Shown: piece by piece, positions 1 to 59,743 of the stretch
Position numbering within the stretch: position 1 is the stretch's first letter
How the letters are laid out: every line of letters starts with the position of its first letter
Source: Patescibacteria group bacterium
GTDB lineage: Bacteria > Patescibacteriota > Microgenomatia > UBA1400 > PJMF01
Reading direction: 5' to 3'
DNA length: 59,743 nucleotides
Assembly: GCA_045541795.1 (NCBI GenBank)
Contig: JAZQJV010000017.1
Coordinates: 1 to 59,743, forward strand
Notes under the pieces: generated by a model
The model's database searches: none
What the model saw: only the letters and a program-made list of their open reading frames with translations
What the model was told of the DNA's origin: nothing
Made by a program: the position numbers and the translations under genes

Positions 1-63
1 TGCCCTCCCCTCTGGCTGCACCTGCGGTGCGCCTGTTTCCCCTCCAAAGGGGAGAAGTTCTTA

Positions 64-303
64 CTAGTTGAGGCGGGTGATGCGAGCATAACCGTTTCCC
101 GATTTACTACAATCCGCCGTCGCGCTCACACACGTATTTGACTGGGTGCGGGTAGCGTCGGCGGTAGAAGTGGTACAATTGTAGCAGGTCATGTGCTTGG
201 TGATGTCAGCCGCGGAAAAAGAATTTTTGTCAAGCCAAAATTGTATACATTTTGTACTCAAAATGCCACACGCTACTGTGCGGATGCCACACAAAAGGTG
301 CAA
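64..303 (-). CDS. Small hypothetical ORF, possibly a gene remnant. The C-terminus ...SKSGNGYARITRLN resembles the end of glycine-rich-domain proteins.
   Basis: Only from the ORF track. Its 5' part overlaps the TGCCACAC repeat array. An internal ATG (MTCYNC...) lies downstream of a TTGACA box on the minus strand. Confidence 0.2.
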   Translation of the reverse strand: MHLLCGIRTVACGILSTKCIQFWLDKNSFSAADITKHMTCYNCTTSTADATRTQSNTCVSATADCSKSGNGYARITRLN

Positions 304-381
304 AATGCCACACAGTTTATGATATATTTACCAGGCGAAAATGCAAAAGTAATGCCACACGTGTAGCATTTCGTGCCACAC
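264..381 (+). repeat. Five same-orientation copies of TGCCACAC (consensus AATGCCACAC). Iteron-like array of protein-binding sites.
   Basis: Copies at 264-271, 285-292, 306-313, 353-360 and 374-381. Spacings are 21, 21, 47 and 21 bp. Confidence 0.7.
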
Positions 382-444
382 AAAATGAAAGATTACCTGT
401 AAAACGGAATTTTTGTTGATCCTAGGATCTGACTACATTTAGCC

Positions 445-1482
445 TCAAAACTGCGCCAAAAATTTCAAATTGCCGTTGTAAAAATCGCGGATGTCATCAA
501 TATTGATGTGATCCTGGAGTGTGTAAGTGCGCTCTATCCCCCAGCCAAAAGCAAAGCCGGAATATTTTTCTGGATCAAGACCGCAGGCCGTAAGGACATT
601 GGGATGCACCATCCCAGCGCCGCCGACTTCATGCCAGCCGCTTTTGCAAAATTTGCATTTATCACCACTGGGTAGGATGCCAGTGCCGCCACATAGGTGG
701 CAGGAAAAGTCAATTTCAAAACTTGGCTCGGTGAATTGGAAATGAAACGGCCGGATACGGCTCTTGGTGCCTGGTCCATAAAACTCACGGGCAAAGAAAT
801 CTAATACACCTTTGAGATGAGTGATGTTGACGTCACGATCGATCATCAAACCCTCAAATTGGTGAAACATCTGGGTGTGAGTGACGTCTTGTTGACGGCG
901 GTAGGTGCGGGTGATATTAATCATGCGGATGGGCGGTTCTTTTAGGCGCAGCATTTCGTGGACTTGGCCATTGGAGGTGTGCGGAGTAAGGACCCAGCGG
1001 ATGTTTTTTGCTCCAGGCTCGCCTGGATGATGGACAAAAAATGTCTCCCATTCGTCACGAGCGGGGTGCCCGGGCGCCATATTGAGCCGGCCAAAAACAT
1101 TTTCGTCATCATCTAATTCCGGATGGCGTACCCGGATGAAGCCGAGACGGGAAAAAATGTCTACAATTTTTTCGGTGGCCTGCGAGACCGGATGGAGGTG
1201 GCCTACGGGTTCATCGGCTGGCGGCAAGGTGTAATCAAGCGTGGGCGTCTGTGTCGCCGGGCGAGTTTTTTCGTGAGCGGCGGCCAATTCTTCCAGAGCG
1301 TTTTTGAGCTCATTAAGCCCCCGGCCGGCGGCTTTTTTGTCTTCTACTTGTTTGATTTGGGCGGAGATTTGGTTAAAAAGGCCCTTTTTGCCGAGATATT
1401 TGGTCCGAAAGTCTTTCGTGTCATCTTGCTCAGCTTGGGCGCGTAAATCTGTCAAAAGTTTGGTAAATTCTTTTTGTGTCAT
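445..1482 (-). CDS. pheS: Phenylalanine--tRNA ligase alpha subunit
   Basis: 345 aa with class II aaRS core motifs (FRxxxxxxH..., FEIDFSC..CxGxG...GWHEVGGAGMVHPNVL, AFGWGIERT). On the coding strand TGGTATAAT ends 6 nt before the ATG. Confidence 0.95.
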   Translation of the reverse strand: MTQKEFTKLLTDLRAQAEQDDTKDFRTKYLGKKGLFNQISAQIKQVEDKKAAGRGLNELKNALEELAAAHEKTRPATQTPTLDYTLPPADEPVGHLHPVSQATEKIVDIFSRLGFIRVRHPELDDDENVFGRLNMAPGHPARDEWETFFVHHPGEPGAKNIRWVLTPHTSNGQVHEMLRLKEPPIRMINITRTYRRQQDVTHTQMFHQFEGLMIDRDVNITHLKGVLDFFAREFYGPGTKSRIRPFHFQFTEPSFEIDFSCHLCGGTGILPSGDKCKFCKSGWHEVGGAGMVHPNVLTACGLDPEKYSGFAFGWGIERTYTLQDHINIDDIRDFYNGNLKFLAQF

Positions 1483-1529
1483 ATCTATATTATACCATAT
1501 AAATGAGTATTTTGCCGGGTGAATGTAAA

Positions 1530-1552
1530 ATGGCCCTGCGATGCAGAGCCAT
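1530..1552 (-). terminator. Imperfect hairpin between the small gene 1577-1780 and pheS; weak intrinsic terminator
   Basis: ATGGC-C-CTGC GAT GCAG-A-GCCAT. On the minus strand it is followed by TTTTAC. Confidence 0.35.
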
Positions 1553-1576
1553 CTATTTTTGCTTTATGAGCGAAGC

Positions 1577-1780
1577 TTAAGCTTCGCGTTTGAGCACCGG
1601 CATACCGGTACGCACGGTTTCTACCACTTTGTAACCTTCTGGCACAGTCTCGAGGCTGCCATCACGGACGTCTTTGGCGAAGTAGTAAATGCGTTGTTTA
1701 CGGCCGTTTTTGAGGGTGACCTCTTTGGTGTGTAAGAAATATTCAATTCCTTTTTTGTTGGTGTAGCTAAATGCTGACAT
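1577..1780 (-). CDS. Small hypothetical protein (67 aa from the internal ATG)
   Basis: The ORF continues to 1813, but AAGGTG precedes the ATG at 1780 (MSAFSYTNKKGIEYFLH...). The composition looks protein-like. Confidence 0.55.
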   Translation of the reverse strand: MSAFSYTNKKGIEYFLHTKEVTLKNGRKQRIYYFAKDVRDGSLETVPEGYKVVETVRTGMPVLKREA

Positions 1781-1833
1781 TTCACCTTTCTGTGAGCGGA
1801 GTATCCCACTCAATATTATTACTGTCCTCGAGT

Positions 1834-2382
1834 TTACTCCTGTGACTCCTGGTTGTCAAGAGGCAAATTGTCAGTTTCGCTGATGGAGGCTTCGGGAGGA
1901 TTGATTGTTCCGGTCAAAATTACGTTTTCACCATCACGAATTTCGACAGTGAGTGGCAAAGAATTGACTGAGAGTGAGTGAGAAGCGATCAGTCCACCTT
2001 TGGTGTCAGCGAGCGTACCGATGTCTTGAGCTTGGTCGCTGTCTGCTGTCTTGATGAAGACGTGATACTGCGTGCCAGCGGTGGTGTCGAGGTTGGCGTT
2101 GACAGAAAACAGCACTCGATCATCGACGATCTGATAACGGATCTCGCCGACAGCATTGCGACCGGCAGCATCGAGGTTGACGGCTTGATAGTCACCAAGG
2201 CCTTGAGCGAGGCGATCGAGAGCGGCGCGGTCATCATTGGTCATGGGATTGATCGGAGCGCTAGAAGCGACTTCTGGCATATTGACTTCGGTCAGTTCCC
2301 GAGAACGGTACCAACGCATACCGAGGAAAGCGACCAGAGCAAGTGCCGCTATAGGCAATATTATCGGTAAATATTTTTTCAT
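1834..2382 (-). CDS. Membrane-anchored or secreted hypothetical protein
   Basis: N-terminal hydrophobic helix (MKKYLPIILPIAALALVAFLG) followed by a soluble domain. An SD-like GAAAGG lies upstream. Confidence 0.7.
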   Translation of the reverse strand: MKKYLPIILPIAALALVAFLGMRWYRSRELTEVNMPEVASSAPINPMTNDDRAALDRLAQGLGDYQAVNLDAAGRNAVGEIRYQIVDDRVLFSVNANLDTTAGTQYHVFIKTADSDQAQDIGTLADTKGGLIASHSLSVNSLPLTVEIRDGENVILTGTINPPEASISETDNLPLDNQESQE

Positions 2383-2501
2383 AACTAAATTTACCTTTCT
2401 GTATCATTTTTCTTGTTAATACAGCTTATTTTCCACATTTTGGACAATTTGTCAAGAGGCAATTTGTGGCTTTTTGGGGTAAAAAGTCAATTTAGCTTGA
2501 T

Positions 2502-3215
2502 TTAGGGGCAAAAAAATTGCTCTATGGTGATTTGAGACTGCTGGACGCCGCGCTCGGTCTGCAGATATTTAATAGTACTCTCAAGCATTAGCGGGCTGCC
2601 ACACAAGTAATAATGGGCGGCAGGATGCAGATCCTCTTTTGTTAATATATCGGCTACGTAACCAGTGGCGAGTTGCCAGTTTTCGTCAGGCTTGGAGACC
2701 GCGGGCAGAAAGCGGAAATTGGGGAAGTGATTTTGGATGGCTTGGATTTCGTTTAGCCAAAAAAACTCGCTGGCATAGCTGACATTCCAGATCAGGGTGA
2801 TCGGACGAGTGGTCTGGCGGATCTGGAGTTGGTCGGTGATGATCGCCAGGAAAGGAGAGATGCCCGAGCCGGTGGCGAGTAAATAAATCGGGCCGTCGCC
2901 ATGTGTTGGCTCGACTGTAAGCTTGCCTAGAGGACCTAAACAGTTAATTTGGTCGCCTAGATGAAGGTTTTTGATATAGTTGACTCCTAGACCATTGGGA
3001 GCGGTATCGAGGATGATTTCAAAACTAGTATCGACGTCTGGCCGGTCACACATGGAATAGGCACGCATTTTGCCCTTCCCCACCGCGATCATCATATATT
3101 GGCCGGCTTGATTGTGGAGGTGCGTCCCTTCGAGGTCAAAGCGGTACCAAAAGTAACGTTCATTAAGTTGGTTAAAATTGCTCAGTTTTGCAGTCATTTT
3201 TTGTGGTATAATCAT
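2502..3215 (-). CDS. FAD/NAD(P)-binding oxidoreductase of the ferredoxin-NADP reductase / PyrK-like family
   Basis: RAYSM (RxYS FAD motif) and LLATGSGISPF (GxGxxP NAD(P) motif). TGCTATAAT ends 8 nt before the ATG. Confidence 0.8.
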   Translation of the reverse strand: MIIPQKMTAKLSNFNQLNERYFWYRFDLEGTHLHNQAGQYMMIAVGKGKMRAYSMCDRPDVDTSFEIILDTAPNGLGVNYIKNLHLGDQINCLGPLGKLTVEPTHGDGPIYLLATGSGISPFLAIITDQLQIRQTTRPITLIWNVSYASEFFWLNEIQAIQNHFPNFRFLPAVSKPDENWQLATGYVADILTKEDLHPAAHYYLCGSPLMLESTIKYLQTERGVQQSQITIEQFFCP

Positions 3216-3261
3216 AGAACTTGATTATAGCACAGATCTTTGAAAAATGTGTGAGTAATTT

Positions 3262-3338
3262 GGCCGCATGGCTCAGTTGGTTAGAGCGTTCGATTCACAT
3301 TCGAGAGGTCCTAGGTTCGAATCCTAGTGCGGCCACCA
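3262..3338 (+). tRNA. tRNA-Val (anticodon CAC), CCA encoded
   Basis: Manual cloverleaf: acceptor GGCCGCA/TGCGGCC, D arm GCTC..GAGC, anticodon loop TTCACAT, T arm CCTAG GTTCGAATC CTAGT, 3' ACCA. Confidence 0.9.
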
Positions 3339-3390
3339 CATTTTTTCCAGTTTTTTAGTCAAATGATTTTTGTGTGAGTGTTTGACGGAT

Positions 3391-3470
3391 GTTAAACAAA
3401 TGTTGAACAAATGTTTAACACGTACATCTGGAAAAAGTGAACAAACGAAGAACAAATGTGGACAAATGGT
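3391..3470 (+). promoter_or_regulatory. Array of AACAAATG-type direct repeats upstream of the giant surface-protein promoter
   Basis: AACAAATGTT at 3395 and 3406, AACAAACG at 3440, AACAAATGTG at 3451, GACAAATGGT at 3461. The first pair sits inside the inverted repeat GTTAAACA (3391-3398) / TGTTTAAC (3412-3419). Confidence 0.55.
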
Positions 3471-3487
3471 GACGTAAAAATTGCTGC

Positions 3488-3516
3488 TTGACAAAAATGT
3501 TTGCGTGTGATATACT
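3488..3516 (+). promoter_or_regulatory. Sigma-70-type promoter for the surface-protein gene
   Basis: TTGACA (3488-3493), 17 nt spacer, TGaTATACT (-10 at 3511-3516). Confidence 0.6.
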
Positions 3517-3612
3517 TGAGTTTGAAGTTAGAAAAACGCTTCGCGACTAGGCGAAAAAAAGCGGGAAAACGGCCGCATTTTTTTTCTTAGAGCGCACATA
3601 AGTAAAAAGTAC

Positions 3613-6600
3613 ATGAGAGGACAGATCATGTCTAAAGGGAAATTATCTAGTGGAGATTTGGCGACGTGGGGATTTTTGGTGATGGCAGTGGTGACGCTGC
3701 TGAGCACAGGAATGGTAGCGAAGGTGGTGTTCCCTGATGGTGTGATCACTGACGTGCGAGCAGATAATACTATCAGTGAGACTAGTTTTACTGGCACGCT
3801 GGGAGAAATCAATGAATTTTTGGCTGACGTGAGAACTAATACTGACGGGAAGAAAATTTCCGAGCTGGAATTAGCAGACAATGTAACGATTAACCTGACT
3901 GTCAGCGACGTAGTGTTAACTTCACAAATTAATAGTATCCTGACGGAGCGGTTTGGTGGCAGCTTGGAGGCTTTAAACAAGATTAAAACTGTCAATATTG
4001 CCTTTTCCCAGGGTGTCCATTATGATGCTGATATTACTAGCAGCTATCGCGAGGATAGCGTGAGTGTAACCGCTAATTATTCCGGGGCAGTGATTTATCT
4101 TTTTGTGCCGACGCCGGATAAAGCTTTGGCTACACAAATGCAGACTTACGTGAATCAAGCAGACAATTGGTCACAGGCAACGGCTGTACAGATCCGAGCC
4201 AATGATACTACTGGTCGCTATAATATGGCCAAAAATGATGATACTTATATCATGAATGCTGTTACCAATGATGATGCAAGCGCTTGTAGCGTATCACTGG
4301 CTGGTGCGATTGCTGATTACCAGAAAGTGACGAGTGCAATTACAGATAAAAAATTTGTTTTGTCGCTAGCTGGTACCAAATGTAGTGATGACGGTGTGGC
4401 GTCAATTTCTACGGATGCACAGCTAAATTCTTTGGCCTTGAACGTTTTTGAAAACACTTCTGCTGACAAAGTGAAGGAAATTGCCCAAAGTGCCGCGAGT
4501 GCAAATCAAGCGCTTTATGTGGGCGCTGGTGATTACACTGTACAGCTGGCTGCTGGCGACAGTGCGGCTACTATTAGTAATGTCTATGCGGATGTGGAAG
4601 AGTTAACTGTGACTGAAATGGCTGATTTGGCGAGCGCCATCGGTGTGAGCGCAACGGCTGTGGAGACGACAGAAACTGGTTTCCAATCTGACTACAAGGT
4701 TTCAGTAGATGGTGAGACGGTCAGTGTAGAAATTTTGAATGAAAACGTCAACGTGGCTGATGTGGCTGCCAATCTGGGTACGCTCACCAGCGTATCGCTG
4801 AAAAAAGGCACACAGACCGTGACGGTGTCTACTGACGAGACTGATAAAGTGGCGGCGGTGACAATCGGTGGCGTGCCGACGTATTACGGGAGTTTTGCGG
4901 AGGCATTGATAGCGATTGACGGTGTCGCCACTAGTACGGTGACTTTGCTTAACAATACCACATTTGCTGGGAGTTGGGTTTTTGATAGCGGCAGGATTGC
5001 TGTTGATTTGAATGGTAAAACACTGACTTACACTGGTAATTCGTCTACTGTTTTCCAAGTTAATCAAGGGGCACATTTGTCATTTGTCAATAATGATTCT
5101 ACTGATGGTAGTTTGGGTAAGATTGTGGATACAAACGATAATCATCCAAGCGTGTTCTTCCGCATTTATGGGAGCAGCGTTAGCACAGATGCTAATGTCT
5201 CATCTTTGAGTTTTGGCGCTAATACACAAGTGGAATCATATGCCGGTTGGATTGTAGTGGTAGGTCCAGTAGAGAAAAAGGCGTATGGCGCAGTGGTGAA
5301 TATTGATGGTGAGTTGATCGGTAAAGGAGTTAATTGTGGTGTCATCACCATACATGGCAATATCAGTGACAGTAGCAGTGCCATTGGTACAGCAGCAGAC
5401 GGAAGTGACACTACTGCAGCTAAGGTTTATATTAATGATGGAGCGGTATTGACAAATAATGCTGGCTCTGGTTCGGTAGCTGCTTATAGTGCTGGTTCTG
5501 GCTTGTGGATATTTGGTGATGCCAGTTTGCATGGTTATGATAACGCTTTTGAAATTCGATCCGGTACGGCTAGAATTAATGGCGGTAATTTCATAGCTGA
5601 TGCCATCCCCGCTTTTTCCACTCTTAACAATAGCGGCACAACTTCGCAGGGCGCGGCTATCGCGATCGCTCAATATGGTAATTCACCTATCGACGTAACC
5701 GTAACTGGCGGCGTGTTTAGTGCCTATACACCGGTGTACGAAAGCGACCCGAACGGCACGACTACTGTGACTGCAGAAAACACCAAACTGGCTTTTAAGG
5801 GTGGCTATTATGAAGTCATCAATGGTGGTGATAAAAGTGTTTATAGTCAGGATTTAACTAAATTCCTCACCGGCGGCACTTACTCCGTCGCTCCAAACGT
5901 CGCTTACCTTGCTGATAGTTATATCAATCACGATAACGGCGACGGCACGTACACGGTGATGCATGCTTACGACTCGGTATCAGCGGCGATCACCGCTCTC
6001 GCTGGTGATAGTAGTGAAGACTTGCCAGCGGTAAAAGTAGTCACGAGTGACACTGACAGCGCAGAAAACAACGCCCTGGTGGCAAAAGACAGCGGCTATT
6101 ACCGTGTGGAAGCGGCAGAAGCCGGCATGAGTGCGGCGCTGGCGATGGCTAATAGTTTGATCGAAACCAATCCGGTAGATGTACTCAAGGCGACAATTGC
6201 TTATGCTCAGCTCGATGGCAACATCGTCAATGTGCAAGCAGCTTCAGATGACAACAGCAAGCGGGAGATTAATGTCTCCATCAGCAATGAAAGCACACAA
6301 AGCTTGCCGAGTGTGAGTGATGCCTGGCACATCGCTGCTACTGATCAGATCAATGAGGCTGTCAGCACGATCAGCTTTGAAAAGAATAGTGAAGCGGTGA
6401 CGGTTTACCTGGACAAAAAGAAAGTAGTGACGCAGATGAGCGAGCCGACTTTGACGACGGCTTTGGCGCAATACCAGGCAGCAGCCACGAGTGAAGCGCA
6501 AGTGGCGGTGGACTATTACCGCACGCAGCCAAACGACATGAACGGCAACACGATCACTCATTTCGTCTCACTGAAGGCTGACGGCGACAAGATCAAAGCC

Positions 6601-7977
6601 GAAATGCATGCTTCCAGCCTGGCTGAGGCGCTGGCTGCTTATGAGACTTTGAGCAGTGAGCTGCGCGCCAAGGTGAAGTTTACCTGCAGCGATGACACAA
6701 GTGATGGTCTGACGTATGAGATCGCCACCGATAGCGATGGTAAGGTGTCTATCACTGATACCACCAGTGCCGCCAATGATGATATTGGCAGTGTTTTTGC
6801 CAGTTTCCTGGCGATTGGCGAGAAATTGGGCAGCGACGTCCAGAGTTCCGTCCAAATCGTGGATGAAGAGGGTAAATTTACCATCCTCCTGATGCCGCAA
6901 AACTGTGGTGATACTACTTACTGTTCTGATGATTTTGCCGGGCAAGTCTTGGTGATGACCTCAGGTACGCCGGCAGCGGCGCAGACTTTGGTGGAGAGCA
7001 TCAAGGCTGCCAATGCCAATGCTTCTTTCATCATGATGGTGTCTACTACCAGTCAGACAGTCGCTGATGCTGGCTTGGCTCGCTTATGGTCATTTATCCG
7101 GCCAGTACAGGCCGCCGAGGCAAGTTACTACGGCGTGGAAGTGGTAAACGGTACCACGCAAGCAGTCTTGGTCACGGCAGTGGATGCGAGCACAGACACT
7201 TATTTGTCTACTCATGCCACCTCGAGCGTGAAGCTGATCGAGGACAACTCACAGACTGCCACTCAAGTAAACTTGGTGAGCGCGCATGAAGATCAAGAAG
7301 TAGTGAAAGCGGCATTGGCGGCTTTCCAGCAAAATGTCAGGACAGCGAGCGCGACGCTGACCGGTAAGGATTTTGTCGCCACCAATGATGACTCTGGCAA
7401 GCTGACGAGCGTTGCTTTCTCTGGTGACATCACTCTGGATGAGGTAAAAGTACTCATGGCAGCTACTTCTGACAGCGTGACGGTGACGCTTGGCGGCCAG
7501 ACTTACACTTTTGTAAATGGTCAGCTGTACGTGAGCACCCCCAGCAGCCCAGCCGGCACCAATGATGCTAATGACCGTCATGCCAGCGGTGACAATGTGC
7601 CCAACGAAGCCGCTCCACAGGGTTGTCATGACACTGTCCCGGCAGGCGTCGCGGATGTCTTCCAGATTGATCGCCAAGGCAGTAAGGCAACGATCTATTT
7701 TGCCCCAATTCCTGGCGCGCACAATTATCACGTGGTCTTTGGTCATCAGGCGGGTGACGAGCGTTATGGTGGTATTGCCATGAGCGCCGATGATGTCTCC
7801 GGTGTGTTGGCAATCGACGTGACCAACCTTGAGCCCAGTCAGCAGTATTCATTTAAGATCGCTCCGGTGAACGGTTGCGCAGTGGGCAGCTGGAGTAATT
7901 GGCTCACAGCCAAGGGTGTCGCGCGCTATGGTAAGACCGTCACTAAGACTTACCGCTATACGGGCAGCACCAAATAA
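3613..7977 (+). CDS. Giant cell-surface protein (1454 aa; putative adhesin)
   Basis: A single long ORF. It has an N-terminal TM/signal helix (WGFLVMAVVTLLSTGMV), long T/S/A/V/D/N-rich beta-type segments, and a C-terminal FN3-like module (HNYHVVFG...SQQYSFKIAPVNGCAVGSWSNW). An alternative start at ATG 3628 follows GAGAGG. Confidence 0.85.
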   Translation: MRGQIMSKGKLSSGDLATWGFLVMAVVTLLSTGMVAKVVFPDGVITDVRADNTISETSFTGTLGEINEFLADVRTNTDGKKISELELADNVTINLTVSDVVLTSQINSILTERFGGSLEALNKIKTVNIAFSQGVHYDADITSSYREDSVSVTANYSGAVIYLFVPTPDKALATQMQTYVNQADNWSQATAVQIRANDTTGRYNMAKNDDTYIMNAVTNDDASACSVSLAGAIADYQKVTSAITDKKFVLSLAGTKCSDDGVASISTDAQLNSLALNVFENTSADKVKEIAQSAASANQALYVGAGDYTVQLAAGDSAATISNVYADVEELTVTEMADLASAIGVSATAVETTETGFQSDYKVSVDGETVSVEILNENVNVADVAANLGTLTSVSLKKGTQTVTVSTDETDKVAAVTIGGVPTYYGSFAEALIAIDGVATSTVTLLNNTTFAGSWVFDSGRIAVDLNGKTLTYTGNSSTVFQVNQGAHLSFVNNDSTDGSLGKIVDTNDNHPSVFFRIYGSSVSTDANVSSLSFGANTQVESYAGWIVVVGPVEKKAYGAVVNIDGELIGKGVNCGVITIHGNISDSSSAIGTAADGSDTTAAKVYINDGAVLTNNAGSGSVAAYSAGSGLWIFGDASLHGYDNAFEIRSGTARINGGNFIADAIPAFSTLNNSGTTSQGAAIAIAQYGNSPIDVTVTGGVFSAYTPVYESDPNGTTTVTAENTKLAFKGGYYEVINGGDKSVYSQDLTKFLTGGTYSVAPNVAYLADSYINHDNGDGTYTVMHAYDSVSAAITALAGDSSEDLPAVKVVTSDTDSAENNALVAKDSGYYRVEAAEAGMSAALAMANSLIETNPVDVLKATIAYAQLDGNIVNVQAASDDNSKREINVSISNESTQSLPSVSDAWHIAATDQINEAVSTISFEKNSEAVTVYLDKKKVVTQMSEPTLTTALAQYQAAATSEAQVAVDYYRTQPNDMNGNTITHFVSLKADGDKIKAEMHASSLAEALAAYETLSSELRAKVKFTCSDDTSDGLTYEIATDSDGKVSITDTTSAANDDIGSVFASFLAIGEKLGSDVQSSVQIVDEEGKFTILLMPQNCGDTTYCSDDFAGQVLVMTSGTPAAAQTLVESIKAANANASFIMMVSTTSQTVADAGLARLWSFIRPVQAAEASYYGVEVVNGTTQAVLVTAVDASTDTYLSTHATSSVKLIEDNSQTATQVNLVSAHEDQEVVKAALAAFQQNVRTASATLTGKDFVATNDDSGKLTSVAFSGDITLDEVKVLMAATSDSVTVTLGGQTYTFVNGQLYVSTPSSPAGTNDANDRHASGDNVPNEAAPQGCHDTVPAGVADVFQIDRQGSKATIYFAPIPGAHNYHVVFGHQAGDERYGGIAMSADDVSGVLAIDVTNLEPSQQYSFKIAPVNGCAVGSWSNWLTAKGVARYGKTVTKTYRYTGSTK

Positions 7978-8021
7978 TTTTTGACACTTACTTTAAAGGC
8001 TCTACAGTTTTTAGATGTGAT

Positions 8022-8052
8022 AAACCCCTCCAGAGTGAGGGGTTTATATTTT
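8022..8052 (+). terminator. Intrinsic terminator after the giant surface-protein gene
   Basis: AAACCCCTC cagagt GAGGGGTTT followed by ATATTTT. Confidence 0.8.
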
Positions 8053-8092
8053 GGCGGGCAAAATTGGTCATTTTTCGTGTATAATACAAGGT

Positions 8093-8953
8093 ATGCTGAT
8101 CGTCACACACCAAAAACCAGATCTTGATGCTATTGCCAGTTCTTGGCTTTTAGTTCGCTTTGATGCCCAACATTACAGCGGCAGTCGGATTACTTTTGTG
8201 CCGGCGGGTACGAGTTTGCCAGATGAAGCGGCGGCCAAAATGGGCTATACGCCCGAGCAAGTCACGCATGTGGATACGGGCAAAGGCCGTTTTGATCATC
8301 ACATGAGTGAGCGCGCGGGGCGCGAGTATTCGGCGACGTCACTGGTTTATCAATATTTGCTGCAAATTCACCCGGAGTATCAAGCAGATGCGGCTTTGCG
8401 TCAGCTAAGCGACATCGTGACGGAAATAGACCATTTTGGTGAGGTTTTTTGGCCAGATGCCAATAATCCGCGCTATGAATTCATGTTGCATCAGATTTTG
8501 GACGCGATGGACTCTACGCCAACTCATGATGACCAGTATCAAGTGGAGCTCGGGCACCGGTTGCTAGACTTTGTCTACCAGAGCCTCAAAGCCCACCTCA
8601 AAGCCAGCGAAAAGCTGGCCGAAGGGATTACTTTTCCCCTCAAAACTGGCGGCGAGGCCTTTGCGATTGAGACGGGTAATGAAGAAGTGGTGAGTGTGGC
8701 GCAAAAAGCCGGTTACATTTTGGTGATAAAAAAAGACGCTAACACCGGTCATATTCGGATTAAGGCTCGGCCGGATGCGCCTTTTGAGCTATCTGAGCTT
8801 TATACGCTCATCCAAACAGCCGACCAGACGGGGACGTGGTTTTATCATCCGGGCGGCAAAATGCTTTTAAACGGCTCGAAAAAAAGCGGAGTGCATGCCC
8901 CCTCTCCCCTGACCCTGGAGCAAGTAGTGATCATGGCAAAAAAAGTGTTGTAA
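8093..8953 (+). CDS. DHH-family phosphoesterase-like protein
   Basis: HQKPDLDAIAS (DxD motif) and GRFDHHM (DHH motif). TATAAT at 8080-8085 lies 7 nt before ATG 8093. The TTG at 8051 in the ORF track lies upstream of that -10 box. Confidence 0.65.
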   Translation: MLIVTHQKPDLDAIASSWLLVRFDAQHYSGSRITFVPAGTSLPDEAAAKMGYTPEQVTHVDTGKGRFDHHMSERAGREYSATSLVYQYLLQIHPEYQADAALRQLSDIVTEIDHFGEVFWPDANNPRYEFMLHQILDAMDSTPTHDDQYQVELGHRLLDFVYQSLKAHLKASEKLAEGITFPLKTGGEAFAIETGNEEVVSVAQKAGYILVIKKDANTGHIRIKARPDAPFELSELYTLIQTADQTGTWFYHPGGKMLLNGSKKSGVHAPSPLTLEQVVIMAKKVL

Positions 8954-8965
8954 AAAGGAGTTTTT

Positions 8966-9325
8966 ATGGCAGAAAAAACGATTTTTGAAAAAATCCGTGA
9001 TCGAGAGATCCCAGCGACTTTTGAATATGAAGATGATGACGTGATGGCTTTCCGGGATGCTTACCCGGCAGCACCGGTGCACGTGTTGATTGTCCCCAAA
9101 AAAGCCTACGCTACGCTAGAACAAATCCCGCTTGATGATCCTATCCAGGCGAAATTAATCCGGATTGCTCGGGAAATGGCGGCTAAGCTTGGTATTTCGC
9201 AAAATTATCGTCTGACGATGAATGTGGGTGCTGGGATGCAGCAGGTCCCGCACGTACATTTACACTTGCAGGGCGGTTGGAAAGCGCCCCGCCCGGATGA
9301 TCCGGAGTCAACTAAAATGAACTAA
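8966..9325 (+). CDS. HIT-family (histidine triad) nucleotide hydrolase
   Basis: HVHLHLQGG histidine-triad motif, about 119 aa. AAAGGAG precedes the ATG. Confidence 0.9.
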   Translation: MAEKTIFEKIRDREIPATFEYEDDDVMAFRDAYPAAPVHVLIVPKKAYATLEQIPLDDPIQAKLIRIAREMAAKLGISQNYRLTMNVGAGMQQVPHVHLHLQGGWKAPRPDDPESTKMN

Positions 9326-9374
9326 GTAAAATTGCCTGCAAAATTGCTATATTTTGTGGTATAATACAAGTCTT

Positions 9375-9752
9375 ATGAAAGCAAATATACATCCAGAATG
9401 GCAAGAATGCACTGTCACATGTGCATGCGGTAATAGTTTTGTGACTGGCGGGACGACACCGACAATGCAGGTAGACATCTGCAATAAATGCCATCCGTTT
9501 TTTACTGGTGAGCAGCGTTTTGTAGATAAAGAAGGCAGACTCGAGAAATTCCAGAAGAAAATGGCAGAATCCAAGATCCGCCGTGAGGAAGAAGCCAAAC
9601 GGGCAGCGGCCAAACGAGCGCGCAAAGAAGCGGCTAAAGTGATCCGGGCTAGTGAACCGACCAGCTTCAAACAAGTTTTGGGTCAGGTGAAATCTGAAGC
9701 CGAAAAAGCCGAGCAAGCGGCTAAAACGCAAGACAACACGGCAGAAAAATAG
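9375..9752 (+). CDS. rpmE: 50S ribosomal protein L31 with a Lys/Glu/Ala-rich C-terminal extension
   Basis: MKANIHPEW...CxC...CNKCHPFFTG matches the L31 signature. TGTGGTATAAT (-10 at 9360-9365) lies 9 nt before the ATG. Confidence 0.9.
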   Translation: MKANIHPEWQECTVTCACGNSFVTGGTTPTMQVDICNKCHPFFTGEQRFVDKEGRLEKFQKKMAESKIRREEEAKRAAAKRARKEAAKVIRASEPTSFKQVLGQVKSEAEKAEQAAKTQDNTAEK

Positions 9753-9802
9753 TGATTGAAAAATAGAGGGAACGCCAGCCTTGAGGTTGGCGTTTGTGGT
9801 AA

Positions 9803-10738
9803 ATGTACAACCCATATCAGCTCCAGCTTGATAAAATTACTGCTCAAATCAAGGAAAATGAGCAGCTGATGTTGGATCCAGAGCTGCAAGAATTGGCGGC
9901 GGCAGAAATCCAAGAACTGCGTGCGCAATTAGAATCACTCCAGGCAGCAGCAGACGCAATGAACGTAGATAAAGCCGGTGCGCCCACCAATTTGGCGACA
10001 GCCAACTGCATCATGGAGGTGCGCGGCGGGGCCGGTGGCGATGAGGCTAAAATCTGGGCCGGGGAACTTTTGCGGATTTACCTGCGTTTTGCCGAGGGGC
10101 ATCACCTCAAAATTGAATACCTGGATGACGACGTCATCAAGATCAAAGGCCACATCACTCGTGAGGATGGTACGAGCGTCTATCCTTATCAACTTTTTAA
10201 GTGGGAGTCTGGCGTCCACCGGGTGCAACGCGTGCCGGTGACAGAAAGTGCCGGCCGCATCCACACTTCTACGGCGAGCCTGGCGGTGTTGCCTGAAATC
10301 AAGACTACGAGCGTACAAATCCGTGAGGAAGATCTGGAGTGGCAGTTTACCCGGGCCGGCGGCGCGGGCGGACAAAACGTCAACAAAGTCAATTCTGCTG
10401 TCCGGCTGACTCACATTCCTACAGGAATCGTCGTTTCAGCGCGCCAGGAGCGCAAACAAGCACAAAACCGGGAAATCGCCTTACAAATGCTGGCGGCGAA
10501 ACTCTGGGAAATTGAAGAAGAAAAACGTCTGGAAGCGATTGGTGACGCCCGGAGTGCCATCGGCCGAGCGCAGCGGGCAGAGAAAATCCGGACTTTTAAC
10601 TTTCCCCAAAATAGGGTCACTGATCATCGCTTGGCTGTAAGCTGGTATGATTTGCCGAGTATCCTAGAAGGGCATATCGACGAAATCCTGGCGGCCTGCG
10701 CGGCGCTAGATGATGATCTGCAAAAAAATACTGATTGA
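9803..10738 (+). CDS. prfA: Peptide chain release factor 1
   Basis: GGQ motif ([12 protein letters not shown]) plus the RF1-type PxT tripeptide ([10 protein letters not shown]). Confidence 0.9.
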
Positions 10739-10755
10739 TCAATTTTTTTACCCTC

Positions 10756-10784
10756 TTGACAAAATGATACTTTTGTGATATAAT
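10756..10784 (+). promoter_or_regulatory. Strong consensus promoter with no adjacent long ORF
   Basis: TTGACA (10756-10761), 17 nt spacer, TGaTATAAT (-10 at 10779-10784). Confidence 0.7.
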
Positions 10785-10790
10785 ATATCT

Positions 10791-10975
10791 ATTATGCTAA
10801 GGACATATCTTACGGGCGCTCAATTCTTCATTTTTTGAAGATGAGTTGACGTGGGAGTTTCTAAGCAAAAACATCAGACGCTCCCACGACGGGGGCTTTT
10901 TCCTTTAAAAAGAGGGAGAAAGCAGGCCGTCTGGCGTCTGTTCTTTAATAAATAGCAATTCTAAATTTTTCAGGA
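10791..10975 (+). ncRNA. Candidate structured untranslated RNA: a leader, riboswitch-like element or small RNA of unknown class
   Basis: It lies downstream of the consensus promoter and contains no ORF. Hairpins: CTCA-TCTTCA ttttt TGAAGA-TGAG (10819-10845) and CGTGGGAG...CTCCCACG (10850-10857 / 10881-10888). CAGACG (10875-10880) can pair with either of two CGTCTG copies (10928-10933, 10935-10940). Confidence 0.3.
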
Positions 10976-10987
10976 GGTGACCGCCGA

Positions 10988-11062
10988 ATGAGCGGTTTTA
11001 ATTGTGTTTGCGGTAGTGGGTTGGTCGATGTGTTGCAGACGGCTGGACGGAGGTACGCGTGA
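10988..11062 (+). CDS. Candidate 24-aa upstream ORF (MSGFNCVCGSGLVDVLQTAGRRYA)
   Basis: AGGAGGTGA (10972-10980) lies 7 nt before ATG 10988. The TGA stop at 11060-11062 overlaps ATG 11062 of the next gene (TGATG). Confidence 0.35.
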   Translation: MSGFNCVCGSGLVDVLQTAGRRYA

Positions 11063-11844
11063 TGTGCCATAAGTTTGAAAGCCGTGAAGCGCTATTTGCC
11101 ATGAAACAGCAGCCAAAGTATGGCGATCCGCACAGCTGGATGCTGCGTGGCGAAGAGTCGAGTGTAAACTTTGTGATCGTAAACTTCCCCTACTTCCAGG
11201 GACAGGCAATTTTGCCGTGGCTACTCAAGGATCACAACCTGGAGCGTAACAGAGGGTTGGCCGGGCATCTTTCCCGATTTCGCCACGCGATGGAGACAGC
11301 AAAAAAGAGGATGGTAGTGAGCAAAAACCGCAATGCCCAGGCCTTAATTGAGCAGTTGCAGGAGTTTTTTGCTGGCGTGCGTCAGTTTGGCTTGCCTTAC
11401 AGAGTCCATTTTGCGGTGTGTACGGGGATGGAGTGCCTGCTGGATGAGCAAACCGGATGGTTTGATGGTAATTTTGCCTCAGCGAGTGGTGGCGGCTTCC
11501 AGTACGGGCCTTGGAAAAACTGTATCGAGGCTAATTCTGAGAGCTTTTTTAAGCACTTGGAGGGGCGCGGTATTAACGTCTTGCCGATACCGGCGGCTCA
11601 GACTTGGCTCGAGCGTAAGTGGCCGATTGCGCAAAGCTGGGCGGCGGCCGGGCAAAACCTGTTGCCGGAAATTCTCCAGGGCATACGGGAGGAATATGGC
11701 CAGGAGCTGGTGTGGCTTGACGTGCAGGGCACTTCTGACGAAAAACGGGTGCTCAAGCACGTAGACAAGGCGTTGGCTGGCATTCATGTGGTGCGTTTGC
11801 GCCGGGAGATACCGGATCCCAGTAGTAAGATTTGCTATTTTTAA
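11062..11844 (+). CDS. Hypothetical protein (260 aa); no family recognised
   Basis: The long ORF ends just before a strong terminator. The start overlaps the uORF stop. Confidence 0.7.
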   Translation: MCHKFESREALFAMKQQPKYGDPHSWMLRGEESSVNFVIVNFPYFQGQAILPWLLKDHNLERNRGLAGHLSRFRHAMETAKKRMVVSKNRNAQALIEQLQEFFAGVRQFGLPYRVHFAVCTGMECLLDEQTGWFDGNFASASGGGFQYGPWKNCIEANSESFFKHLEGRGINVLPIPAAQTWLERKWPIAQSWAAAGQNLLPEILQGIREEYGQELVWLDVQGTSDEKRVLKHVDKALAGIHVVRLRREIPDPSSKICYF

Positions 11845-11850
11845 TTTTTT

Positions 11851-11887
11851 GGCCCCGTCAATTTGGCGGGGCCTTTTTACTTTTTTG
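11851..11887 (+). terminator. Intrinsic terminator
   Basis: GGCCCCG tcaatttgg CGGGGCC followed by TTTTTACTTTTTT. Confidence 0.85.
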
Positions 11888-11903
11888 TGGTAAAATAAAG
11901 CAC

Positions 11904-13013
11904 ATGCGATTGATGAAAAAAGTGGTTTTGGCAGTGTGCTTTTTTTGCCTGGGGATAAGTAGTGCTTGGGCCCAGAGCACCAATGTGGAGGCGGTGATAA
12001 CTAGTGTGACAGACACCAAAACCGTGATCCCGGCCGGAGCGGAGCAACCCCAAATTATCCAAGATCTGGAATTAATGCTGACTAGTGGTGAGAGCAAGGG
12101 GCAAAAAGTCCACGTCCACAATGAAAACCTGCCGGTGGCTAACATCCGCGAGTACCAGGTGGGTGACAAGGTGGTGCTTTACCGCCAGCCGGATACAGAT
12201 AACTATACCATTGCTGACGTGGTGCGTCGGCCAGTTTTAGCTTGGCTTTTTGGCATTTTTGTGGTGGCGGCGGTACTGGTGGGGCACTGGCAAGGAGTAG
12301 CGTCACTGGCGGGACTGGCGACTTCATTTGTGCTCATCTTTTTTTGGATCGTGCCGCGGATTGCCGCTGGCGCTAATCCAGTGACCATGGTGATTTTGGG
12401 CTGCCTGGTGATTATCCCGGTGATGTTTATCTTGTCTCATGGCTGGAATCAGACCACGCTGGTGGCGATGACGGCGACACTCTTGGCGATGCTTTTTACG
12501 GGAGGGCTAATTGTGATTTTTGTGAATTGGGCGCGGCTTACGGGTCTGGCCAGCGAGGAGGCGGGCTTTCTTTTGGCGATGAATCCAGACTTGATGGATT
12601 TTCAAAATTTGCTGATTGCCGGGATGCTTTTTGCCACCCTGGGCGTGCTGGATGACGTGACGATTTCGCAGGCGGCGATTGTAGCAGAGTTGCGAGCGGC
12701 GGATCCGGAGATAGATTTTATGCGGCTTTATGCTGGGGCGAGCAAGATCGGCCGGGATCATATTGCCTCGATGATTAATACCTTGATCTTGGTGTATGCC
12801 GGGGCGAGTTTCCCGCTACTGCTGCTTTTTCACCTGAGTGAAGAAAGTTTGAGCTTAGTGCTTAATTACGAAATTATTGCTGACGAGATCGTGCGGACGC
12901 TTACGGGCAGCATTGGGCTGATCATGGCCGTACCGCTGACGACTCTTTTGGCGTGCTGGTGGCGTCCAGATCATAAAAAGTCCGGGCGACGCTCAAGTCA
13001 CCAGGATAAGTAA
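11904..13013 (+). CDS. YibE/F-family integral membrane protein
   Basis: Signal peptide MRLMKKVVLAVCFFCLGISSAWA, an extracytoplasmic N-domain, then about 7 TM helices. The upstream part of the tracked ORF (11832-11903) covers the terminator hairpin. Confidence 0.75.
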   Translation: MRLMKKVVLAVCFFCLGISSAWAQSTNVEAVITSVTDTKTVIPAGAEQPQIIQDLELMLTSGESKGQKVHVHNENLPVANIREYQVGDKVVLYRQPDTDNYTIADVVRRPVLAWLFGIFVVAAVLVGHWQGVASLAGLATSFVLIFFWIVPRIAAGANPVTMVILGCLVIIPVMFILSHGWNQTTLVAMTATLLAMLFTGGLIVIFVNWARLTGLASEEAGFLLAMNPDLMDFQNLLIAGMLFATLGVLDDVTISQAAIVAELRAADPEIDFMRLYAGASKIGRDHIASMINTLILVYAGASFPLLLLFHLSEESLSLVLNYEIIADEIVRTLTGSIGLIMAVPLTTLLACWWRPDHKKSGRRSSHQDK

Positions 13014-13644
13014 TTTTGAGGTTGCGATTGGTACTGGGGATGATGGCAACCGATTGCCTCATAAAGCGGGTAATAAGTTCGCTTTCGTCAGTCATTTTAT
13101 CGAAATGGGCGGCGGCGGCACGCTGGTAGGCTTCAAGGATGAGTGATCGGCGGAAGGTTTGCGGCGTCTGCGCGAGGTAAACGGTGGAACGATCAAGGCT
13201 TTCGGTATTGACACCGTCGTGGACGATTTTAATGCTATCGGTAGCTGGTGCAGCTACGAGGCAAGCGCCATTTATAGAGGCGACTTTGAGACTTTGGCGG
13301 ATTTGCTCAGCCGTGATGAGCGGTCGGGCAGCGTCGTGGATGGCGACGATGTCACCCGTGGCGGCTTGGATGCCGATCAGAGATGATTGCCAACGTTCAT
13401 CTCCTCCAGGAATAATGCGAATGCGTGGATCTGGCTGGTATGTGTTGATCAAATTTTGATAGAGGCTGATATTGCTTTCGTGGGCGACGACGATTATTTC
13501 ACTAATTTCAGGCAAACAAAAAGCGCGGACAGAATGAATCAGCACAGGGATGTCGGCGATGGTTTCGATGAGTTTATTGCCGCCATAGCGTTGCCCGATA
13601 CCAGCGGCGACGAGGACGGCGGAATTGGTTGCGTTATTTGACAT
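12922..13644 (-). CDS. IspD/TarI-family cytidylyltransferase
   Basis: N-terminal VLVAAGIGQRYGG nucleotide-binding loop, AIHDAARP and YLAQTPQTF motifs, 240 aa. Confidence 0.8.
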   Translation of the reverse strand: MSNNATNSAVLVAAGIGQRYGGNKLIETIADIPVLIHSVRAFCLPEISEIIVVAHESNISLYQNLINTYQPDPRIRIIPGGDERWQSSLIGIQAATGDIVAIHDAARPLITAEQIRQSLKVASINGACLVAAPATDSIKIVHDGVNTESLDRSTVYLAQTPQTFRRSLILEAYQRAAAAHFDKMTDESELITRFMRQSVAIIPSTNRNLKITYPGDLSVARTFYDLDATSTPKESSAVRP

Positions 13645-13767
13645 ACGGTATTATACCACATAATATGTATTTTTTGCGGGTAAATAAAAAATTAAATTGA
13701 GTATTTATTGTGTACAATAAATGAAATAATACTGGTATATCAATATAAATTAAATACATTAAAAACG

Positions 13768-13794
13768 TTAGCAGAGTAAGTGTTTGTCTGCTAA
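13768..13794 (+). promoter_or_regulatory. CIRCE-like operator 1 (9-N9-9 inverted repeat)
   Basis: TTAGCAGAG-N9-GTCTGCTAA, compared with the CIRCE consensus TTAGCACTC-N9-GAGTGCTAA. The arms are complementary at 8/9 positions. Confidence 0.65.
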
Positions 13795-13799
13795 TTACA

Positions 13800-13826
13800 T
13801 TAGCAATTACACTTGCAATTTGCTAA
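13800..13826 (+). promoter_or_regulatory. CIRCE-like operator 2, overlapping the -35 box of the J-protein promoter
   Basis: TTAGCAATT-N9-ATTTGCTAA, arms complementary at 8/9 positions. The spacer contains TTGCAA (13813-13818; TTGCA at 13813-17). Confidence 0.6.
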
Positions 13827-13841
13827 TTTTGGGTGTATAAT
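13812..13841 (+). promoter_or_regulatory. Promoter of the J-protein gene (leaderless configuration)
   Basis: cTTGCA, about 18 nt spacer, TGTATAAT (-10 at 13836-13841). ATG 13850 lies 8 nt downstream. Confidence 0.6.
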
Positions 13842-13849
13842 ACACTGAT

Positions 13850-14698
13850 ATGCCAGCAAAACGAGATTATTATGAAGTATTAGGTGTCGCAAAGGGTGCG
13901 AGTGCAGACGAAATTAAATCTGCCTACCGCAAGATGGCGCTCAAGTATCATCCGGATCGTAATAAAGAGCCGAACGCTGAAGAAAAATTTAAAGAAATTA
14001 ATGAGGCCTATCAAGTTTTATCCGATAAAGATAAGCGGGCGAAGTATGACCAATTTGGTCACTCGGCTTTTGATCCCAGTAGTGGTATGGGCGGCAATCC
14101 TTTCGCCGGTGCCTATCAGCAAGGACCTTTCACCTGGTCTTATTCTGGAGGCGGTATGCCTTTTGAAGGGGTGGATTTTGTCGATCCTTTTGAGGTTTTC
14201 AATAGCTTTTTTGGCGGCGGTGGCTTTGGTCAAAATCGGATGAAACGCTACTCGATGCATTTGGATTTCCGGGAAGCGGCACTGGGGACGCAAAAAACAA
14301 TCACGATAGACGGCCAAAAACGCAAGATTAAAATCCCGGCCGGTGTGGATGACGGCACACGAATTAAATTCGGTGATTTTTACGTGACTTTTGACGTGGG
14401 GGCTGATCCTTATTTTAAGCGGCAGGGCGCGGATTTGTATGTGGACGTTGGTTTGCCGGTGTCGGCCTTGATCCTGGGGGCGACGATCAATGTGAAAACG
14501 CTCACGGGCGAGATCAAGATGAAAGTGCGTGAGGGGACGGGTTCACACACGATGCTGCGGCTTTCGGGTGAAGGTTTACCGTACTTGGATCGGCCAGGTA
14601 AGGGCAGCATGTATGTGCGTTTGATCGCCAAAATTCCCAAAAAACTTAATTCTTATCAAAAGCAAGCGGTACGTGAGCTGCGCGATGCCGGCTTGTAA
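13850..14698 (+). CDS. J-domain co-chaperone without the Cys-rich zinc-finger region (CbpA-like DnaJ)
   Basis: DYYEVLGV...[13 protein letters not shown]...AYQVLSD J-domain with HPD, a G/F-rich linker and C-terminal substrate-binding domains. No CxxCxGxG repeats are present. Confidence 0.9.
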
Positions 14699-14709
14699 AA
14701 GTGGGACGT

Positions 14710-15027
14710 TTAGCGTGATAAAATATGACGCCAACCTGGAGTGAAGTTTTGGTGCGGGGCGGCCGGTGTGTCACTGGAAGTAGTAGTGGGTGCTGGCGTT
14801 TGGGCGGCGGCAATCGCGGCAATTTGCGCGCGCGCGGACTCGAGGTCTTTTTGGTCTTGCTGTCTTTTTTGCTCAAACTGCTGTTTTTGCAGACGGTGGA
14901 CTTCTTGACGTTGCCTGATGGCAGGAATCTGCGGCGTTTGACCGAAGATCCCGCGTAAGTGGTCATTGACTAACACGCCCGTGTGACCGGTAAATGGTAA
15001 GGTGGTGTAATCAATTGTTGTCGACAT
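14710..15027 (-). CDS. Hypothetical Gln/Ala/Thr-rich protein (105 aa)
   Basis: On the coding strand TGTATAAT ends 6 nt before ATG 15027 (MSTTIDYTTLPF...). The competing frame 14646-14966 has no such signal. Confidence 0.45.
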   Translation of the reverse strand: MSTTIDYTTLPFTGHTGVLVNDHLRGIFGQTPQIPAIRQRQEVHRLQKQQFEQKRQQDQKDLESARAQIAAIAAAQTPAPTTTSSDTPAAPHQNFTPGWRHILSR

Positions 15028-15210
15028 GATATTATTATACACCCAAAATGCGATTTGTGGCCGCAAATCGTGAGGTCGTGGCAAATCCTATATTTTGTCA
15101 TATAAAATGGGCTTGCACTTTTGGTAGTTTTGTATTATAATAGGGGGTATCTAGATGAATGAACTTTGTAAGGAGTAAGGAAACGAAAATAACTGATCAG
15201 TAAGGATAAT

Positions 15211-17229
15211 ATGCTAAAAAATAGTAAATTACTCTACATTTTACCGGAAATGGCTTTTACCGCGAGCGTCGGCGAAACGCCAAAAGAAGATTATTATTTT
15301 GTCCAAACTTTTCACCAAATTAATGGTGAATTTATGCGCGATGAAAACTTCATCCATGAAAGTTTGCGCAAACTTTTTGAGCGGGTAGAAGAAGGGCAAT
15401 ATACATTGGTGTTGCCAGATTTTCTTTTTACTGACACCATCATCAATGTGCCAGAAACGGAAGATGTAAAAATCGCCCAGTATTTGCGTGATCAACTGCT
15501 GCCACGCATAGAAGTGTCGACTTTTTCACATGAGACGCGCACCTCGGTGCTTTTGCAGCGTAAAACGACTTCTAAGGTGCAATTATCGGCATTTGAAAAA
15601 GAATTGGCAGCGGCGTTAAAGTTGGCGATTGGTAGCCGGAATATTATCTTAGATGAAATTGTGCCGCTTTCCTGGGTGCTGAAAGCCGCAGTGAGCTTGG
15701 AGCCATCACTGACGATTGCCCAGTTGGGTGAGCGGCTGTATTTGGCTGAGCATTATATCGGTATTAATCAGACGATCAGCACGCCGATTGACGATTTGGA
15801 CGTTTTGGCGGAAAGTGTCCAAACGCTTAAAGGTTCTGACCCCAATTTACAAACGACTTATCTTTTTACCTCGGGCTTGGTGGAAGAAAAACTCAAGAAG
15901 TTTTTACTCAAGACGCTGCCGGTACAACAGTTGACCGAGCCAGTGGAAGAAGAAGCAAAAATTCCTTCATACGTCAAGCAAATTATCGAGGTGTCGGCAC
16001 GGACTCTGAGTTTGCCGGATTTTGCAGTGCCGCGTTTTAGCATCAAGGGAGATGATCTTTTGGGCCAAGTCAAACCTACGCCTGCTCATGAGGAAGAGCC
16101 AGCAGAAGTGAAAGCGAGTGAGGAGACACTAGAAACGCAGCCTCAAGTGGCCGGGGAAGAAACTTTGGTGGCGCAAGTGAGTGAGAAGAGCGCGAGCGAG
16201 GCTCACGAAGAAGTGGCAGCAGTGACGCATAGTTTGGATCTGGAGGAAAAGACGCTTGAGACAGTTGAGTCGGAAAAAACGGCGCCAAGTCAATCCGAAA
16301 GCGAGGATAAAGCCGGCAGCAGTGAAAAAGTCACCCCTGAGCAGACTAAGCAAGAAAATACCGATACATCGGAAAAAACAGAGCAATCCCCTACTCCGGC
16401 TGCGTCGAACGTGACTGTGACTGACGCGCAGACTGAAACGATCACCAAACCGAAGCAACTCGAGCAGGCGGCAAAAGTGGAAGCCTTGAGCGAACCGGCA
16501 AAACAGGAAGAATTGCCGGCGGCTGGCGGGATGCCGAAGTTAAGTTTTATGGGCGCTAAACAATCTGCGGACGCCGTGGCTACTGTGGCGGTGAACACAG
16601 ATAACGGACAAATAGCGAGCGAAACTGCTCAAACTGCACCGCAAATTGACGAAAAAGATGGTACAATATCAAAAGACAAGAAATTGGTAAGCAAGCAGAA
16701 AGGGAATATGTCTTCATTCGTGAAGAAGTTGTTGTTGTTTTTGTCGATATTTGTAATTGTAATTGTCTTGGGCATTGGTACCGGAGTGGTCATCTTACAG
16801 ATGTCTGGTAAAGATCTTTTCAAGGCTGATGAATTGCCAGAACCAGAAGAAGTGGTGATGGCGACGCCAGAGCCGGTAGTAGTGGAAGAACCAGTGGTAG
16901 AATCAACGCTGGAAGCGGTGGTAGAACCAGAAGAAGAAATTGACCCGGCTGAGTTTAAGGTGATGGTGGTCAACGCTACTGGCGTGAGCGGTTTGGCTGG
17001 CAAGGCGCGTACAGCCTTGCAGGCAGCTGGCTTTAGTGACGTCCAGACTGGTAATGCCGCTGGTACTTATGATGAAAGCGGTACTTTTGCCCTGATGAAG
17101 GAAAAGAATAGCGCTTTGATCAAGGCTTTGGAAGAGGCGACTGATCGGACGATGACCTTTGATGAGGATATTAAAGTGGAGGATGCGGCTGGCCGCTATG
17201 ATGTAGTGGTCGTCCTCAATGAGGAATAA
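15211..17229 (+). CDS. LytR_C-domain membrane protein with a long acidic low-complexity linker
   Basis: C-terminal FKVMVVNATGVSGLAGKARTALQAAGFSDVQTGNA matches the LytR cell-envelope C-terminal domain. It has one TM helix (LLLFLSIFVIVIVLGIGTGVVIL) and an E/K/T/S-rich centre. Confidence 0.75.
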   Translation: MLKNSKLLYILPEMAFTASVGETPKEDYYFVQTFHQINGEFMRDENFIHESLRKLFERVEEGQYTLVLPDFLFTDTIINVPETEDVKIAQYLRDQLLPRIEVSTFSHETRTSVLLQRKTTSKVQLSAFEKELAAALKLAIGSRNIILDEIVPLSWVLKAAVSLEPSLTIAQLGERLYLAEHYIGINQTISTPIDDLDVLAESVQTLKGSDPNLQTTYLFTSGLVEEKLKKFLLKTLPVQQLTEPVEEEAKIPSYVKQIIEVSARTLSLPDFAVPRFSIKGDDLLGQVKPTPAHEEEPAEVKASEETLETQPQVAGEETLVAQVSEKSASEAHEEVAAVTHSLDLEEKTLETVESEKTAPSQSESEDKAGSSEKVTPEQTKQENTDTSEKTEQSPTPAASNVTVTDAQTETITKPKQLEQAAKVEALSEPAKQEELPAAGGMPKLSFMGAKQSADAVATVAVNTDNGQIASETAQTAPQIDEKDGTISKDKKLVSKQKGNMSSFVKKLLLFLSIFVIVIVLGIGTGVVILQMSGKDLFKADELPEPEEVVMATPEPVVVEEPVVESTLEAVVEPEEEIDPAEFKVMVVNATGVSGLAGKARTALQAAGFSDVQTGNAAGTYDESGTFALMKEKNSALIKALEEATDRTMTFDEDIKVEDAAGRYDVVVVLNEE

Positions 17230-17523
17230 ATGACAAAACAGCAACAGGTGGCGGCCAACGTCACGACCGAACAAGTTGAAGCGGTGTCTGAAGACACCGC
17301 TCAACTTGAGCTGGAGAAATTACAAAAAAAGATTGCTCGTGAAGAGCGAAAAAAACGCCGGGAAATAGAAGCCAGCAAGCAAAAACAAGCTAAGTGGCTA
17401 CTGCCGAGTTTACTTTTGGTGACGATGGTGCTTTCGTGGTTTTTGAGTCGGCTGACTTTGAATACGGCGAGCGTTGAGAGTGAGAGTAATGCTGACGCCG
17501 AGCAGCAAGAGACTAGTGATTAA
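17230..17523 (+). CDS. Small membrane protein
   Basis: The ATG directly abuts the preceding TAA. Charged coiled N-terminus and one TM helix (WLLPSLLLVTMVLSWFL). Confidence 0.5.
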   Translation: MTKQQQVAANVTTEQVEAVSEDTAQLELEKLQKKIAREERKKRREIEASKQKQAKWLLPSLLLVTMVLSWFLSRLTLNTASVESESNADAEQQETSD

Positions 17524-18193
17524 TTTTTGACGGTGCACCGGTGTTTTTTGTGAGGTTTTGGAGGAGCGTGAGGATTTGGCTGGGTTTTTTGACGATGTAA
17601 TCGGGGTGATATTTTTGCAGTCCCGCCAATGAATTGTAGCCGTAAGTGAGTGAGACGATTGGCAGGCCTGCCTGACGGCAAGCGGTAATATCGCGGATCT
17701 CATCGCCAAAATAGAGCGCTTGTGAGGGCTGGATGTCTAGCTGACGGCAAACAGCACGTAAAGTTTTGGCTTTACGCCAGAGCCCGCGGGTGGGCGTGAT
17801 GGAAGTAAATATATTTTCGAGGTCATATTGACGCAAAAAATGTGTCACAATGTCACGTGAATTGGAGGTGACAATGTGAAGCTCATAGCCTTGATCGCGC
17901 AGCGTGTGTAAGGTGTAGACGATACCGGGGTAGGCTTTGATTTGGTGTGCATGAGCGCGGATATATTTTTTGGCTTTGAGTAGCAGGTAGATGAATTTCC
18001 ACCAACCGCCAGGAATTGTCTGGATGATTTGCGTGATGCTTAGAGAACGGAGCTGATTGATCGTGTGTTGTCTGTGAAAACGGTCACCCCAGCGCTGATA
18101 TTCTTCTCGTAAAATTTCCATCGTCGGCGTGAATGTATCCGCGATAGTGCCGTCGAAATCAAAAATTAGTACTGGTTTTTTATTTTTCGTCAT
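17513..18193 (-). CDS. HAD-superfamily hydrolase (phosphoglycolate phosphatase-like)
   Basis: VLIFDFDGTIADT (DxDxT motif I), VTSN (motif II), FGDEIRD (motif IV). Confidence 0.85.
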   Translation of the reverse strand: MTKNKKPVLIFDFDGTIADTFTPTMEILREEYQRWGDRFHRQHTINQLRSLSITQIIQTIPGGWWKFIYLLLKAKKYIRAHAHQIKAYPGIVYTLHTLRDQGYELHIVTSNSRDIVTHFLRQYDLENIFTSITPTRGLWRKAKTLRAVCRQLDIQPSQALYFGDEIRDITACRQAGLPIVSLTYGYNSLAGLQKYHPDYIVKKPSQILTLLQNLTKNTGAPSKINH

Positions 18194-18241
18194 TTTACCT
18201 TTGACAAACCTCGGCTTGTATGATAAACTAAAAAGTGGATT

Positions 18242-19072
18242 ATGTCAATGCTGATTTTATTTTTGATGAGTGTATTTTTGGCTGGTATGCCTCGTGTAGG
18301 CTTGGCTGCGGAGGCTTCGGTAAGCGCTGGCAGTGAGGAAGGCTTGTCGGTAGTCGGCGGGACTTCTTATGGTGATGACGTGATTTTGGAGCTGGGATCG
18401 GTGACTGGTGAGCAGGAGACACCAGAAATTTCGACGCTCCGCTCGCTTTCCCCTACTCTTCTTTCCAAACCAGGGAGCGTGCTGGGCGCGCGGGCAGGTA
18501 TGTACGCGGCGGCTTTTGCGACGGATGAGCCGTCGGGTGTGATGACGGGTTTGCAGATGACAATTAGTGATTTGCAGGTGGAATTTGATCAGATGACGCC
18601 GGGAATTTTGGGCCGAGGGCAGACACAAATTGTCATTAATTCTAATGTGCCGATCGGCTATACTTTGTATGCGGCTGAGGATTTGCCGTTGCATTTGCTA
18701 GGAAGTGAAATCCGACTCAACACTACTAATTTGATGGAGCATCCGCGTGAAGTGATCGAACAGACGACTTGTGATGATGGTAGCTGTAATTATGAAACGG
18801 CTGCTTCATGGGTGGATGAAGATGTGCCGGGGTTTGGTTACACGGTGATGGGTAGTGACGCTTTGGGGGACTTCGATGGCGGCAATAAGTATAAAGCCTT
18901 TGCTGATCTGGGCAGCGGTCAGGAAGCCCAGCCGATTGCTCGCGAGGAGGAAACTGAGCAGTATTTGACCAATCGCCAGGTCAATGTACAGTATCAGGTG
19001 GGAGTCAAGGGTGATAATGAAGTGGGAGTGTATTATAATCATGTCAATTATACGTTAGTGCCAAATTTCTAA
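18242..19072 (+). CDS. Secreted hypothetical protein
   Basis: Signal-like N-terminus (MSMLILFLMSVFLAGMPRVGLAAEA). TTGACA at 18199-18204 lies upstream. The C-terminus YYNHVNYTLVPNF is loosely WxL-like. Confidence 0.65.
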   Translation: MSMLILFLMSVFLAGMPRVGLAAEASVSAGSEEGLSVVGGTSYGDDVILELGSVTGEQETPEISTLRSLSPTLLSKPGSVLGARAGMYAAAFATDEPSGVMTGLQMTISDLQVEFDQMTPGILGRGQTQIVINSNVPIGYTLYAAEDLPLHLLGSEIRLNTTNLMEHPREVIEQTTCDDGSCNYETAASWVDEDVPGFGYTVMGSDALGDFDGGNKYKAFADLGSGQEAQPIAREEETEQYLTNRQVNVQYQVGVKGDNEVGVYYNHVNYTLVPNF

Positions 19073-19073
19073 G

Positions 19074-20087
19074 ATGTCAAAAAACTTAAAATTTCTTTTT
19101 GTACAAATATTCGTGATGATTTTTGGCGTTTTATCGCTGAGGTGGGCGACTGCAGCGGATTTGCTGGTCTCACCAGTCAATAATTATCTGCAAGTGGCTG
19201 GTGGTGAGGAAAAACTTTTGGATTATACACTGACAAATCAAGAAGAACATGAAATCCATGTAACGCTTGCGGCAGTGAGCTTCCGCTCGGATGATAAAAA
19301 CGGTGCACCGAGGCTTTTAAATTCGCTGGAATTTCCTTACTTGACGCTGGTGAGTGAAGGCGCGGAGGTACAGGAAGTGACAGTGCCGGCGGCAAGTCAG
19401 CTTCCAGTGCAGGTAAAAGTCGCTCCGCCTTTGGGCACAGCGATGAAAGAATATCCATTGACACTTTTTTTTGTCGCCAGCGATGATGGCGCGCCGGCTC
19501 AGTCTGGCAGCTCACTGGGGATGCAGGTGGGTTCTAATCTGATCATCCGCCTAGATGATAGTAATGAAGATAAGAGTAATTTGACGCTGACACTTTCTAG
19601 CGCGCCTACTTTTTTTGTAGATACTTTTATGTCGACACCTTTTGGCGTGTTGGTGCATAATTTAGGTCCTTTTGGCACGCTGATTAATGGCGGAGTACGG
19701 CTCAAACAAGGCGAGCGTGAAGTGAAAACCTGGGACTTTTATCCTGACCTAGTTTTGGGCGAGAGCAGTCGGCTGGCGCGCGCCAGTGATGGTAGTAAAG
19801 ACGGTAATGGTAACATTTCTTTAAGTAGCGATATCGTCTTGCCCCGTTTTCTTTTGGGCTATTATACTTTGGAAACTTACGTGCGCAGTATTAATGCTCC
19901 TGACGGTATTCAGACGGTGTCAAGCCTGCACTTTTTAGCTTTGCCTTACTGGTTGCTGTTTTTGGTGGTAGTTTTGTGGGTGGTAGTCTGCATTGTCCGC
20001 AAAAATGTGACTGGGAAAAAGCAGACCAAGCGTCGGATGCAGGCAGAAATGGAACGTCTGCGGCGTCAGCGTAGTTTTTTCCAGTAG
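19074..20087 (+). CDS. Surface protein with a signal peptide and a C-terminal TM anchor plus basic tail (DUF916/DUF3324-like architecture)
   Basis: The start lies 1 nt after the upstream stop. N-terminal signal, C-terminal LPYWLLFLVVVLWVVVCIV followed by RKNVTGKKQTKRR. Confidence 0.65.
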   Translation: MSKNLKFLFVQIFVMIFGVLSLRWATAADLLVSPVNNYLQVAGGEEKLLDYTLTNQEEHEIHVTLAAVSFRSDDKNGAPRLLNSLEFPYLTLVSEGAEVQEVTVPAASQLPVQVKVAPPLGTAMKEYPLTLFFVASDDGAPAQSGSSLGMQVGSNLIIRLDDSNEDKSNLTLTLSSAPTFFVDTFMSTPFGVLVHNLGPFGTLINGGVRLKQGEREVKTWDFYPDLVLGESSRLARASDGSKDGNGNISLSSDIVLPRFLLGYYTLETYVRSINAPDGIQTVSSLHFLALPYWLLFLVVVLWVVVCIVRKNVTGKKQTKRRMQAEMERLRRQRSFFQ

Positions 20088-20088
20088 C

Positions 20089-20448
20089 TTAGGGAAAAGT
20101 AATATTTTCAAACTGCTCGATAGAATCTGGCGTGATGGCGATGATGTCAAAACGAAAATCAGTATTGAGATGGTGGTTTTTGGCGTAATTTATGCCTGCG
20201 TTGATGAAAGCTGCCGTCTTGCGCGTATCCACAGCTTCGGCGGGGTCGCCGCTGTAGTCTTGACTGCGGGTTTTGACTTCTACAAAAACGAGCTCCTGGG
20301 TAGCGGGATCAGTGGCGACGATGTCTAGCTCTCCACCTTTGATCCGGACATTGGTATCAATGATAGACCAGCCTTTTTCTTGTAAATACGTGATAGCTTT
20401 CACTTCGCCGCTATCGCCAAGGATTTTTTTGGGTGTGGCTTTTAGCAC
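20089..20448 (-). CDS. YraN-family (UPF0102) endonuclease-like protein
   Basis: GEVKAITYLQEKGW...GELDIVA...LVFVEVKTR is the PD-(D/E)xK YraN signature. The GTG at 20448 avoids overlap with rplS; the tracked ATG at 20583 lies inside rplS. Confidence 0.7.
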   Translation of the reverse strand: MLKATPKKILGDSGEVKAITYLQEKGWSIIDTNVRIKGGELDIVATDPATQELVFVEVKTRSQDYSGDPAEAVDTRKTAAFINAGINYAKNHHLNTDFRFDIIAITPDSIEQFENITFP

Positions 20449-20452
20449 AAGC

Positions 20453-20785
20453 TTAGGCAGTGTGTGCTTTTTCTTTGATCCGGGTAGCGCGGCGGCCGAT
20501 CTTGTCACGCAAGAAATAGAGTTTTGCGCGGCGGACGCTGCCTCGGCGCTTGATGACGACTTTTTGGAGGCTTGGGAGCGCAAAAGGGAAAATCTTTTCT
20601 ACAGCGACATTATTGCTGGCAATTTTGCGGACAGTGAAGCTGCGACCGGTGAGCTGACCACCGGCAGCGATGACGATACCTTCAAAAACCTGAGTCCGTT
20701 TTTTGTTGCCCTCGCTGACTTCTTGATGGACAGCGACAGTATCACCCACACTAATGTCTTGATCTTGGAATTTGAAATGTTGCAT
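20453..20785 (-). CDS. rplS: 50S ribosomal protein L19
   Basis: FKxGDxVxVh...EGNKxRxQxFEGxVIa...G...TFTVRKi..gvgVEkiFP..SP is the L19 pattern. On the coding strand TGTGATATAAT lies upstream (plus-strand 20832-20842). Confidence 0.9.
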   Translation of the reverse strand: MQHFKFQDQDISVGDTVAVHQEVSEGNKKRTQVFEGIVIAAGGQLTGRSFTVRKIASNNVAVEKIFPFALPSLQKVVIKRRGSVRRAKLYFLRDKIGRRATRIKEKAHTA

Positions 20786-20990
20786 ACTTTATTATTCCTT
20801 TGTTTTTTGCTTATTATTTCTTGATCCTCGTATTATATCACAAAAAAGTGCAATTTGAGGAGGTAATTTGGGACAAGTGCCAAATTGCGGTAATATCGTA
20901 AATATTACCTGTATATCGTAGTTTTTTGTGGATTAAACTTGCCTTTTTAGTGACTATAATAAATATTATCACAAAATATCAAATTGCCAC

Positions 20991-21019
20991 TTGCCAAATC
21001 GGCTCACATTTGGTATAAT
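20991..21019 (+). promoter_or_regulatory. Promoter (leaderless configuration) for gene 21027
   Basis: TTGCCA (20991-20996), 17 nt spacer, TGGTATAAT (-10 at 21014-21019). ATG 21027 lies 7 nt downstream. Confidence 0.65.
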
Positions 21020-21026
21020 TGAGAGT

Positions 21027-22577
21027 ATGGCAGATGAGAAAGCGGATCAATCAGTCAAAAAAGCGAATAGCGCTCCGGTATCTTCTAGTTCACAGCAACC
21101 GGTGCGGCTTCCGGATGAACCAAACAAACCCAAGAGACGCCGTCGTCGCCGCCCTAGAAGGCGGGGAAATAACTCCAAGGTGCCAGATAGTGTAGTCGCT
21201 GAGCAAAACAAACTCCAAGATGAGGTGAAACGGCAAGAAGATGCCAGATTGGGTGATTTAGCGAAGGAATTAAAGGGTGAAAAGCCAGAACAGAAACCAG
21301 TCACTGCCAAGGTCCCAGATGAACAAAAATCAGCAAAGCTGCCCGAAAGCAAGTCCGAACCGGCTACTCAGTTGCCAGAACTTAAAGTAAACGGTAAACC
21401 GTATCGGCCAGGGACGCCTAAAAAGAATGAGCAGACGGATCACAAAGTGCGCACAGCACTGGCTGGGAGCAAAAAGCAGCCGGCAGCCAAACAGAAGTCC
21501 TCACTCGAGTCACCGATTTTATCGGCCATGCTGGCGCAAAAGGACGTGAAACTTGATGACCGCAAAGACGAAAGCAAAAAAGAGAGCGTTGACGACAAGA
21601 GCAAGCAGACAGATAAGAGCGAGCGCCCAGCCGAGACTAAACCGGAAGAAAACGTAAAAAATACTGATAAATCAACTAAAACTAGTAACCGTTTCACGCC
21701 GCGCATTGATGCAGGCGGCATGGGGACGGCACCAACATTTAGCCTGCAAGACATCCAACGGGCAAGGCGGCGCCGGCGTTTGCTCGTGACCGTAGTAATG
21801 ATGATTTTGTTTGCGGCGGCGTGGCTGTTTTGGGCGGGTATCCAAAAAGCGCGTGAAAGTGTGGGTGAGGTGATCGAGCAAAGGCGGGCGGAAGTGGCAC
21901 CAAGCGCCACGCCTCAGCCTCAAGGTAATCAAAAAGCGACTTTGTCTGGTCTGATTGCGGCGGAGGGGCTTCGTTTCCCGTCGGTGACGCTTGATCGGAT
22001 TGCGATTTACATCCGCTACGGTAGCGAGGAATCTTTCCGGGATACGGGGATCCGGCTTATGGAAGGCGAAAATGAGTGGAGTTTTTCACAGGCACAAGCG
22101 GATGAGACTTATGAAGTGCAAGCTGTATTACTAGACGAAGGGCGGGAAATTGCCCATTCAGACATCGTGACGGCGCAAGCGCCAGCGGCCAATATTTTGT
22201 TGACTTTCCCACCAGAAGCGATCCAGGCTGTGCCGTCTGCTCGTCCTGAGCCGAAAAATGAACCCGTATTACAGCTAGATGAATTACCTTCCATTTCTGG
22301 TGTGGTGACGATACACGGTCAACTGCCAAATTTGACGCAAATGGTGATCTGGTTGGGAGAAAACACCGGCGGTGAGCAGATCCGCCAGGACGCCTACTCA
22401 TTCCTTATTTCTGGCAGCGAGATCGCTTATACGATCAGTGATTTGAACGCTGACCGGGAATACGTGATGGATGCGGTAGTGCAGACGTCTGACGGAGAGG
22501 TGTTAGGCACGGCTGACAAGACGATCATCGCCAAGCCGGGTACGACCAATGCAAATTTTGTCATTACTTCCAACTGA
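21027..22577 (+). CDS. Membrane-anchored hypothetical protein with a Lys/Arg-rich disordered N-terminus
   Basis: KRRRRRPRRRG and K/E/P-rich first ~250 aa, one TM helix (LLVTVVMMILFAAAWLFWAGI), then a beta-rich extracytoplasmic region. Confidence 0.7.
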   Translation: MADEKADQSVKKANSAPVSSSSQQPVRLPDEPNKPKRRRRRRPRRRGNNSKVPDSVVAEQNKLQDEVKRQEDARLGDLAKELKGEKPEQKPVTAKVPDEQKSAKLPESKSEPATQLPELKVNGKPYRPGTPKKNEQTDHKVRTALAGSKKQPAAKQKSSLESPILSAMLAQKDVKLDDRKDESKKESVDDKSKQTDKSERPAETKPEENVKNTDKSTKTSNRFTPRIDAGGMGTAPTFSLQDIQRARRRRRLLVTVVMMILFAAAWLFWAGIQKARESVGEVIEQRRAEVAPSATPQPQGNQKATLSGLIAAEGLRFPSVTLDRIAIYIRYGSEESFRDTGIRLMEGENEWSFSQAQADETYEVQAVLLDEGREIAHSDIVTAQAPAANILLTFPPEAIQAVPSARPEPKNEPVLQLDELPSISGVVTIHGQLPNLTQMVIWLGENTGGEQIRQDAYSFLISGSEIAYTISDLNADREYVMDAVVQTSDGEVLGTADKTIIAKPGTTNANFVITSN

Positions 22578-22690
22578 TAAATATTGGTGATTCGTTTAAA
22601 AATTGTATTTTGAGTAAATTTTATCTATGTCTTTTTTTTATGCAGTAAAAATGCTGACTGCTGACGCTGACGAGGCAACTACTCGTGTAA

Positions 22691-24358
22691 TTATGACTGG
22701 TGTTTTTCCTTTTTCTTGGCGGCCGCTTGGATGAAAGCGGTAAAGAAAGGATGCGGCGCGAGCGGGCGGCTTTTGTATTCGGGATGGCCTTGAGTGGCCA
22801 GGAAAAACGGATGCACAGACTGCGGCAACTCAATAAATTCCACGAAAAAGTCATCGGGCGAAGTGCCGGAAAAGATCAGGCCTTGTTCTTCAAGCTGGGC
22901 GCGATAGGCATTATTGACTTCAAAACGATGTCGGTGCCGCTCACTGACGAGATTTTGACTGGCGTTTTTGAAAGCGTGACCTGCAGCATATACTTGATGA
23001 GTCAAGGTATTTGGTTTAATGATAGCGTCGTGAGCGCCCAAACGCATGGAAGCGCCTTCGCCTTTGATAGTTTGATGGACGTCATCGGCGGGGATGGCGT
23101 GGATCACGGGGTATGGTGTGTGAGGATCGACTTCGGTACTATTGGCGCCGGCGAGACCAGCGACATGTCGGGCAAATTCTACGACAGCCAACTGCATGCC
23201 GTAACAAAGGCCCAAAAAAGGGATCTGGTGCTCGCGCGCATACTGGATAGCAGTGATTTTGCCCTCCACTCCCCTACTGCCCCAGCCGATCGGGACGAGG
23301 ATCCCATCGCTGGCGTGTAAAGTGGCTAGGGCGTCGGCTTCCCCTTTTTCTAGGTCTTCGGCTTTGATGAATTGGATGTCGAGCCGGATACCGGTGGCCG
23401 TCTGGGCATGCTCGAGGGCTTCTAGCAGTGAGGAGTAAGAATCACGCAGCTCATAGTCACCAGAACTTAGATATTTGGCAATGAGACTGATTTGGACTCG
23501 TTTTTTCTTTACAGCTTTGATCTTGGCGACCATTTGCTTCCAGGCGGTAAGATCGGCTTTTTTGGCCGGTAAGCCGAGTTTTTGCAGGACTTTGGCGGCA
23601 AAATCTTGCTCTTCAAAGATCAGTGGCAGCTCGTAGATGCTTTTACAGTCAGGATTGGAAATAATATCCGCTGGTGAGAGGTTGCAGTAGTAAGCCACTT
23701 TGTCTTTGCGTTTGTCGTCAATGGCGATTTCGGCGCGGCCGACGATAAAATCTGGCTGGATACCCATACTGTTGAGATTTTTGACGGAAAGCTGGGTGGG
23801 CTTGGATTTGAGTTCGTTGATGTGATCTGGTTTGGGGAAATAAGTGACGTGGACGTGGACGACGTCTGCCGGAGCGTGAAGTTTGAGGATACGGTTGGCT
23901 TCATAATAGATGGTATTTTGGTATTCACCGGCGCAGCCGCCAAGTTCGATCAAAATAATGTCGTAACCAGTGCTGGCTTTTTTGATCCGGCGGATGACTT
24001 CTTCGGGGATGTAAGGAATAGCGTCTACTGTTTTGCCTTTAAATTCCAGATTACAGGTCTTTTCGATCATGCTTTTGTAGATTTGACCGACCGTACAGTA
24101 ATTTTGCAAGCCCACCTCGTAACCCAAAAAGCGCTCGTAAGTGCCTAAGTCCAGATCAGCTTCGGTGCCATCTTCACACAAAAAGACGTCACCATGCTCA
24201 ATGGGATTGATGTTGCCGGCATCGAGATTGAGGTAGTTCTCAAACTTGATATTGGTGACGCGGTAACCGCGCGCCTTGAGTGTGACGCCGAGTGAAGCTG
24301 CCGTCACCCCTTTGCCCAAACCTGATAAGACGCCGCCAGAAACAAAAATGTATTTCAT
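22691..24358 (-). CDS. pyrG: CTP synthase
   Basis: MKYIFVSGGVLSGLGKG N-terminus and a GATase domain with GLCYGMQ and HRHRFEVN. Confidence 0.95.
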   Translation of the reverse strand: MKYIFVSGGVLSGLGKGVTAASLGVTLKARGYRVTNIKFENYLNLDAGNINPIEHGDVFLCEDGTEADLDLGTYERFLGYEVGLQNYCTVGQIYKSMIEKTCNLEFKGKTVDAIPYIPEEVIRRIKKASTGYDIILIELGGCAGEYQNTIYYEANRILKLHAPADVVHVHVTYFPKPDHINELKSKPTQLSVKNLNSMGIQPDFIVGRAEIAIDDKRKDKVAYYCNLSPADIISNPDCKSIYELPLIFEEQDFAAKVLQKLGLPAKKADLTAWKQMVAKIKAVKKKRVQISLIAKYLSSGDYELRDSYSSLLEALEHAQTATGIRLDIQFIKAEDLEKGEADALATLHASDGILVPIGWGSRGVEGKITAIQYAREHQIPFLGLCYGMQLAVVEFARHVAGLAGANSTEVDPHTPYPVIHAIPADDVHQTIKGEGASMRLGAHDAIIKPNTLTHQVYAAGHAFKNASQNLVSERHRHRFEVNNAYRAQLEEQGLIFSGTSPDDFFVEFIELPQSVHPFFLATQGHPEYKSRPLAPHPFFTAFIQAAAKKKEKHQS

Positions 24359-24457
24359 ATTTACTCCTCAAGCGGATTGTATCAGGAACTGGCCAAAAAT
24401 CAAGTCTTGATTTTTGTGACAAGTGTGGTATAATATTGATCCTTAACAAGTTGAGAT

Positions 24458-24534
24458 GGCTCGGTGGTGTAGCTGGTTAACATAATTCCCTGTCACGGAA
24501 TAGATCGCCGGTTCGAGTCCGGTCCGAGTCGCCA
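24458..24534 (+). tRNA. tRNA-Asp (anticodon GTC), CCA encoded
   Basis: Acceptor GGCTCGG/CCGAGTC (one G-U pair), anticodon stem ATTCC/GGAAT with loop CTGTCAC, T arm GCCGG TTCGAGT CCGGT. TGTGGTATAAT lies upstream (-10 at 24429-24434). Confidence 0.9.
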
Positions 24535-24538
24535 GAGG

Positions 24539-24568
24539 AAAATCCCGTGAATGCGGGATTTTTTATTT
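24539..24568 (+). terminator. Intrinsic terminator after tRNA-Asp
   Basis: AAAATCCCG tgaatg CGGGATTTT followed by TTATTT. Confidence 0.85.
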
Positions 24569-24573
24569 GCCTC

Positions 24574-24602
24574 TTGACAAATATGGCAAAGTGTGGTATA
24601 AT
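24574..24602 (+). promoter_or_regulatory. Consensus promoter for gene 24660
   Basis: TTGACA (24574-24579), 17 nt spacer, TGGTATAAT (-10 at 24597-24602). Confidence 0.7.
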
Positions 24603-24659
24603 ATATACTTATTGACTGTTCTGTAACATAAAACACTAAACATGAATGGAGGAATTAAA

Positions 24660-25055
24660 ATGGCAACCGATAAGGAATTAGGTTTTGTGCAGGCGGAGCT
24701 GCGGCAACTTGAACAGCTTGTGTACGGCTACTGGTTGGCACGGGTGCGACAGTTGGACGTAGATGATGGTAAAGTCGTCAAGATAGAAGTTTTGCTGGAC
24801 GACTTTTTGACCAACGACATGATTTTGAACTTGCTAGTGCCGGTTTTCTGCGCTCCTGGCCGTGGGCATAGTAAACGTGATTTAGGCCGGTGGGCTTATA
24901 CGCACCAGGCGGAGATGTTTGCGAAGCTGGGCGAAGAACTAAAAGAAACGTTTGACGCCGAGCAGCGAACGATGGTAAAGGTTATTGGTGGGCGCGCTTT
25001 GCGGCTTGGTGTCCGCCGAGCGGATCCTAGGACGTGGGAGTTGACGGTGTTTTAG
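24660..25055 (+). CDS. Hypothetical protein (131 aa)
   Basis: GGAGG lies 8 nt before ATG 24660. A terminator follows. Confidence 0.6.
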   Translation: MATDKELGFVQAELRQLEQLVYGYWLARVRQLDVDDGKVVKIEVLLDDFLTNDMILNLLVPVFCAPGRGHSKRDLGRWAYTHQAEMFAKLGEELKETFDAEQRTMVKVIGGRALRLGVRRADPRTWELTVF

Positions 25056-25066
25056 TAGTCAATTTT

Positions 25067-25098
25067 GCCCTGGCGTAAGCTGGGGCTTTTTTATTTTT
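25067..25098. terminator. Hairpin terminator between convergent genes
   Basis: GCCCTGGC gtaa GCTGGGGC (two G-U pairs) followed by TTTTTTATTTTT. Confidence 0.65.
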
Positions 25099-25292
25099 CA
25101 GATTTCGTCTTGTGTGGCGATGATCTGGTCGCGCATCTGTCGCATAAGCGGGAAGTAAACAGCTTTGACCTTTTGTAAAGCCCGGCGGGCAAGGTCTTCA
25201 TTTGTGCCGGTAAACTTGCTGTCATGGGGGTATTTTACTATGAAATTGGGGCTTGAATATGTTATAATTAGATTATGACAAAAACAAAACAA
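25098..25292 (-). CDS. Doubtful small ORF (64 aa)
   Basis: ORF track only. Its 5' end overlaps the TspO promoter and start. The C-terminal half looks helical and protein-like. Confidence 0.2.
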   Translation of the reverse strand: MFCFCHNLIITYSSPNFIVKYPHDSKFTGTNEDLARRALQKVKAVYFPLMRQMRDQIIATQDEI

Positions 25293-25796
25293 ATTAAAAA
25301 GACAAATAAAAATGCCATTAATTGGTGGCTGGTAGCGGGCTGCGGTTTGCTGGCAGAAGGAGTGGGTTTTGCTTCTAATATGCTTTGCGGCGATGTGAAG
25401 GGATTTTATTCGAGCTTGCTGTTGCCTCCACTCTCCCCGCCCGGCTGGGTATTTGGCGTGGTGTGGAGCGTGCTGTATTTGGTGATGGGAGGCGTAGCTG
25501 GATGGTTGATCTGCCTGGATAAAGAGAAATATGCTCCTTGGCGCAAGCGCGCTATCACGTGGTACTGGTGGCAGCTTTTGGTAAATTTTTGCTGGAGTCC
25601 GGTATTTTTTGGCCTGAAAAATTTTACGCTGGCGATCATGATCGTGTTGGTTTTGGTAGCGATGAATTTTTGGCTGACTTACTGCATCGGTAAGATTGAT
25701 AAAAAAGTGGCGTGGTTGACGGTACCTTATTTGTGTTGGCTGGTGTTTGCGGCTTACTTGACGGTGGGCGTGGGGATGTTAAATATGAGGGTATAG
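25275..25796 (+). CDS. tspO: TspO/MBR-family tryptophan-rich sensory protein
   Basis: Five TM helices with PPGWVFGVVWSVLY and WWQLLVNFCWSPVFF motifs. TATAAT (25263-25268) lies 6 nt before the ATG. Confidence 0.85.
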   Translation: MTKTKQIKKTNKNAINWWLVAGCGLLAEGVGFASNMLCGDVKGFYSSLLLPPLSPPGWVFGVVWSVLYLVMGGVAGWLICLDKEKYAPWRKRAITWYWWQLLVNFCWSPVFFGLKNFTLAIMIVLVLVAMNFWLTYCIGKIDKKVAWLTVPYLCWLVFAAYLTVGVGMLNMRV

Positions 25797-25889
25797 TGGG
25801 ATATCTCTTTTTGATGTTGTGGAGAGGAGACTAGTATGCCAGCAAAAGTTATTGATTTTTTGTACGAGATTTTACGTAACTCTATAAAT

Positions 25890-28286
25890 TTAATTAGCAT
25901 AGAATGTTTTATTATTGAGTTTTTCTGTTAATTGATACTTGTCCACCAGATTTGTTAATGCTTTAATCGTTTCTTGTCCCATCTTTTTTTCCAATGCGCG
26001 TCTATCCCTATATTCCGTTGATAATACATTTGCCACCTTCGTTAAAGCCTGGCGACCTTTAGAGTATGAAAAAATACTTGTAGATTTTTGAATTATTTTA
26101 TCAAGATTTTCAAATAACAGTATATTTTTATTGCAAAGTATTAGTAATTCAATATTATTGATTCCATCACTATTCAATATGTTGACTAAATTGGAGGAAT
26201 TCGTAATATTTCTAATCATTTGTGACAATCTACCCGCATTTTGGTTGCTCGTATTTTTTTCAAGACAGAGATAAGAAAATAGATATGCATTATCAAAATT
26301 TATGTGATTCCAGTATCGTTCCAATCGGTCAATTAACAATTGTTGATGAGTAATTCTTATGGTAGCCATCCATGGGCTGTATTTTCTTGCAAATACTTGA
26401 GTGAGGAATCTCAATTCACTAAAAGTGTAGACTTGGGAATGAATAATATTGGTTAAATCTATGTAGTCTGTAGAAAGGTATTGCTTCACTGATAATTCTT
26501 CTATTAGTTCTTGATATTGCCCAAATTCATATTTAATAGATTTTATATTACTATTTATCTTTTCGAGTAGACTCGTTCCACTTTCTATGACAGCAAAATC
26601 ATTAGGAAATAAATTTTTGTACAAGACGAGAGATAAAAGCTGATCCGATTGGAAAATTTGAGGTTTGCCAAAGTAAATTAGTTCATAACCTAAGAATTTA
26701 TTCCTATTGACTTCAATTGTATGATTAATACTTCTTTTGTAAACTAAATATTCATTTAATATATGAGTTAGTAATCTAGGATCTGATATGTGTTTGGCAA
26801 TTACGTTTACTAAACCGTGGGAAAATTCTTGGTCTAATTTATTTTCTATCAATAATGACGTTAAAGTTTCTTGACTATTTAGTGAAGATGAATATGGAAC
26901 GACTGGAATTACAAAATCAAAGAATTTTGTTTTTTGTTCCCAGGTTGATAAGATATTATCTCCTATCACATATATAAATTTTAAACGATCATTTAGTTGT
27001 TTATTGAGTAATGAATTTAATCCCCGCAACCTTTCAAAAATGTACAGACTGCGAAAGCGATCGAGATCTTCAAAAACATAAATATAGCATTTGGTATGTT
27101 TAATCATATCTAGAATATGTTGTTGATTTTGACTTAAAATATTGTCTTGAGTATTGTTTTTACTCTCAAATTTAATTTCTGTATTTATAAGGTTTAATTT
27201 AACCTGAGCAGTATTGATACCGTGAACAAGCAAATTATGAAAGATAAAACGCAATGACAAATAAAATAGAGGCACCAGCCAAATATATATCCAGAAGCCA
27301 CTATAGTTGCCTATTAGCGTTGGCAATAAATTCATCTCAGAATGTGGTGCTGTTTGTTCAAAAACATCTGGTTTGATTAGTAGAATTATTGCTGTTATTC
27401 TCTCAATTACTATTGAGATATGTTTGTAAAATAGTTTGGAAAGATATATTGTTGGAAAAGATAAAACTAAGGCCATTAATGTGCTACACTTTTTTCTCTT
27501 TCGCTCATCTATTTTTTCTTTTGCAAAACTATGTATGTTTTTTACAATCGCCAGCTCAAGTTCATGTGTTTTCTTTTCATCATACTCTTTGTTATCATCT
27601 GAAATGTGGAAGAAATCGCTCAAAGATATGGAAAGGCAATAGTTTTTCTTAATTGCAAAAAATTTCAGCACTTTGTTCATTCTGTAATGATTTTCAAAGA
27701 ATGAACGAACTTGAGTAGATTTGCCAGCTCCAAACTTTCCAGTGATAGCAATATCATGCACATCTTTACTTCTTATAGCGTATTTTAATGCTGGCTCAAT
27801 TCCTGTCCATGCATTTTTACGCGGGCCTAAAAATTGGAATTTGCTTCTAAATCTTGGATGCACAAATTTACGAGAGAATAAATCTACTATTTTAGAAAAT
27901 AAGTTTTTGATTTGTTTGAAAGTGTATAATATCGTGCCTTTAATAGAGATGTCTAACGTTGTCGCAAAAATAGCCAAGGATCCAGCAACGGTACAACTAA
28001 CTATCAACAATTCCAATAGGTCCAGCAGCTTAAACAGATATGGGAAATCATGTCCAAATATTGTATCATTTAATATATTTTTTGATATTCTAAATAGGTT
28101 ATTTAGTACAAACAGAATTATGGAGAAAAGAGAAATAATAATGATAATACGCCATCTTGTTTTTTCTTTGTGCAGAAGAAGACGTGGGATGCTTGGTTCC
28201 ATCTTATTTATAACTCTCTCAATCATTTCTTCAAGAAATGTCTCTAATTTTTGCAATTTAGTAGTTATATAATTAATTTCTTTCAT
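25890..28286 (-). CDS. KAP/YobI-like P-loop NTPase with transmembrane segments
   Basis: Walker A ITGKFGAGKST and Walker B-type YVFEDLDRF (the KAP DDLDR pattern) are separated by hydrophobic helices. Further N-terminal TM helices are present. Coding-strand TGATATAAT lies about 10 nt before the ATG. The gene is very AT-rich. Confidence 0.75.
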   Translation of the reverse strand: MKEINYITTKLQKLETFLEEMIERVINKMEPSIPRLLLHKEKTRWRIIIIISLFSIILFVLNNLFRISKNILNDTIFGHDFPYLFKLLDLLELLIVSCTVAGSLAIFATTLDISIKGTILYTFKQIKNLFSKIVDLFSRKFVHPRFRSKFQFLGPRKNAWTGIEPALKYAIRSKDVHDIAITGKFGAGKSTQVRSFFENHYRMNKVLKFFAIKKNYCLSISLSDFFHISDDNKEYDEKKTHELELAIVKNIHSFAKEKIDERKRKKCSTLMALVLSFPTIYLSKLFYKHISIVIERITAIILLIKPDVFEQTAPHSEMNLLPTLIGNYSGFWIYIWLVPLFYLSLRFIFHNLLVHGINTAQVKLNLINTEIKFESKNNTQDNILSQNQQHILDMIKHTKCYIYVFEDLDRFRSLYIFERLRGLNSLLNKQLNDRLKFIYVIGDNILSTWEQKTKFFDFVIPVVPYSSSLNSQETLTSLLIENKLDQEFSHGLVNVIAKHISDPRLLTHILNEYLVYKRSINHTIEVNRNKFLGYELIYFGKPQIFQSDQLLSLVLYKNLFPNDFAVIESGTSLLEKINSNIKSIKYEFGQYQELIEELSVKQYLSTDYIDLTNIIHSQVYTFSELRFLTQVFARKYSPWMATIRITHQQLLIDRLERYWNHINFDNAYLFSYLCLEKNTSNQNAGRLSQMIRNITNSSNLVNILNSDGINNIELLILCNKNILLFENLDKIIQKSTSIFSYSKGRQALTKVANVLSTEYRDRRALEKKMGQETIKALTNLVDKYQLTEKLNNKTFYAN

Positions 28287-28765
28287 AAGATATTGTATTA
28301 TATCATTAAATTACACTCAAACTGATTGAAATGCGTCAATTACCATAAATTAGTGCCAAATTAGATTTATTATGTAACCGTTAAGTAGTCTGTTTTTGTG
28401 TACATCTGATTTTTGTCAAGCATTGTGTATGATTTATGATCACCGGTGTTCTTTTCGAGTGCTTGAGACTTGAAAGTAATTTATAAAAGAAAGTGAGTGC
28501 TCAAATTAGTACGTAAAAGGCATTATTAAAGGGTTTCTTGAGTACGAAACAGTTAAAACATCCCAGCATTAACAATTGCAGTGGTGATTATGACATCTTG
28601 TGTTATCCTGGACATACAAAACAAGTGAGCCTTTCTACTCGGCAAACTGTAAATTTTATGCAAACTCAGTTTAAAACGAGTTAACTCGATTGTTTTGTAA
28701 ACCTAAATTGAACAATTTTTGTGCTCAAGTGTAAGGTATGTTCGTTTATCCTACAATTCTAATTT

Positions 28766-29818
28766 TCGGAATTGTCCCTTGACACATTGTAATATTGTGA
28801 TATAATAACACACATTAACGACTATTCCCCTCTGGAAGATTAGAAAGAATGTGTGAATTATATTCAGTTTCTTAAAAAGTTTCCTACCGAGGAAAAGATT
28901 ATAGAGTATTTTGTTAAGATCCGTTATCAAAAGGGAATCAAATGTTATCATTGCGAATCTGAAAAAGTCTACCAGCTTAAAGTCAGCCCAAAGTCTTTTA
29001 CTGTAACTCTTGTCTTAATACCTTCTCTGTTTTCAAAGATACAATTTTTGAACATTCTTCAACTGATTTGAGAATTTGGTTCTACACTATCAATCAAATC
29101 TTAACGGCTAAAAAAGGCATTTCTGCTATGCAACTTCAACGTCAGACAGGCGTTACTTATAAAACTGCTTGGAGAATGCTCAAACAAATTAGAGAAGTCA
29201 TGGGAAATGATTGCGGTAAAGAAATGTTTGAAGCTATTGTTGAAATTGACGAAACTTATGTTGGTGGTAAGCCTCGCCCTGGAGATAAAAAAGAGCACAA
29301 AAGAGGTCGAGGAAGTAACAAAACTCCAGTTGTTGGGCTTAAAGAAAGAACGTCAAGTAAGGTAGTAGCACAAGTTGCCATGCCAAACAAAGAAGGAAAG
29401 AAGTTATCAGGAAAACAACTTTTGTCCATTATTGATAGAGTGGTTAAAGATGATAGTTTGATTATTTCAGATGAGTTTAGAAGCTATGGGATTTTAGACA
29501 AGAAAGATAGTAATTATTTCCACTTTACTGTTAATCACTCTCTTGGAGAGTATTCTAATAAAAGAGGAGTCCATACTAACGGTATTGAGAGTTTCTGGGC
29601 TTTGGTAAAGCGTGGGATTTATGGGAGTTATCATCACGTTTCAGTGAAATATTTACAAAGCTATATTAATGAGTTTAGTTTTAGACAAAACAATAAGGAT
29701 AATCCGATGATTTTTGAAAAACTGTTGGAAAGATGTATTACGAGTTGAAAATCTCGTTTTCGTTTTGTCAACTAATTAAGACCATGACTGAATTAGAAAA
29801 ATAAGGATTAGTTAGTTT
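28766..29818 (+). mobile_element. IS1595-family insertion sequence, copy A
   Basis: Left terminal repeat TCGGAATTGTCCCTT (28766-28780), an internal promoter TGTGATATAAT, an ISXO2-like transposase, and a degenerate right end AAGGATTAGTTAG (29803-29815) that resembles the right end of copy B. Confidence 0.75.
28853..29748 (+). pseudogene. IS1595-family transposase (zinc ribbon + DDE), reading frame broken near 28990
   Basis: Two ORFs (28853-29071, 29068-29748). A frame switch at CCCAAAG (28987-28993) restores ...SPKVFYCNSCLNTFSVFKDTIFEHSSTDLRIWFY, parallel to copy B. DDE region: EIDETYVGG...HTNGIESFW...YLQSYINEFSFRQNN. Confidence 0.75.
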
Positions 29819-29864
29819 CTTATAGACCTTGACAAACATTAGCATTTATTATAAACATTAGAAT

Positions 29865-30875
29865 ATGGAAAAGAACATAAAATATGCAGAATTTTGCACT
29901 GGGATAGGTGGTTTTCGGATTGGTATTGAATCATCACTATTCCCAACCAAGTGCGTTTATAAAAACGAGATAAACGACAATTGTGAGAAAACATATCTAT
30001 TGAATTTTGGAGACACATTTGACTCAAAAAATATTTTTGACATAGACCCTCATATATTACCAAATTTTGATATGCTTTGTGCGGGTTTTCCCTGCCAACC
30101 ATTTTCTATTGCTGGAAAACAACAAGGATTTGATGATTCAAGAGGACAAATAATCTTCAAGATTGTAGAAATAATAAAAATAAGAAAGCCAAACATAGTT
30201 TTTTTAGAAAACGTTGCTAATCTTGCAAGACATAACAAAGGAGAAACCTTAAAAACTATTTTAGACGCTATAATACAGAATGGTTATGCGGTATATTACA
30301 AGATATTAAATGCCAAAGAATTTGGAGTTCCGCAAAGTAGACCTAGGCTTTTTATTATTGCGATTAATGAAAAATTTAGTAGCAAGAGTTTTTCTTTTCC
30401 AAATAATAATGGTAGAAAGAAGATTCTCAGAGATATTATTGACACAAAGGATATGTCAATGCCTGTTTCCGCTAGATGGCTTGAATATATTGATCTTTAC
30501 ACTGGGAAAAAACAAGTAAACGAAATGAGTTTTGTCCCTCCGAAAACAAGATTAAAACTTGAAAGAATATCTCATGGTTGTAATCTTAATGATTGTGTAC
30601 TTCAAATGAGATCGAGTGGAATTAGAGCTTATTCCTTAGACGAACAGTTCCCTACTTTTGCTGTTAGTATTAGCGGAGGAGGAGCCATGATTCCAGTTTT
30701 ATCAAAATATAAAAGACACCTCAGCGTACTTGAAATGAAAAGGCTAATGGGGTTTCCAGATAGTTTTAAATTTAACATAAATCGTACAGATCAGATTAAA
30801 CAACTAGCAAATGCAGTATGTCCACCAATTATAACTGAAATCTTTAATAGAATTGTTGAAACATATTATTTGTGA
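29865..30875 (+). CDS. DNA (cytosine-5) methyltransferase
   Basis: FCTGIGGF (motif I), GFPCQPFS (motif IV), ENV (VI), QSRPR (VIII), NAVCPP (X). Confidence 0.9.
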   Translation: MEKNIKYAEFCTGIGGFRIGIESSLFPTKCVYKNEINDNCEKTYLLNFGDTFDSKNIFDIDPHILPNFDMLCAGFPCQPFSIAGKQQGFDDSRGQIIFKIVEIIKIRKPNIVFLENVANLARHNKGETLKTILDAIIQNGYAVYYKILNAKEFGVPQSRPRLFIIAINEKFSSKSFSFPNNNGRKKILRDIIDTKDMSMPVSARWLEYIDLYTGKKQVNEMSFVPPKTRLKLERISHGCNLNDCVLQMRSSGIRAYSLDEQFPTFAVSISGGGAMIPVLSKYKRHLSVLEMKRLMGFPDSFKFNINRTDQIKQLANAVCPPIITEIFNRIVETYYL

Positions 30876-31609
30876 AGTTTTGTTATCCTGTCCTGTATGT
30901 CTTCTTTAGTCGCGATGACAATTCTTTTATTTTCAGGATGAACTAAAGCACAATGGTGAGAACATCGTTTTTTGTCGCAAAGGAAGCACATTTGTCGCTT
31001 ACACTTATTGCAATAGTGACACAGTGCTTGTATGTTTGAAACTTTGTTTTTGCCACCCCTATCGATAGGAATTCTGTGATCAAATTCTAATTTAACTCTG
31101 TCTTTTGAGAAAGCATGGACTGGTATTTCTTTACTTTCTTTCAAGAGCGAGCCGCATATATTACACCTATTGTTTTGCCGTCGTAAAACAATGCGTTTTT
31201 CGTTACTTGAAATTTGAACTCTTTGATTCTTGATGTTGTTTTGAAATAGCTTTTCATGGTCACTTTGATCTAAAACATATTGTCTATTACCATCCATGTT
31301 TGCTGAGTGAACACATGAAAACCCTTCTTCTGTCCACAATTCGCTAAATGGTTTATTTGCATCACCGTATCTATCTTGTATCAAATCTGAATCCATTTTG
31401 TTTATCAATATTTTTTTGATTGTTGCCAACCTATTATTTGCTCCAGCTAAATCTGCTTCTGAGGCAATTCCGTAATGAATGAGAAGTAATAGTCCAGCAA
31501 TTGTTCGTTTTTTTGTTAGCCATATCTTTCTTTGATCATTGAATACAATTTCGTACCCATTTCTATCTGACGCTTTTTGTATCTTTTTAATATCTTTTAG
31601 ATTGGTCAT
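30866..31609 (-). CDS. Putative type II restriction endonuclease with a C-terminal HNH domain
   Basis: CNICG...EFDHRIPIDRGGKNKVSNIQALCHYCNKCK is an HNH/Cys-box pattern. ATG 31609 lies 1 nt after the C-protein stop. The gene is convergent with the methyltransferase and overlaps it by 10 bp. Confidence 0.65.
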   Translation of the reverse strand: MTNLKDIKKIQKASDRNGYEIVFNDQRKIWLTKKRTIAGLLLLIHYGIASEADLAGANNRLATIKKILINKMDSDLIQDRYGDANKPFSELWTEEGFSCVHSANMDGNRQYVLDQSDHEKLFQNNIKNQRVQISSNEKRIVLRRQNNRCNICGSLLKESKEIPVHAFSKDRVKLEFDHRIPIDRGGKNKVSNIQALCHYCNKCKRQMCFLCDKKRCSHHCALVHPENKRIVIATKEDIQDRITKLHK

Positions 31610-31610
31610 A

Positions 31611-31823
31611 TTACATTGACTCCCAAAATTCAATCCAATCTATATGCAAGCCGCATATAATCTTTTCTAGATTAACTATACTAATGTTTCTACGTCCGCT
31701 CTCCACAGAAGCAAAGTATGTCCTATCCATATCAATAGACAAAGCAAACTTCTCTTGAGAAATTCCAAGTTTATTTCTGAACAACTTGATTCGATTGCCA
31801 ACCCTAACCTTTATATCTTCCAT
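31611..31823 (-). CDS. XRE-family HTH protein (controller / C-protein of the R-M unit)
   Basis: 70 aa. VGNRIKLFRNKLGISQEKFALSIDMDRTYFASVESGRRNISIVNLEKI is a Cro/C1-type HTH. It sits immediately upstream of the endonuclease gene. Confidence 0.8.
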   Translation of the reverse strand: MEDIKVRVGNRIKLFRNKLGISQEKFALSIDMDRTYFASVESGRRNISIVNLEKIICGLHIDWIEFWESM

Positions 31824-31966
31824 GAGAAAAGTTTAACGAAATGAAGAATAAAAGACAACGGTTTATAAGTCACAATTCAATATTGATGTATTAAGATATA
31901 GTTGACATTTTTATGAAAAGATGATAATTAGAACTTAATCCATTAAACAGCATAAGAAAGGACAAA

Positions 31967-32401
31967 ATGGGTATTGAAACGTGCATCTCAATAGCATCAT
32001 TAGGAATATCTTGCTATTCGTTATACAAAGCGATAAAATCACAAAAGCTCCAAGATCAGGTAAATTCTCTCGAACTAAAACTTAAAGAACTTGAGTTGGA
32101 AGAAAAGACCACAAAAGAATCATTACTGGATGTTGGGGCGGTAAAAAGTGGTACTAATTGCAGGTTGGTCTTTTCTAATATCGGCAACACAACTATATAC
32201 AATATAAATGCAAAAATAGATGAAGAATCAAGAATTCATTTTCAAGGCTGCAAACTCCCCTATGGGGAACTTCGACAAGGAGATAGTTTTGAAGAAAGCT
32301 TTCCAATCACAATAGCATCTTCTCCTGTTTTTGAGATAACAGTAACCTGGCTAGATGATGAAGGAAATGAGAAACAAGATGTAAAAACTCTGAGCATTTA
32401 A
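31967..32401 (+). CDS. Hypothetical protein: N-terminal TM helix, coiled coil, beta-rich C-domain
   Basis: ISIASLGISCYSLY helix, LELKLKELELEEK coiled segment. TTGACA at 31903-31908 lies upstream, and AAAGGA precedes the ATG. Confidence 0.6.
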   Translation: MGIETCISIASLGISCYSLYKAIKSQKLQDQVNSLELKLKELELEEKTTKESLLDVGAVKSGTNCRLVFSNIGNTTIYNINAKIDEESRIHFQGCKLPYGELRQGDSFEESFPITIASSPVFEITVTWLDDEGNEKQDVKTLSI

Positions 32402-32474
32402 TTAATCCTATATCTTAATTGCATCAATTTAGTGATGCTCATAGAGGGATAATTATGTAATTAATTAAAAAACT

Positions 32475-33291
32475 ATGATAACGTCACAGAATAATTTCAC
32501 TAAGAATGATTATGAATTGGTAAGAATGATATTACGATATCGCTTGCGTAGCAATGATGAGCTTACAGTACAAGACTGGTCAAGAATTGGTGTAAACGCT
32601 ATCTCAACCACGTTATCGAATATAAAAAGTGCAAAAGACAATAATGGTCGAGATATTTCCGGTGGCCCTGATTTCATATCTCAATGTAACTCAGTAACCA
32701 TTGGTATTGAGCATTTTAGATACGACAGTTACAGACACAATCGCAAAGGAAGCCATCTGGAAAATCAATTGAACAATATTTGTAATAAAATCTGCGATCA
32801 AAATCATTGTATATGTGATATGACCATAGATAACAGTGCTAGTGGAGAAAATCTGTATAAATCGTTCATGAAAGCATTGAAACGCCATGCAAAAAAGATT
32901 CCCAAATATTTAGAAAATTTAAAACAAATTAGACCAAATTCAAAGAAATACGAAATATGGTTCTTTACAGAAGATGCAACACCCAAAGGAAATAATTATG
33001 CAATAAATGATCATACAAGAAGTTGTATATTGCCTCTTAATAAAGAGCTTATTGATTTTTTAGAAGAACAAGATGAAAAAAATTGCTGGTTTAATATTTG
33101 GTTATTATGAATGTGCATGCGAGCAAAACAAAATTATTGTGATGAAAAATGATCAGGTAACACGAAAAATGATTGAAAATCAAAAGTTTTACAATCTTAA
33201 TTCTGATCTGATACAATCACCAGATCTTCATATTAATAAAGAAACAAGTTTAAAACTTAGGCACTTTTATGAAAAAATTCACGGTGGATAA
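32475..33291 (+). pseudogene. Hypothetical protein with a PD-ExK-like motif, split by a frameshift in an A7 run
   Basis: ORFs 32475-33110 and 33073-33291 join if the A7 run at 33076-33082 is read as A6 (...EEQDEKIAGLIFGYYECA...). GGPDF...VTIGIEHF resembles the RPDF...LWLEHF segment of the helicase at 51559. Confidence 0.5.
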
Positions 33292-33340
33292 ACTAAGGAT
33301 ACTTTAAAATACCCCATAATAAATTTAACTACAATGCTTA

Positions 33341-33355
33341 AAGGGATAATTCCGA
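33341..33355 (-). repeat. Solo IS1595-type terminal inverted repeat
   Basis: AAGGGATAATTCCGA is identical to the 15-nt outer end of copy B (37710-37724). The reverse complement of 33331-33355 matches the copy A left end 28766-28790 at 21/25 positions. Confidence 0.7.
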
Positions 33356-33427
33356 AGAAAAATAAAATGGCAACGCACCAACGTCGAGACAAATTATTGT
33401 GCATTAAATAGACAAGTAATAATACTA

Positions 33428-34398
33428 TCACTGGCAAGAGCGTGCGATAGTATTGCCCCCCCAAATATGTCCGTGATAATTAAGCACGATTATCCAAAAA
33501 CCTGCAATAGTGATTAATAATAAATACGGATAAGAAAACCATTCTTGTTGACGTAATGTTTTGCGAGCACTAAGTTTCTTAAATGATTCAAAAACAAAAA
33601 CAAGGCTGGCGATTGTCAAAATAAAATGCCAAGTTTCATTAGTAATCAAGGAAATTCGCCAGCTATCAAAGAAGGCAATCCGATGATTGTCAAAAAGTGA
33701 ATCGAGACTAGGTTCCGTCTCACCAAAACTTGCAAGCACTGATTTGGTTTGCATCAGATCATGTCGTAAATCAAAAAGAATGTAAGTAGATAAAGGTATT
33801 AGAATCGCAAATACACACAAAAGATGCCGCCAATTTTTACGTTTGACAATTTGGCATAAACACATCAGGCCCAAAATGACAGTCATGGGTACGCCAAAAG
33901 CGAGTTGAAACTGAATCATGACTCCACAAAGTAAAATGGTAATTATTAAATCTTTAATTTTTTGCCTTTGACAATATTGACCAACGAAATAAATCAGCGG
34001 AATGATCAAAAAATTGGCTAAAACTGTATGTGTGTAGCCAGCAGGATAAAAACAAGTCAAGGTGACAATTAAGGATGTAGCAACCAAAGCAACTTTATGG
34101 TTAAACATTTCCCGAGCGCAATAGTAAAAGCCACCAAGAAACAACCAATAAACGAGTAACCAAAAGACCGCTACCACGACTGGATTACCATGTCCAATTC
34201 TGCCCCCAATTAAAGAAATTTTGTGAGTATCGATCATATCCTGCCAAAGTAAAAAATCTCGGGCAATGTCGGTATCGTAGTAGATATCGTTTTTGAAAAA
34301 TGGGCAACTCCTAAAGCTAAGCAAATGCCAATTACTGTCAAACAACATCCCTCCCACAAATGCCACTTACGACCACAGAGAGTTTTAGTCGTTAACAT
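33428..34398 (-). pseudogene. Polytopic membrane protein, ArnT/GT-C-like, frameshifted near its 5' end
   Basis: The main ORF 33428-34366 is multi-TM. An upstream piece (MLTTKTLCGRKWHLWEGCCLTVIGICLALGVAHF) lies in another frame and joins at the T5/A5 runs at 34290-34300. Confidence 0.5.
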
Positions 34399-34684
34399 TA
34401 TTCGCTTTCTAAGGGAAAATTTCTTACATATCCGAGAACTTTTCCCATCGTGTAAGTTCCGGCAAGAAACAATACGTTCCAGAGAAAAGTTCTCACGATT
34501 ACGTATTGCCACTGCTTGCCGCAGTGGCTAATTCTTGCCAGAACTATGGATCTAATTTTACCATAAAAGATATAATTTGTCAAAAAGACTTATAAGAAAT
34601 CATCTAAAGATTAGATTTTAAGATGAAATGGCGTCAGATATAAAGACTTGATTTTTATAAGAAAATGTGATAAAAGTGTGTGAT

Positions 34685-36493
34685 ATGATACAAAATGAAA
34701 GACAAGCTAAGTTACAAAGTTTTATTGCTCTTCAGGAAAGACTCAATTATCTCAGCGATAAAGAAATAACCTTATGGGATTTACATACAAGATTGATTGA
34801 GTCACTGGAAAGGGAAACTAACAATGATGATAAAAATATAATAAGATTGTTGCTCGACGTTTCATCTATTATGTTGACTACTGACAAAAATAAACCATTT
34901 CAACCATTGTGCGTCAAAGCTGATGGCCGAAGAAGCGCAGAGCCATCAGATTTTACCGAACAAGAGTTGGATTATTTTGCTTTGATTTATGGATACATAG
35001 AGAATAGAATGCTAAAAGCTAGAGTATTAGACATCCTGTGGTATAGAAAGCACAAAGGCATAACAATTAATGAAGTTAAAAAATACTTAATATGCCCATA
35101 TATTCACCTATCATTTAATAAAGATTACCCAAATAATATCAACTTCATAAATCGCGGTTTAGATTTGGCTCTAAAAGTTAATGATAAAGACGCCGTAGAA
35201 GGTTTTAAGAATAGAGTAATCTCATTTTTAAACTCATTGCCAAAAGATGAAATATGTCTAGATAATATATTTAAACCTTATAAGGTGGTCAACTTATTTC
35301 ATGAAAAGAAAATTAGATTGACTGACAAAGAAAAAGAGCAGTTCATAAATGCAATGATGAAATGCGCCGAACATTTGGCAGCAATGAGCGAATATTGGCA
35401 GGCTATAGATTATTATCAAGAAGCCATCTATTGGCAAGACAAATGTGCTAATAAAATGGAAATACCTAAGTTATATGCACGAATTGCTAATTTATATCTT
35501 TCGTATGGTGATTCATGTCAAAACCAGCAATGTGCCGGGCGCTATTACGAGAAAGCTTTATCTGTAATTAATAGAAAAATAGCAAAAAAATCCCGTATGA
35601 ACTATTTTTCAGATGAAGCTATCCATAACGTAAAATTAAAGCTTTTAACAGCTAGAAAATCTTCTTTAAAAGAATTGCATGAGGTTAAAGGCCAAGTTGA
35701 CATCACCAGTGCAGTAGAGAGTGTGCAAAAGACAATTCAGGATCAAGACTTGCTCACCTTAATGAAACAATTGGTCATCTTACCAAGTCAGATATCGTTC
35801 AATTCTATATTAGAAGAGGCGACAAAGACAGTCCAAAGTTCATTAACTTTGGGAGCGTTTGAAACAGAAACTTTGGCAGATGATGGAAGAAAAATTGATA
35901 CGACAGCCAAGAGCACAGATAAAGCAATATTTAATATCGATACACATATTTACAAAGTTATGCTATGGCAGTATTCGCTAATGGTGGATATGATAGTACA
36001 CGTATATGTTTTACCAATTTTAAAGTACATAAGAGGAAAACATAATTTAGGATTTAATGACTTTTTAAGAATCGTTCATAGCTCATCAATTATTCCTAAT
36101 GATAGGAAAAATGTTGTTGCTTATGGTTTATATGAAGGTTACAAATGCAATTTCTTAGTTTCTTTACACTTACTTGTGCCACAAATTGAACATCTTGTAC
36201 GAGTAAGTTTAAAGAAAGCAAATGCACTTACTATTCATGTGGATGAAAATGGAATTGAAACAGAAGTAAGTTTAAATTCCCTAGTAGAAATGAGCGAATT
36301 CAAAAAACTTTTCGGTGATGATTTGGCATTTGAAATAAATGCTTTACTTTGTGAACCCAGTGGTTTAAATCTAAGAAATAAAGTTTCGCATGGATTAATT
36401 TCTGAAGACGGTATGAATAGTTCTGACAGTGTTTACCTGTGGTGGTTTTGCTACAAATTGGCTTCTTTATCAAGAATCGACGGAAATGATTAA
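34685..36493 (+). CDS. Large alpha-helical protein with a C-terminal HEPN-type RNxxxH motif (DUF4209/Abi_C-like)
   Basis: About 602 aa. The C-terminal LNLRNKVSHGLISEDG fits the Rx4-6H motif of HEPN RNases. ATG 34685 follows TGTGATA-type -10 sequences. Confidence 0.65.
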   Translation: MIQNERQAKLQSFIALQERLNYLSDKEITLWDLHTRLIESLERETNNDDKNIIRLLLDVSSIMLTTDKNKPFQPLCVKADGRRSAEPSDFTEQELDYFALIYGYIENRMLKARVLDILWYRKHKGITINEVKKYLICPYIHLSFNKDYPNNINFINRGLDLALKVNDKDAVEGFKNRVISFLNSLPKDEICLDNIFKPYKVVNLFHEKKIRLTDKEKEQFINAMMKCAEHLAAMSEYWQAIDYYQEAIYWQDKCANKMEIPKLYARIANLYLSYGDSCQNQQCAGRYYEKALSVINRKIAKKSRMNYFSDEAIHNVKLKLLTARKSSLKELHEVKGQVDITSAVESVQKTIQDQDLLTLMKQLVILPSQISFNSILEEATKTVQSSLTLGAFETETLADDGRKIDTTAKSTDKAIFNIDTHIYKVMLWQYSLMVDMIVHVYVLPILKYIRGKHNLGFNDFLRIVHSSSIIPNDRKNVVAYGLYEGYKCNFLVSLHLLVPQIEHLVRVSLKKANALTIHVDENGIETEVSLNSLVEMSEFKKLFGDDLAFEINALLCEPSGLNLRNKVSHGLISEDGMNSSDSVYLWWFCYKLASLSRIDGND

Positions 36494-36607
36494 ATCGCAA
36501 GAAAAGTTAAGTTCCCATATCTTATTATAAAAGGATAACCATCGTTAAAAATACGCACTGTGATAAAAGTGTAACAATTTATTGAATATGGTTCATTATC
36601 TTATAAT

Positions 36608-37724
36608 ATAAATTACCAATCATTTAGTCTATGAACATGGCTTTTCCAAGATCAATAAATATTTGTGGCGTCAGATATATAAGTGCCTTCGAGATTTAAC
36701 ACGCATCTGCCGATTAGCTCCTCAAAAATTATCGGATTGTCTTTATTATTCTGTCTAAAACAAAATTCATTAACATAATTCTGTAAATATTTAACAGAGA
36801 CATGATGATAAGTTCCGTAAACACCACGTTTAAGTAAAGCCCAGAAACTCTCAATACCATTTGTATGAATTCCATTTCCTTTAGAAAACTCTTTAAGAGA
36901 ATGATTAACTACAAAGTGATAATACTCACTCATATTTTCACGATTGACTTTTCTGTCTAAAATTCCGTAAGACTTAAAGTCATCAGTAACAACCACAGAC
37001 TTAGTTTTAACAACTTTATCTAATAGTTCAAGAAGTTGTTTACCAGATAACTTTTTGCCTTGTTTGTTTGGCATGGCTACTTTGGCAACCACCTTACTTG
37101 AAGTACGCTCCTTAATTCCTACCACTGGAGTTTTTCTTGTACCACGACTACGTTTATGTTCCTGGCTATCTCCCAGTCGTGGTTTACCTCCAACGTAAGT
37201 TTCATCAACTTCCACAATCGCTTCAAAAAGCTGAGTACTTTTATCATTTCCCATCGCTTGACGAATTTGTTTTAAAATCCTCCAAGCAGTTTTGTAAGAT
37301 ACTCCAGTATCACGTTGGAGTTGTTTAGCACTTACACCTTTTTAGCATTAAGGAAGATGAAAATCACATAAAACCAAACTTTTAAAGAAGTTGAAGATTT
37401 TTCAAAGATCGTATTCTTGAAAATTGAGAAGTGATTATCACAGTTATTACAAATTAGTTTCTTGGGAGTAGTATGACAGCGATAAACATTTTGACTATGG
37501 CAATGGGGACAGTGTAAATTGTCTTGGAAGCGAATTTTGATAAAGTAATCCATGACATCTCCATCAGTTGGAAACTGTTCTTGAAACTCACGGTAGTTCA
37601 CTTATGTCTTTACTAACTGGACAAATACTTCGTTAATATGCTGTAATATATCATAAATATACAAATTTGTCAAGTAGTAAAATATTATGTCACAATGCTA
37701 CTGCCCGTGAAGGGATAATTCCGA
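36608..37724 (-). mobile_element. IS1595-family insertion sequence, copy B (inverted relative to copy A)
   Basis: The outer end TCGGAATTATCCCTT appears on the plus strand as AAGGGATAATTCCGA (37710-37724). The other end AATGATTGGTAATTT (reverse complement of 36610-36624) resembles the copy A right end. Confidence 0.7.
36652..37601 (-). pseudogene. IS1595-family transposase, reading frame broken at an A5 run
   Basis: ORFs 37332-37601 (zinc ribbon CPHC...CNNC) and 36652-37254 (DDE part). The intervening GVSAKQLQRDTGVSYKTAWRILKQIRQAMG is in the -1 frame. The coding strand reads GCTAAAAAGG here versus GCTAAAAAAGG in copy A. Confidence 0.75.
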
Positions 37725-37874
37725 TAAATTATATGTTGCATTGACTAGGGCACATGGAAATGTATATCTGATAAATCAACAAGCTATTTAATTCAATATG
37801 CTCATATGAACTCTAACGGCTGGCAGTTTTCCCACCATTAATCAAACAAAAGTATGTTATAATAAGCCAGATTG

Positions 37875-38846
37875 ATGAAAAGTATAAAACAGGAAGAAAG
37901 CTCAATTGCGATTTCTGGCGTGCAACATGAAACTGTTGGTGGCGTCTCACTTGATTATTCTTTCTACTCTGGTGATGATAATTATAGTGATGGAAGTGTG
38001 GAAGATGATTTACTTGATATTGTCCGTCATAATGATAATTATGAGTTAGTTTTAAGAGAGCATAATGAATGGCCGTATTTGTATCATTTGTCATTATTGA
38101 GACATAATTTATTGGAATGGTATGATTTTAATCCTGGCGCGTCTTTACTCGAAGTTGGCAGTGGTTGTGGTGCCCTCACTGGTTTGTTTTGTGATAAATG
38201 TCATGATGTGACAGCGGTTGAATTTTCTCGCAAGAGATCAATCATCAATGCTGTCAGAAATAAGAGTCATGGCAATTTGAAGATTATTGTGGGGGATTTT
38301 AATAAAATACAACTCTCAAAGAGGTTCGATTTTGTTACTTTGATTGGAGTGCTGGAATACTCGGCGATTTATATGCCGAGTAGTGACGAGCCATTTCGAG
38401 ATATGCTCGTGCGAGCCAAGAGTTGTCTGAAGAGCGATGGACAATTGATTTTGGCGATTGAGAATAAATATGGGCTGAAATATTGGGCTGGTCATCCGGA
38501 AGATCATACAGGGAAGCTTTTTGATGGTATCACTGGCTATCCAACAACTATTGCTGCTAGAACATTTTCTAAAAATGCACTTGAGGATTTACTGGAAAAT
38601 GTGGGTTTTTCCAAATGCGAATTTTATTATCCTTTCCCCGACTATAAATTACCAACTTACGTTTTTTCTGATGAATATTTGCCTTCAAGTATACAATTTC
38701 GTTTAGACAGCCATCCATATGACCTTGATAGGCATCAATTATTTTCTGAAAATTTGGCTGCATTTGCACTTTCACAAGATAAATTGTGGCCATTTTTTGC
38801 TAATTCATTTCTTGTTTTTGCAACTCTGAAGGAAAGCCATGAATAA
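37875..38846 (+). CDS. Class I SAM-dependent methyltransferase
   Basis: LLEVGSGCGALTGLF (motif I), DVTAVEFS, FDFVTLIGVLEY. Confidence 0.85.
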   Translation: MKSIKQEESSIAISGVQHETVGGVSLDYSFYSGDDNYSDGSVEDDLLDIVRHNDNYELVLREHNEWPYLYHLSLLRHNLLEWYDFNPGASLLEVGSGCGALTGLFCDKCHDVTAVEFSRKRSIINAVRNKSHGNLKIIVGDFNKIQLSKRFDFVTLIGVLEYSAIYMPSSDEPFRDMLVRAKSCLKSDGQLILAIENKYGLKYWAGHPEDHTGKLFDGITGYPTTIAARTFSKNALEDLLENVGFSKCEFYYPFPDYKLPTYVFSDEYLPSSIQFRLDSHPYDLDRHQLFSENLAAFALSQDKLWPFFANSFLVFATLKESHE

Positions 38847-39855
38847 AGTCATTTTTGTTAAGTATAACTCTTTGCGTCGCCCTGATTTTCGGATAGTGAC
38901 AGAAATGATTTCAAATTGCAAATCTGGTAAACGGATCATCAGAAAACGTGCTTTATGTAGCTTGGCAGATAAGCATCTTTCGAAGATGATTGATAACGCT
39001 TCTAAGATGACTGACTATTATAACTCTTCAGTTAAGATTGCTAGTTGTAGACGAGTGAAGGGAGCAGTAGAGTTTGACTGTCTTGAGGGACTGGCTCTGA
39101 TTGATAAGATTAAGCGAGTCTCTGGCGATAAGGATGAGTTTATTAGGATTGTAACCCAGTTTTTAGATAAGATGTTGGACGTAAATAAAAAATACAGACA
39201 ACCATTTGTTGTTACTAAGCAATTTAAGAATGTTTTTGGAGATGTAAAACCATCATGTAAGCATGCACTAATTTTGACAAATCTTGACTCAACATTTGAT
39301 AATTTTATTATTGAGGGTGACAATATTTATTGTATTGATTACGAGTGGATATTTGATTTTCCTATACCTGTCGATTATATTAAATTTAGAGCTTTATATT
39401 ATTTATCTCACGATTTAGGACAATTGCTAAAAGATCAGCCTGATGCTTGCACTTTTTTATCCTGGTTTGGCTTTTCAAAGAATGAATTTAGGATTTACCA
39501 AAAGATGGAAGACAGTTTTCAGCAATTTGTCTATGGAACTAATCTTCATTTTAACTATTTGCCCAGATATGAAAAACGATCTTACCATCTGAATGACTTG
39601 CATGCACGTTGTGCGTTAGTTGACCAACTGGAAAAGCAGACGAGCAAAACGCTGCAAAGTTTAGAAAAACAGAATCAGATCAATGCTGAGTTGATTGACA
39701 AAAACTCACAATTGCGAAATGAATTAGTACGTAAAGATGAGTTGATTAATACTCTGGCTGAGATTTTGGAAAATCATCACAGAGCGCTGCGAGATCCAGT
39801 CTTTGCAATTTCTTTTTTAATTAAAAAAATTAGACGAAAGATTATGCATGAATGA
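38839..39855 (+). CDS. Kinase-like (APH/choline-kinase fold) protein with a C-terminal coiled coil
   Basis: LTNLDSTFDNFII matches the catalytic-loop D-x4-N pattern. IYCIDYEW is a DFE-type motif. A heptad-like tail (LEKQTSKTLQSLEKQNQINAELIDKNSQLRNELVRKDELINTL) follows. It overlaps the methyltransferase gene by 8 nt. Confidence 0.5.
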   Translation: MNKVIFVKYNSLRRPDFRIVTEMISNCKSGKRIIRKRALCSLADKHLSKMIDNASKMTDYYNSSVKIASCRRVKGAVEFDCLEGLALIDKIKRVSGDKDEFIRIVTQFLDKMLDVNKKYRQPFVVTKQFKNVFGDVKPSCKHALILTNLDSTFDNFIIEGDNIYCIDYEWIFDFPIPVDYIKFRALYYLSHDLGQLLKDQPDACTFLSWFGFSKNEFRIYQKMEDSFQQFVYGTNLHFNYLPRYEKRSYHLNDLHARCALVDQLEKQTSKTLQSLEKQNQINAELIDKNSQLRNELVRKDELINTLAEILENHHRALRDPVFAISFLIKKIRRKIMHE

Positions 39856-41269
39856 GAATGTGGAAGCATCAGTAATCATCCTTAATTTCAATGGAGAGCA
39901 TGTAATCGAAACGACTATTGATAGCGTTTTGTCGTCAAAAGTGAAATTTAGCTTTGAAGTAATCGTGGTGGATAACCATTCTCAAGATAACAGTAAGAAG
40001 GTATTAAAAAAGTATCAGGATTATTCTAATGTCAAACTTCTTTTTCTAGATGCCAATTATGGTTTTGCTGGCGGGAATAATCGTGGTATTGATATTGCCA
40101 GAGGAGATTATGTGGTTCTTTTAAATAATGATTGCCCTGTTGAATCAAATTGGCTAGCTGAACTCGTTGCTTGCGCAGATAGACACCCAAATGCTTTTAG
40201 TGTCAATTCTAAGATCTGTTTATATCCTCGGTATGTTGATATGTCTTTACCATTGCTTTTCCCTGCAAACATCACTAAAGTCAAACTGGCTCAGTCAAAT
40301 CTGCTGAGTTTCCGTTCTCATTGTCAATCTCTTGATTTGCTTTATACACAGGATTATAATAGACAGATTCTTAATATTTCTGTTCCAGTTGATATTAATT
40401 ATGATAAAAATGTAAGTATTGAAATAGAGTGTAATTTTGTGGTAGATGAAGAGAATAAGGATACAGTTTCGCTTGACGGGCAGCTTTTGGATGTGCCTGA
40501 ATTTACGAAGTTAGTCAATAAAAAAACCCATTATACCATTGAAAAGCATAGCTCGAAAAGTAAATTTGCGGAATGCAAAGACGTGGTTCAAACTTATCTT
40601 TTGGAGATTTCTTTAAGTGAACCGACGCAAAAACAAGCATATCGGGTTGTCCAAAATGCTGGTAGTATGGTTTTTCAAGACGGCTATGGACGTGATATTG
40701 GGGCAAGTGTTTCTGGTACCACTCAAATGTATGAACGAGATAAGCATCAGTTTAATGAGGAAAGAATAGTATATGCGACCTGCGGAGCAGCAGTGCTGTA
40801 TCGTCGCAAATTCTTGGATCAACTTGGTGGTGGCCTCGACGATTCTTTTTTTATGTATTATGAGGATACCGCATTGTCAGAGCAGGCAAATTTAGCAGGA
40901 TTTAAGAATTATTACTGTCCGAAAGCACGGGTAAATCATCTTCATGCACTTTCTAGCGGGGAATGGTCTGACTTTTTTATTTTTCATGTGGAAAAGGGGC
41001 GATTGTTACATGTTTTTTACACTTTCCCCATAAACGTTTTTTGGCGAGAATTTTTGGCGTTTGCTATAAGAGCATGTGGGAGAAGCGTAAAGAATATAAT
41101 CAAGCGGAGACAATGTAGCGCTGATACGCAATATTTCAAGGTAATTTGGGATTTTGTAAGAAACTATGCTAAGTATAGGAATAACAAGAAGATGAGGTAT
41201 AATTTTGAGAAGGCTGCAATAACGGAGAATTATAAGAAAATACTTAGTGGTTATTGGTATTTTAATTGA
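39848..41269 (+). CDS. Family 2 glycosyltransferase
   Basis: SVIILNFNG...EVIVVDNHSQDNS...NYGFAGGNNRGI...VVLLNNDC are GT-A / DxD-type motifs. Confidence 0.85.
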   Translation: MNENVEASVIILNFNGEHVIETTIDSVLSSKVKFSFEVIVVDNHSQDNSKKVLKKYQDYSNVKLLFLDANYGFAGGNNRGIDIARGDYVVLLNNDCPVESNWLAELVACADRHPNAFSVNSKICLYPRYVDMSLPLLFPANITKVKLAQSNLLSFRSHCQSLDLLYTQDYNRQILNISVPVDINYDKNVSIEIECNFVVDEENKDTVSLDGQLLDVPEFTKLVNKKTHYTIEKHSSKSKFAECKDVVQTYLLEISLSEPTQKQAYRVVQNAGSMVFQDGYGRDIGASVSGTTQMYERDKHQFNEERIVYATCGAAVLYRRKFLDQLGGGLDDSFFMYYEDTALSEQANLAGFKNYYCPKARVNHLHALSSGEWSDFFIFHVEKGRLLHVFYTFPINVFWREFLAFAIRACGRSVKNIIKRRQCSADTQYFKVIWDFVRNYAKYRNNKKMRYNFEKAAITENYKKILSGYWYFN

Positions 41270-41271
41270 TT

Positions 41272-42825
41272 ATGCAAAAAACAGCAATAGTTTATGACAA
41301 ATGGTTGAGTACTCTTGGTGGTGGCGAGGTGGTTGCGTGTAATATTGCAAAAGTGCTTTTAGATTTGGGCTATAAAGTGACGTTTGTAATGGGTAAGTCC
41401 GTCACTGTTAGCGAAATTAAGAGAAAGCTAAATATTGATTTGTCTGACGCTTCGTTTGCGGAAATTTGGAATGATGAGCTCACATTGCAAAATCTTACAA
41501 AAGGTGTGGATATTTATGTAAATGCAACTTTTATGGATTATACTCGAGGTTTTGCTAAGAAAAATTATTATTATGTTTTTTTCCCGACTCCTCTTGGCCG
41601 TGGCCTATTAAACGGGTTGAAAAACAAATTGTATCTTCCGATGATGGCTAAAATAATTCGTCCTCGGGAGTTACTATCTAATGAAGAGCGTCAAGTCGTA
41701 TTAAATAATAACTTCGGCTGGAGGCTGGCTCAAGAACCATTAAAGATTGCTTTTTATAATTTAACGCCGGGAAATAAGTGCACATTGAATTTTCAGGTAT
41801 TTTTTTCAAATTTTGATAAGTCTAATCTTGAGGGGTTGCATTTTAGCATTAAAAATGGTGACATTTTGAATCAAGAAGTAATTTGCGATCATCGTCATAA
41901 TGTATTGCGTTTTAGATGTAATGTACTTTCCAGCAACAGCACACTGTATGTCTATTGGAAACAGACAAATGGCAGCGATGTTTTTTTGATTAATCCTAAT
42001 GTTGAAAAAGGTTTGATTGGCCAGGTGTTACGCCTTTTCGGTATGACTAAAATAAAAAATCGATTGCGAGCGGGGGTATTTCAATCTCCTCTTTTAAAGA
42101 TAAGAATGTTTCATTTGTTGGCTGATTCTAAATTTACCCAGAAATGGATTAATAGATATTGGCAATGTAGCTCCACTCTCCTCTATCCGCCAGTGGAGAT
42201 GTTTTTTTTGGATCGACCTATTGATTATAAAAAGAAACGCAATTGGATATGTCATGTGGGCCGATTTTTTACCATGGGGCATGGCAAGAAACAAGAAATT
42301 CTCATCGAAACATTTAAGCAGTTGTGTGATGATGGTCTGAGTGATTGGGAATTACATCTGGCTGGTGGTGTGGGGAGCGAAACTAATACTCAAGCGTTTG
42401 TGAATTATCTGCGTAAACTAGCCGATGGTTATCCAATCTTCTTTCATTTTAATTGCACGCGCAGCGAGATTATAAATTTGTATTATAGTTCTCGCATTTA
42501 TTGGCATGCAACTGGTTTTGGTGAGAATGAAAACAAAGAACCAATCAAAATGGAACACTTTGGCATTTCTCCCATAGAAGCAATGTCTGCTGGATGTATA
42601 CCAGTTTTGTATAAGGCTGGCGGTTTGCCGGAAACAGTTTATAATTTAGGCGGTGACGAACGTTATTTATTTACAAGTATAAATGACTTAAAATCTAAGA
42701 CTCTACTGGTTATTGATAATATCAATGAGATCTTCCTTACTAATGAACGCCAACAAATTATGGAGAATCTTTATTCCTTACAATCTTTTAAAAATCAGTT
42801 AATTCGTATGTTTAAGCAAGATTAA
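41272..42825 (+). CDS. Family 4 (GT-B) glycosyltransferase with an extended N-terminal domain
   Basis: The C-terminal EHFGISPIEAMSAGCIPV (E-x7-E) is typical of GT4. Confidence 0.8.
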   Translation: MQKTAIVYDKWLSTLGGGEVVACNIAKVLLDLGYKVTFVMGKSVTVSEIKRKLNIDLSDASFAEIWNDELTLQNLTKGVDIYVNATFMDYTRGFAKKNYYYVFFPTPLGRGLLNGLKNKLYLPMMAKIIRPRELLSNEERQVVLNNNFGWRLAQEPLKIAFYNLTPGNKCTLNFQVFFSNFDKSNLEGLHFSIKNGDILNQEVICDHRHNVLRFRCNVLSSNSTLYVYWKQTNGSDVFLINPNVEKGLIGQVLRLFGMTKIKNRLRAGVFQSPLLKIRMFHLLADSKFTQKWINRYWQCSSTLLYPPVEMFFLDRPIDYKKKRNWICHVGRFFTMGHGKKQEILIETFKQLCDDGLSDWELHLAGGVGSETNTQAFVNYLRKLADGYPIFFHFNCTRSEIINLYYSSRIYWHATGFGENENKEPIKMEHFGISPIEAMSAGCIPVLYKAGGLPETVYNLGGDERYLFTSINDLKSKTLLVIDNINEIFLTNERQQIMENLYSLQSFKNQLIRMFKQD

Positions 42826-42892
42826 TATTGATGAGATATATGTGCTATGTTTTTTGTAAATTTGTGATATAATATGATTGATTGGTTATAAT

Positions 42893-43828
42893 ATGAAAAA
42901 AACTACGGCCAGAATAGCAGTTTTAATCCCGTGTTTTAATGAGGGGGGGGCAATTGCGAAGGTGGTGGCTGATTTTTTGCATGTGCTGCCCAATGCTTGT
43001 ATTTATGTTTATGACAATAATTCTACAGACGATACTGTAACGCAGGCAAAAAAAGCCGGTGCTATTGTACGACATGAGTATCAACAAGGTAAAGGCAATG
43101 TCATTCGGCGGATGTTCCGTGAAATTGATGCTGATTGCTATATTTTAGTTGACGGCGATAATACCTATCCAGCTGATGCCGCCAAAGAACTGGCGAAACA
43201 AGTTTTGGATCGTCAAGCCGACATGGTAGTTGGCGATCGTTTATCGTCAACATACTACACACAAAATAAACGGCGTTTTCATAATTTCGGCAACAACCTG
43301 GTGAAAAATACTATTAATTATCTCTTTAGAAGTGACATCAAAGATATTATGTCTGGCTATCGTGCTTTCAGTCATCAATTTGTTAAAACTTTCCCCGTTC
43401 TTTCCAGTGGTTTTGAAATTGAGACAGAAATGACAATTCATGCATTAGATAAAAATTTACGCGTAGTCAATGTACCTATAGCATATAGAGATAGAGCTGA
43501 GGGAAGTTTCTCGAAGTTAAATACTTATTCAGATGGCGCTAAAGTATTGACGACTATTTTTGTGCTTTATAAGAACTATAAACCGTTGGCGTTTTTTGGT
43601 AGTATTGCCTCTGTGCTTTTTGTGATAGCAAGTGCTTTTATGTTTCCAATTATTGAAACTTATTTGCGCACTGGTTTAGTACCACAATTCCCGACGCTTA
43701 TTGTGTGCGTATTTGTTATGATGGCGAGTATTCAGTCATTATTTGCCGGTTTGATCTTGTCTTCTATTGCGCAAAAGAATAGGCGAGACTTTGAATATAG
43801 ATTAATTGGAGTAAATAATGAAAAATAA
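42893..43828 (+). CDS. Membrane-associated GT2 (polyprenyl-phosphate sugar synthase; DPM1/GtrB/CsbB-like)
   Basis: IAVLIPCFNE...YVYDNNSTDDT...LVDGDNTY GT-A core plus two C-terminal TM helices. Confidence 0.8.
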   Translation: MKKTTARIAVLIPCFNEGGAIAKVVADFLHVLPNACIYVYDNNSTDDTVTQAKKAGAIVRHEYQQGKGNVIRRMFREIDADCYILVDGDNTYPADAAKELAKQVLDRQADMVVGDRLSSTYYTQNKRRFHNFGNNLVKNTINYLFRSDIKDIMSGYRAFSHQFVKTFPVLSSGFEIETEMTIHALDKNLRVVNVPIAYRDRAEGSFSKLNTYSDGAKVLTTIFVLYKNYKPLAFFGSIASVLFVIASAFMFPIIETYLRTGLVPQFPTLIVCVFVMMASIQSLFAGLILSSIAQKNRRDFEYRLIGVNNEK

Positions 43829-45986
43829 TAAAACCAAATTCTGGCGTTTTAGTTCATGGCTTGTTGCTGCTTATATTATCTATACCGTATATGTATGGTG
43901 TTTGGAATTACTTAATTTGATTTGTTATTATTGCGGTTGGACGCAGGATGTCTCTTGGGTGAAACTTTTAGTGGGAGTAGTGATTGTAGCTTTATTTGTG
44001 TATTTATATCGATCTGGGCTAATTAAGATTGAGAAAAACAAATATAACTGGGTTTTTTGGGGCGGATGCGCATTTATCCTTTTATTAGGATTTGCGCGTT
44101 CGTTATATCCAGATGTATCATTTGACACGTGGAATTATCACTTGCTAGCGCAAAAGCCACAGTTTGTTAATTATTTTAAGGAAGGTTTTGGTGCTGGTAA
44201 TTTCCAATATTGGGGTTTCCATCTTGGTGATAAAATGTTTTATTTTGTGCGACAATTATTAGGTTATCGTTTGGGAACTATAATGAATGTCTTTGTGACA
44301 ATTTTGATATATGCACAATTGATTAAAATATATATTTTATTATCGCATAAAAAAGATTCTTTCTTCTTGCTATCGTTATTTGCTTTGTTGGCAGTGCTGT
44401 CGCAGTGGGATATTTTACTAATGTGGGGGACTTATAATGTCGATATTTTAGCCATCCCTTTTGCATTAGAAGCGATAATTATGTTAGTTGGTTGGGTAAA
44501 CCAAAAGAAAAAAGAAGTTAACTATAATGAAGCAGTATATTTCTTTTTATTGTGCGGTTTTTGTTTGGCTTTTAAAATGACAAATATAGTGGTGATCGCT
44601 CCACTTGTTTTGTTCTATTTGTACTGCTTTAGGAAAATGATGACCTGGAAAGAATTAATACTTTTTGGTATAGCGTCTCTTATCCCGGTGAGTATATATT
44701 TAGTTTTTAATTTTTCTGTCACTGGTAATCCAGTATTCCCATACTTTAACACCGTATTTAAATCGCCATATTATGCATTGGAAAATTTTAAGGATAGACG
44801 CTGGGGAGGCGAAAGTTTCTTATCTAAACTATTCTGGATTGCGCATATGATCACCGACCGAGATTTGAGAGTTTCGGAGATGCCTAACCCTTCGGTATAT
44901 GTTTTGGCTTTATCGTTTGTCTGTTTTATAATTATGGCGGCCGTCTATGTTTCTCGATGGGTATATCTACGGCATAAAATGACGGCAAATAATATGCTCA
45001 TGGTTTTATTTGCTGGCAGTTACTTAGTCTGGGTATTTACTACTTGTTATTCTCGTTATTTTATTTATGGCCTGGTGCTTTTATCTGTTATGATGTATCT
45101 AGTATGCGACGAATTATTATCGATCAAAAGGAGGAAATGGTGGCATTTGTCTCTGGTTTGTTTAATTGTAGCATTACAGATTTTTACATTTGCTAGGCAG
45201 TGGATGGGTGTTTTAGATGGAAAAGGTTGGTCGATGGCGCATATTAATTATGAGACTCTAAAAAGGAATCTGAAATTTGCATTTGCTGATTACAAGTGGG
45301 TCTTAAATAGCGAGAAAAAACCACAATTTTTCATTTTGCCAGCCTCTGCTCTTACTGGTGCTGTATACTTATTAGATCCGACTGCACAGATAATTGTCGC
45401 TCCATATCGCGATTATTTGGATAATGCACAAGCAATGACAATATTTGATAAGCGTTTGTCTGAATTTTGGTCTCATGAAACTTATAGTATTTTAGCCGAT
45501 CACTTATTATATGTTGACGACGAGTTGTCGGAATTTGATAAATCAGGGTTAATAATTACCGATTTGCATAGAATAGATAATAATGACAGACATATGTATT
45601 TGGCTGATATTAGACAAGCGGTTGGTAATGAGAGTAATGAAGTGATATATTTAACAGGAGATCAGGAATTTGAGGTTGCTTCAGGATCGGCTAGTCAGGT
45701 GGATATAGTTTATAGCCCGGTTAATGATCCTGCAGGATTTTACTATATATTGAAAGCATTTGTCTTGGAAGATGATAAAGTGATAAATAGAAGTGAAATC
45801 AGAATAGATGATTTTAATCCTCATCATTTGATATTGCCACTGGGCGAGAATGGCGCAAATAAAAGAATTAGATTGGAGTTATTGTTCAATGGCACTGATA
45901 AAGTTGCTCCAGATGATTTGATTCATTGCGTAGCTGTGATTAATCCGCCATTTGCTATTACTGATATAACTGATGCTGAGCGTTAA
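43818..45986 (+). CDS. Large polytopic membrane protein (722 aa), probably a GT-C-type glycosyltransferase or polymerase
   Basis: About 12 or more hydrophobic helices over the first ~450 aa, then a ~250-aa soluble C-domain. The start overlaps the upstream gene. Confidence 0.6.
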   Translation: MKNNKTKFWRFSSWLVAAYIIYTVYVWCLELLNLICYYCGWTQDVSWVKLLVGVVIVALFVYLYRSGLIKIEKNKYNWVFWGGCAFILLLGFARSLYPDVSFDTWNYHLLAQKPQFVNYFKEGFGAGNFQYWGFHLGDKMFYFVRQLLGYRLGTIMNVFVTILIYAQLIKIYILLSHKKDSFFLLSLFALLAVLSQWDILLMWGTYNVDILAIPFALEAIIMLVGWVNQKKKEVNYNEAVYFFLLCGFCLAFKMTNIVVIAPLVLFYLYCFRKMMTWKELILFGIASLIPVSIYLVFNFSVTGNPVFPYFNTVFKSPYYALENFKDRRWGGESFLSKLFWIAHMITDRDLRVSEMPNPSVYVLALSFVCFIIMAAVYVSRWVYLRHKMTANNMLMVLFAGSYLVWVFTTCYSRYFIYGLVLLSVMMYLVCDELLSIKRRKWWHLSLVCLIVALQIFTFARQWMGVLDGKGWSMAHINYETLKRNLKFAFADYKWVLNSEKKPQFFILPASALTGAVYLLDPTAQIIVAPYRDYLDNAQAMTIFDKRLSEFWSHETYSILADHLLYVDDELSEFDKSGLIITDLHRIDNNDRHMYLADIRQAVGNESNEVIYLTGDQEFEVASGSASQVDIVYSPVNDPAGFYYILKAFVLEDDKVINRSEIRIDDFNPHHLILPLGENGANKRIRLELLFNGTDKVAPDDLIHCVAVINPPFAITDITDAER

Positions 45987-45998
45987 AAATAGGTAATT

Positions 45999-48900
45999 AT
46001 GAGGAAGACAATTTTTTTAGCTGGTAAACAAAAATCCAAGCAACTGCTAAGTTTGATGAATAGTGTGCTAGAAAAGATATTTACTATGCCGTTAAAATAT
46101 AGAATTGGGATTTTGTTGACTGGTTTTCTTGCAATTGGCATTCTTATTGTTGGTGATTATGGCATTTCGTGGGATGAACCAATCCAACATAACCATACTA
46201 TGATAAGTTTGACTAAGATTTATCAGACTTTACACATCTCGCTGCCGGGCGGATTTTACCAGACTTATGGTGATCTGCCCGACTTAGATGACTATATGCA
46301 TCGTCATTACGGTGTTGCATTCCAGTTTTTGCCGGCATTAGGCGAGATTGCAACAAGTTTTTTATTACAATCGCCCATCGTGTACTATTTACGTCATTTA
46401 TTCACTTTTTTGCTGTTTTTTGCAGCTGTAGTAAGTTTTTATTTTCTAGCTCGTCGTATGTGGCCGAATAGTAAGTGGTTGCCACTTTTGACTGTGGTTT
46501 TTTTGATCTTGTCGCCGCGGATTTTTGCTGATAGTTTTTATAATATTAAAGATTTGGTGTTTTTATCATTGTTTGTTATGACTTATGCCTGCGCTGATTG
46601 GTATTGGCGTGTTCCTGATTTATGGCGTGCCGTATTGTTTGCGATTGCATTAGCCGTGGCGATTAATAGCAGATTTATCGCAATTGTTGTTTTGCCAATG
46701 CTTGTTTTGGCCGGTTTGTATCAATGTATTGTTAACAAAAAGATCACTTTTTGGCAGTGGTGTGTGCATACTTTATTAATTGTGATAATTCTTGAATTGG
46801 TTTATGTATTGATTACACCGGCTGCTTGGAATGCACCTTTTACTCATTTTATTGATGTTGTGTCGAGGTTTCAAAATTATGAACGCTGGCATGGTAATTT
46901 GTGGTATTTTGGTCAAACCGTTAATGTGACTTCTGGGAGTGCAATTCCTTGGCATTATTTACCAGTATGGATTGTTATCACAACTCCTGTGTTGTATATA
47001 GTATTGTTTGTTAGCGGTTGTTTTGGGTATTTGATCGCACTAATTAAGGATTTAAGAAAAACTATTATTAGTGATATTACGCCAATAATAATGATGGTTT
47101 GTGCAGTAATATCGGCTGTACTGATTAAAAAACCGATTTTTTATAATGGCTGGCGGCATTTTTATTTTATTTATCCTTTTATTATTTTGATTAGTATTTA
47201 TGGCTTGCAAGTTTTACTAGATTGTTTGCAGACACATTTAAGTATAAATTATAAACGCGTTTATAAAAAAATAATAATTGTTGGCCTGTGTGCATATTTA
47301 TCATGCCTTACTTTTTGGATGGTGAGAAATCATCCGTATCAGTATGTATTTTTTGCGGTTCCATATAGAAATCTAGTGAGAAACAGTTTTGATTTAGATT
47401 ATTGGGTAGTATCTTTTGCTGATCAATTAAAGTATTTACATTCGTTACTTCCTGCGAGTGGAACTTCGATTTATAGTGACCAATTAGAGCCGCTTAGAGA
47501 TGCAATGTTACTTTTTAATGATTATGAAAATACTAGGATTGATATTTCGAGGAATCCTGATTATTATTTACTGAGCTCGTATTACCGGAAAGATCCGGCT
47601 AGATCTTTGCCATATTTTCATTTATTGCACGCAATTGACGTAGATAACATGAGACTATCCAGTTTATATGAGTATGATTTTGTTGGGACCCAAATGACAG
47701 AATTATCATATGTAGCTAAAAAAAGCGATATTGTTCCTGATACAAGTGAAGACTTATTTGATCTACAGCAACAAGTGGAAAGTAAAGATGTCGTGGATGG
47801 CACTTTTGTAGTTAATCGGCCTGCGTGGCTGACAATTGATTTTGGGCGAGAGGTGCACGAACAATTACTTTTGCGATTAAATGAGCAAGTTACGAAACCG
47901 GATAAAGTTGCAGTGGGGACAGTAATTGATAATGAAGAGCATGTCGAATGGCATGAAGTTGATGGTGATTGGAGTAATCACCACGATTTTTTGGTTAAAG
48001 AAACTGGTTATCGTTATTTAAGTTTGTTGCTGGATAGTGAAGATAGTTTTAATAAGTTGTGGAATAGGCATGGAGAAAATTTTGTAGATAGTTACGTAGC
48101 TTTTTCTCCACAAAAGAACGAGAAACAGTATTACGGTAATGTATATGATCGGTATGTATTATCCAGTGAATTGAGTAGTGTTGATGATTCTTTTTTGCCG
48201 GCATTAATGTCGCGGGCAGCTATTTTGGATGCTACTTCTTCAAGTTTAGCGCGAACGGACTATATTCATCGTAAGGAAAATGTTTCTGGAAGTTTGGTTG
48301 ATTATGATGGCCTACTTGTGACAGGGCCTAGTGCTTGTGATAGACAAAATGACAGTTGTAATTTATCAGACGATATTACTTATGAAGTAATGACAAATGG
48401 TACTAAGCTTGTTTTTGCGTTAGATAAACCGTTGCTGGAGAATTCTGTATTAAAAATTCACACGTTGGGTACAGAGGATGATTATCTTCAGGTTTATTAT
48501 AGCTTTGATAATGATTTTTATGGCGCACCATCACAGATAATAAAACGTGGGCGCGATGGATCATTTAGCTTTAAAGTGCCGTCCCATTTTGGCCAGATTA
48601 TTAATTATTTGCGTTTTGGTGTTGGTAAACCAGGAGAAGTTGTGACAATAGCAAATGTACAAGTGGAGTCATTTGCTGCATTACTAGATAAAAACGAGCT
48701 TGTGTATGAAAAGATAGAAAATGTAGATTTTGCGGAACGTACTGGTTATGATGCAATTACTTATAGACCATTTGGCAGTCGTGATTCTCATTTAATATTA
48801 ATGGCGGAGCAGCCTTTAACTGGTAGTTTTTTGTTGCGGTTTAATGTAGAAGGAGCTGCTAATAAGCAAGTCGTGATTCGTTTTAGTGATAAAATTGATT

Positions 48901-49409
48901 ATTTTTCAGAGAAAATGCAAACTAAAATAACTGTACCCGATAATGGTGAAGTGCAATTGCCAATGACATTGCCAGCCGGAAAAGATGTTACGTTTGTGCG
49001 TCTAGACATAGATAATGAAGCTGACACTTTGAAAGTGAACAACTGGTCGATTACTAAAATACATAACGATAGTGATGATGCAGATCAGGGAATGGAATTG
49101 GATTATTTTAGTAGCCATAAGATAATTGGACACATTCATGTGGATTCATTTAAATTTTTAGTATTTCCAATAAAAGATAAAAATGGTTGGCGAATATATG
49201 ACAATGGGAAACTGGTAGAAAAAGTCCCGGCAAATTTTGATAATTGCGGTATTTATCTTACGGCTGGTGATCATGATATAGAACTGCGATATGTAGATTT
49301 AATGCCTTTCATAATTACTGGTATTGTTGTATTAATCACATTGCTGGGCGGTATTTATTGCTATGAGCGTAATTGCTACAATGGCAAAAAAAGTTGTAAT
49401 AAGATATGA
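45999..49409 (+). CDS. GT-C (GT39/ArnT-like) membrane glycosyltransferase fused to a large extracytoplasmic region with a YfhO-like C-terminal anchor (1136 aa)
   Basis: GDYGISWDEP (first-loop DE motif) and FADSFYNIKD in the TM region. The C-terminus ...LTAGDHDIELRYVDLMPFIITGIVVLITLLGGIY resembles YfhO ends. Confidence 0.7.
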   Translation: MRKTIFLAGKQKSKQLLSLMNSVLEKIFTMPLKYRIGILLTGFLAIGILIVGDYGISWDEPIQHNHTMISLTKIYQTLHISLPGGFYQTYGDLPDLDDYMHRHYGVAFQFLPALGEIATSFLLQSPIVYYLRHLFTFLLFFAAVVSFYFLARRMWPNSKWLPLLTVVFLILSPRIFADSFYNIKDLVFLSLFVMTYACADWYWRVPDLWRAVLFAIALAVAINSRFIAIVVLPMLVLAGLYQCIVNKKITFWQWCVHTLLIVIILELVYVLITPAAWNAPFTHFIDVVSRFQNYERWHGNLWYFGQTVNVTSGSAIPWHYLPVWIVITTPVLYIVLFVSGCFGYLIALIKDLRKTIISDITPIIMMVCAVISAVLIKKPIFYNGWRHFYFIYPFIILISIYGLQVLLDCLQTHLSINYKRVYKKIIIVGLCAYLSCLTFWMVRNHPYQYVFFAVPYRNLVRNSFDLDYWVVSFADQLKYLHSLLPASGTSIYSDQLEPLRDAMLLFNDYENTRIDISRNPDYYLLSSYYRKDPARSLPYFHLLHAIDVDNMRLSSLYEYDFVGTQMTELSYVAKKSDIVPDTSEDLFDLQQQVESKDVVDGTFVVNRPAWLTIDFGREVHEQLLLRLNEQVTKPDKVAVGTVIDNEEHVEWHEVDGDWSNHHDFLVKETGYRYLSLLLDSEDSFNKLWNRHGENFVDSYVAFSPQKNEKQYYGNVYDRYVLSSELSSVDDSFLPALMSRAAILDATSSSLARTDYIHRKENVSGSLVDYDGLLVTGPSACDRQNDSCNLSDDITYEVMTNGTKLVFALDKPLLENSVLKIHTLGTEDDYLQVYYSFDNDFYGAPSQIIKRGRDGSFSFKVPSHFGQIINYLRFGVGKPGEVVTIANVQVESFAALLDKNELVYEKIENVDFAERTGYDAITYRPFGSRDSHLILMAEQPLTGSFLLRFNVEGAANKQVVIRFSDKIDYFSEKMQTKITVPDNGEVQLPMTLPAGKDVTFVRLDIDNEADTLKVNNWSITKIHNDSDDADQGMELDYFSSHKIIGHIHVDSFKFLVFPIKDKNGWRIYDNGKLVEKVPANFDNCGIYLTAGDHDIELRYVDLMPFIITGIVVLITLLGGIYCYERNCYNGKKSCNKI

Positions 49410-49429
49410 TATAATATTTTTTGTTGAAT

Positions 49430-50416
49430 ATGACAAATGAGAATATATTAAGCACAAGAATTAATGTATCGGTAGTAGTCCCCGTCTACCAAGAGTGTGA
49501 CTCTTTAGGGGAACTTCACGCTCAGCTGCAGGAAAATCTGCACGTATGTATCCGGCAAAAACTAATCCATGACTATGAGATCATCTTTGTGGATGACGGC
49601 TCGCGGGACGGCTCGGCTGAGGTGATTGTAGATTTGGCTGCAAAAGATCCTCATGTTCATTTTGTGATTTTTCGGCGTAATTTTGGCAAATCGATGGCAC
49701 TGCAAACCGGCTTTCGCAATGCTAGTGGCGAGGTGATCGTCACTCTGGATGCAGATTTGCAAGATGATCCAGCGGAATTGCCCAATTTGCTTGGTAAACT
49801 CAATGAAGGCTATGACCTGGTGGTCGGCTGGAAACAAAATCGTCAAGATAATGCGGAAAAACGTTTACCTTCAAAACTCTTTAACATCGTGACGTCGTGG
49901 ATGTCTGGCGTGAAACTGCATGATTTTGATTGCGGTTACAAGGTTTTCCGGCGTGAAGTATGCGACAGCTTGGTTTTTTATGGTCATTTGTATCGTTATA
50001 TACCTGTTTTGGCTGCTCATGATGGATTCAGTGTCGCCGAAATCCCAGTACATCATCAAAAACGCAAATACGGTAAATCTCATTACGGTTTTGAGCGCTA
50101 TTTGCAGGGATTTTTTGACTTTTTATCAGTGATGTTTCTTACCAAATTTGACGATCAACCGATGTATCTTTTTGGCAGTCTAGGGGGGGGCTGTGGCTTA
50201 GTTGGTGCAGCAATTTGCATTTATTTGACCGTTTTGCGCTTACAAGGCGAGACGATTGGTGGTCGGCCGCTTTTGCTTTTGGGAGTGCTGCTTATCATTT
50301 TGGGTGTGCAGCTTTTTTCGATGGGGTTTATCGGTGATTTGATTGTTAACAGTAATTATCGGCATCATTATAGTGAAACTCATGTGAAAACAAAGGATGA
50401 AGGTTTGCAAAAATGA
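49430..50416 (+). CDS. GtrB/ArnC-like polyprenyl-phosphate glycosyltransferase (GT2)
   Basis: VSVVVPVYQE...IIFVDDGSRDGS...VTLDADLQDDP plus two C-terminal TM helices. TGATATAAT (-10 at 49410-49415) lies upstream. Confidence 0.85.
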   Translation: MTNENILSTRINVSVVVPVYQECDSLGELHAQLQENLHVCIRQKLIHDYEIIFVDDGSRDGSAEVIVDLAAKDPHVHFVIFRRNFGKSMALQTGFRNASGEVIVTLDADLQDDPAELPNLLGKLNEGYDLVVGWKQNRQDNAEKRLPSKLFNIVTSWMSGVKLHDFDCGYKVFRREVCDSLVFYGHLYRYIPVLAAHDGFSVAEIPVHHQKRKYGKSHYGFERYLQGFFDFLSVMFLTKFDDQPMYLFGSLGGGCGLVGAAICIYLTVLRLQGETIGGRPLLLLGVLLIILGVQLFSMGFIGDLIVNSNYRHHYSETHVKTKDEGLQK

Positions 50417-50871
50417 AAGTAAGCAGTTGGGATTGGTGCGCGCTTCGGGACGATCCGAGAGGACGGGAAATCGGGCGCTATATCATTTCTGGAGTGAGTG
50501 TCACAGCAGTAAATTTTGGCCTTTTTTGGTTGTTGGATCACTTGGGTCTGTCCTATTTATGGGCGAATGCTAGTGCGATTGTGGCAGCAAAAATTACTGC
50601 GTACGTGCTGAATAAGTGGTATGTTTTTCGCTGTCAAACGCATACTTTGGCGCAGACGTGCAGCGAATTGTTGCGTTACATCTTGGTGCGTGGCTCTACG
50701 GGGCTTCTTGATTTTTTTGGCCTGATGGTATGGGTGGAATTGCTGGGCTGGCCGCGGTTACCGGGTAAAATTGTAGTGATGGGTATCGTTTTAGTTTTAA
50801 ATTATCTGCTGGGGAAAAATGTAGTTTTTGTGAGTAAAAAGAAAGCAAAAAATGACAACGATTTACAATGA
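50413..50871 (+). CDS. GtrA-family membrane protein
   Basis: About 150 aa, four TM helices, YIISGVSVTAVNFGLFWLL. The start overlaps the GtrB-like stop (ATGA). Confidence 0.8.
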   Translation: MKVSSWDWCALRDDPRGREIGRYIISGVSVTAVNFGLFWLLDHLGLSYLWANASAIVAAKITAYVLNKWYVFRCQTHTLAQTCSELLRYILVRGSTGLLDFFGLMVWVELLGWPRLPGKIVVMGIVLVLNYLLGKNVVFVSKKKAKNDNDLQ

Positions 50872-51481
50872 AGGCAACTTCGCAAAATATACTTCCAAAA
50901 ATCCGCTCAAACGGATGCTGGTGGATAATCTCAATCGTAAAATAGTAGCGCAAGTAGCACATATGGCTGCACCTGTGAGTAAGGGGCGCAAACCAGTAAA
51001 AATTTTGGATGCTGGTTGCGGTGAAGGTTTTATTGATAAAATACTGCGAGAAAGAATTGATGACATTGAAATTACCGGCTTGGAATATACGAGTGAAGCG
51101 TTGACGGTCGCGAGAGCGATGAATCCGCAAGTGCATTATGTACAAGGAGACATTTATAAAATGCCGTTTGCTGACGGCGAGTTTGACATTGTGATCTGTA
51201 CGGAAGTGCTAGAGCATTTGCAAGACCCGGATAAAGCTCTAAAGGAAATCAACCGCGTAAGTAGCGGGAAAATCTTACTAACAGTACCTCATGAACCATG
51301 GTTTCGCTTGGGTAACGTCTTGGTGGGGAAAAATTTGACACGTTGGGGCGATCCGATAGATCATGTGAATCACTGGGGCAAACTGGAATTTTTACGGTTT
51401 TGTCGGGAAAATGTTCCGGCCGACTGGCAGCTAATTCCCGGCACGCTTCCATGGACGATGGTGAGTTCAGAGGTGGAGTAA
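50852..51481 (+). CDS. Class I SAM-dependent methyltransferase
   Basis: ILDAGCGEGF (motif I), VICTEVLEHLQDP. Confidence 0.85.
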   Translation: MTTIYNEGNFAKYTSKNPLKRMLVDNLNRKIVAQVAHMAAPVSKGRKPVKILDAGCGEGFIDKILRERIDDIEITGLEYTSEALTVARAMNPQVHYVQGDIYKMPFADGEFDIVICTEVLEHLQDPDKALKEINRVSSGKILLTVPHEPWFRLGNVLVGKNLTRWGDPIDHVNHWGKLEFLRFCRENVPADWQLIPGTLPWTMVSSEVE

Positions 51482-51558
51482 TTTTTCCTCAATTGAAAAA
51501 ACTAGAAATTTCGAATGAGGATGAAACTTTTCGCAGTTGTGATATAATCTAGCTAGTT

Positions 51559-54240
51559 ATGTTGACTGTCTTTTTGTTAGCCACATTTTTTGTAATATTA
51601 GCACTAATAAGGTTTGTCATTATTTCTCGCCAAAAATATCAGGATCCCGTTTTTATCAATAATCTTACGTTGGCTCGTCTTTTTTTGGACGAGATAGTAT
51701 CTTTTGAAGATTATGTCACGTGTAGACAAAGAGAAGCTTTACTGGAAAAATATAAAGTTGTGCATGGCTTTTTTGCTGGAAAAACTGGCTATTATGCCAA
51801 ACAACCTGACGTCAAGCGTTTTAATACTGCTTATGAAAATTTTAAAGCGTGCGTCGATAATTATAATACCGAATATGTGGAACAAGTAATAAAACAGCAC
51901 AGTGATTTTTTTGATGATATTGAAGGAAAATCTTTAGATAAACAACAGCGTTTGGCAGCTGTGACGGATGAACAAGCAAATTTAATCGTGGCAGGTGCGG
52001 GTTCTGGTAAAACTCTGACTGTTTTGGGAAAAGTTTTGTACCTGACGCAGATCAAACATGTGCCGCCGCAACAAATTCTTTTGTTATCGTTTACCAGAAA
52101 GACAGTTAATGATTTAAATGAACGTCTCAAGAAATTAAATTCCCCTGTAAGAGCGACTACTTTTCACAAACTTGGGCTGGAAATTATTGCCAATCATGAA
52201 CAAAAACGTCCTACTATTGCTGACGACAATGTGCTCAGAGATGTTATCTTGGAGTATTTACATGAAGACATTACTCACCATCCTGATCAGCTTCAAGCTT
52301 TTATCCAGTTTATCGGTTGCTATTCTATTTTGCCAGAGGATGATGATGTTTTTAGTTGTGCTGGGGAGAAATTTGATCATTACAAGGGTCTGGTAGATTA
52401 TGAAACTCTCAAGTCAAAAGTCAATCATGCTCATGGCGTGCGCCAGACCTTGGCGGGTGAGCGGGTGCGGAGCGTGGAAGAGCTAATGATTGCGAATTAT
52501 CTTTTTCTAAACGGAATCAATTATGAATACGAAAAACAATATCCCTACGTGCGTTTTACTTACCGTCCGGATTTTTATTTGCCCGATTACGACCTTTGGC
52601 TAGAGCATTTTGGTGTGGATGAGAATGGTGAGGCAAAATGGTTGAATAAATTTGAAGCGCAAAAGTATGTGCGACAGATGAAACAAAAGCGGGAATTACA
52701 TCGACAAAACCACACTATTCTTTTAGAAACTTATTCTTTTTATAATAAACATCATCAATTATTGCAAAAATTGGAAGCGATGCTGTCCCGACGAGGAATT
52801 ACATTTACTCAGCCTGATCTGGGTGATATTTTCCAAGCGTTAGTGCAGGATAAATACACTAGTCACCGTCTTTTAGATCTTATAGCAAGTTTTGTCAATT
52901 TATGCAAATCGAAGAATGTAAACGAGGAACAAATTAGACAGCTTTACTCTCAAGAAAACTCAGATGATTATTTATCTTTGAGGACAAATTTGTTTTTAGA
53001 GTTTGCCATTCCAATTTTGAATAAGTATCAAGAAACTTTGGTCTCGCGTCATAGTGTGGACTTTCACGACATGATCAATCGGGCAGCAGCGATTGTGGAT
53101 GAGAATGGTTGCTATCGTCCGTACAATTATCTTATAGTTGATGAATATCAAGATATTTCTTACAGTCGGTTTAATTTGTTAGATGCAATTCGTCGTAGCA
53201 CTCAAGCAAAGCTTTTGTGCGTGGGTGACGATTGGCAGGCAATTTATCGTTTTGCCGGTAGTGATGTGACCTTATTTAGCGATTTTGGGAAGTTTGTAGG
53301 AGAATTTCAATTGTTGCTTGTGGAACAAACTTTTCGGAATTCGCAGGAGCTGGTAGATGTAGCTTCACATTTTGTTTTAAAAAATCCTTTACAAATTAAA
53401 AAGCAGTTACGATCAAATATTCATCTGGCTTCACCAATTACGCTTGTTTTATATGATGATAATATCGGCAGTGATATTTATCAGACTCTACTTAAGCAAA
53501 TACAAATACTTCTAGAGCAATCCGGTCCTGATTCTTCTATTATGATCCTCGCTCGCCATTCTTTTGATATTGATTCGATATTGTATCAAGATCGGGAGAA
53601 AAGGCATCCGATTCCGGGAGTGAAGTTTAATGAAAAAACTGGTAAACTCACAATGGACGAAATTAATAGCGACAACATCACGTTTTCTACCGTCCATAAG
53701 GCTAAGGGCTTACAAGCGGACAATGTTATTATTTTACATTTGGAAAACGGATTGCATGGATTTCCGAATAAACTCGCTGATGATCCCTTGCTATCACCGC
53801 TTTTGAGTGCGAGAGAAGCTTTCCCGTATGCAGAAGAAAGACGTTTGTTTTATGTAGCACTGACCAGGACAAAAGGACGAGTAGTATTGATGGCAGCACG
53901 CGGCAATGAGTCGGAGTTTGTCAAGGAGCTCATCGTCGAGCATAAAGATTTGTCAATCCAAGGAGAAACGGTGTCGTCGCCAATACAGTGTCCTTGGTGT
54001 AAGACTGGGCATTTGGTGATTCGTTCTGGCAGCGAGACTAACACTCAGTTTGTGGGATGCTCCAATTATCCTCAATGTATGCAGATGTATAAACAAGTGG
54101 AAATTTTGATAAATCCCATTCGCTGTCAGCGCTGCGGTAGCGGTTTTATGGTGAGAAAGAATGGTAAAAATGGTCCCTTTTTGGGGTGTACTAATTGGTC
54201 TCCAGATGGTTTGGGATGCTGCCACACAATGAGTTTGTGA
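51559..54240 (+). CDS. UvrD/Rep-type SF1 helicase (helicase IV-like) with a nuclease-like insert and two C-terminal topoisomerase-type zinc ribbons
   Basis: Walker A AGAGSGKT, VDEYQD (motif II), FSTVHKAKGLQAD and YVALTR (motifs V/VI). YRPDFYLPDYDLWLEHFG insert. CPWC...GCSNYPQC and CQRCG...GCTNW Zn ribbons. TGTGATATAAT (51537-51547) lies upstream. Confidence 0.85.
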   Translation: MLTVFLLATFFVILALIRFVIISRQKYQDPVFINNLTLARLFLDEIVSFEDYVTCRQREALLEKYKVVHGFFAGKTGYYAKQPDVKRFNTAYENFKACVDNYNTEYVEQVIKQHSDFFDDIEGKSLDKQQRLAAVTDEQANLIVAGAGSGKTLTVLGKVLYLTQIKHVPPQQILLLSFTRKTVNDLNERLKKLNSPVRATTFHKLGLEIIANHEQKRPTIADDNVLRDVILEYLHEDITHHPDQLQAFIQFIGCYSILPEDDDVFSCAGEKFDHYKGLVDYETLKSKVNHAHGVRQTLAGERVRSVEELMIANYLFLNGINYEYEKQYPYVRFTYRPDFYLPDYDLWLEHFGVDENGEAKWLNKFEAQKYVRQMKQKRELHRQNHTILLETYSFYNKHHQLLQKLEAMLSRRGITFTQPDLGDIFQALVQDKYTSHRLLDLIASFVNLCKSKNVNEEQIRQLYSQENSDDYLSLRTNLFLEFAIPILNKYQETLVSRHSVDFHDMINRAAAIVDENGCYRPYNYLIVDEYQDISYSRFNLLDAIRRSTQAKLLCVGDDWQAIYRFAGSDVTLFSDFGKFVGEFQLLLVEQTFRNSQELVDVASHFVLKNPLQIKKQLRSNIHLASPITLVLYDDNIGSDIYQTLLKQIQILLEQSGPDSSIMILARHSFDIDSILYQDREKRHPIPGVKFNEKTGKLTMDEINSDNITFSTVHKAKGLQADNVIILHLENGLHGFPNKLADDPLLSPLLSAREAFPYAEERRLFYVALTRTKGRVVLMAARGNESEFVKELIVEHKDLSIQGETVSSPIQCPWCKTGHLVIRSGSETNTQFVGCSNYPQCMQMYKQVEILINPIRCQRCGSGFMVRKNGKNGPFLGCTNWSPDGLGCCHTMSL

Positions 54241-54267
54241 TACGTTTTTAGAAAATGAATTTGGGTT

Positions 54268-55194
54268 TTATTTCTCACTCTTTTCCACTTTTTGCAGGCC
54301 CAACTCCTCTGCATACTGCCACCACCTATCTGCCAATGGCTTGCCGGGACTATTCCACGGCTTGGTGGCGGAGTCATAGTGGATGAGATGAATTGGCTCG
54401 GCTGCTTGGCGGTAGGTGGCGGCCGCCCGGGCGGAGCCTGCAAGGATGACCGACCACATGAAATTCCAGGAAACGGGCAAAAGCACCGTCTGATCAGCAT
54501 AAAGCGCATTGAGGACGTCTTGGTCTACCAGATGCGGATGTCCGAGCTCGTCAAGTTTGCTCAGGGCTTGATGCAGTAGCCGGGCGGCTTTCATTTTGGT
54601 GATGTCCATGAGCATCACGCCAGCGCAAAAATATTGGAGGAAGGGGACGGCTAGAGTCTGGGTAATGTATTGTTTTTCACTCTGATCTAAGGGCAAAAAG
54701 TGACACCGATCCGTGCCGGCGGCAAACATTTTGCCTTCCAGCTCAAAGTGGTAAAGTGTGGCGATGTCATCAAGGATAATAATATCGGTATCTAGGTATA
54801 ACACCCGCCGGTAGCGCGAAAAAATCTCGCCGATAAAAAAACGGTAATAGGTGGCGATGGTATAGTGACCGCTTAAGTGTTTGCTAAAGTCATATGGATA
54901 ATGGCTCAAGTCAATGGTGATAAAACGCAGGCTGATATTTTTTTGGCGAAATTTATCCAGCGGGAAACTGCGCAAGTCGAGCTCTTCGCCTGTGAGGATA
55001 CAGACATCATAATTGGTAGTGGGTGAGGCGTGATCAATTAGTGAGCTGAGGCAAACTGCTAGATACGGCAGGTAGTTTTGGTCGGTGGCAAAAACGACAT
55101 TCACACTTTCCTGATCAAAGGCAGGCGTGACGATGGGTAGCTGGTGGGCAGTTCGTGCTGACATGTGCCATATTATACCATGAAAGGTGGGCAA
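54268..55194 (-). CDS. Family 8 glycosyltransferase
   Basis: VNVVFATDQNYLPYLAVCLSSL and LYLDTDIIILDDI (DxD) are GT8 signatures. Confidence 0.85.
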   Translation of the reverse strand: MPTFHGIIWHMSARTAHQLPIVTPAFDQESVNVVFATDQNYLPYLAVCLSSLIDHASPTTNYDVCILTGEELDLRSFPLDKFRQKNISLRFITIDLSHYPYDFSKHLSGHYTIATYYRFFIGEIFSRYRRVLYLDTDIIILDDIATLYHFELEGKMFAAGTDRCHFLPLDQSEKQYITQTLAVPFLQYFCAGVMLMDITKMKAARLLHQALSKLDELGHPHLVDQDVLNALYADQTVLLPVSWNFMWSVILAGSARAAATYRQAAEPIHLIHYDSATKPWNSPGKPLADRWWQYAEELGLQKVEKSEK

Positions 55195-55254
55195 AAATGA
55201 GACAGGCGTGAAGATTTAACGTTTTTTTAAATAATCCGTGTTATAATCAAGATT

Positions 55255-55950
55255 ATGAGTGTGGAAGGACTAAGTGAATACCGGTATGAGTGGAAAGTGG
55301 AGCTCAATGAGCTAGATTTGGTGATTTTGCGGCAGCGCCTGCCCTTGGTGATGACGCTTGACCCCTACTCCCCCACTCATGACGGCTTGTATTTTATCAG
55401 GAGCTTATATTTTGACACCCCGGAAGATAAGGCCCTTCGTGAAAAGTTAGATGGCGTGAACCGGCGGGAAAAGTTTCGCATCCGCTACTATAATCATGAT
55501 ACCTCTTTTATCCGCCTAGAAAAGAAGTATAAGTGGAATAGCGTGGGTAATAAGGCGATGGCGCCGCTCACGGCCGAGCAAACGCAAAAAATTATTGATG
55601 GCAATCTGGGCTGGATGCTGGATAGCTCCTATCCGCTGATCAATGAGCTTTATCACAAGATGGTGACTCAGGATTTGCGTCCTAAAACAATTGTCGATTA
55701 CACTAGAGAAGCTTATTTATATCGCCCGGGCAATACCAGGATCACTCTTGACTATGATTTGCGCACGGGCGTGATGAGTAAACAGGCTTTGGATCCAGAT
55801 GTGCCCACAGTGCCGGTGCCAGTGCACGCCCAGCTGATGGAGGTGAAATGGGATACTTTTTTGCCGGATGTGATCCGTGATCTGATCCGGCTACCGGGGC
55901 GGCGGGCAGCGCCATTTTCTAAGTACGCTAGTTGCCGTTTTTTTGGATAA
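55255..55950 (+). CDS. VTC-domain (polyphosphate polymerase-like, triphosphate-tunnel) protein
   Basis: YRYEWKV...SLYFDTPE...REKFRIRYY...IRLEKKYK...MEVKWD...PFSKY follows the bacterial VTC-domain pattern. GTGTTATAAT ends 7 nt before the ATG. Confidence 0.85.
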   Translation: MSVEGLSEYRYEWKVELNELDLVILRQRLPLVMTLDPYSPTHDGLYFIRSLYFDTPEDKALREKLDGVNRREKFRIRYYNHDTSFIRLEKKYKWNSVGNKAMAPLTAEQTQKIIDGNLGWMLDSSYPLINELYHKMVTQDLRPKTIVDYTREAYLYRPGNTRITLDYDLRTGVMSKQALDPDVPTVPVPVHAQLMEVKWDTFLPDVIRDLIRLPGRRAAPFSKYASCRFFG

Positions 55951-55980
55951 GTAAAAATGAGGTGAAAATGAAAGGTAAAA

Positions 55981-56649
55981 ATGAATATTAGTGATATTTT
56001 CAAGTCAAGTTTTTTGGAGAATATTGCCGCAGTATCAATGTTTGATATGTGTTTGGCGATGTTGCTGGCTTTTGGCATTGGCGTTTTTATTTTTTGGGTG
56101 TATCGCAAAACGTATCAAGGGGTGATGTATTCAACGAGCTTTGGCGTCACGCTGATTGCGCTTGCACTGATTACCACGCTGATCATTCTAGCAGTGACTT
56201 CTAATGTGGTGCTGTCGCTGGGTATGGTAGGCGCTTTATCCATCGTGCGTTTCCGGGCGGCGATCAAAGAACCGCTGGATATTGCTTTTCTTTTTTGGTC
56301 GATCGCGGTAGGCATCGTGCTGGCGGCGGGGATGATCCCGTTGGCGGTTTTTGGTAGTCTGCTGATCGGCGTGGTGATCATGCTTTTTGCCAATAGACAG
56401 ACCAAAACTAAGCCTTTTATGGCGATTATTGACTGTGACGGTGATGTGGCGGAACAGCAAGCGTTCGCCTTGCTGCAGGGGAAAGCCTCTAAGGTGAATC
56501 TCAAGAGTAAGACGGCACGAAAAGGTAAGCTAGAACTGACTTATGAGTTGCGCCTCAAGGACGGTCAGACGGATTTTATCAATGAACTCTCGGCGCTGGA
56601 CGGCGTGAGCAGTGCCGTATTGGTCAGTTTTAATGGCGAATATATGTAA
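55981..56649 (+). CDS. DUF4956-family membrane protein
   Basis: LGMVGALSIVRFRAAIKEPLDIAFLFWSIAVGIVLAAG is the DUF4956 core motif. It has 4-5 TM helices. Confidence 0.85.
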   Translation: MNISDIFKSSFLENIAAVSMFDMCLAMLLAFGIGVFIFWVYRKTYQGVMYSTSFGVTLIALALITTLIILAVTSNVVLSLGMVGALSIVRFRAAIKEPLDIAFLFWSIAVGIVLAAGMIPLAVFGSLLIGVVIMLFANRQTKTKPFMAIIDCDGDVAEQQAFALLQGKASKVNLKSKTARKGKLELTYELRLKDGQTDFINELSALDGVSSAVLVSFNGEYM

Positions 56650-56656
56650 AGGAGAA

Positions 56657-58423
56657 ATGAACTGGTCGCTGCACAAAAAAACTGATTTAATTTGTTTGGT
56701 CATCACGGCGGTGACGCTGATCGTGACGGTGGTTTTTATGAACAGCGAAAAGCTAGGGTTGACCAAGCTCACTTCTGATGCAAGTGCGGATTATTATGGT
56801 GTTTTTAGTGATCGGGATTACCGCGACAGCTGGAGCGAGGCACTGGCCGTCAGGATAGATTTAAGCGACCTGGATCATTTGGGCAGCAATGGCGGAGCTT
56901 ACGTGCTTGATGGCGATCTTAATATCGTCACTGCGGGGACGTATGTCTTGAGCGGTAGTTTGCAAAATCACCAGGTGATCGTGAATGCGGGTGATGAAAA
57001 AGTGCAGCTGGTTTTTGACGGCGTGGATATCAACCATGATACTTTGAGTCCGGTACTGGTGAGCAGCGCTGACAAGGTTTTTGTCACTCTGGTGGCCGCA
57101 AGTGACAATGTGATCACGGCAGGCAATTTGGCTAGCCCTGAGGCCAGTAGTGCTGGTAGCGACGCGGCGATTTATGCCAGGTCTGATTTGGCTTTTAACG
57201 GTAGCGGTAGTCTCCAGGTGACGGCCAGCGGCGGGCACGGGATCAAAAGTACGGATGATCTAATTATTACCAATGGCAATTACACGGTGCAAGCGGATAA
57301 TACGGCGCTGCTGGGTAAAGATTCGGTGCGGATCGCTGATGGCAATTTCACTCTTTTTGGTAGTGACGGCATTAAGGCCAATAATATCACCAAAGCGACG
57401 AAAGGCTACGTGTCGATTTTTGGCGGCCAGTTTGTACTGGATGTGACTGGTGATGGTATCCAGGCCGAAACGAATATTTATATCAGTGGTGGCAGTATCC
57501 AGATCACAGCTGGTGATGACGGCATTCACGCCGAGCAAGACGTGAATATTGATGACGGCGTTTTGACGGTGAGCAGAAGTAACGAGGGCATTGAGGGCTA
57601 TAATATTTATGTAAATGGCGGCGAGATAGACGTGACCTCTAGCGATGACGGTTTTAATGCCGGCAGTGGACTGAGCGTGGGGCCGGGTTGGCAGCAAACG
57701 AGCGTACAGATTGATCCCAGCGACTTGCCGCGGCTAGAAATTAATGGTGGGCTGATCCGGGTGTATGCTGACGGCGACGGCTTGGATTCTAATGGTCATG
57801 TGATTATCAATGGCGGTGAGGTATTTGTGGATGGGCCGACTAATGCCGGTAATGGCGCGCTTGATTCTGGTAGCGAAAGCGGTGGTGAATTACTAGTACA
57901 TGGCGGCACAGTGCTGGCATTGGGAGCGGCTGGTATGGATGAGAGTTTTGCGGCGACATCTAGCCAGAATTCGTTCCGGGTGACTTTTAGCGAACGGTTT
58001 GCCGCTGGCGACGAACTAGTGATTACCGGTGATGACGGCGAGGAATTAATGCGTTACCAGATCAGCAAAAGCGGCAACTCAGTGGTGTTTTCTTCTCCCC
58101 TACTCCAGCAGGGCCAGACGTATAACGTGCAAGTAGGCAGTCAGACCCAGAGTGTGACTCAAGATAGCGTCAGTGTGGGCGCGGATACGGGCATGAGAGG
58201 ACCGGGCGGCGGGATGCGGCCGGGAGAGATGAATGGTGATATGCAATCTCCGGAAGGGATGATGTCACCTGAAGGTATGGAGGGGATGGCGCCGCCAGAC
58301 GGCATGATGATGCCTCCAGAGATGATGGGTGAGCGCCCGGAAATGATGGACGGCTCGCGCAGTGGCAGAATGCGCCGGGGGATGATGGACATGCCTGCTG
58401 AAAATCAGACAGGAAATCTGTGA
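56657..58423 (+). CDS. Membrane-anchored carbohydrate-binding / beta-helix repeat protein (DUF4353-like) with a Met/Gly/Pro-rich tail
   Basis: AGGAG lies 3 nt before ATG 56657. One TM anchor, then repeated DGI(K/Q/H)A...I.I.GG units. Tail: MRGPGGGMRPGEMNGDMQSPEGMMSPEGMEGMAPPDGMMMPPEMMGERPEMMDG. Confidence 0.75.
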   Translation: MNWSLHKKTDLICLVITAVTLIVTVVFMNSEKLGLTKLTSDASADYYGVFSDRDYRDSWSEALAVRIDLSDLDHLGSNGGAYVLDGDLNIVTAGTYVLSGSLQNHQVIVNAGDEKVQLVFDGVDINHDTLSPVLVSSADKVFVTLVAASDNVITAGNLASPEASSAGSDAAIYARSDLAFNGSGSLQVTASGGHGIKSTDDLIITNGNYTVQADNTALLGKDSVRIADGNFTLFGSDGIKANNITKATKGYVSIFGGQFVLDVTGDGIQAETNIYISGGSIQITAGDDGIHAEQDVNIDDGVLTVSRSNEGIEGYNIYVNGGEIDVTSSDDGFNAGSGLSVGPGWQQTSVQIDPSDLPRLEINGGLIRVYADGDGLDSNGHVIINGGEVFVDGPTNAGNGALDSGSESGGELLVHGGTVLALGAAGMDESFAATSSQNSFRVTFSERFAAGDELVITGDDGEELMRYQISKSGNSVVFSSPLLQQGQTYNVQVGSQTQSVTQDSVSVGADTGMRGPGGGMRPGEMNGDMQSPEGMMSPEGMEGMAPPDGMMMPPEMMGERPEMMDGSRSGRMRRGMMDMPAENQTGNL

Positions 58424-58493
58424 GCAAGTGACGGGAGTCGAACCCGCTTCGCCTCCTTGGAAGGGAGGAATAATACCGGTATACCACACTTGC
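58423..58493 (-). tRNA. tRNA-Gly (anticodon TCC), no encoded CCA
   Basis: Read on the minus strand: acceptor GCAAGTG/CACTTGC, U8, short D arm, anticodon stem CCTCC/GGAGG with loop CTTCCAA, T arm GCGGG TTCGACT CCCGT, discriminator T. Coding-strand TGTGGTATAAT lies about 17 nt upstream (-10 at plus-strand 58510-58515). Confidence 0.8.
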
Positions 58494-58553
58494 TTTTTAA
58501 AGATAGCTAATTATACCACAAAAATTGGGCTTTTGACTGGCAAAAGAGTCAGA

Positions 58554-58585
58554 TTTTAATTATGGCGAATTCGCCATAATTAAAA
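58554..58585. repeat. Perfect 32-bp palindrome between the divergent tRNA-Gly and KilA-N promoters
   Basis: TTTTAATTATGGCGAA|TTCGCCATAATTAAAA, checked base by base. Confidence 0.8.
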
Positions 58586-58659
58586 AACGGTGCTAAAATC
58601 ACATTTTTAGGGCGGCTTTCATGGTATAATGACTTAGTTTAGAAAGTAGAAACAATAAT

Positions 58660-59583
58660 ATGAAAGTCGTCAAGGGATGCTTGCAAGTGCAAAATCTAGA
58701 GATCGGTGTGCGTCGGATAGGCGGAATTGACTATTTATCATTGACTGACATGGTGAAGGAAAAAGACGGCGATTTTTTTGTGTCAGATTGGCTGCGTAAC
58801 CGCGGGACGTTGGAGTTTTTGGGGATCTGGGAGTCGATCAATAATCCAGATTTTGATTTTGATGAATACGAAGCGATCCGGCAGCACTCTGGGCTTAATA
58901 ATTTCCGGATTTCGGCTGGCCAGTGGCAGAAGCGGACGCGGGCGATTGGAATTTTTGCGGTGGCAGGCAGGTATGGCGGCACTTTCGCGCAAAAAGACAT
59001 TGCTTTTGAATTTGGGATGTGGATCAATCCGGCTTTCAAGTTATATTTGATCAAAGAATATGAACGTCTGCAGGCGATTGAAAGCAATGAGTATAATCTG
59101 GAGTGGAAAGTCCGGCGGATCGTGTCTAAGGCAAATTATGCGATCCAGACGAGTGCCGTGCGGACTCATTTGGTGGAGCCGGATGCTTTGCCGAGTGAAG
59201 AAGCGATCGCTTATGCTGACGAGGCGGACTTGGTGAATTTGGCGGTTTTTGGAATGACGGCCACCAAGTGGCGGCGGCTTTTCCCGGATGCGGCGGCGCA
59301 GGGCGATAATATCCGCGATAGCGCGAGCATTAATGAGTTGATTGTGCTTTCTAATTTGGAAAGTGAGAATGCGATTTTGATCAAAACGGGGCAAGACAAA
59401 GATGTCCGTTTCCGGAAATTGAAAAAAATTGCTAAGGATCAGCTGCGAGCACTGGCCAAAAATGGTCGGATGCACCGCATGAAACGGAAAAATGAGCGGA
59501 CGTTTTTTGATAAAGGTGAGCCGGACCGGATCAATAAGCAACAGGAATTGCGCAATTTTTTCTTGGGGAAACTGAGGAAATAG
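58660..59583 (+). CDS. KilA-N domain-containing protein
   Basis: IRRIGGIDYLSLTDM...SDWLRNRGTLEFLGIWE...GRYGGTFAQKDIAFEFGMWINPAFKLYLIKEYERL matches the KilA-N DNA-binding family pattern. TGGTATAAT (58622-58630) lies upstream. Confidence 0.8.
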   Translation: MKVVKGCLQVQNLEIGVRRIGGIDYLSLTDMVKEKDGDFFVSDWLRNRGTLEFLGIWESINNPDFDFDEYEAIRQHSGLNNFRISAGQWQKRTRAIGIFAVAGRYGGTFAQKDIAFEFGMWINPAFKLYLIKEYERLQAIESNEYNLEWKVRRIVSKANYAIQTSAVRTHLVEPDALPSEEAIAYADEADLVNLAVFGMTATKWRRLFPDAAAQGDNIRDSASINELIVLSNLESENAILIKTGQDKDVRFRKLKKIAKDQLRALAKNGRMHRMKRKNERTFFDKGEPDRINKQQELRNFFLGKLRK

Positions 59584-59643
59584 CCGTGACGGCGATGCGC
59601 GTGGCAGCGGTAAGATGGGCGAGATGGTGCCATTTGTAATTAG

Positions 59644-59743
59644 GTACGTAAATTGGTGGGGAATGGGGGGCGGTGTGGCGTGATTTTGGCGCGCGCGCCA
59701 AAATCACGCCACACCGCCCCCCATTCCCCACCAATTTACGTAC
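59644..59743. repeat. Perfect 100-nt palindrome (50 + 50, no loop) ending exactly at the window end
   Basis: 59644-59693 is the exact reverse complement of 59694-59743, verified in 10-nt blocks. The centre is GCGCGCGC. Confidence 0.9.

Follow-up and report, generated by a model that had tools for sequence, protein, structure and literature searches.

Nucleotides 28767-33354 of the stretch of Patescibacteria DNA analysed here (the window, 59,743 nt in length) are probably one decayed insertion sequence (IS) of the IS1595 family, a 4,588-bp 'transporter IS' (element A) that carries a restriction-modification (R-M) cassette. Two further statements belong to this reading and are as probable: that a remnant at 36652-37723 (element B) comes from the left side of another element, distinct from A but of the same branch, whose right end has been lost, and that the region as a whole is a fossil of two independent insertions and not a working composite transposon. 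The fossil reading rests on the frameshifts in both transposase genes together with the lack of an intact cognate pair of ends with a target duplication. The single passenger-carrying element is supported by comparison with its relatives, as every complete one has its right end 0.4-3.2 kb past the transposase gene with cargo between. The features of the region are as follows.

28767-28806, plus strand: left terminal repeat (IRL) of element A; core CGGAATTGTCCCTT; 23.5 bits
28853-29748, plus strand: IS1595-family transposase gene A, pseudogene (Pfam DDE_Tnp_IS1595, PF12762, 1.7e-37)
29865-30875, plus strand: C5 cytosine DNA methyltransferase, Type II (Pfam DNA_methylase, PF00145, 1.5e-78; TIGR00675, 3.3e-81; PADLOC MTase_II, 6e-97)
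30866-31633, minus strand: HNH-type Type II restriction endonuclease (Pfam HNH, 2.2e-9; PADLOC REase_II PDLC03431, 7.7e-80, 1-245 of 246)
31611-31823, minus strand: controller (C) protein gene (HTH_3; PADLOC Control_protein, 4.4e-22)
31843-31877, minus strand: conserved 35-nt non-coding stretch upstream of the C gene, candidate C-box operator
31967-32401, plus strand: orphan ORF of 144 aa with an N-terminal hydrophobic helix
32475-33110, plus strand: orphan ORF of 211 aa
33073-33291, plus strand: orphan ORF of 72 aa
33329-33354, minus strand: right terminal repeat (IRR) of element A, the third, solo end of the original prediction; core CGGAATTATCCCTT; 25.8 bits, the best-scoring site in the window
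33363-34584, minus strand: pseudogene of a GT39/PMT_2-like membrane glycosyltransferase, including a conserved region upstream of it
34667-36493, plus strand: DUF7380/DUF4209 protein (Pfam), PADLOC candidate defence gene PDC-S39 (8.1e-131, full length)
36652-37601, minus strand: IS1595-family transposase gene B, pseudogene (Pfam DDE_Tnp_IS1595, PF12762, 7.4e-33)
37683-37723, minus strand: IRL of element B; core CGGAATTATCCCTT; 23.3 bits

Transposase genes

IS1595-family elements encode a transposase with a zinc finger and a DDE domain and make 8-bp target duplications, and an N-terminal zinc ribbon is present in all groups of the family except IS1016 (PMC8101967). The zinc ribbon of transposase A (Zn_ribbon_IS1595, PF12760; E=2.3e-5) scores 24.7 bits, just below the Pfam cut-off of 25.4, and four invariant cysteines in both A and B align with PF12760-bearing homologues. 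Among 7,577 transposase homologues, those that have names are called IS1595 family transposase. The DDE domain, the zinc ribbon and the names of the homologues thus support the placement of both transposases in the IS1595 family, in agreement with the original prediction. The assignment holds even though both copies are pseudogenes as sequenced. Neither retains a single intact reading frame, each being interrupted by one 1-nt frameshift that was located by the change of frame in the homologue alignment. The deletion in gene A lies in a T-run (~28990-28999) and cuts the zinc ribbon (28853-28999) off from the DDE domain, while that in gene B lies at AAAAAG|G (~37338-37341).

The region had been described as bounded by two inverted copies of an IS1595 element. 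Genes, inverted orientation and family are all as described, but the pair does not represent one IS in two copies: the transposases are 65% identical in amino-acid sequence and the genes 72-77% identical in nucleotide sequence, and they therefore represent different IS species. The inner boundaries that had been assigned to the copies (29818 and 36608) proved baseless, since the similarity between A and B ends at the transposase stop codons and neither gene has an adjoining right end. Searches with a position matrix and with mismatches found nothing above background next to transposase gene A, and the same searches for a right end of B gave no site above background. Leftward of B no matching right end exists anywhere except IRL_A; the conserved upstream region of the glycosyltransferase pseudogene (34546-34584) leaves ~80 bp in which a right end of B could lie, and none was found there.

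Terminal repeats and flanking sequences

A terminal motif of 14-15 nt, (T)CGGAATTRTCCCTT, is present at exactly three sites in the window, 28767 (plus strand), 33354 (minus) and 37723 (minus), and the 15-mer TCGGAATTRTCCCTT is found without a mismatch at three sites and no others, 28766 (plus), 33355 (minus) and 37724 (minus). When scored with a position matrix trained on the termini of related elements only, with none from the window, the three sites reach 23-26 bits and the next best site in the window 13.4 bits. The motif sites at 28766, 33355 and 37724 thus stand as first reported, but the termini themselves lie one base inside, at C 28767, G 33354 and G 37723, because the target duplications of related elements abut CGG. 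The claim of a third terminal repeat at 33341-33355, oriented as a right end for A, is borne out by the exact 15-mer and by its score, and recomputation confirms that 28766-28790 matches the reverse complement of 33331-33355 at 21/25 positions, as reported. With the corrected termini, the two ends of element A match at 13/14 positions of the core and 22/26 overall, as terminal inverted repeats. IRL_A also contains a perfect sigma-70-type promoter sequence (TTGACA-16-TGnTATAAT, 28779-28806), the -35 box of which lies inside the repeat.

Beyond the core, at positions 15-30, the left end of A matches the end at 33354 at 9/16 positions and the left end of B at 8/16, where cognate pairs of related elements match at a mean of 10.3 positions and non-cognate pairs at 5.4±2.1. 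By their overall and subterminal matches the ends of A look cognate. The expectation that the ends align outside the 15-nt core is weakly borne out, and 9 against 8 of 16 discriminates weakly between pairing A with 33354 and pairing A with B.

Neither of the two units proposed for the region is flanked by an 8-bp target duplication. The unit 28767-33354 is preceded by CTAATTTT and followed by AAGAAAAA, 28767-37723 is flanked by CTAATTTT and ATAAATTA, and no two of the three sequences match, although duplications of this length are usual in the IS1595 family.

Related elements and their cargo

The surroundings of 82 related transposase genes were scanned independently for inverted repeats accompanied by an exact duplication of 8 bp, which yielded 26 complete elements, and two further relatives, cut at a contig edge, were identified by the end motif (n=28). 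The 28 elements come from metagenomes and one Treponema plasmid, are 1.8-4.25 kb long, and each is bounded by the same end motif; perfect 8-bp duplications are present in 26/26 of those with their flanks on the contig. Between the left end and the start of the transposase gene lie 66-1,209 bp, and a further 390-3,197 bp lie beyond the gene and hold the cargo (28/28). No simple IS of ~1 kb was found around the 82 transposase genes scanned. The longest relative measures 4,248 bp, so that the 4,588-bp unit of the window would exceed all those seen.

R-M genes are carried by 6/28 relatives, and the succession of transposase, methyltransferase (M), restriction endonuclease (R) and C genes seen in the window recurs in one. 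The relative L034, with the target duplication TTTAAAAA, carries an N6/N4 methyltransferase, a MamI-type endonuclease and a C protein in the orientation pattern of the window. The others carry a D12 methyltransferase with a HaeIII-type endonuclease (L078), a C5 methyltransferase with a 259-aa ORF and Vsr (L089), a Type IIG enzyme (L079) or methyltransferase-nuclease fusions (L059 and L037). Toxin-antitoxin pairs (Panacea, PemK, PIN) occur in at least 4/28 relatives (L013, L015, L054, L064). These counts, with 0/28 complete elements lacking a passenger region, form the cargo basis of the view of the whole branch that is set out at the end of this paper.

The proposal that 28766-33355 is a 4.6-kb IS1595 element with passengers accordingly stands as far as the architecture of the relatives and their R-M cargo go, but it lacks the target duplication. 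Transposition of whole units is evident in the relatives, L034 included; for 28767-33354 there is no duplication, and no second copy or empty site in the collections. Counting against a single element are also its length above that of the longest relative and the closeness of the two subterminal matches.

Probable passenger genes of element A

All genes originally described in the region are present, namely those of the C5 methyltransferase, the HNH endonuclease and the C protein, the pair of orphan ORFs, the decayed gene of a membrane protein and the gene of the DUF4209/DUF7380 protein. The transposase gene of element A is followed by a terminator-like hairpin, and the M, R and C genes and the orphan ORFs lie between it and 33354, as genes without a part in transposition between a transposase gene and a cognate repeat. 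Judged by full-length family matches, the trio of M, R and C corresponds to a Type II R-M system with a controller protein; the HNH endonuclease has 237 homologues, the best of them 67% identical. The orphan ORFs belong to no family in Pfam, NCBIfam or PADLOC. No homologue of the 211-aa ORF was found in 5.8 billion clusters, the homologue searches gave one weak plasmid match for the 144-aa ORF, and single-sequence structure models of orphan ORFs (pLDDT 33 and 56) were too poor for a fold search.

Exact-protein look-ups gave no matches for proteins of the window, and a scan of viral contigs for A-type ends gave none either. No other copy of element A was found in sequence collections; at 90% identity, its transposase, endonuclease and orphan ORF each form a cluster of their own. 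No description of a complete M/R/C cassette with orphan ORFs as cargo of an IS1595-family element was found in the searchable literature.

A homologous cassette with the same arrangement of the three genes is found in another organism, at an ENA metagenome locus (L093), with identities of 63% for C, 67% for R and 62-67% for M. The 35-nt stretch upstream of the C gene is 83% identical to its counterpart in L093/L094. The carrier in L093 is an integrative mobilisable element with an integrase and Mob_Pre, a tyrosine-recombinase element adjoining a GMP synthase gene, whereas the carrier in the window is an IS. The presence of the homologous cassette in an integrase element indicates that the R-M cassette switches between types of vehicle and, on the strength of this sequence comparison, it appears to be a portable module.

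The right junction and its genomic setting

The GT39-like pseudogene has one frameshift and a 21-aa deletion and breaks off 8 bp short of the IRR of element A, at codon ~363 out of ~521. Residues 9-363 of an intact 521-aa homologue (P0242) align to it, and residues 364-521, the 3' third of the gene, were found nowhere in the window by tblastn with two full-length homologues. Because homology to the GT39-like gene stops 8 bp from the terminus, the right end of A can be taken as a real junction. A simple insertion that left the 3' third to the left of IRL_A (28287-28766) was also considered, and the same two homologues found nothing there in tblastn. The absence of a target duplication, together with a gene that is cut at the right end of A and the remainder of which is missing, points to an insertion followed by deletion or recombination.

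The DUF7380/DUF4209 gene is located between the GT39-like pseudogene and element B. A scan of the genome collection with the neighbouring CTP synthase gene gave nine relatives, the best with 83% amino-acid identity. The nearest genomes are MAGs from the goat gut, and synteny with a goat-jejunum MAG (L001) ends at tRNA-Asp. Neither an empty site nor a close relative of the locus was found in the collections, the CTP-synthase relatives diverging at tRNA-Asp, and a search of the far side of the low-GC island found no att repeat derived from tRNA-Asp. With Rfam, three tRNAs and nothing else were detected in the window.

From left to right, element A would consist of the IRL with the transposase promoter, the transposase gene, the hairpin, the self-contained M/R/C cassette with its M and R genes convergent, two to three orphan ORFs and the IRR. 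The transposase of this branch may recognise the conserved CGGAATTATCCC termini and mobilise everything between them with an 8-bp target duplication, as is seen in the relatives. The target of element A would have been the GT39-like gene, at the border of a low-GC island of glycosylation and defence genes. The 3' third of that gene and one copy of the target duplication may have been lost afterwards, through a deletion next to the IS or through recombination with a further copy. The R-M cassette, acting as an addiction module, would stabilise the DNA that bears it.

Alternative explanations

The region had originally been read as a composite-transposon-like module, in which the left ends at 28767 and 37723, both facing outward, work as a pair and the whole 8,957-bp block moves; inside this block are the R-M system, the orphan ORFs, the GT39-like pseudogene and the DUF4209 gene. 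The outer ends are inverted and have 13/14 positions of the conserved core in common, both might be recognised in trans by a transposase of this branch, and the interior is rich in defence genes. In a composite transposon, however, the same IS would lie on both sides, with an outer target duplication and at least one functional transposase, and here the flanking elements are different IS species by amino-acid and nucleotide identity, CTAATTTT and ATAAATTA are not an 8-bp duplication around 28767-37723, both transposase genes are frameshifted and B has no inner end. Moreover, a host-type gene in the interior is broken exactly at the right end of A, which an independent insertion explains and capture of a block does not. 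Movement of the whole block is thus very improbable.

A better, though still unlikely, alternative is a hybrid, in which IRL_A and its transposase gene derive from one element, and the 33354 end with part or all of the DNA leftward of it, such as the cargo, from another, the two having been joined by homologous recombination or deletion. In a variant of this scheme the R-M cassette would be cargo of only one element or, less likely, ordinary DNA trapped between the two. Unmatched flanks and a missing 3' part of the GT39-like gene are just what recombination between two copies of an IS classically leaves behind, and the subterminal match of the two ends lies towards the low end of the values for cognate pairs. 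Against this, an extra element is required of which there is no trace, and for host DNA to be trapped, a right end, a left end and a transposase gene would each have to have been lost precisely. Since recombination of two like elements would still yield a complete cargo-carrying element, the practical reading would hardly be altered. By comparison, the view that the motif at 33341-33355 is a chance or regulatory match, and A a truncated IS beside an unrelated R-M system, is effectively refuted. The sequence is AT-rich, and ~2.8 matches per window are expected at up to three mismatches, but the site is an exact 15-mer match that scores 25.8 bits, against 13.4 for the best background site, with a matrix derived from other elements only. 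It is followed by a further 8/11 match beyond the core, coincides with the end of homology to an intact host-type gene, and has the orientation and distance typical of the right ends of relatives. A decayed transporter IS beside the remnant of a second element remains the preferred reading.

Relationship to known mobile elements

Element A is an ordinary, though well-documented, case of an already known kind of mobile element, the transporter IS (Siguier, Gagnevin & Chandler 2009). The ISNwi1 subgroup of the IS1595 family has the ISfinder end consensus ggnnatTAT, and those of its members that carry passengers measure 1.75-4.75 kb. ISNwi1 is probably the closest subgroup, as the ends CGGAATTAT and GGCAATTAT fit this consensus; the 4.6 kb of element A also fall within this size range. 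Our literature search returned passing mentions only for the definitions of the ISNwi1, ISSod11 and ISNha5 subgroups.

ISs with passenger genes, including examples from the IS1595 family, have been described (PMC3129680, PMC11891212), as the original prediction had assumed. Element A resembles them in its zinc-ribbon and DDE_Tnp_IS1595 transposase, in termini starting (C)GGAATTAT, in passengers that follow the transposase gene and precede the right end, and in the 8-bp target duplications made by its relatives; it differs in that the window copy has a frameshifted transposase gene and no target duplication. Transposon-like R-M units with inverted repeats and 8-bp duplications have also been described, and one R-M unit of Neisseria gonorrhoeae contains a transposase remnant, COG3677 (Furuta, Abe & Kobayashi 2010, PMC2853133). 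Like those units, the window has R-M genes between imperfect inverted repeats of ~26 nt with a transposase or its remnant inside, and 8-bp duplications are found both in the cases of that paper and in the relatives of element A. In contrast to them, element A has a transposase of identified family and an identified end motif, and a whole clade of carriers is seen, whereas the window copy lacks the duplication and the empty-site support that the paper had. As in Tn10 and Tn5, two inverted IS-related segments bracket genes that are not involved in transposition; unlike in Tn10 and Tn5, the segments are different IS species with broken transposases and no target duplication, B has no inner end, and the 'inner end' of A lies 3.6 kb past its transposase gene.

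Implications

The window offers a concrete case of a complete R-M cassette inside a very small DNA transposon. The 28 bounded elements, 26 of them with exact 8-bp duplications, provide a usable definition of this IS1595 branch, one that could spare annotators the label of a solo transposase plus unrelated genes. For the host genome, the region would document two past insertions, now decayed, in a variable island of low GC content, and would not be an active defence transposon. A more tentative suggestion is that the IS1595 branch with CGGAATTATCCC termini may be an obligate cargo carrier that prefers addiction-type modules, and may serve as a route for defence and addiction genes into the genomes of gut bacteria and anaerobes. 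On this view the 4.6-kb element of the window would be the largest example, and its two orphan genes could be a defence or anti-defence pair of a kind not yet known. Were this true, the branch would represent a systematic and under-described entry route for such genes, candidate-phyla lineages included.

Gene content of the low-GC island

An island of 30-39% G+C extends from about 25.8 to 53.5 kb, with 45-53% G+C on both sides, and the 28.7-37.8 kb interval that holds the IS1595-family genes lies within its left part. The island is preceded by genes for CTP synthase, tRNA-Asp (24458-24534) and TspO, starts just past the latter two, and finishes close to a UvrD-type helicase that carries a Top1 zinc ribbon. 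Defence genes come first, followed by a long glycosyltransferase/methyltransferase/GtrA cluster, and the remainder consists mostly of glycosyltransferase and methyltransferase genes; housekeeping genes, among them those for PheS, a release factor and DnaJ, occupy the window's left flank. A goat-jejunum MAG (L001), the closest MAG, encodes a CTP synthase 83% identical to that of the window, and is syntenic with the window as far as tRNA-Asp and divergent after it; only nine genomes share peptide words with the window's CTP synthase, WWE3 and Dojkabacteria among them (~50%), and the host may belong to the candidate phyla. A search at the far end of the island for a tRNA-derived att repeat found none. 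An exact 16-nt repeat (24421-24436 and 24589-24604) brackets tRNA-Asp, has inverted copies at 1853-1868 and 2447-2462, and could represent a dispersed repeat of small size or a terminator element.

Features in the left part of the island (ORF list, family scans and PADLOC)
25890-28286, just upstream of element A: YobI-like P-loop NTPase, 798 aa; partial match to the Tmn defence protein (PADLOC)
28853-29748, plus: transposase gene A, IS1595 family (ORF list and family scans)
29865-30875, plus: C5 DNA methyltransferase (family scans)
30866-31633, minus: HNH restriction endonuclease (PADLOC Type II REase model, full length, 7.7e-80)
31611-31823, minus: controller protein (family scans)
Between the controller gene and the PMT_2/GT39-like gene: ORFs of 144, 211 and 72 aa, no family in scans
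33363-34584, minus: PMT_2/GT39-like membrane protein gene, fragmentary (family scans)
34667-36493, plus: DUF7380/DUF4209 protein (PADLOC candidate defence gene PDC-S39, full length, 8e-131)
37601-36652, minus: transposase gene B, IS1595 family (ORF list and family scans)

The NTPase and the PDC-S39 match flank element A, the proposed 4,588-bp unit at 28767-33354, and make a small defence cluster at this end of the island. The 144-aa ORF (31967-32401) carries a hydrophobic helix at its N-terminus and has a single weak match, on a Paenisporosarcina plasmid, and the 211-aa ORF (32475-33110) has zero homologues in a protein search of 5.8 billion clusters; single-sequence structure models of both were unusable.

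Terminal repeats

The 15-mer TCGGAATTRTCCCTT has three zero-mismatch sites in the window, at 28766 (+), 33355 (-) and 37724 (-), and a search allowing up to three mismatches adds one further site, at 44129. A position matrix built from 18 ends of related elements, with the window's own ends left out, gives these sites 23.5, 25.8 and 23.3 bits, respectively, and the best other site in the window 13.4. The 21/25 match originally reported between 28766-28790 and the reverse complement of 33331-33355 is correct, and in a repeat-finder search it grows to 27 nt with 85% identity. The true termini lie at 28767, 33354 and 37723, since the 8-bp repeats of relatives abut the C of CGG.

Over subterminal positions 15-30, the left end of A matches the 33354 end at 9/16 positions and the left end of element B, the second IS1595-family unit, at 8/16; in relatives, cognate ends average 10.3 matches and non-cognate pairs 5.4±2.1. 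The A/B value can be ascribed to both being left ends with a common promoter region, which in A is a perfect TTGACA-16-TGnTATAAT with its -35 box within the repeat. The end comparison therefore favours the pairing of A with the 33354 end, if only slightly.

Complete relatives of the elements

Related loci were drawn from a Treponema succinifaciens plasmid, three contigs (exact protein look-up) and 80 loci (metagenome scan). Among closer relatives, the core CGGAATTATCCCTT mostly precedes the start codon by 66-130 bp, or by ~630-670 bp in those with an additional small ORF in between, and its inverted copy is found well past the transposase stop codon. Inspection by eye of seven related elements showed perfect 8-bp direct repeats that adjoin the C of CGG at either end. 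A motif-independent scan of 82 loci, which required inverted repeats of at least 12/16 and an exact 8-bp duplication, recovered 26 complete elements; 2 more, cut by a contig edge, were identified from the end motif. These 28 elements are 1,807-4,248 bp long, with 66-1,209 bp from the left end to the transposase gene start and 390-3,197 bp of DNA after the transposase gene; no element of ~1 kb was found among the 82 loci. A right end several kilobases past the transposase gene is thus the rule in this IS1595 branch. The ISfinder subgroup ISNwi1, whose ends have the consensus ggnnatTAT and whose passenger-carrying members measure 1.75-4.75 kb, would fit element A.

Individual relatives vary in layout. 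In the plasmid element (L010, pTRESU01, 5334-5383), two left ends stand in tandem at a spacing of 36 bp, and the outer of them fits the 8-bp target duplication; here, as in L013, a small NikA/RHH-like ORF separates the left end from the transposase gene. The cargo region of a 4.25-kb relative (L012, 1760-4100) holds several copies of a ~150-250-nt repeat and small ORFs in place of one large gene.

Transposase genes and the extent of each element

The IS1595 family is characterized by a transposase with a zinc finger and a DDE_Tnp_IS1595 domain, and by 8-bp duplications (PMC8101967). Homologues of the transposase number in the thousands, the nearest being 62-64% identical, and those that are named are IS1595 family transposases. 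Genes A and B had been read as two copies of one IS with inner boundaries at 29818 and 36608. They are not copies of one IS, sharing 65% amino-acid identity after frameshift repair and 72-77% nucleotide identity; their similarity stops at the stop codons and a right end adjoins neither gene, so those inner boundaries are unfounded. As sequenced, one missing base in a homopolymer run splits each gene, with the frame change relative to intact homologues at ~28990-28999 in A and 37338-37341 in B; the housekeeping genes of the window are intact, with no sign of a general homopolymer error.

Slippage of the ribosome by -1 would bring both genes back into frame, at TCT TTT/ACT in A and at GCT AAA AAG/GTG TAA in B, and the AAAAAG at the B site (37338-37345) is the slippery run on which IS1 and dnaX rely. 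Such slip-like sites are probably a trivial outcome of deletion in a run; slippage may provide low levels of full-length transposase from A and B.

The left end and transposase gene of element B are typical, and in its closest relative (L095, 70% nucleotide identity) cargo likewise follows the transposase gene. No right end was found for B, and none lies in the only candidate space, the ~80 bp from the conserved upstream region of the membrane-protein pseudogene to the DUF4209 gene. The DUF4209/PDC-S39 gene may have been cargo of B.

Element A as a probable single cargo-carrying insertion

The original prediction offered two interpretations, of which the secondary one, a single 4.6-kb element with passengers, is supported: it fits the rule of a distant right end, and A at 4,588 bp would be the longest of the set. 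The composite transposon fails every available test: the flanking elements belong to different IS species, neither transposase gene is intact, an inner end is missing from one flank, no duplication surrounds 28767-37723, and the break in the truncated host-type gene falls at the right end of A itself, as independent insertion predicts. It is very improbable that a related transposase supplied in trans could act on the two outer left ends, at 28767 and 37723.

That gene has an intact 521-aa homologue (P0242, 68% identity in a full-library search), residues 9-363 of which map by tblastn to 34365-33363. This match contains one frameshift and lacks 21 aa through a deletion, and it ends 8 bp short of the IS terminus. 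Residues 364-521 were found by tblastn nowhere in the window, including the 480-bp non-coding stretch left of the left terminal repeat of A. Upstream of the pseudogene, 34546-34584 is 90% identical to the locus L096. The right end of A is thus a genuine junction. The pseudogene (33363-34584) has ~33-36% G+C, and its intact homologue is surrounded by other genes on a contig with 49% G+C (L096).

The flanks read CTAATTTT before 28767, AAGAAAAA after 33354 and ATAAATTA after 37723, and no pair among them matches as an 8-bp duplication. In the simplest account, element A would have inserted into a GT39-like gene, and DNA on the other side would then have been lost by IS-adjacent deletion or by recombination with another copy; either kind of loss would take away one copy of the duplication.

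Restriction-modification genes as cargo

Family scans of 62 cargo ORFs from related elements revealed recurrent R-M genes and common toxin-antitoxin pairs, along with many ORFs without any family.

Cargo of related elements
L034 (3,063 bp, target duplication TTTAAAAA): N6/N4 methyltransferase (+), MamI-type endonuclease (-), HTH controller protein (-)
L078: D12 methyltransferase and HaeIII-type endonuclease
L089: C5 methyltransferase, 259-aa ORF, Vsr
L079: Type IIG enzyme, 869 aa
L059, L037: methyltransferase-nuclease fusions
L013, L015, L054: Panacea-domain antitoxins
L015: PemK
L064: PIN

The order and orientation of the L034 cargo are those of the window's R-M cassette, with unrelated enzymes. 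The nearest homologue of the window endonuclease (67%) is found in L093, in the same C/R/M arrangement, on an unrelated mobile element that encodes a tyrosine integrase and Mob_Pre relaxase and adjoins a GMP synthase gene. Translated comparison shows all three genes to be conserved between the two, and the 35 non-coding nt that precede the C gene (31843-31877 in the window, 7712-7746 in L093), a candidate C-box operator, are 83% identical. The ~2-kb cassette is thus a module in its own right, which more than one kind of vehicle has taken up.

Passenger-carrying ISs ("transporter ISs"), IS1595-family cases included, are known (Siguier et al. 2009, as cited in PMC3129680 and PMC11891212), and R-M units have been described between inverted repeats with 8-bp duplications, one of them holding a transposase remnant (Furuta et al. 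2010, PMC2853133). With such transporter ISs and repeat-bounded R-M units already described, element A is a decayed example of a known element type. The most useful by-product of the analysis is the comparative definition of a cargo-carrying IS1595 branch in which R-M and toxin-antitoxin passengers are frequent.
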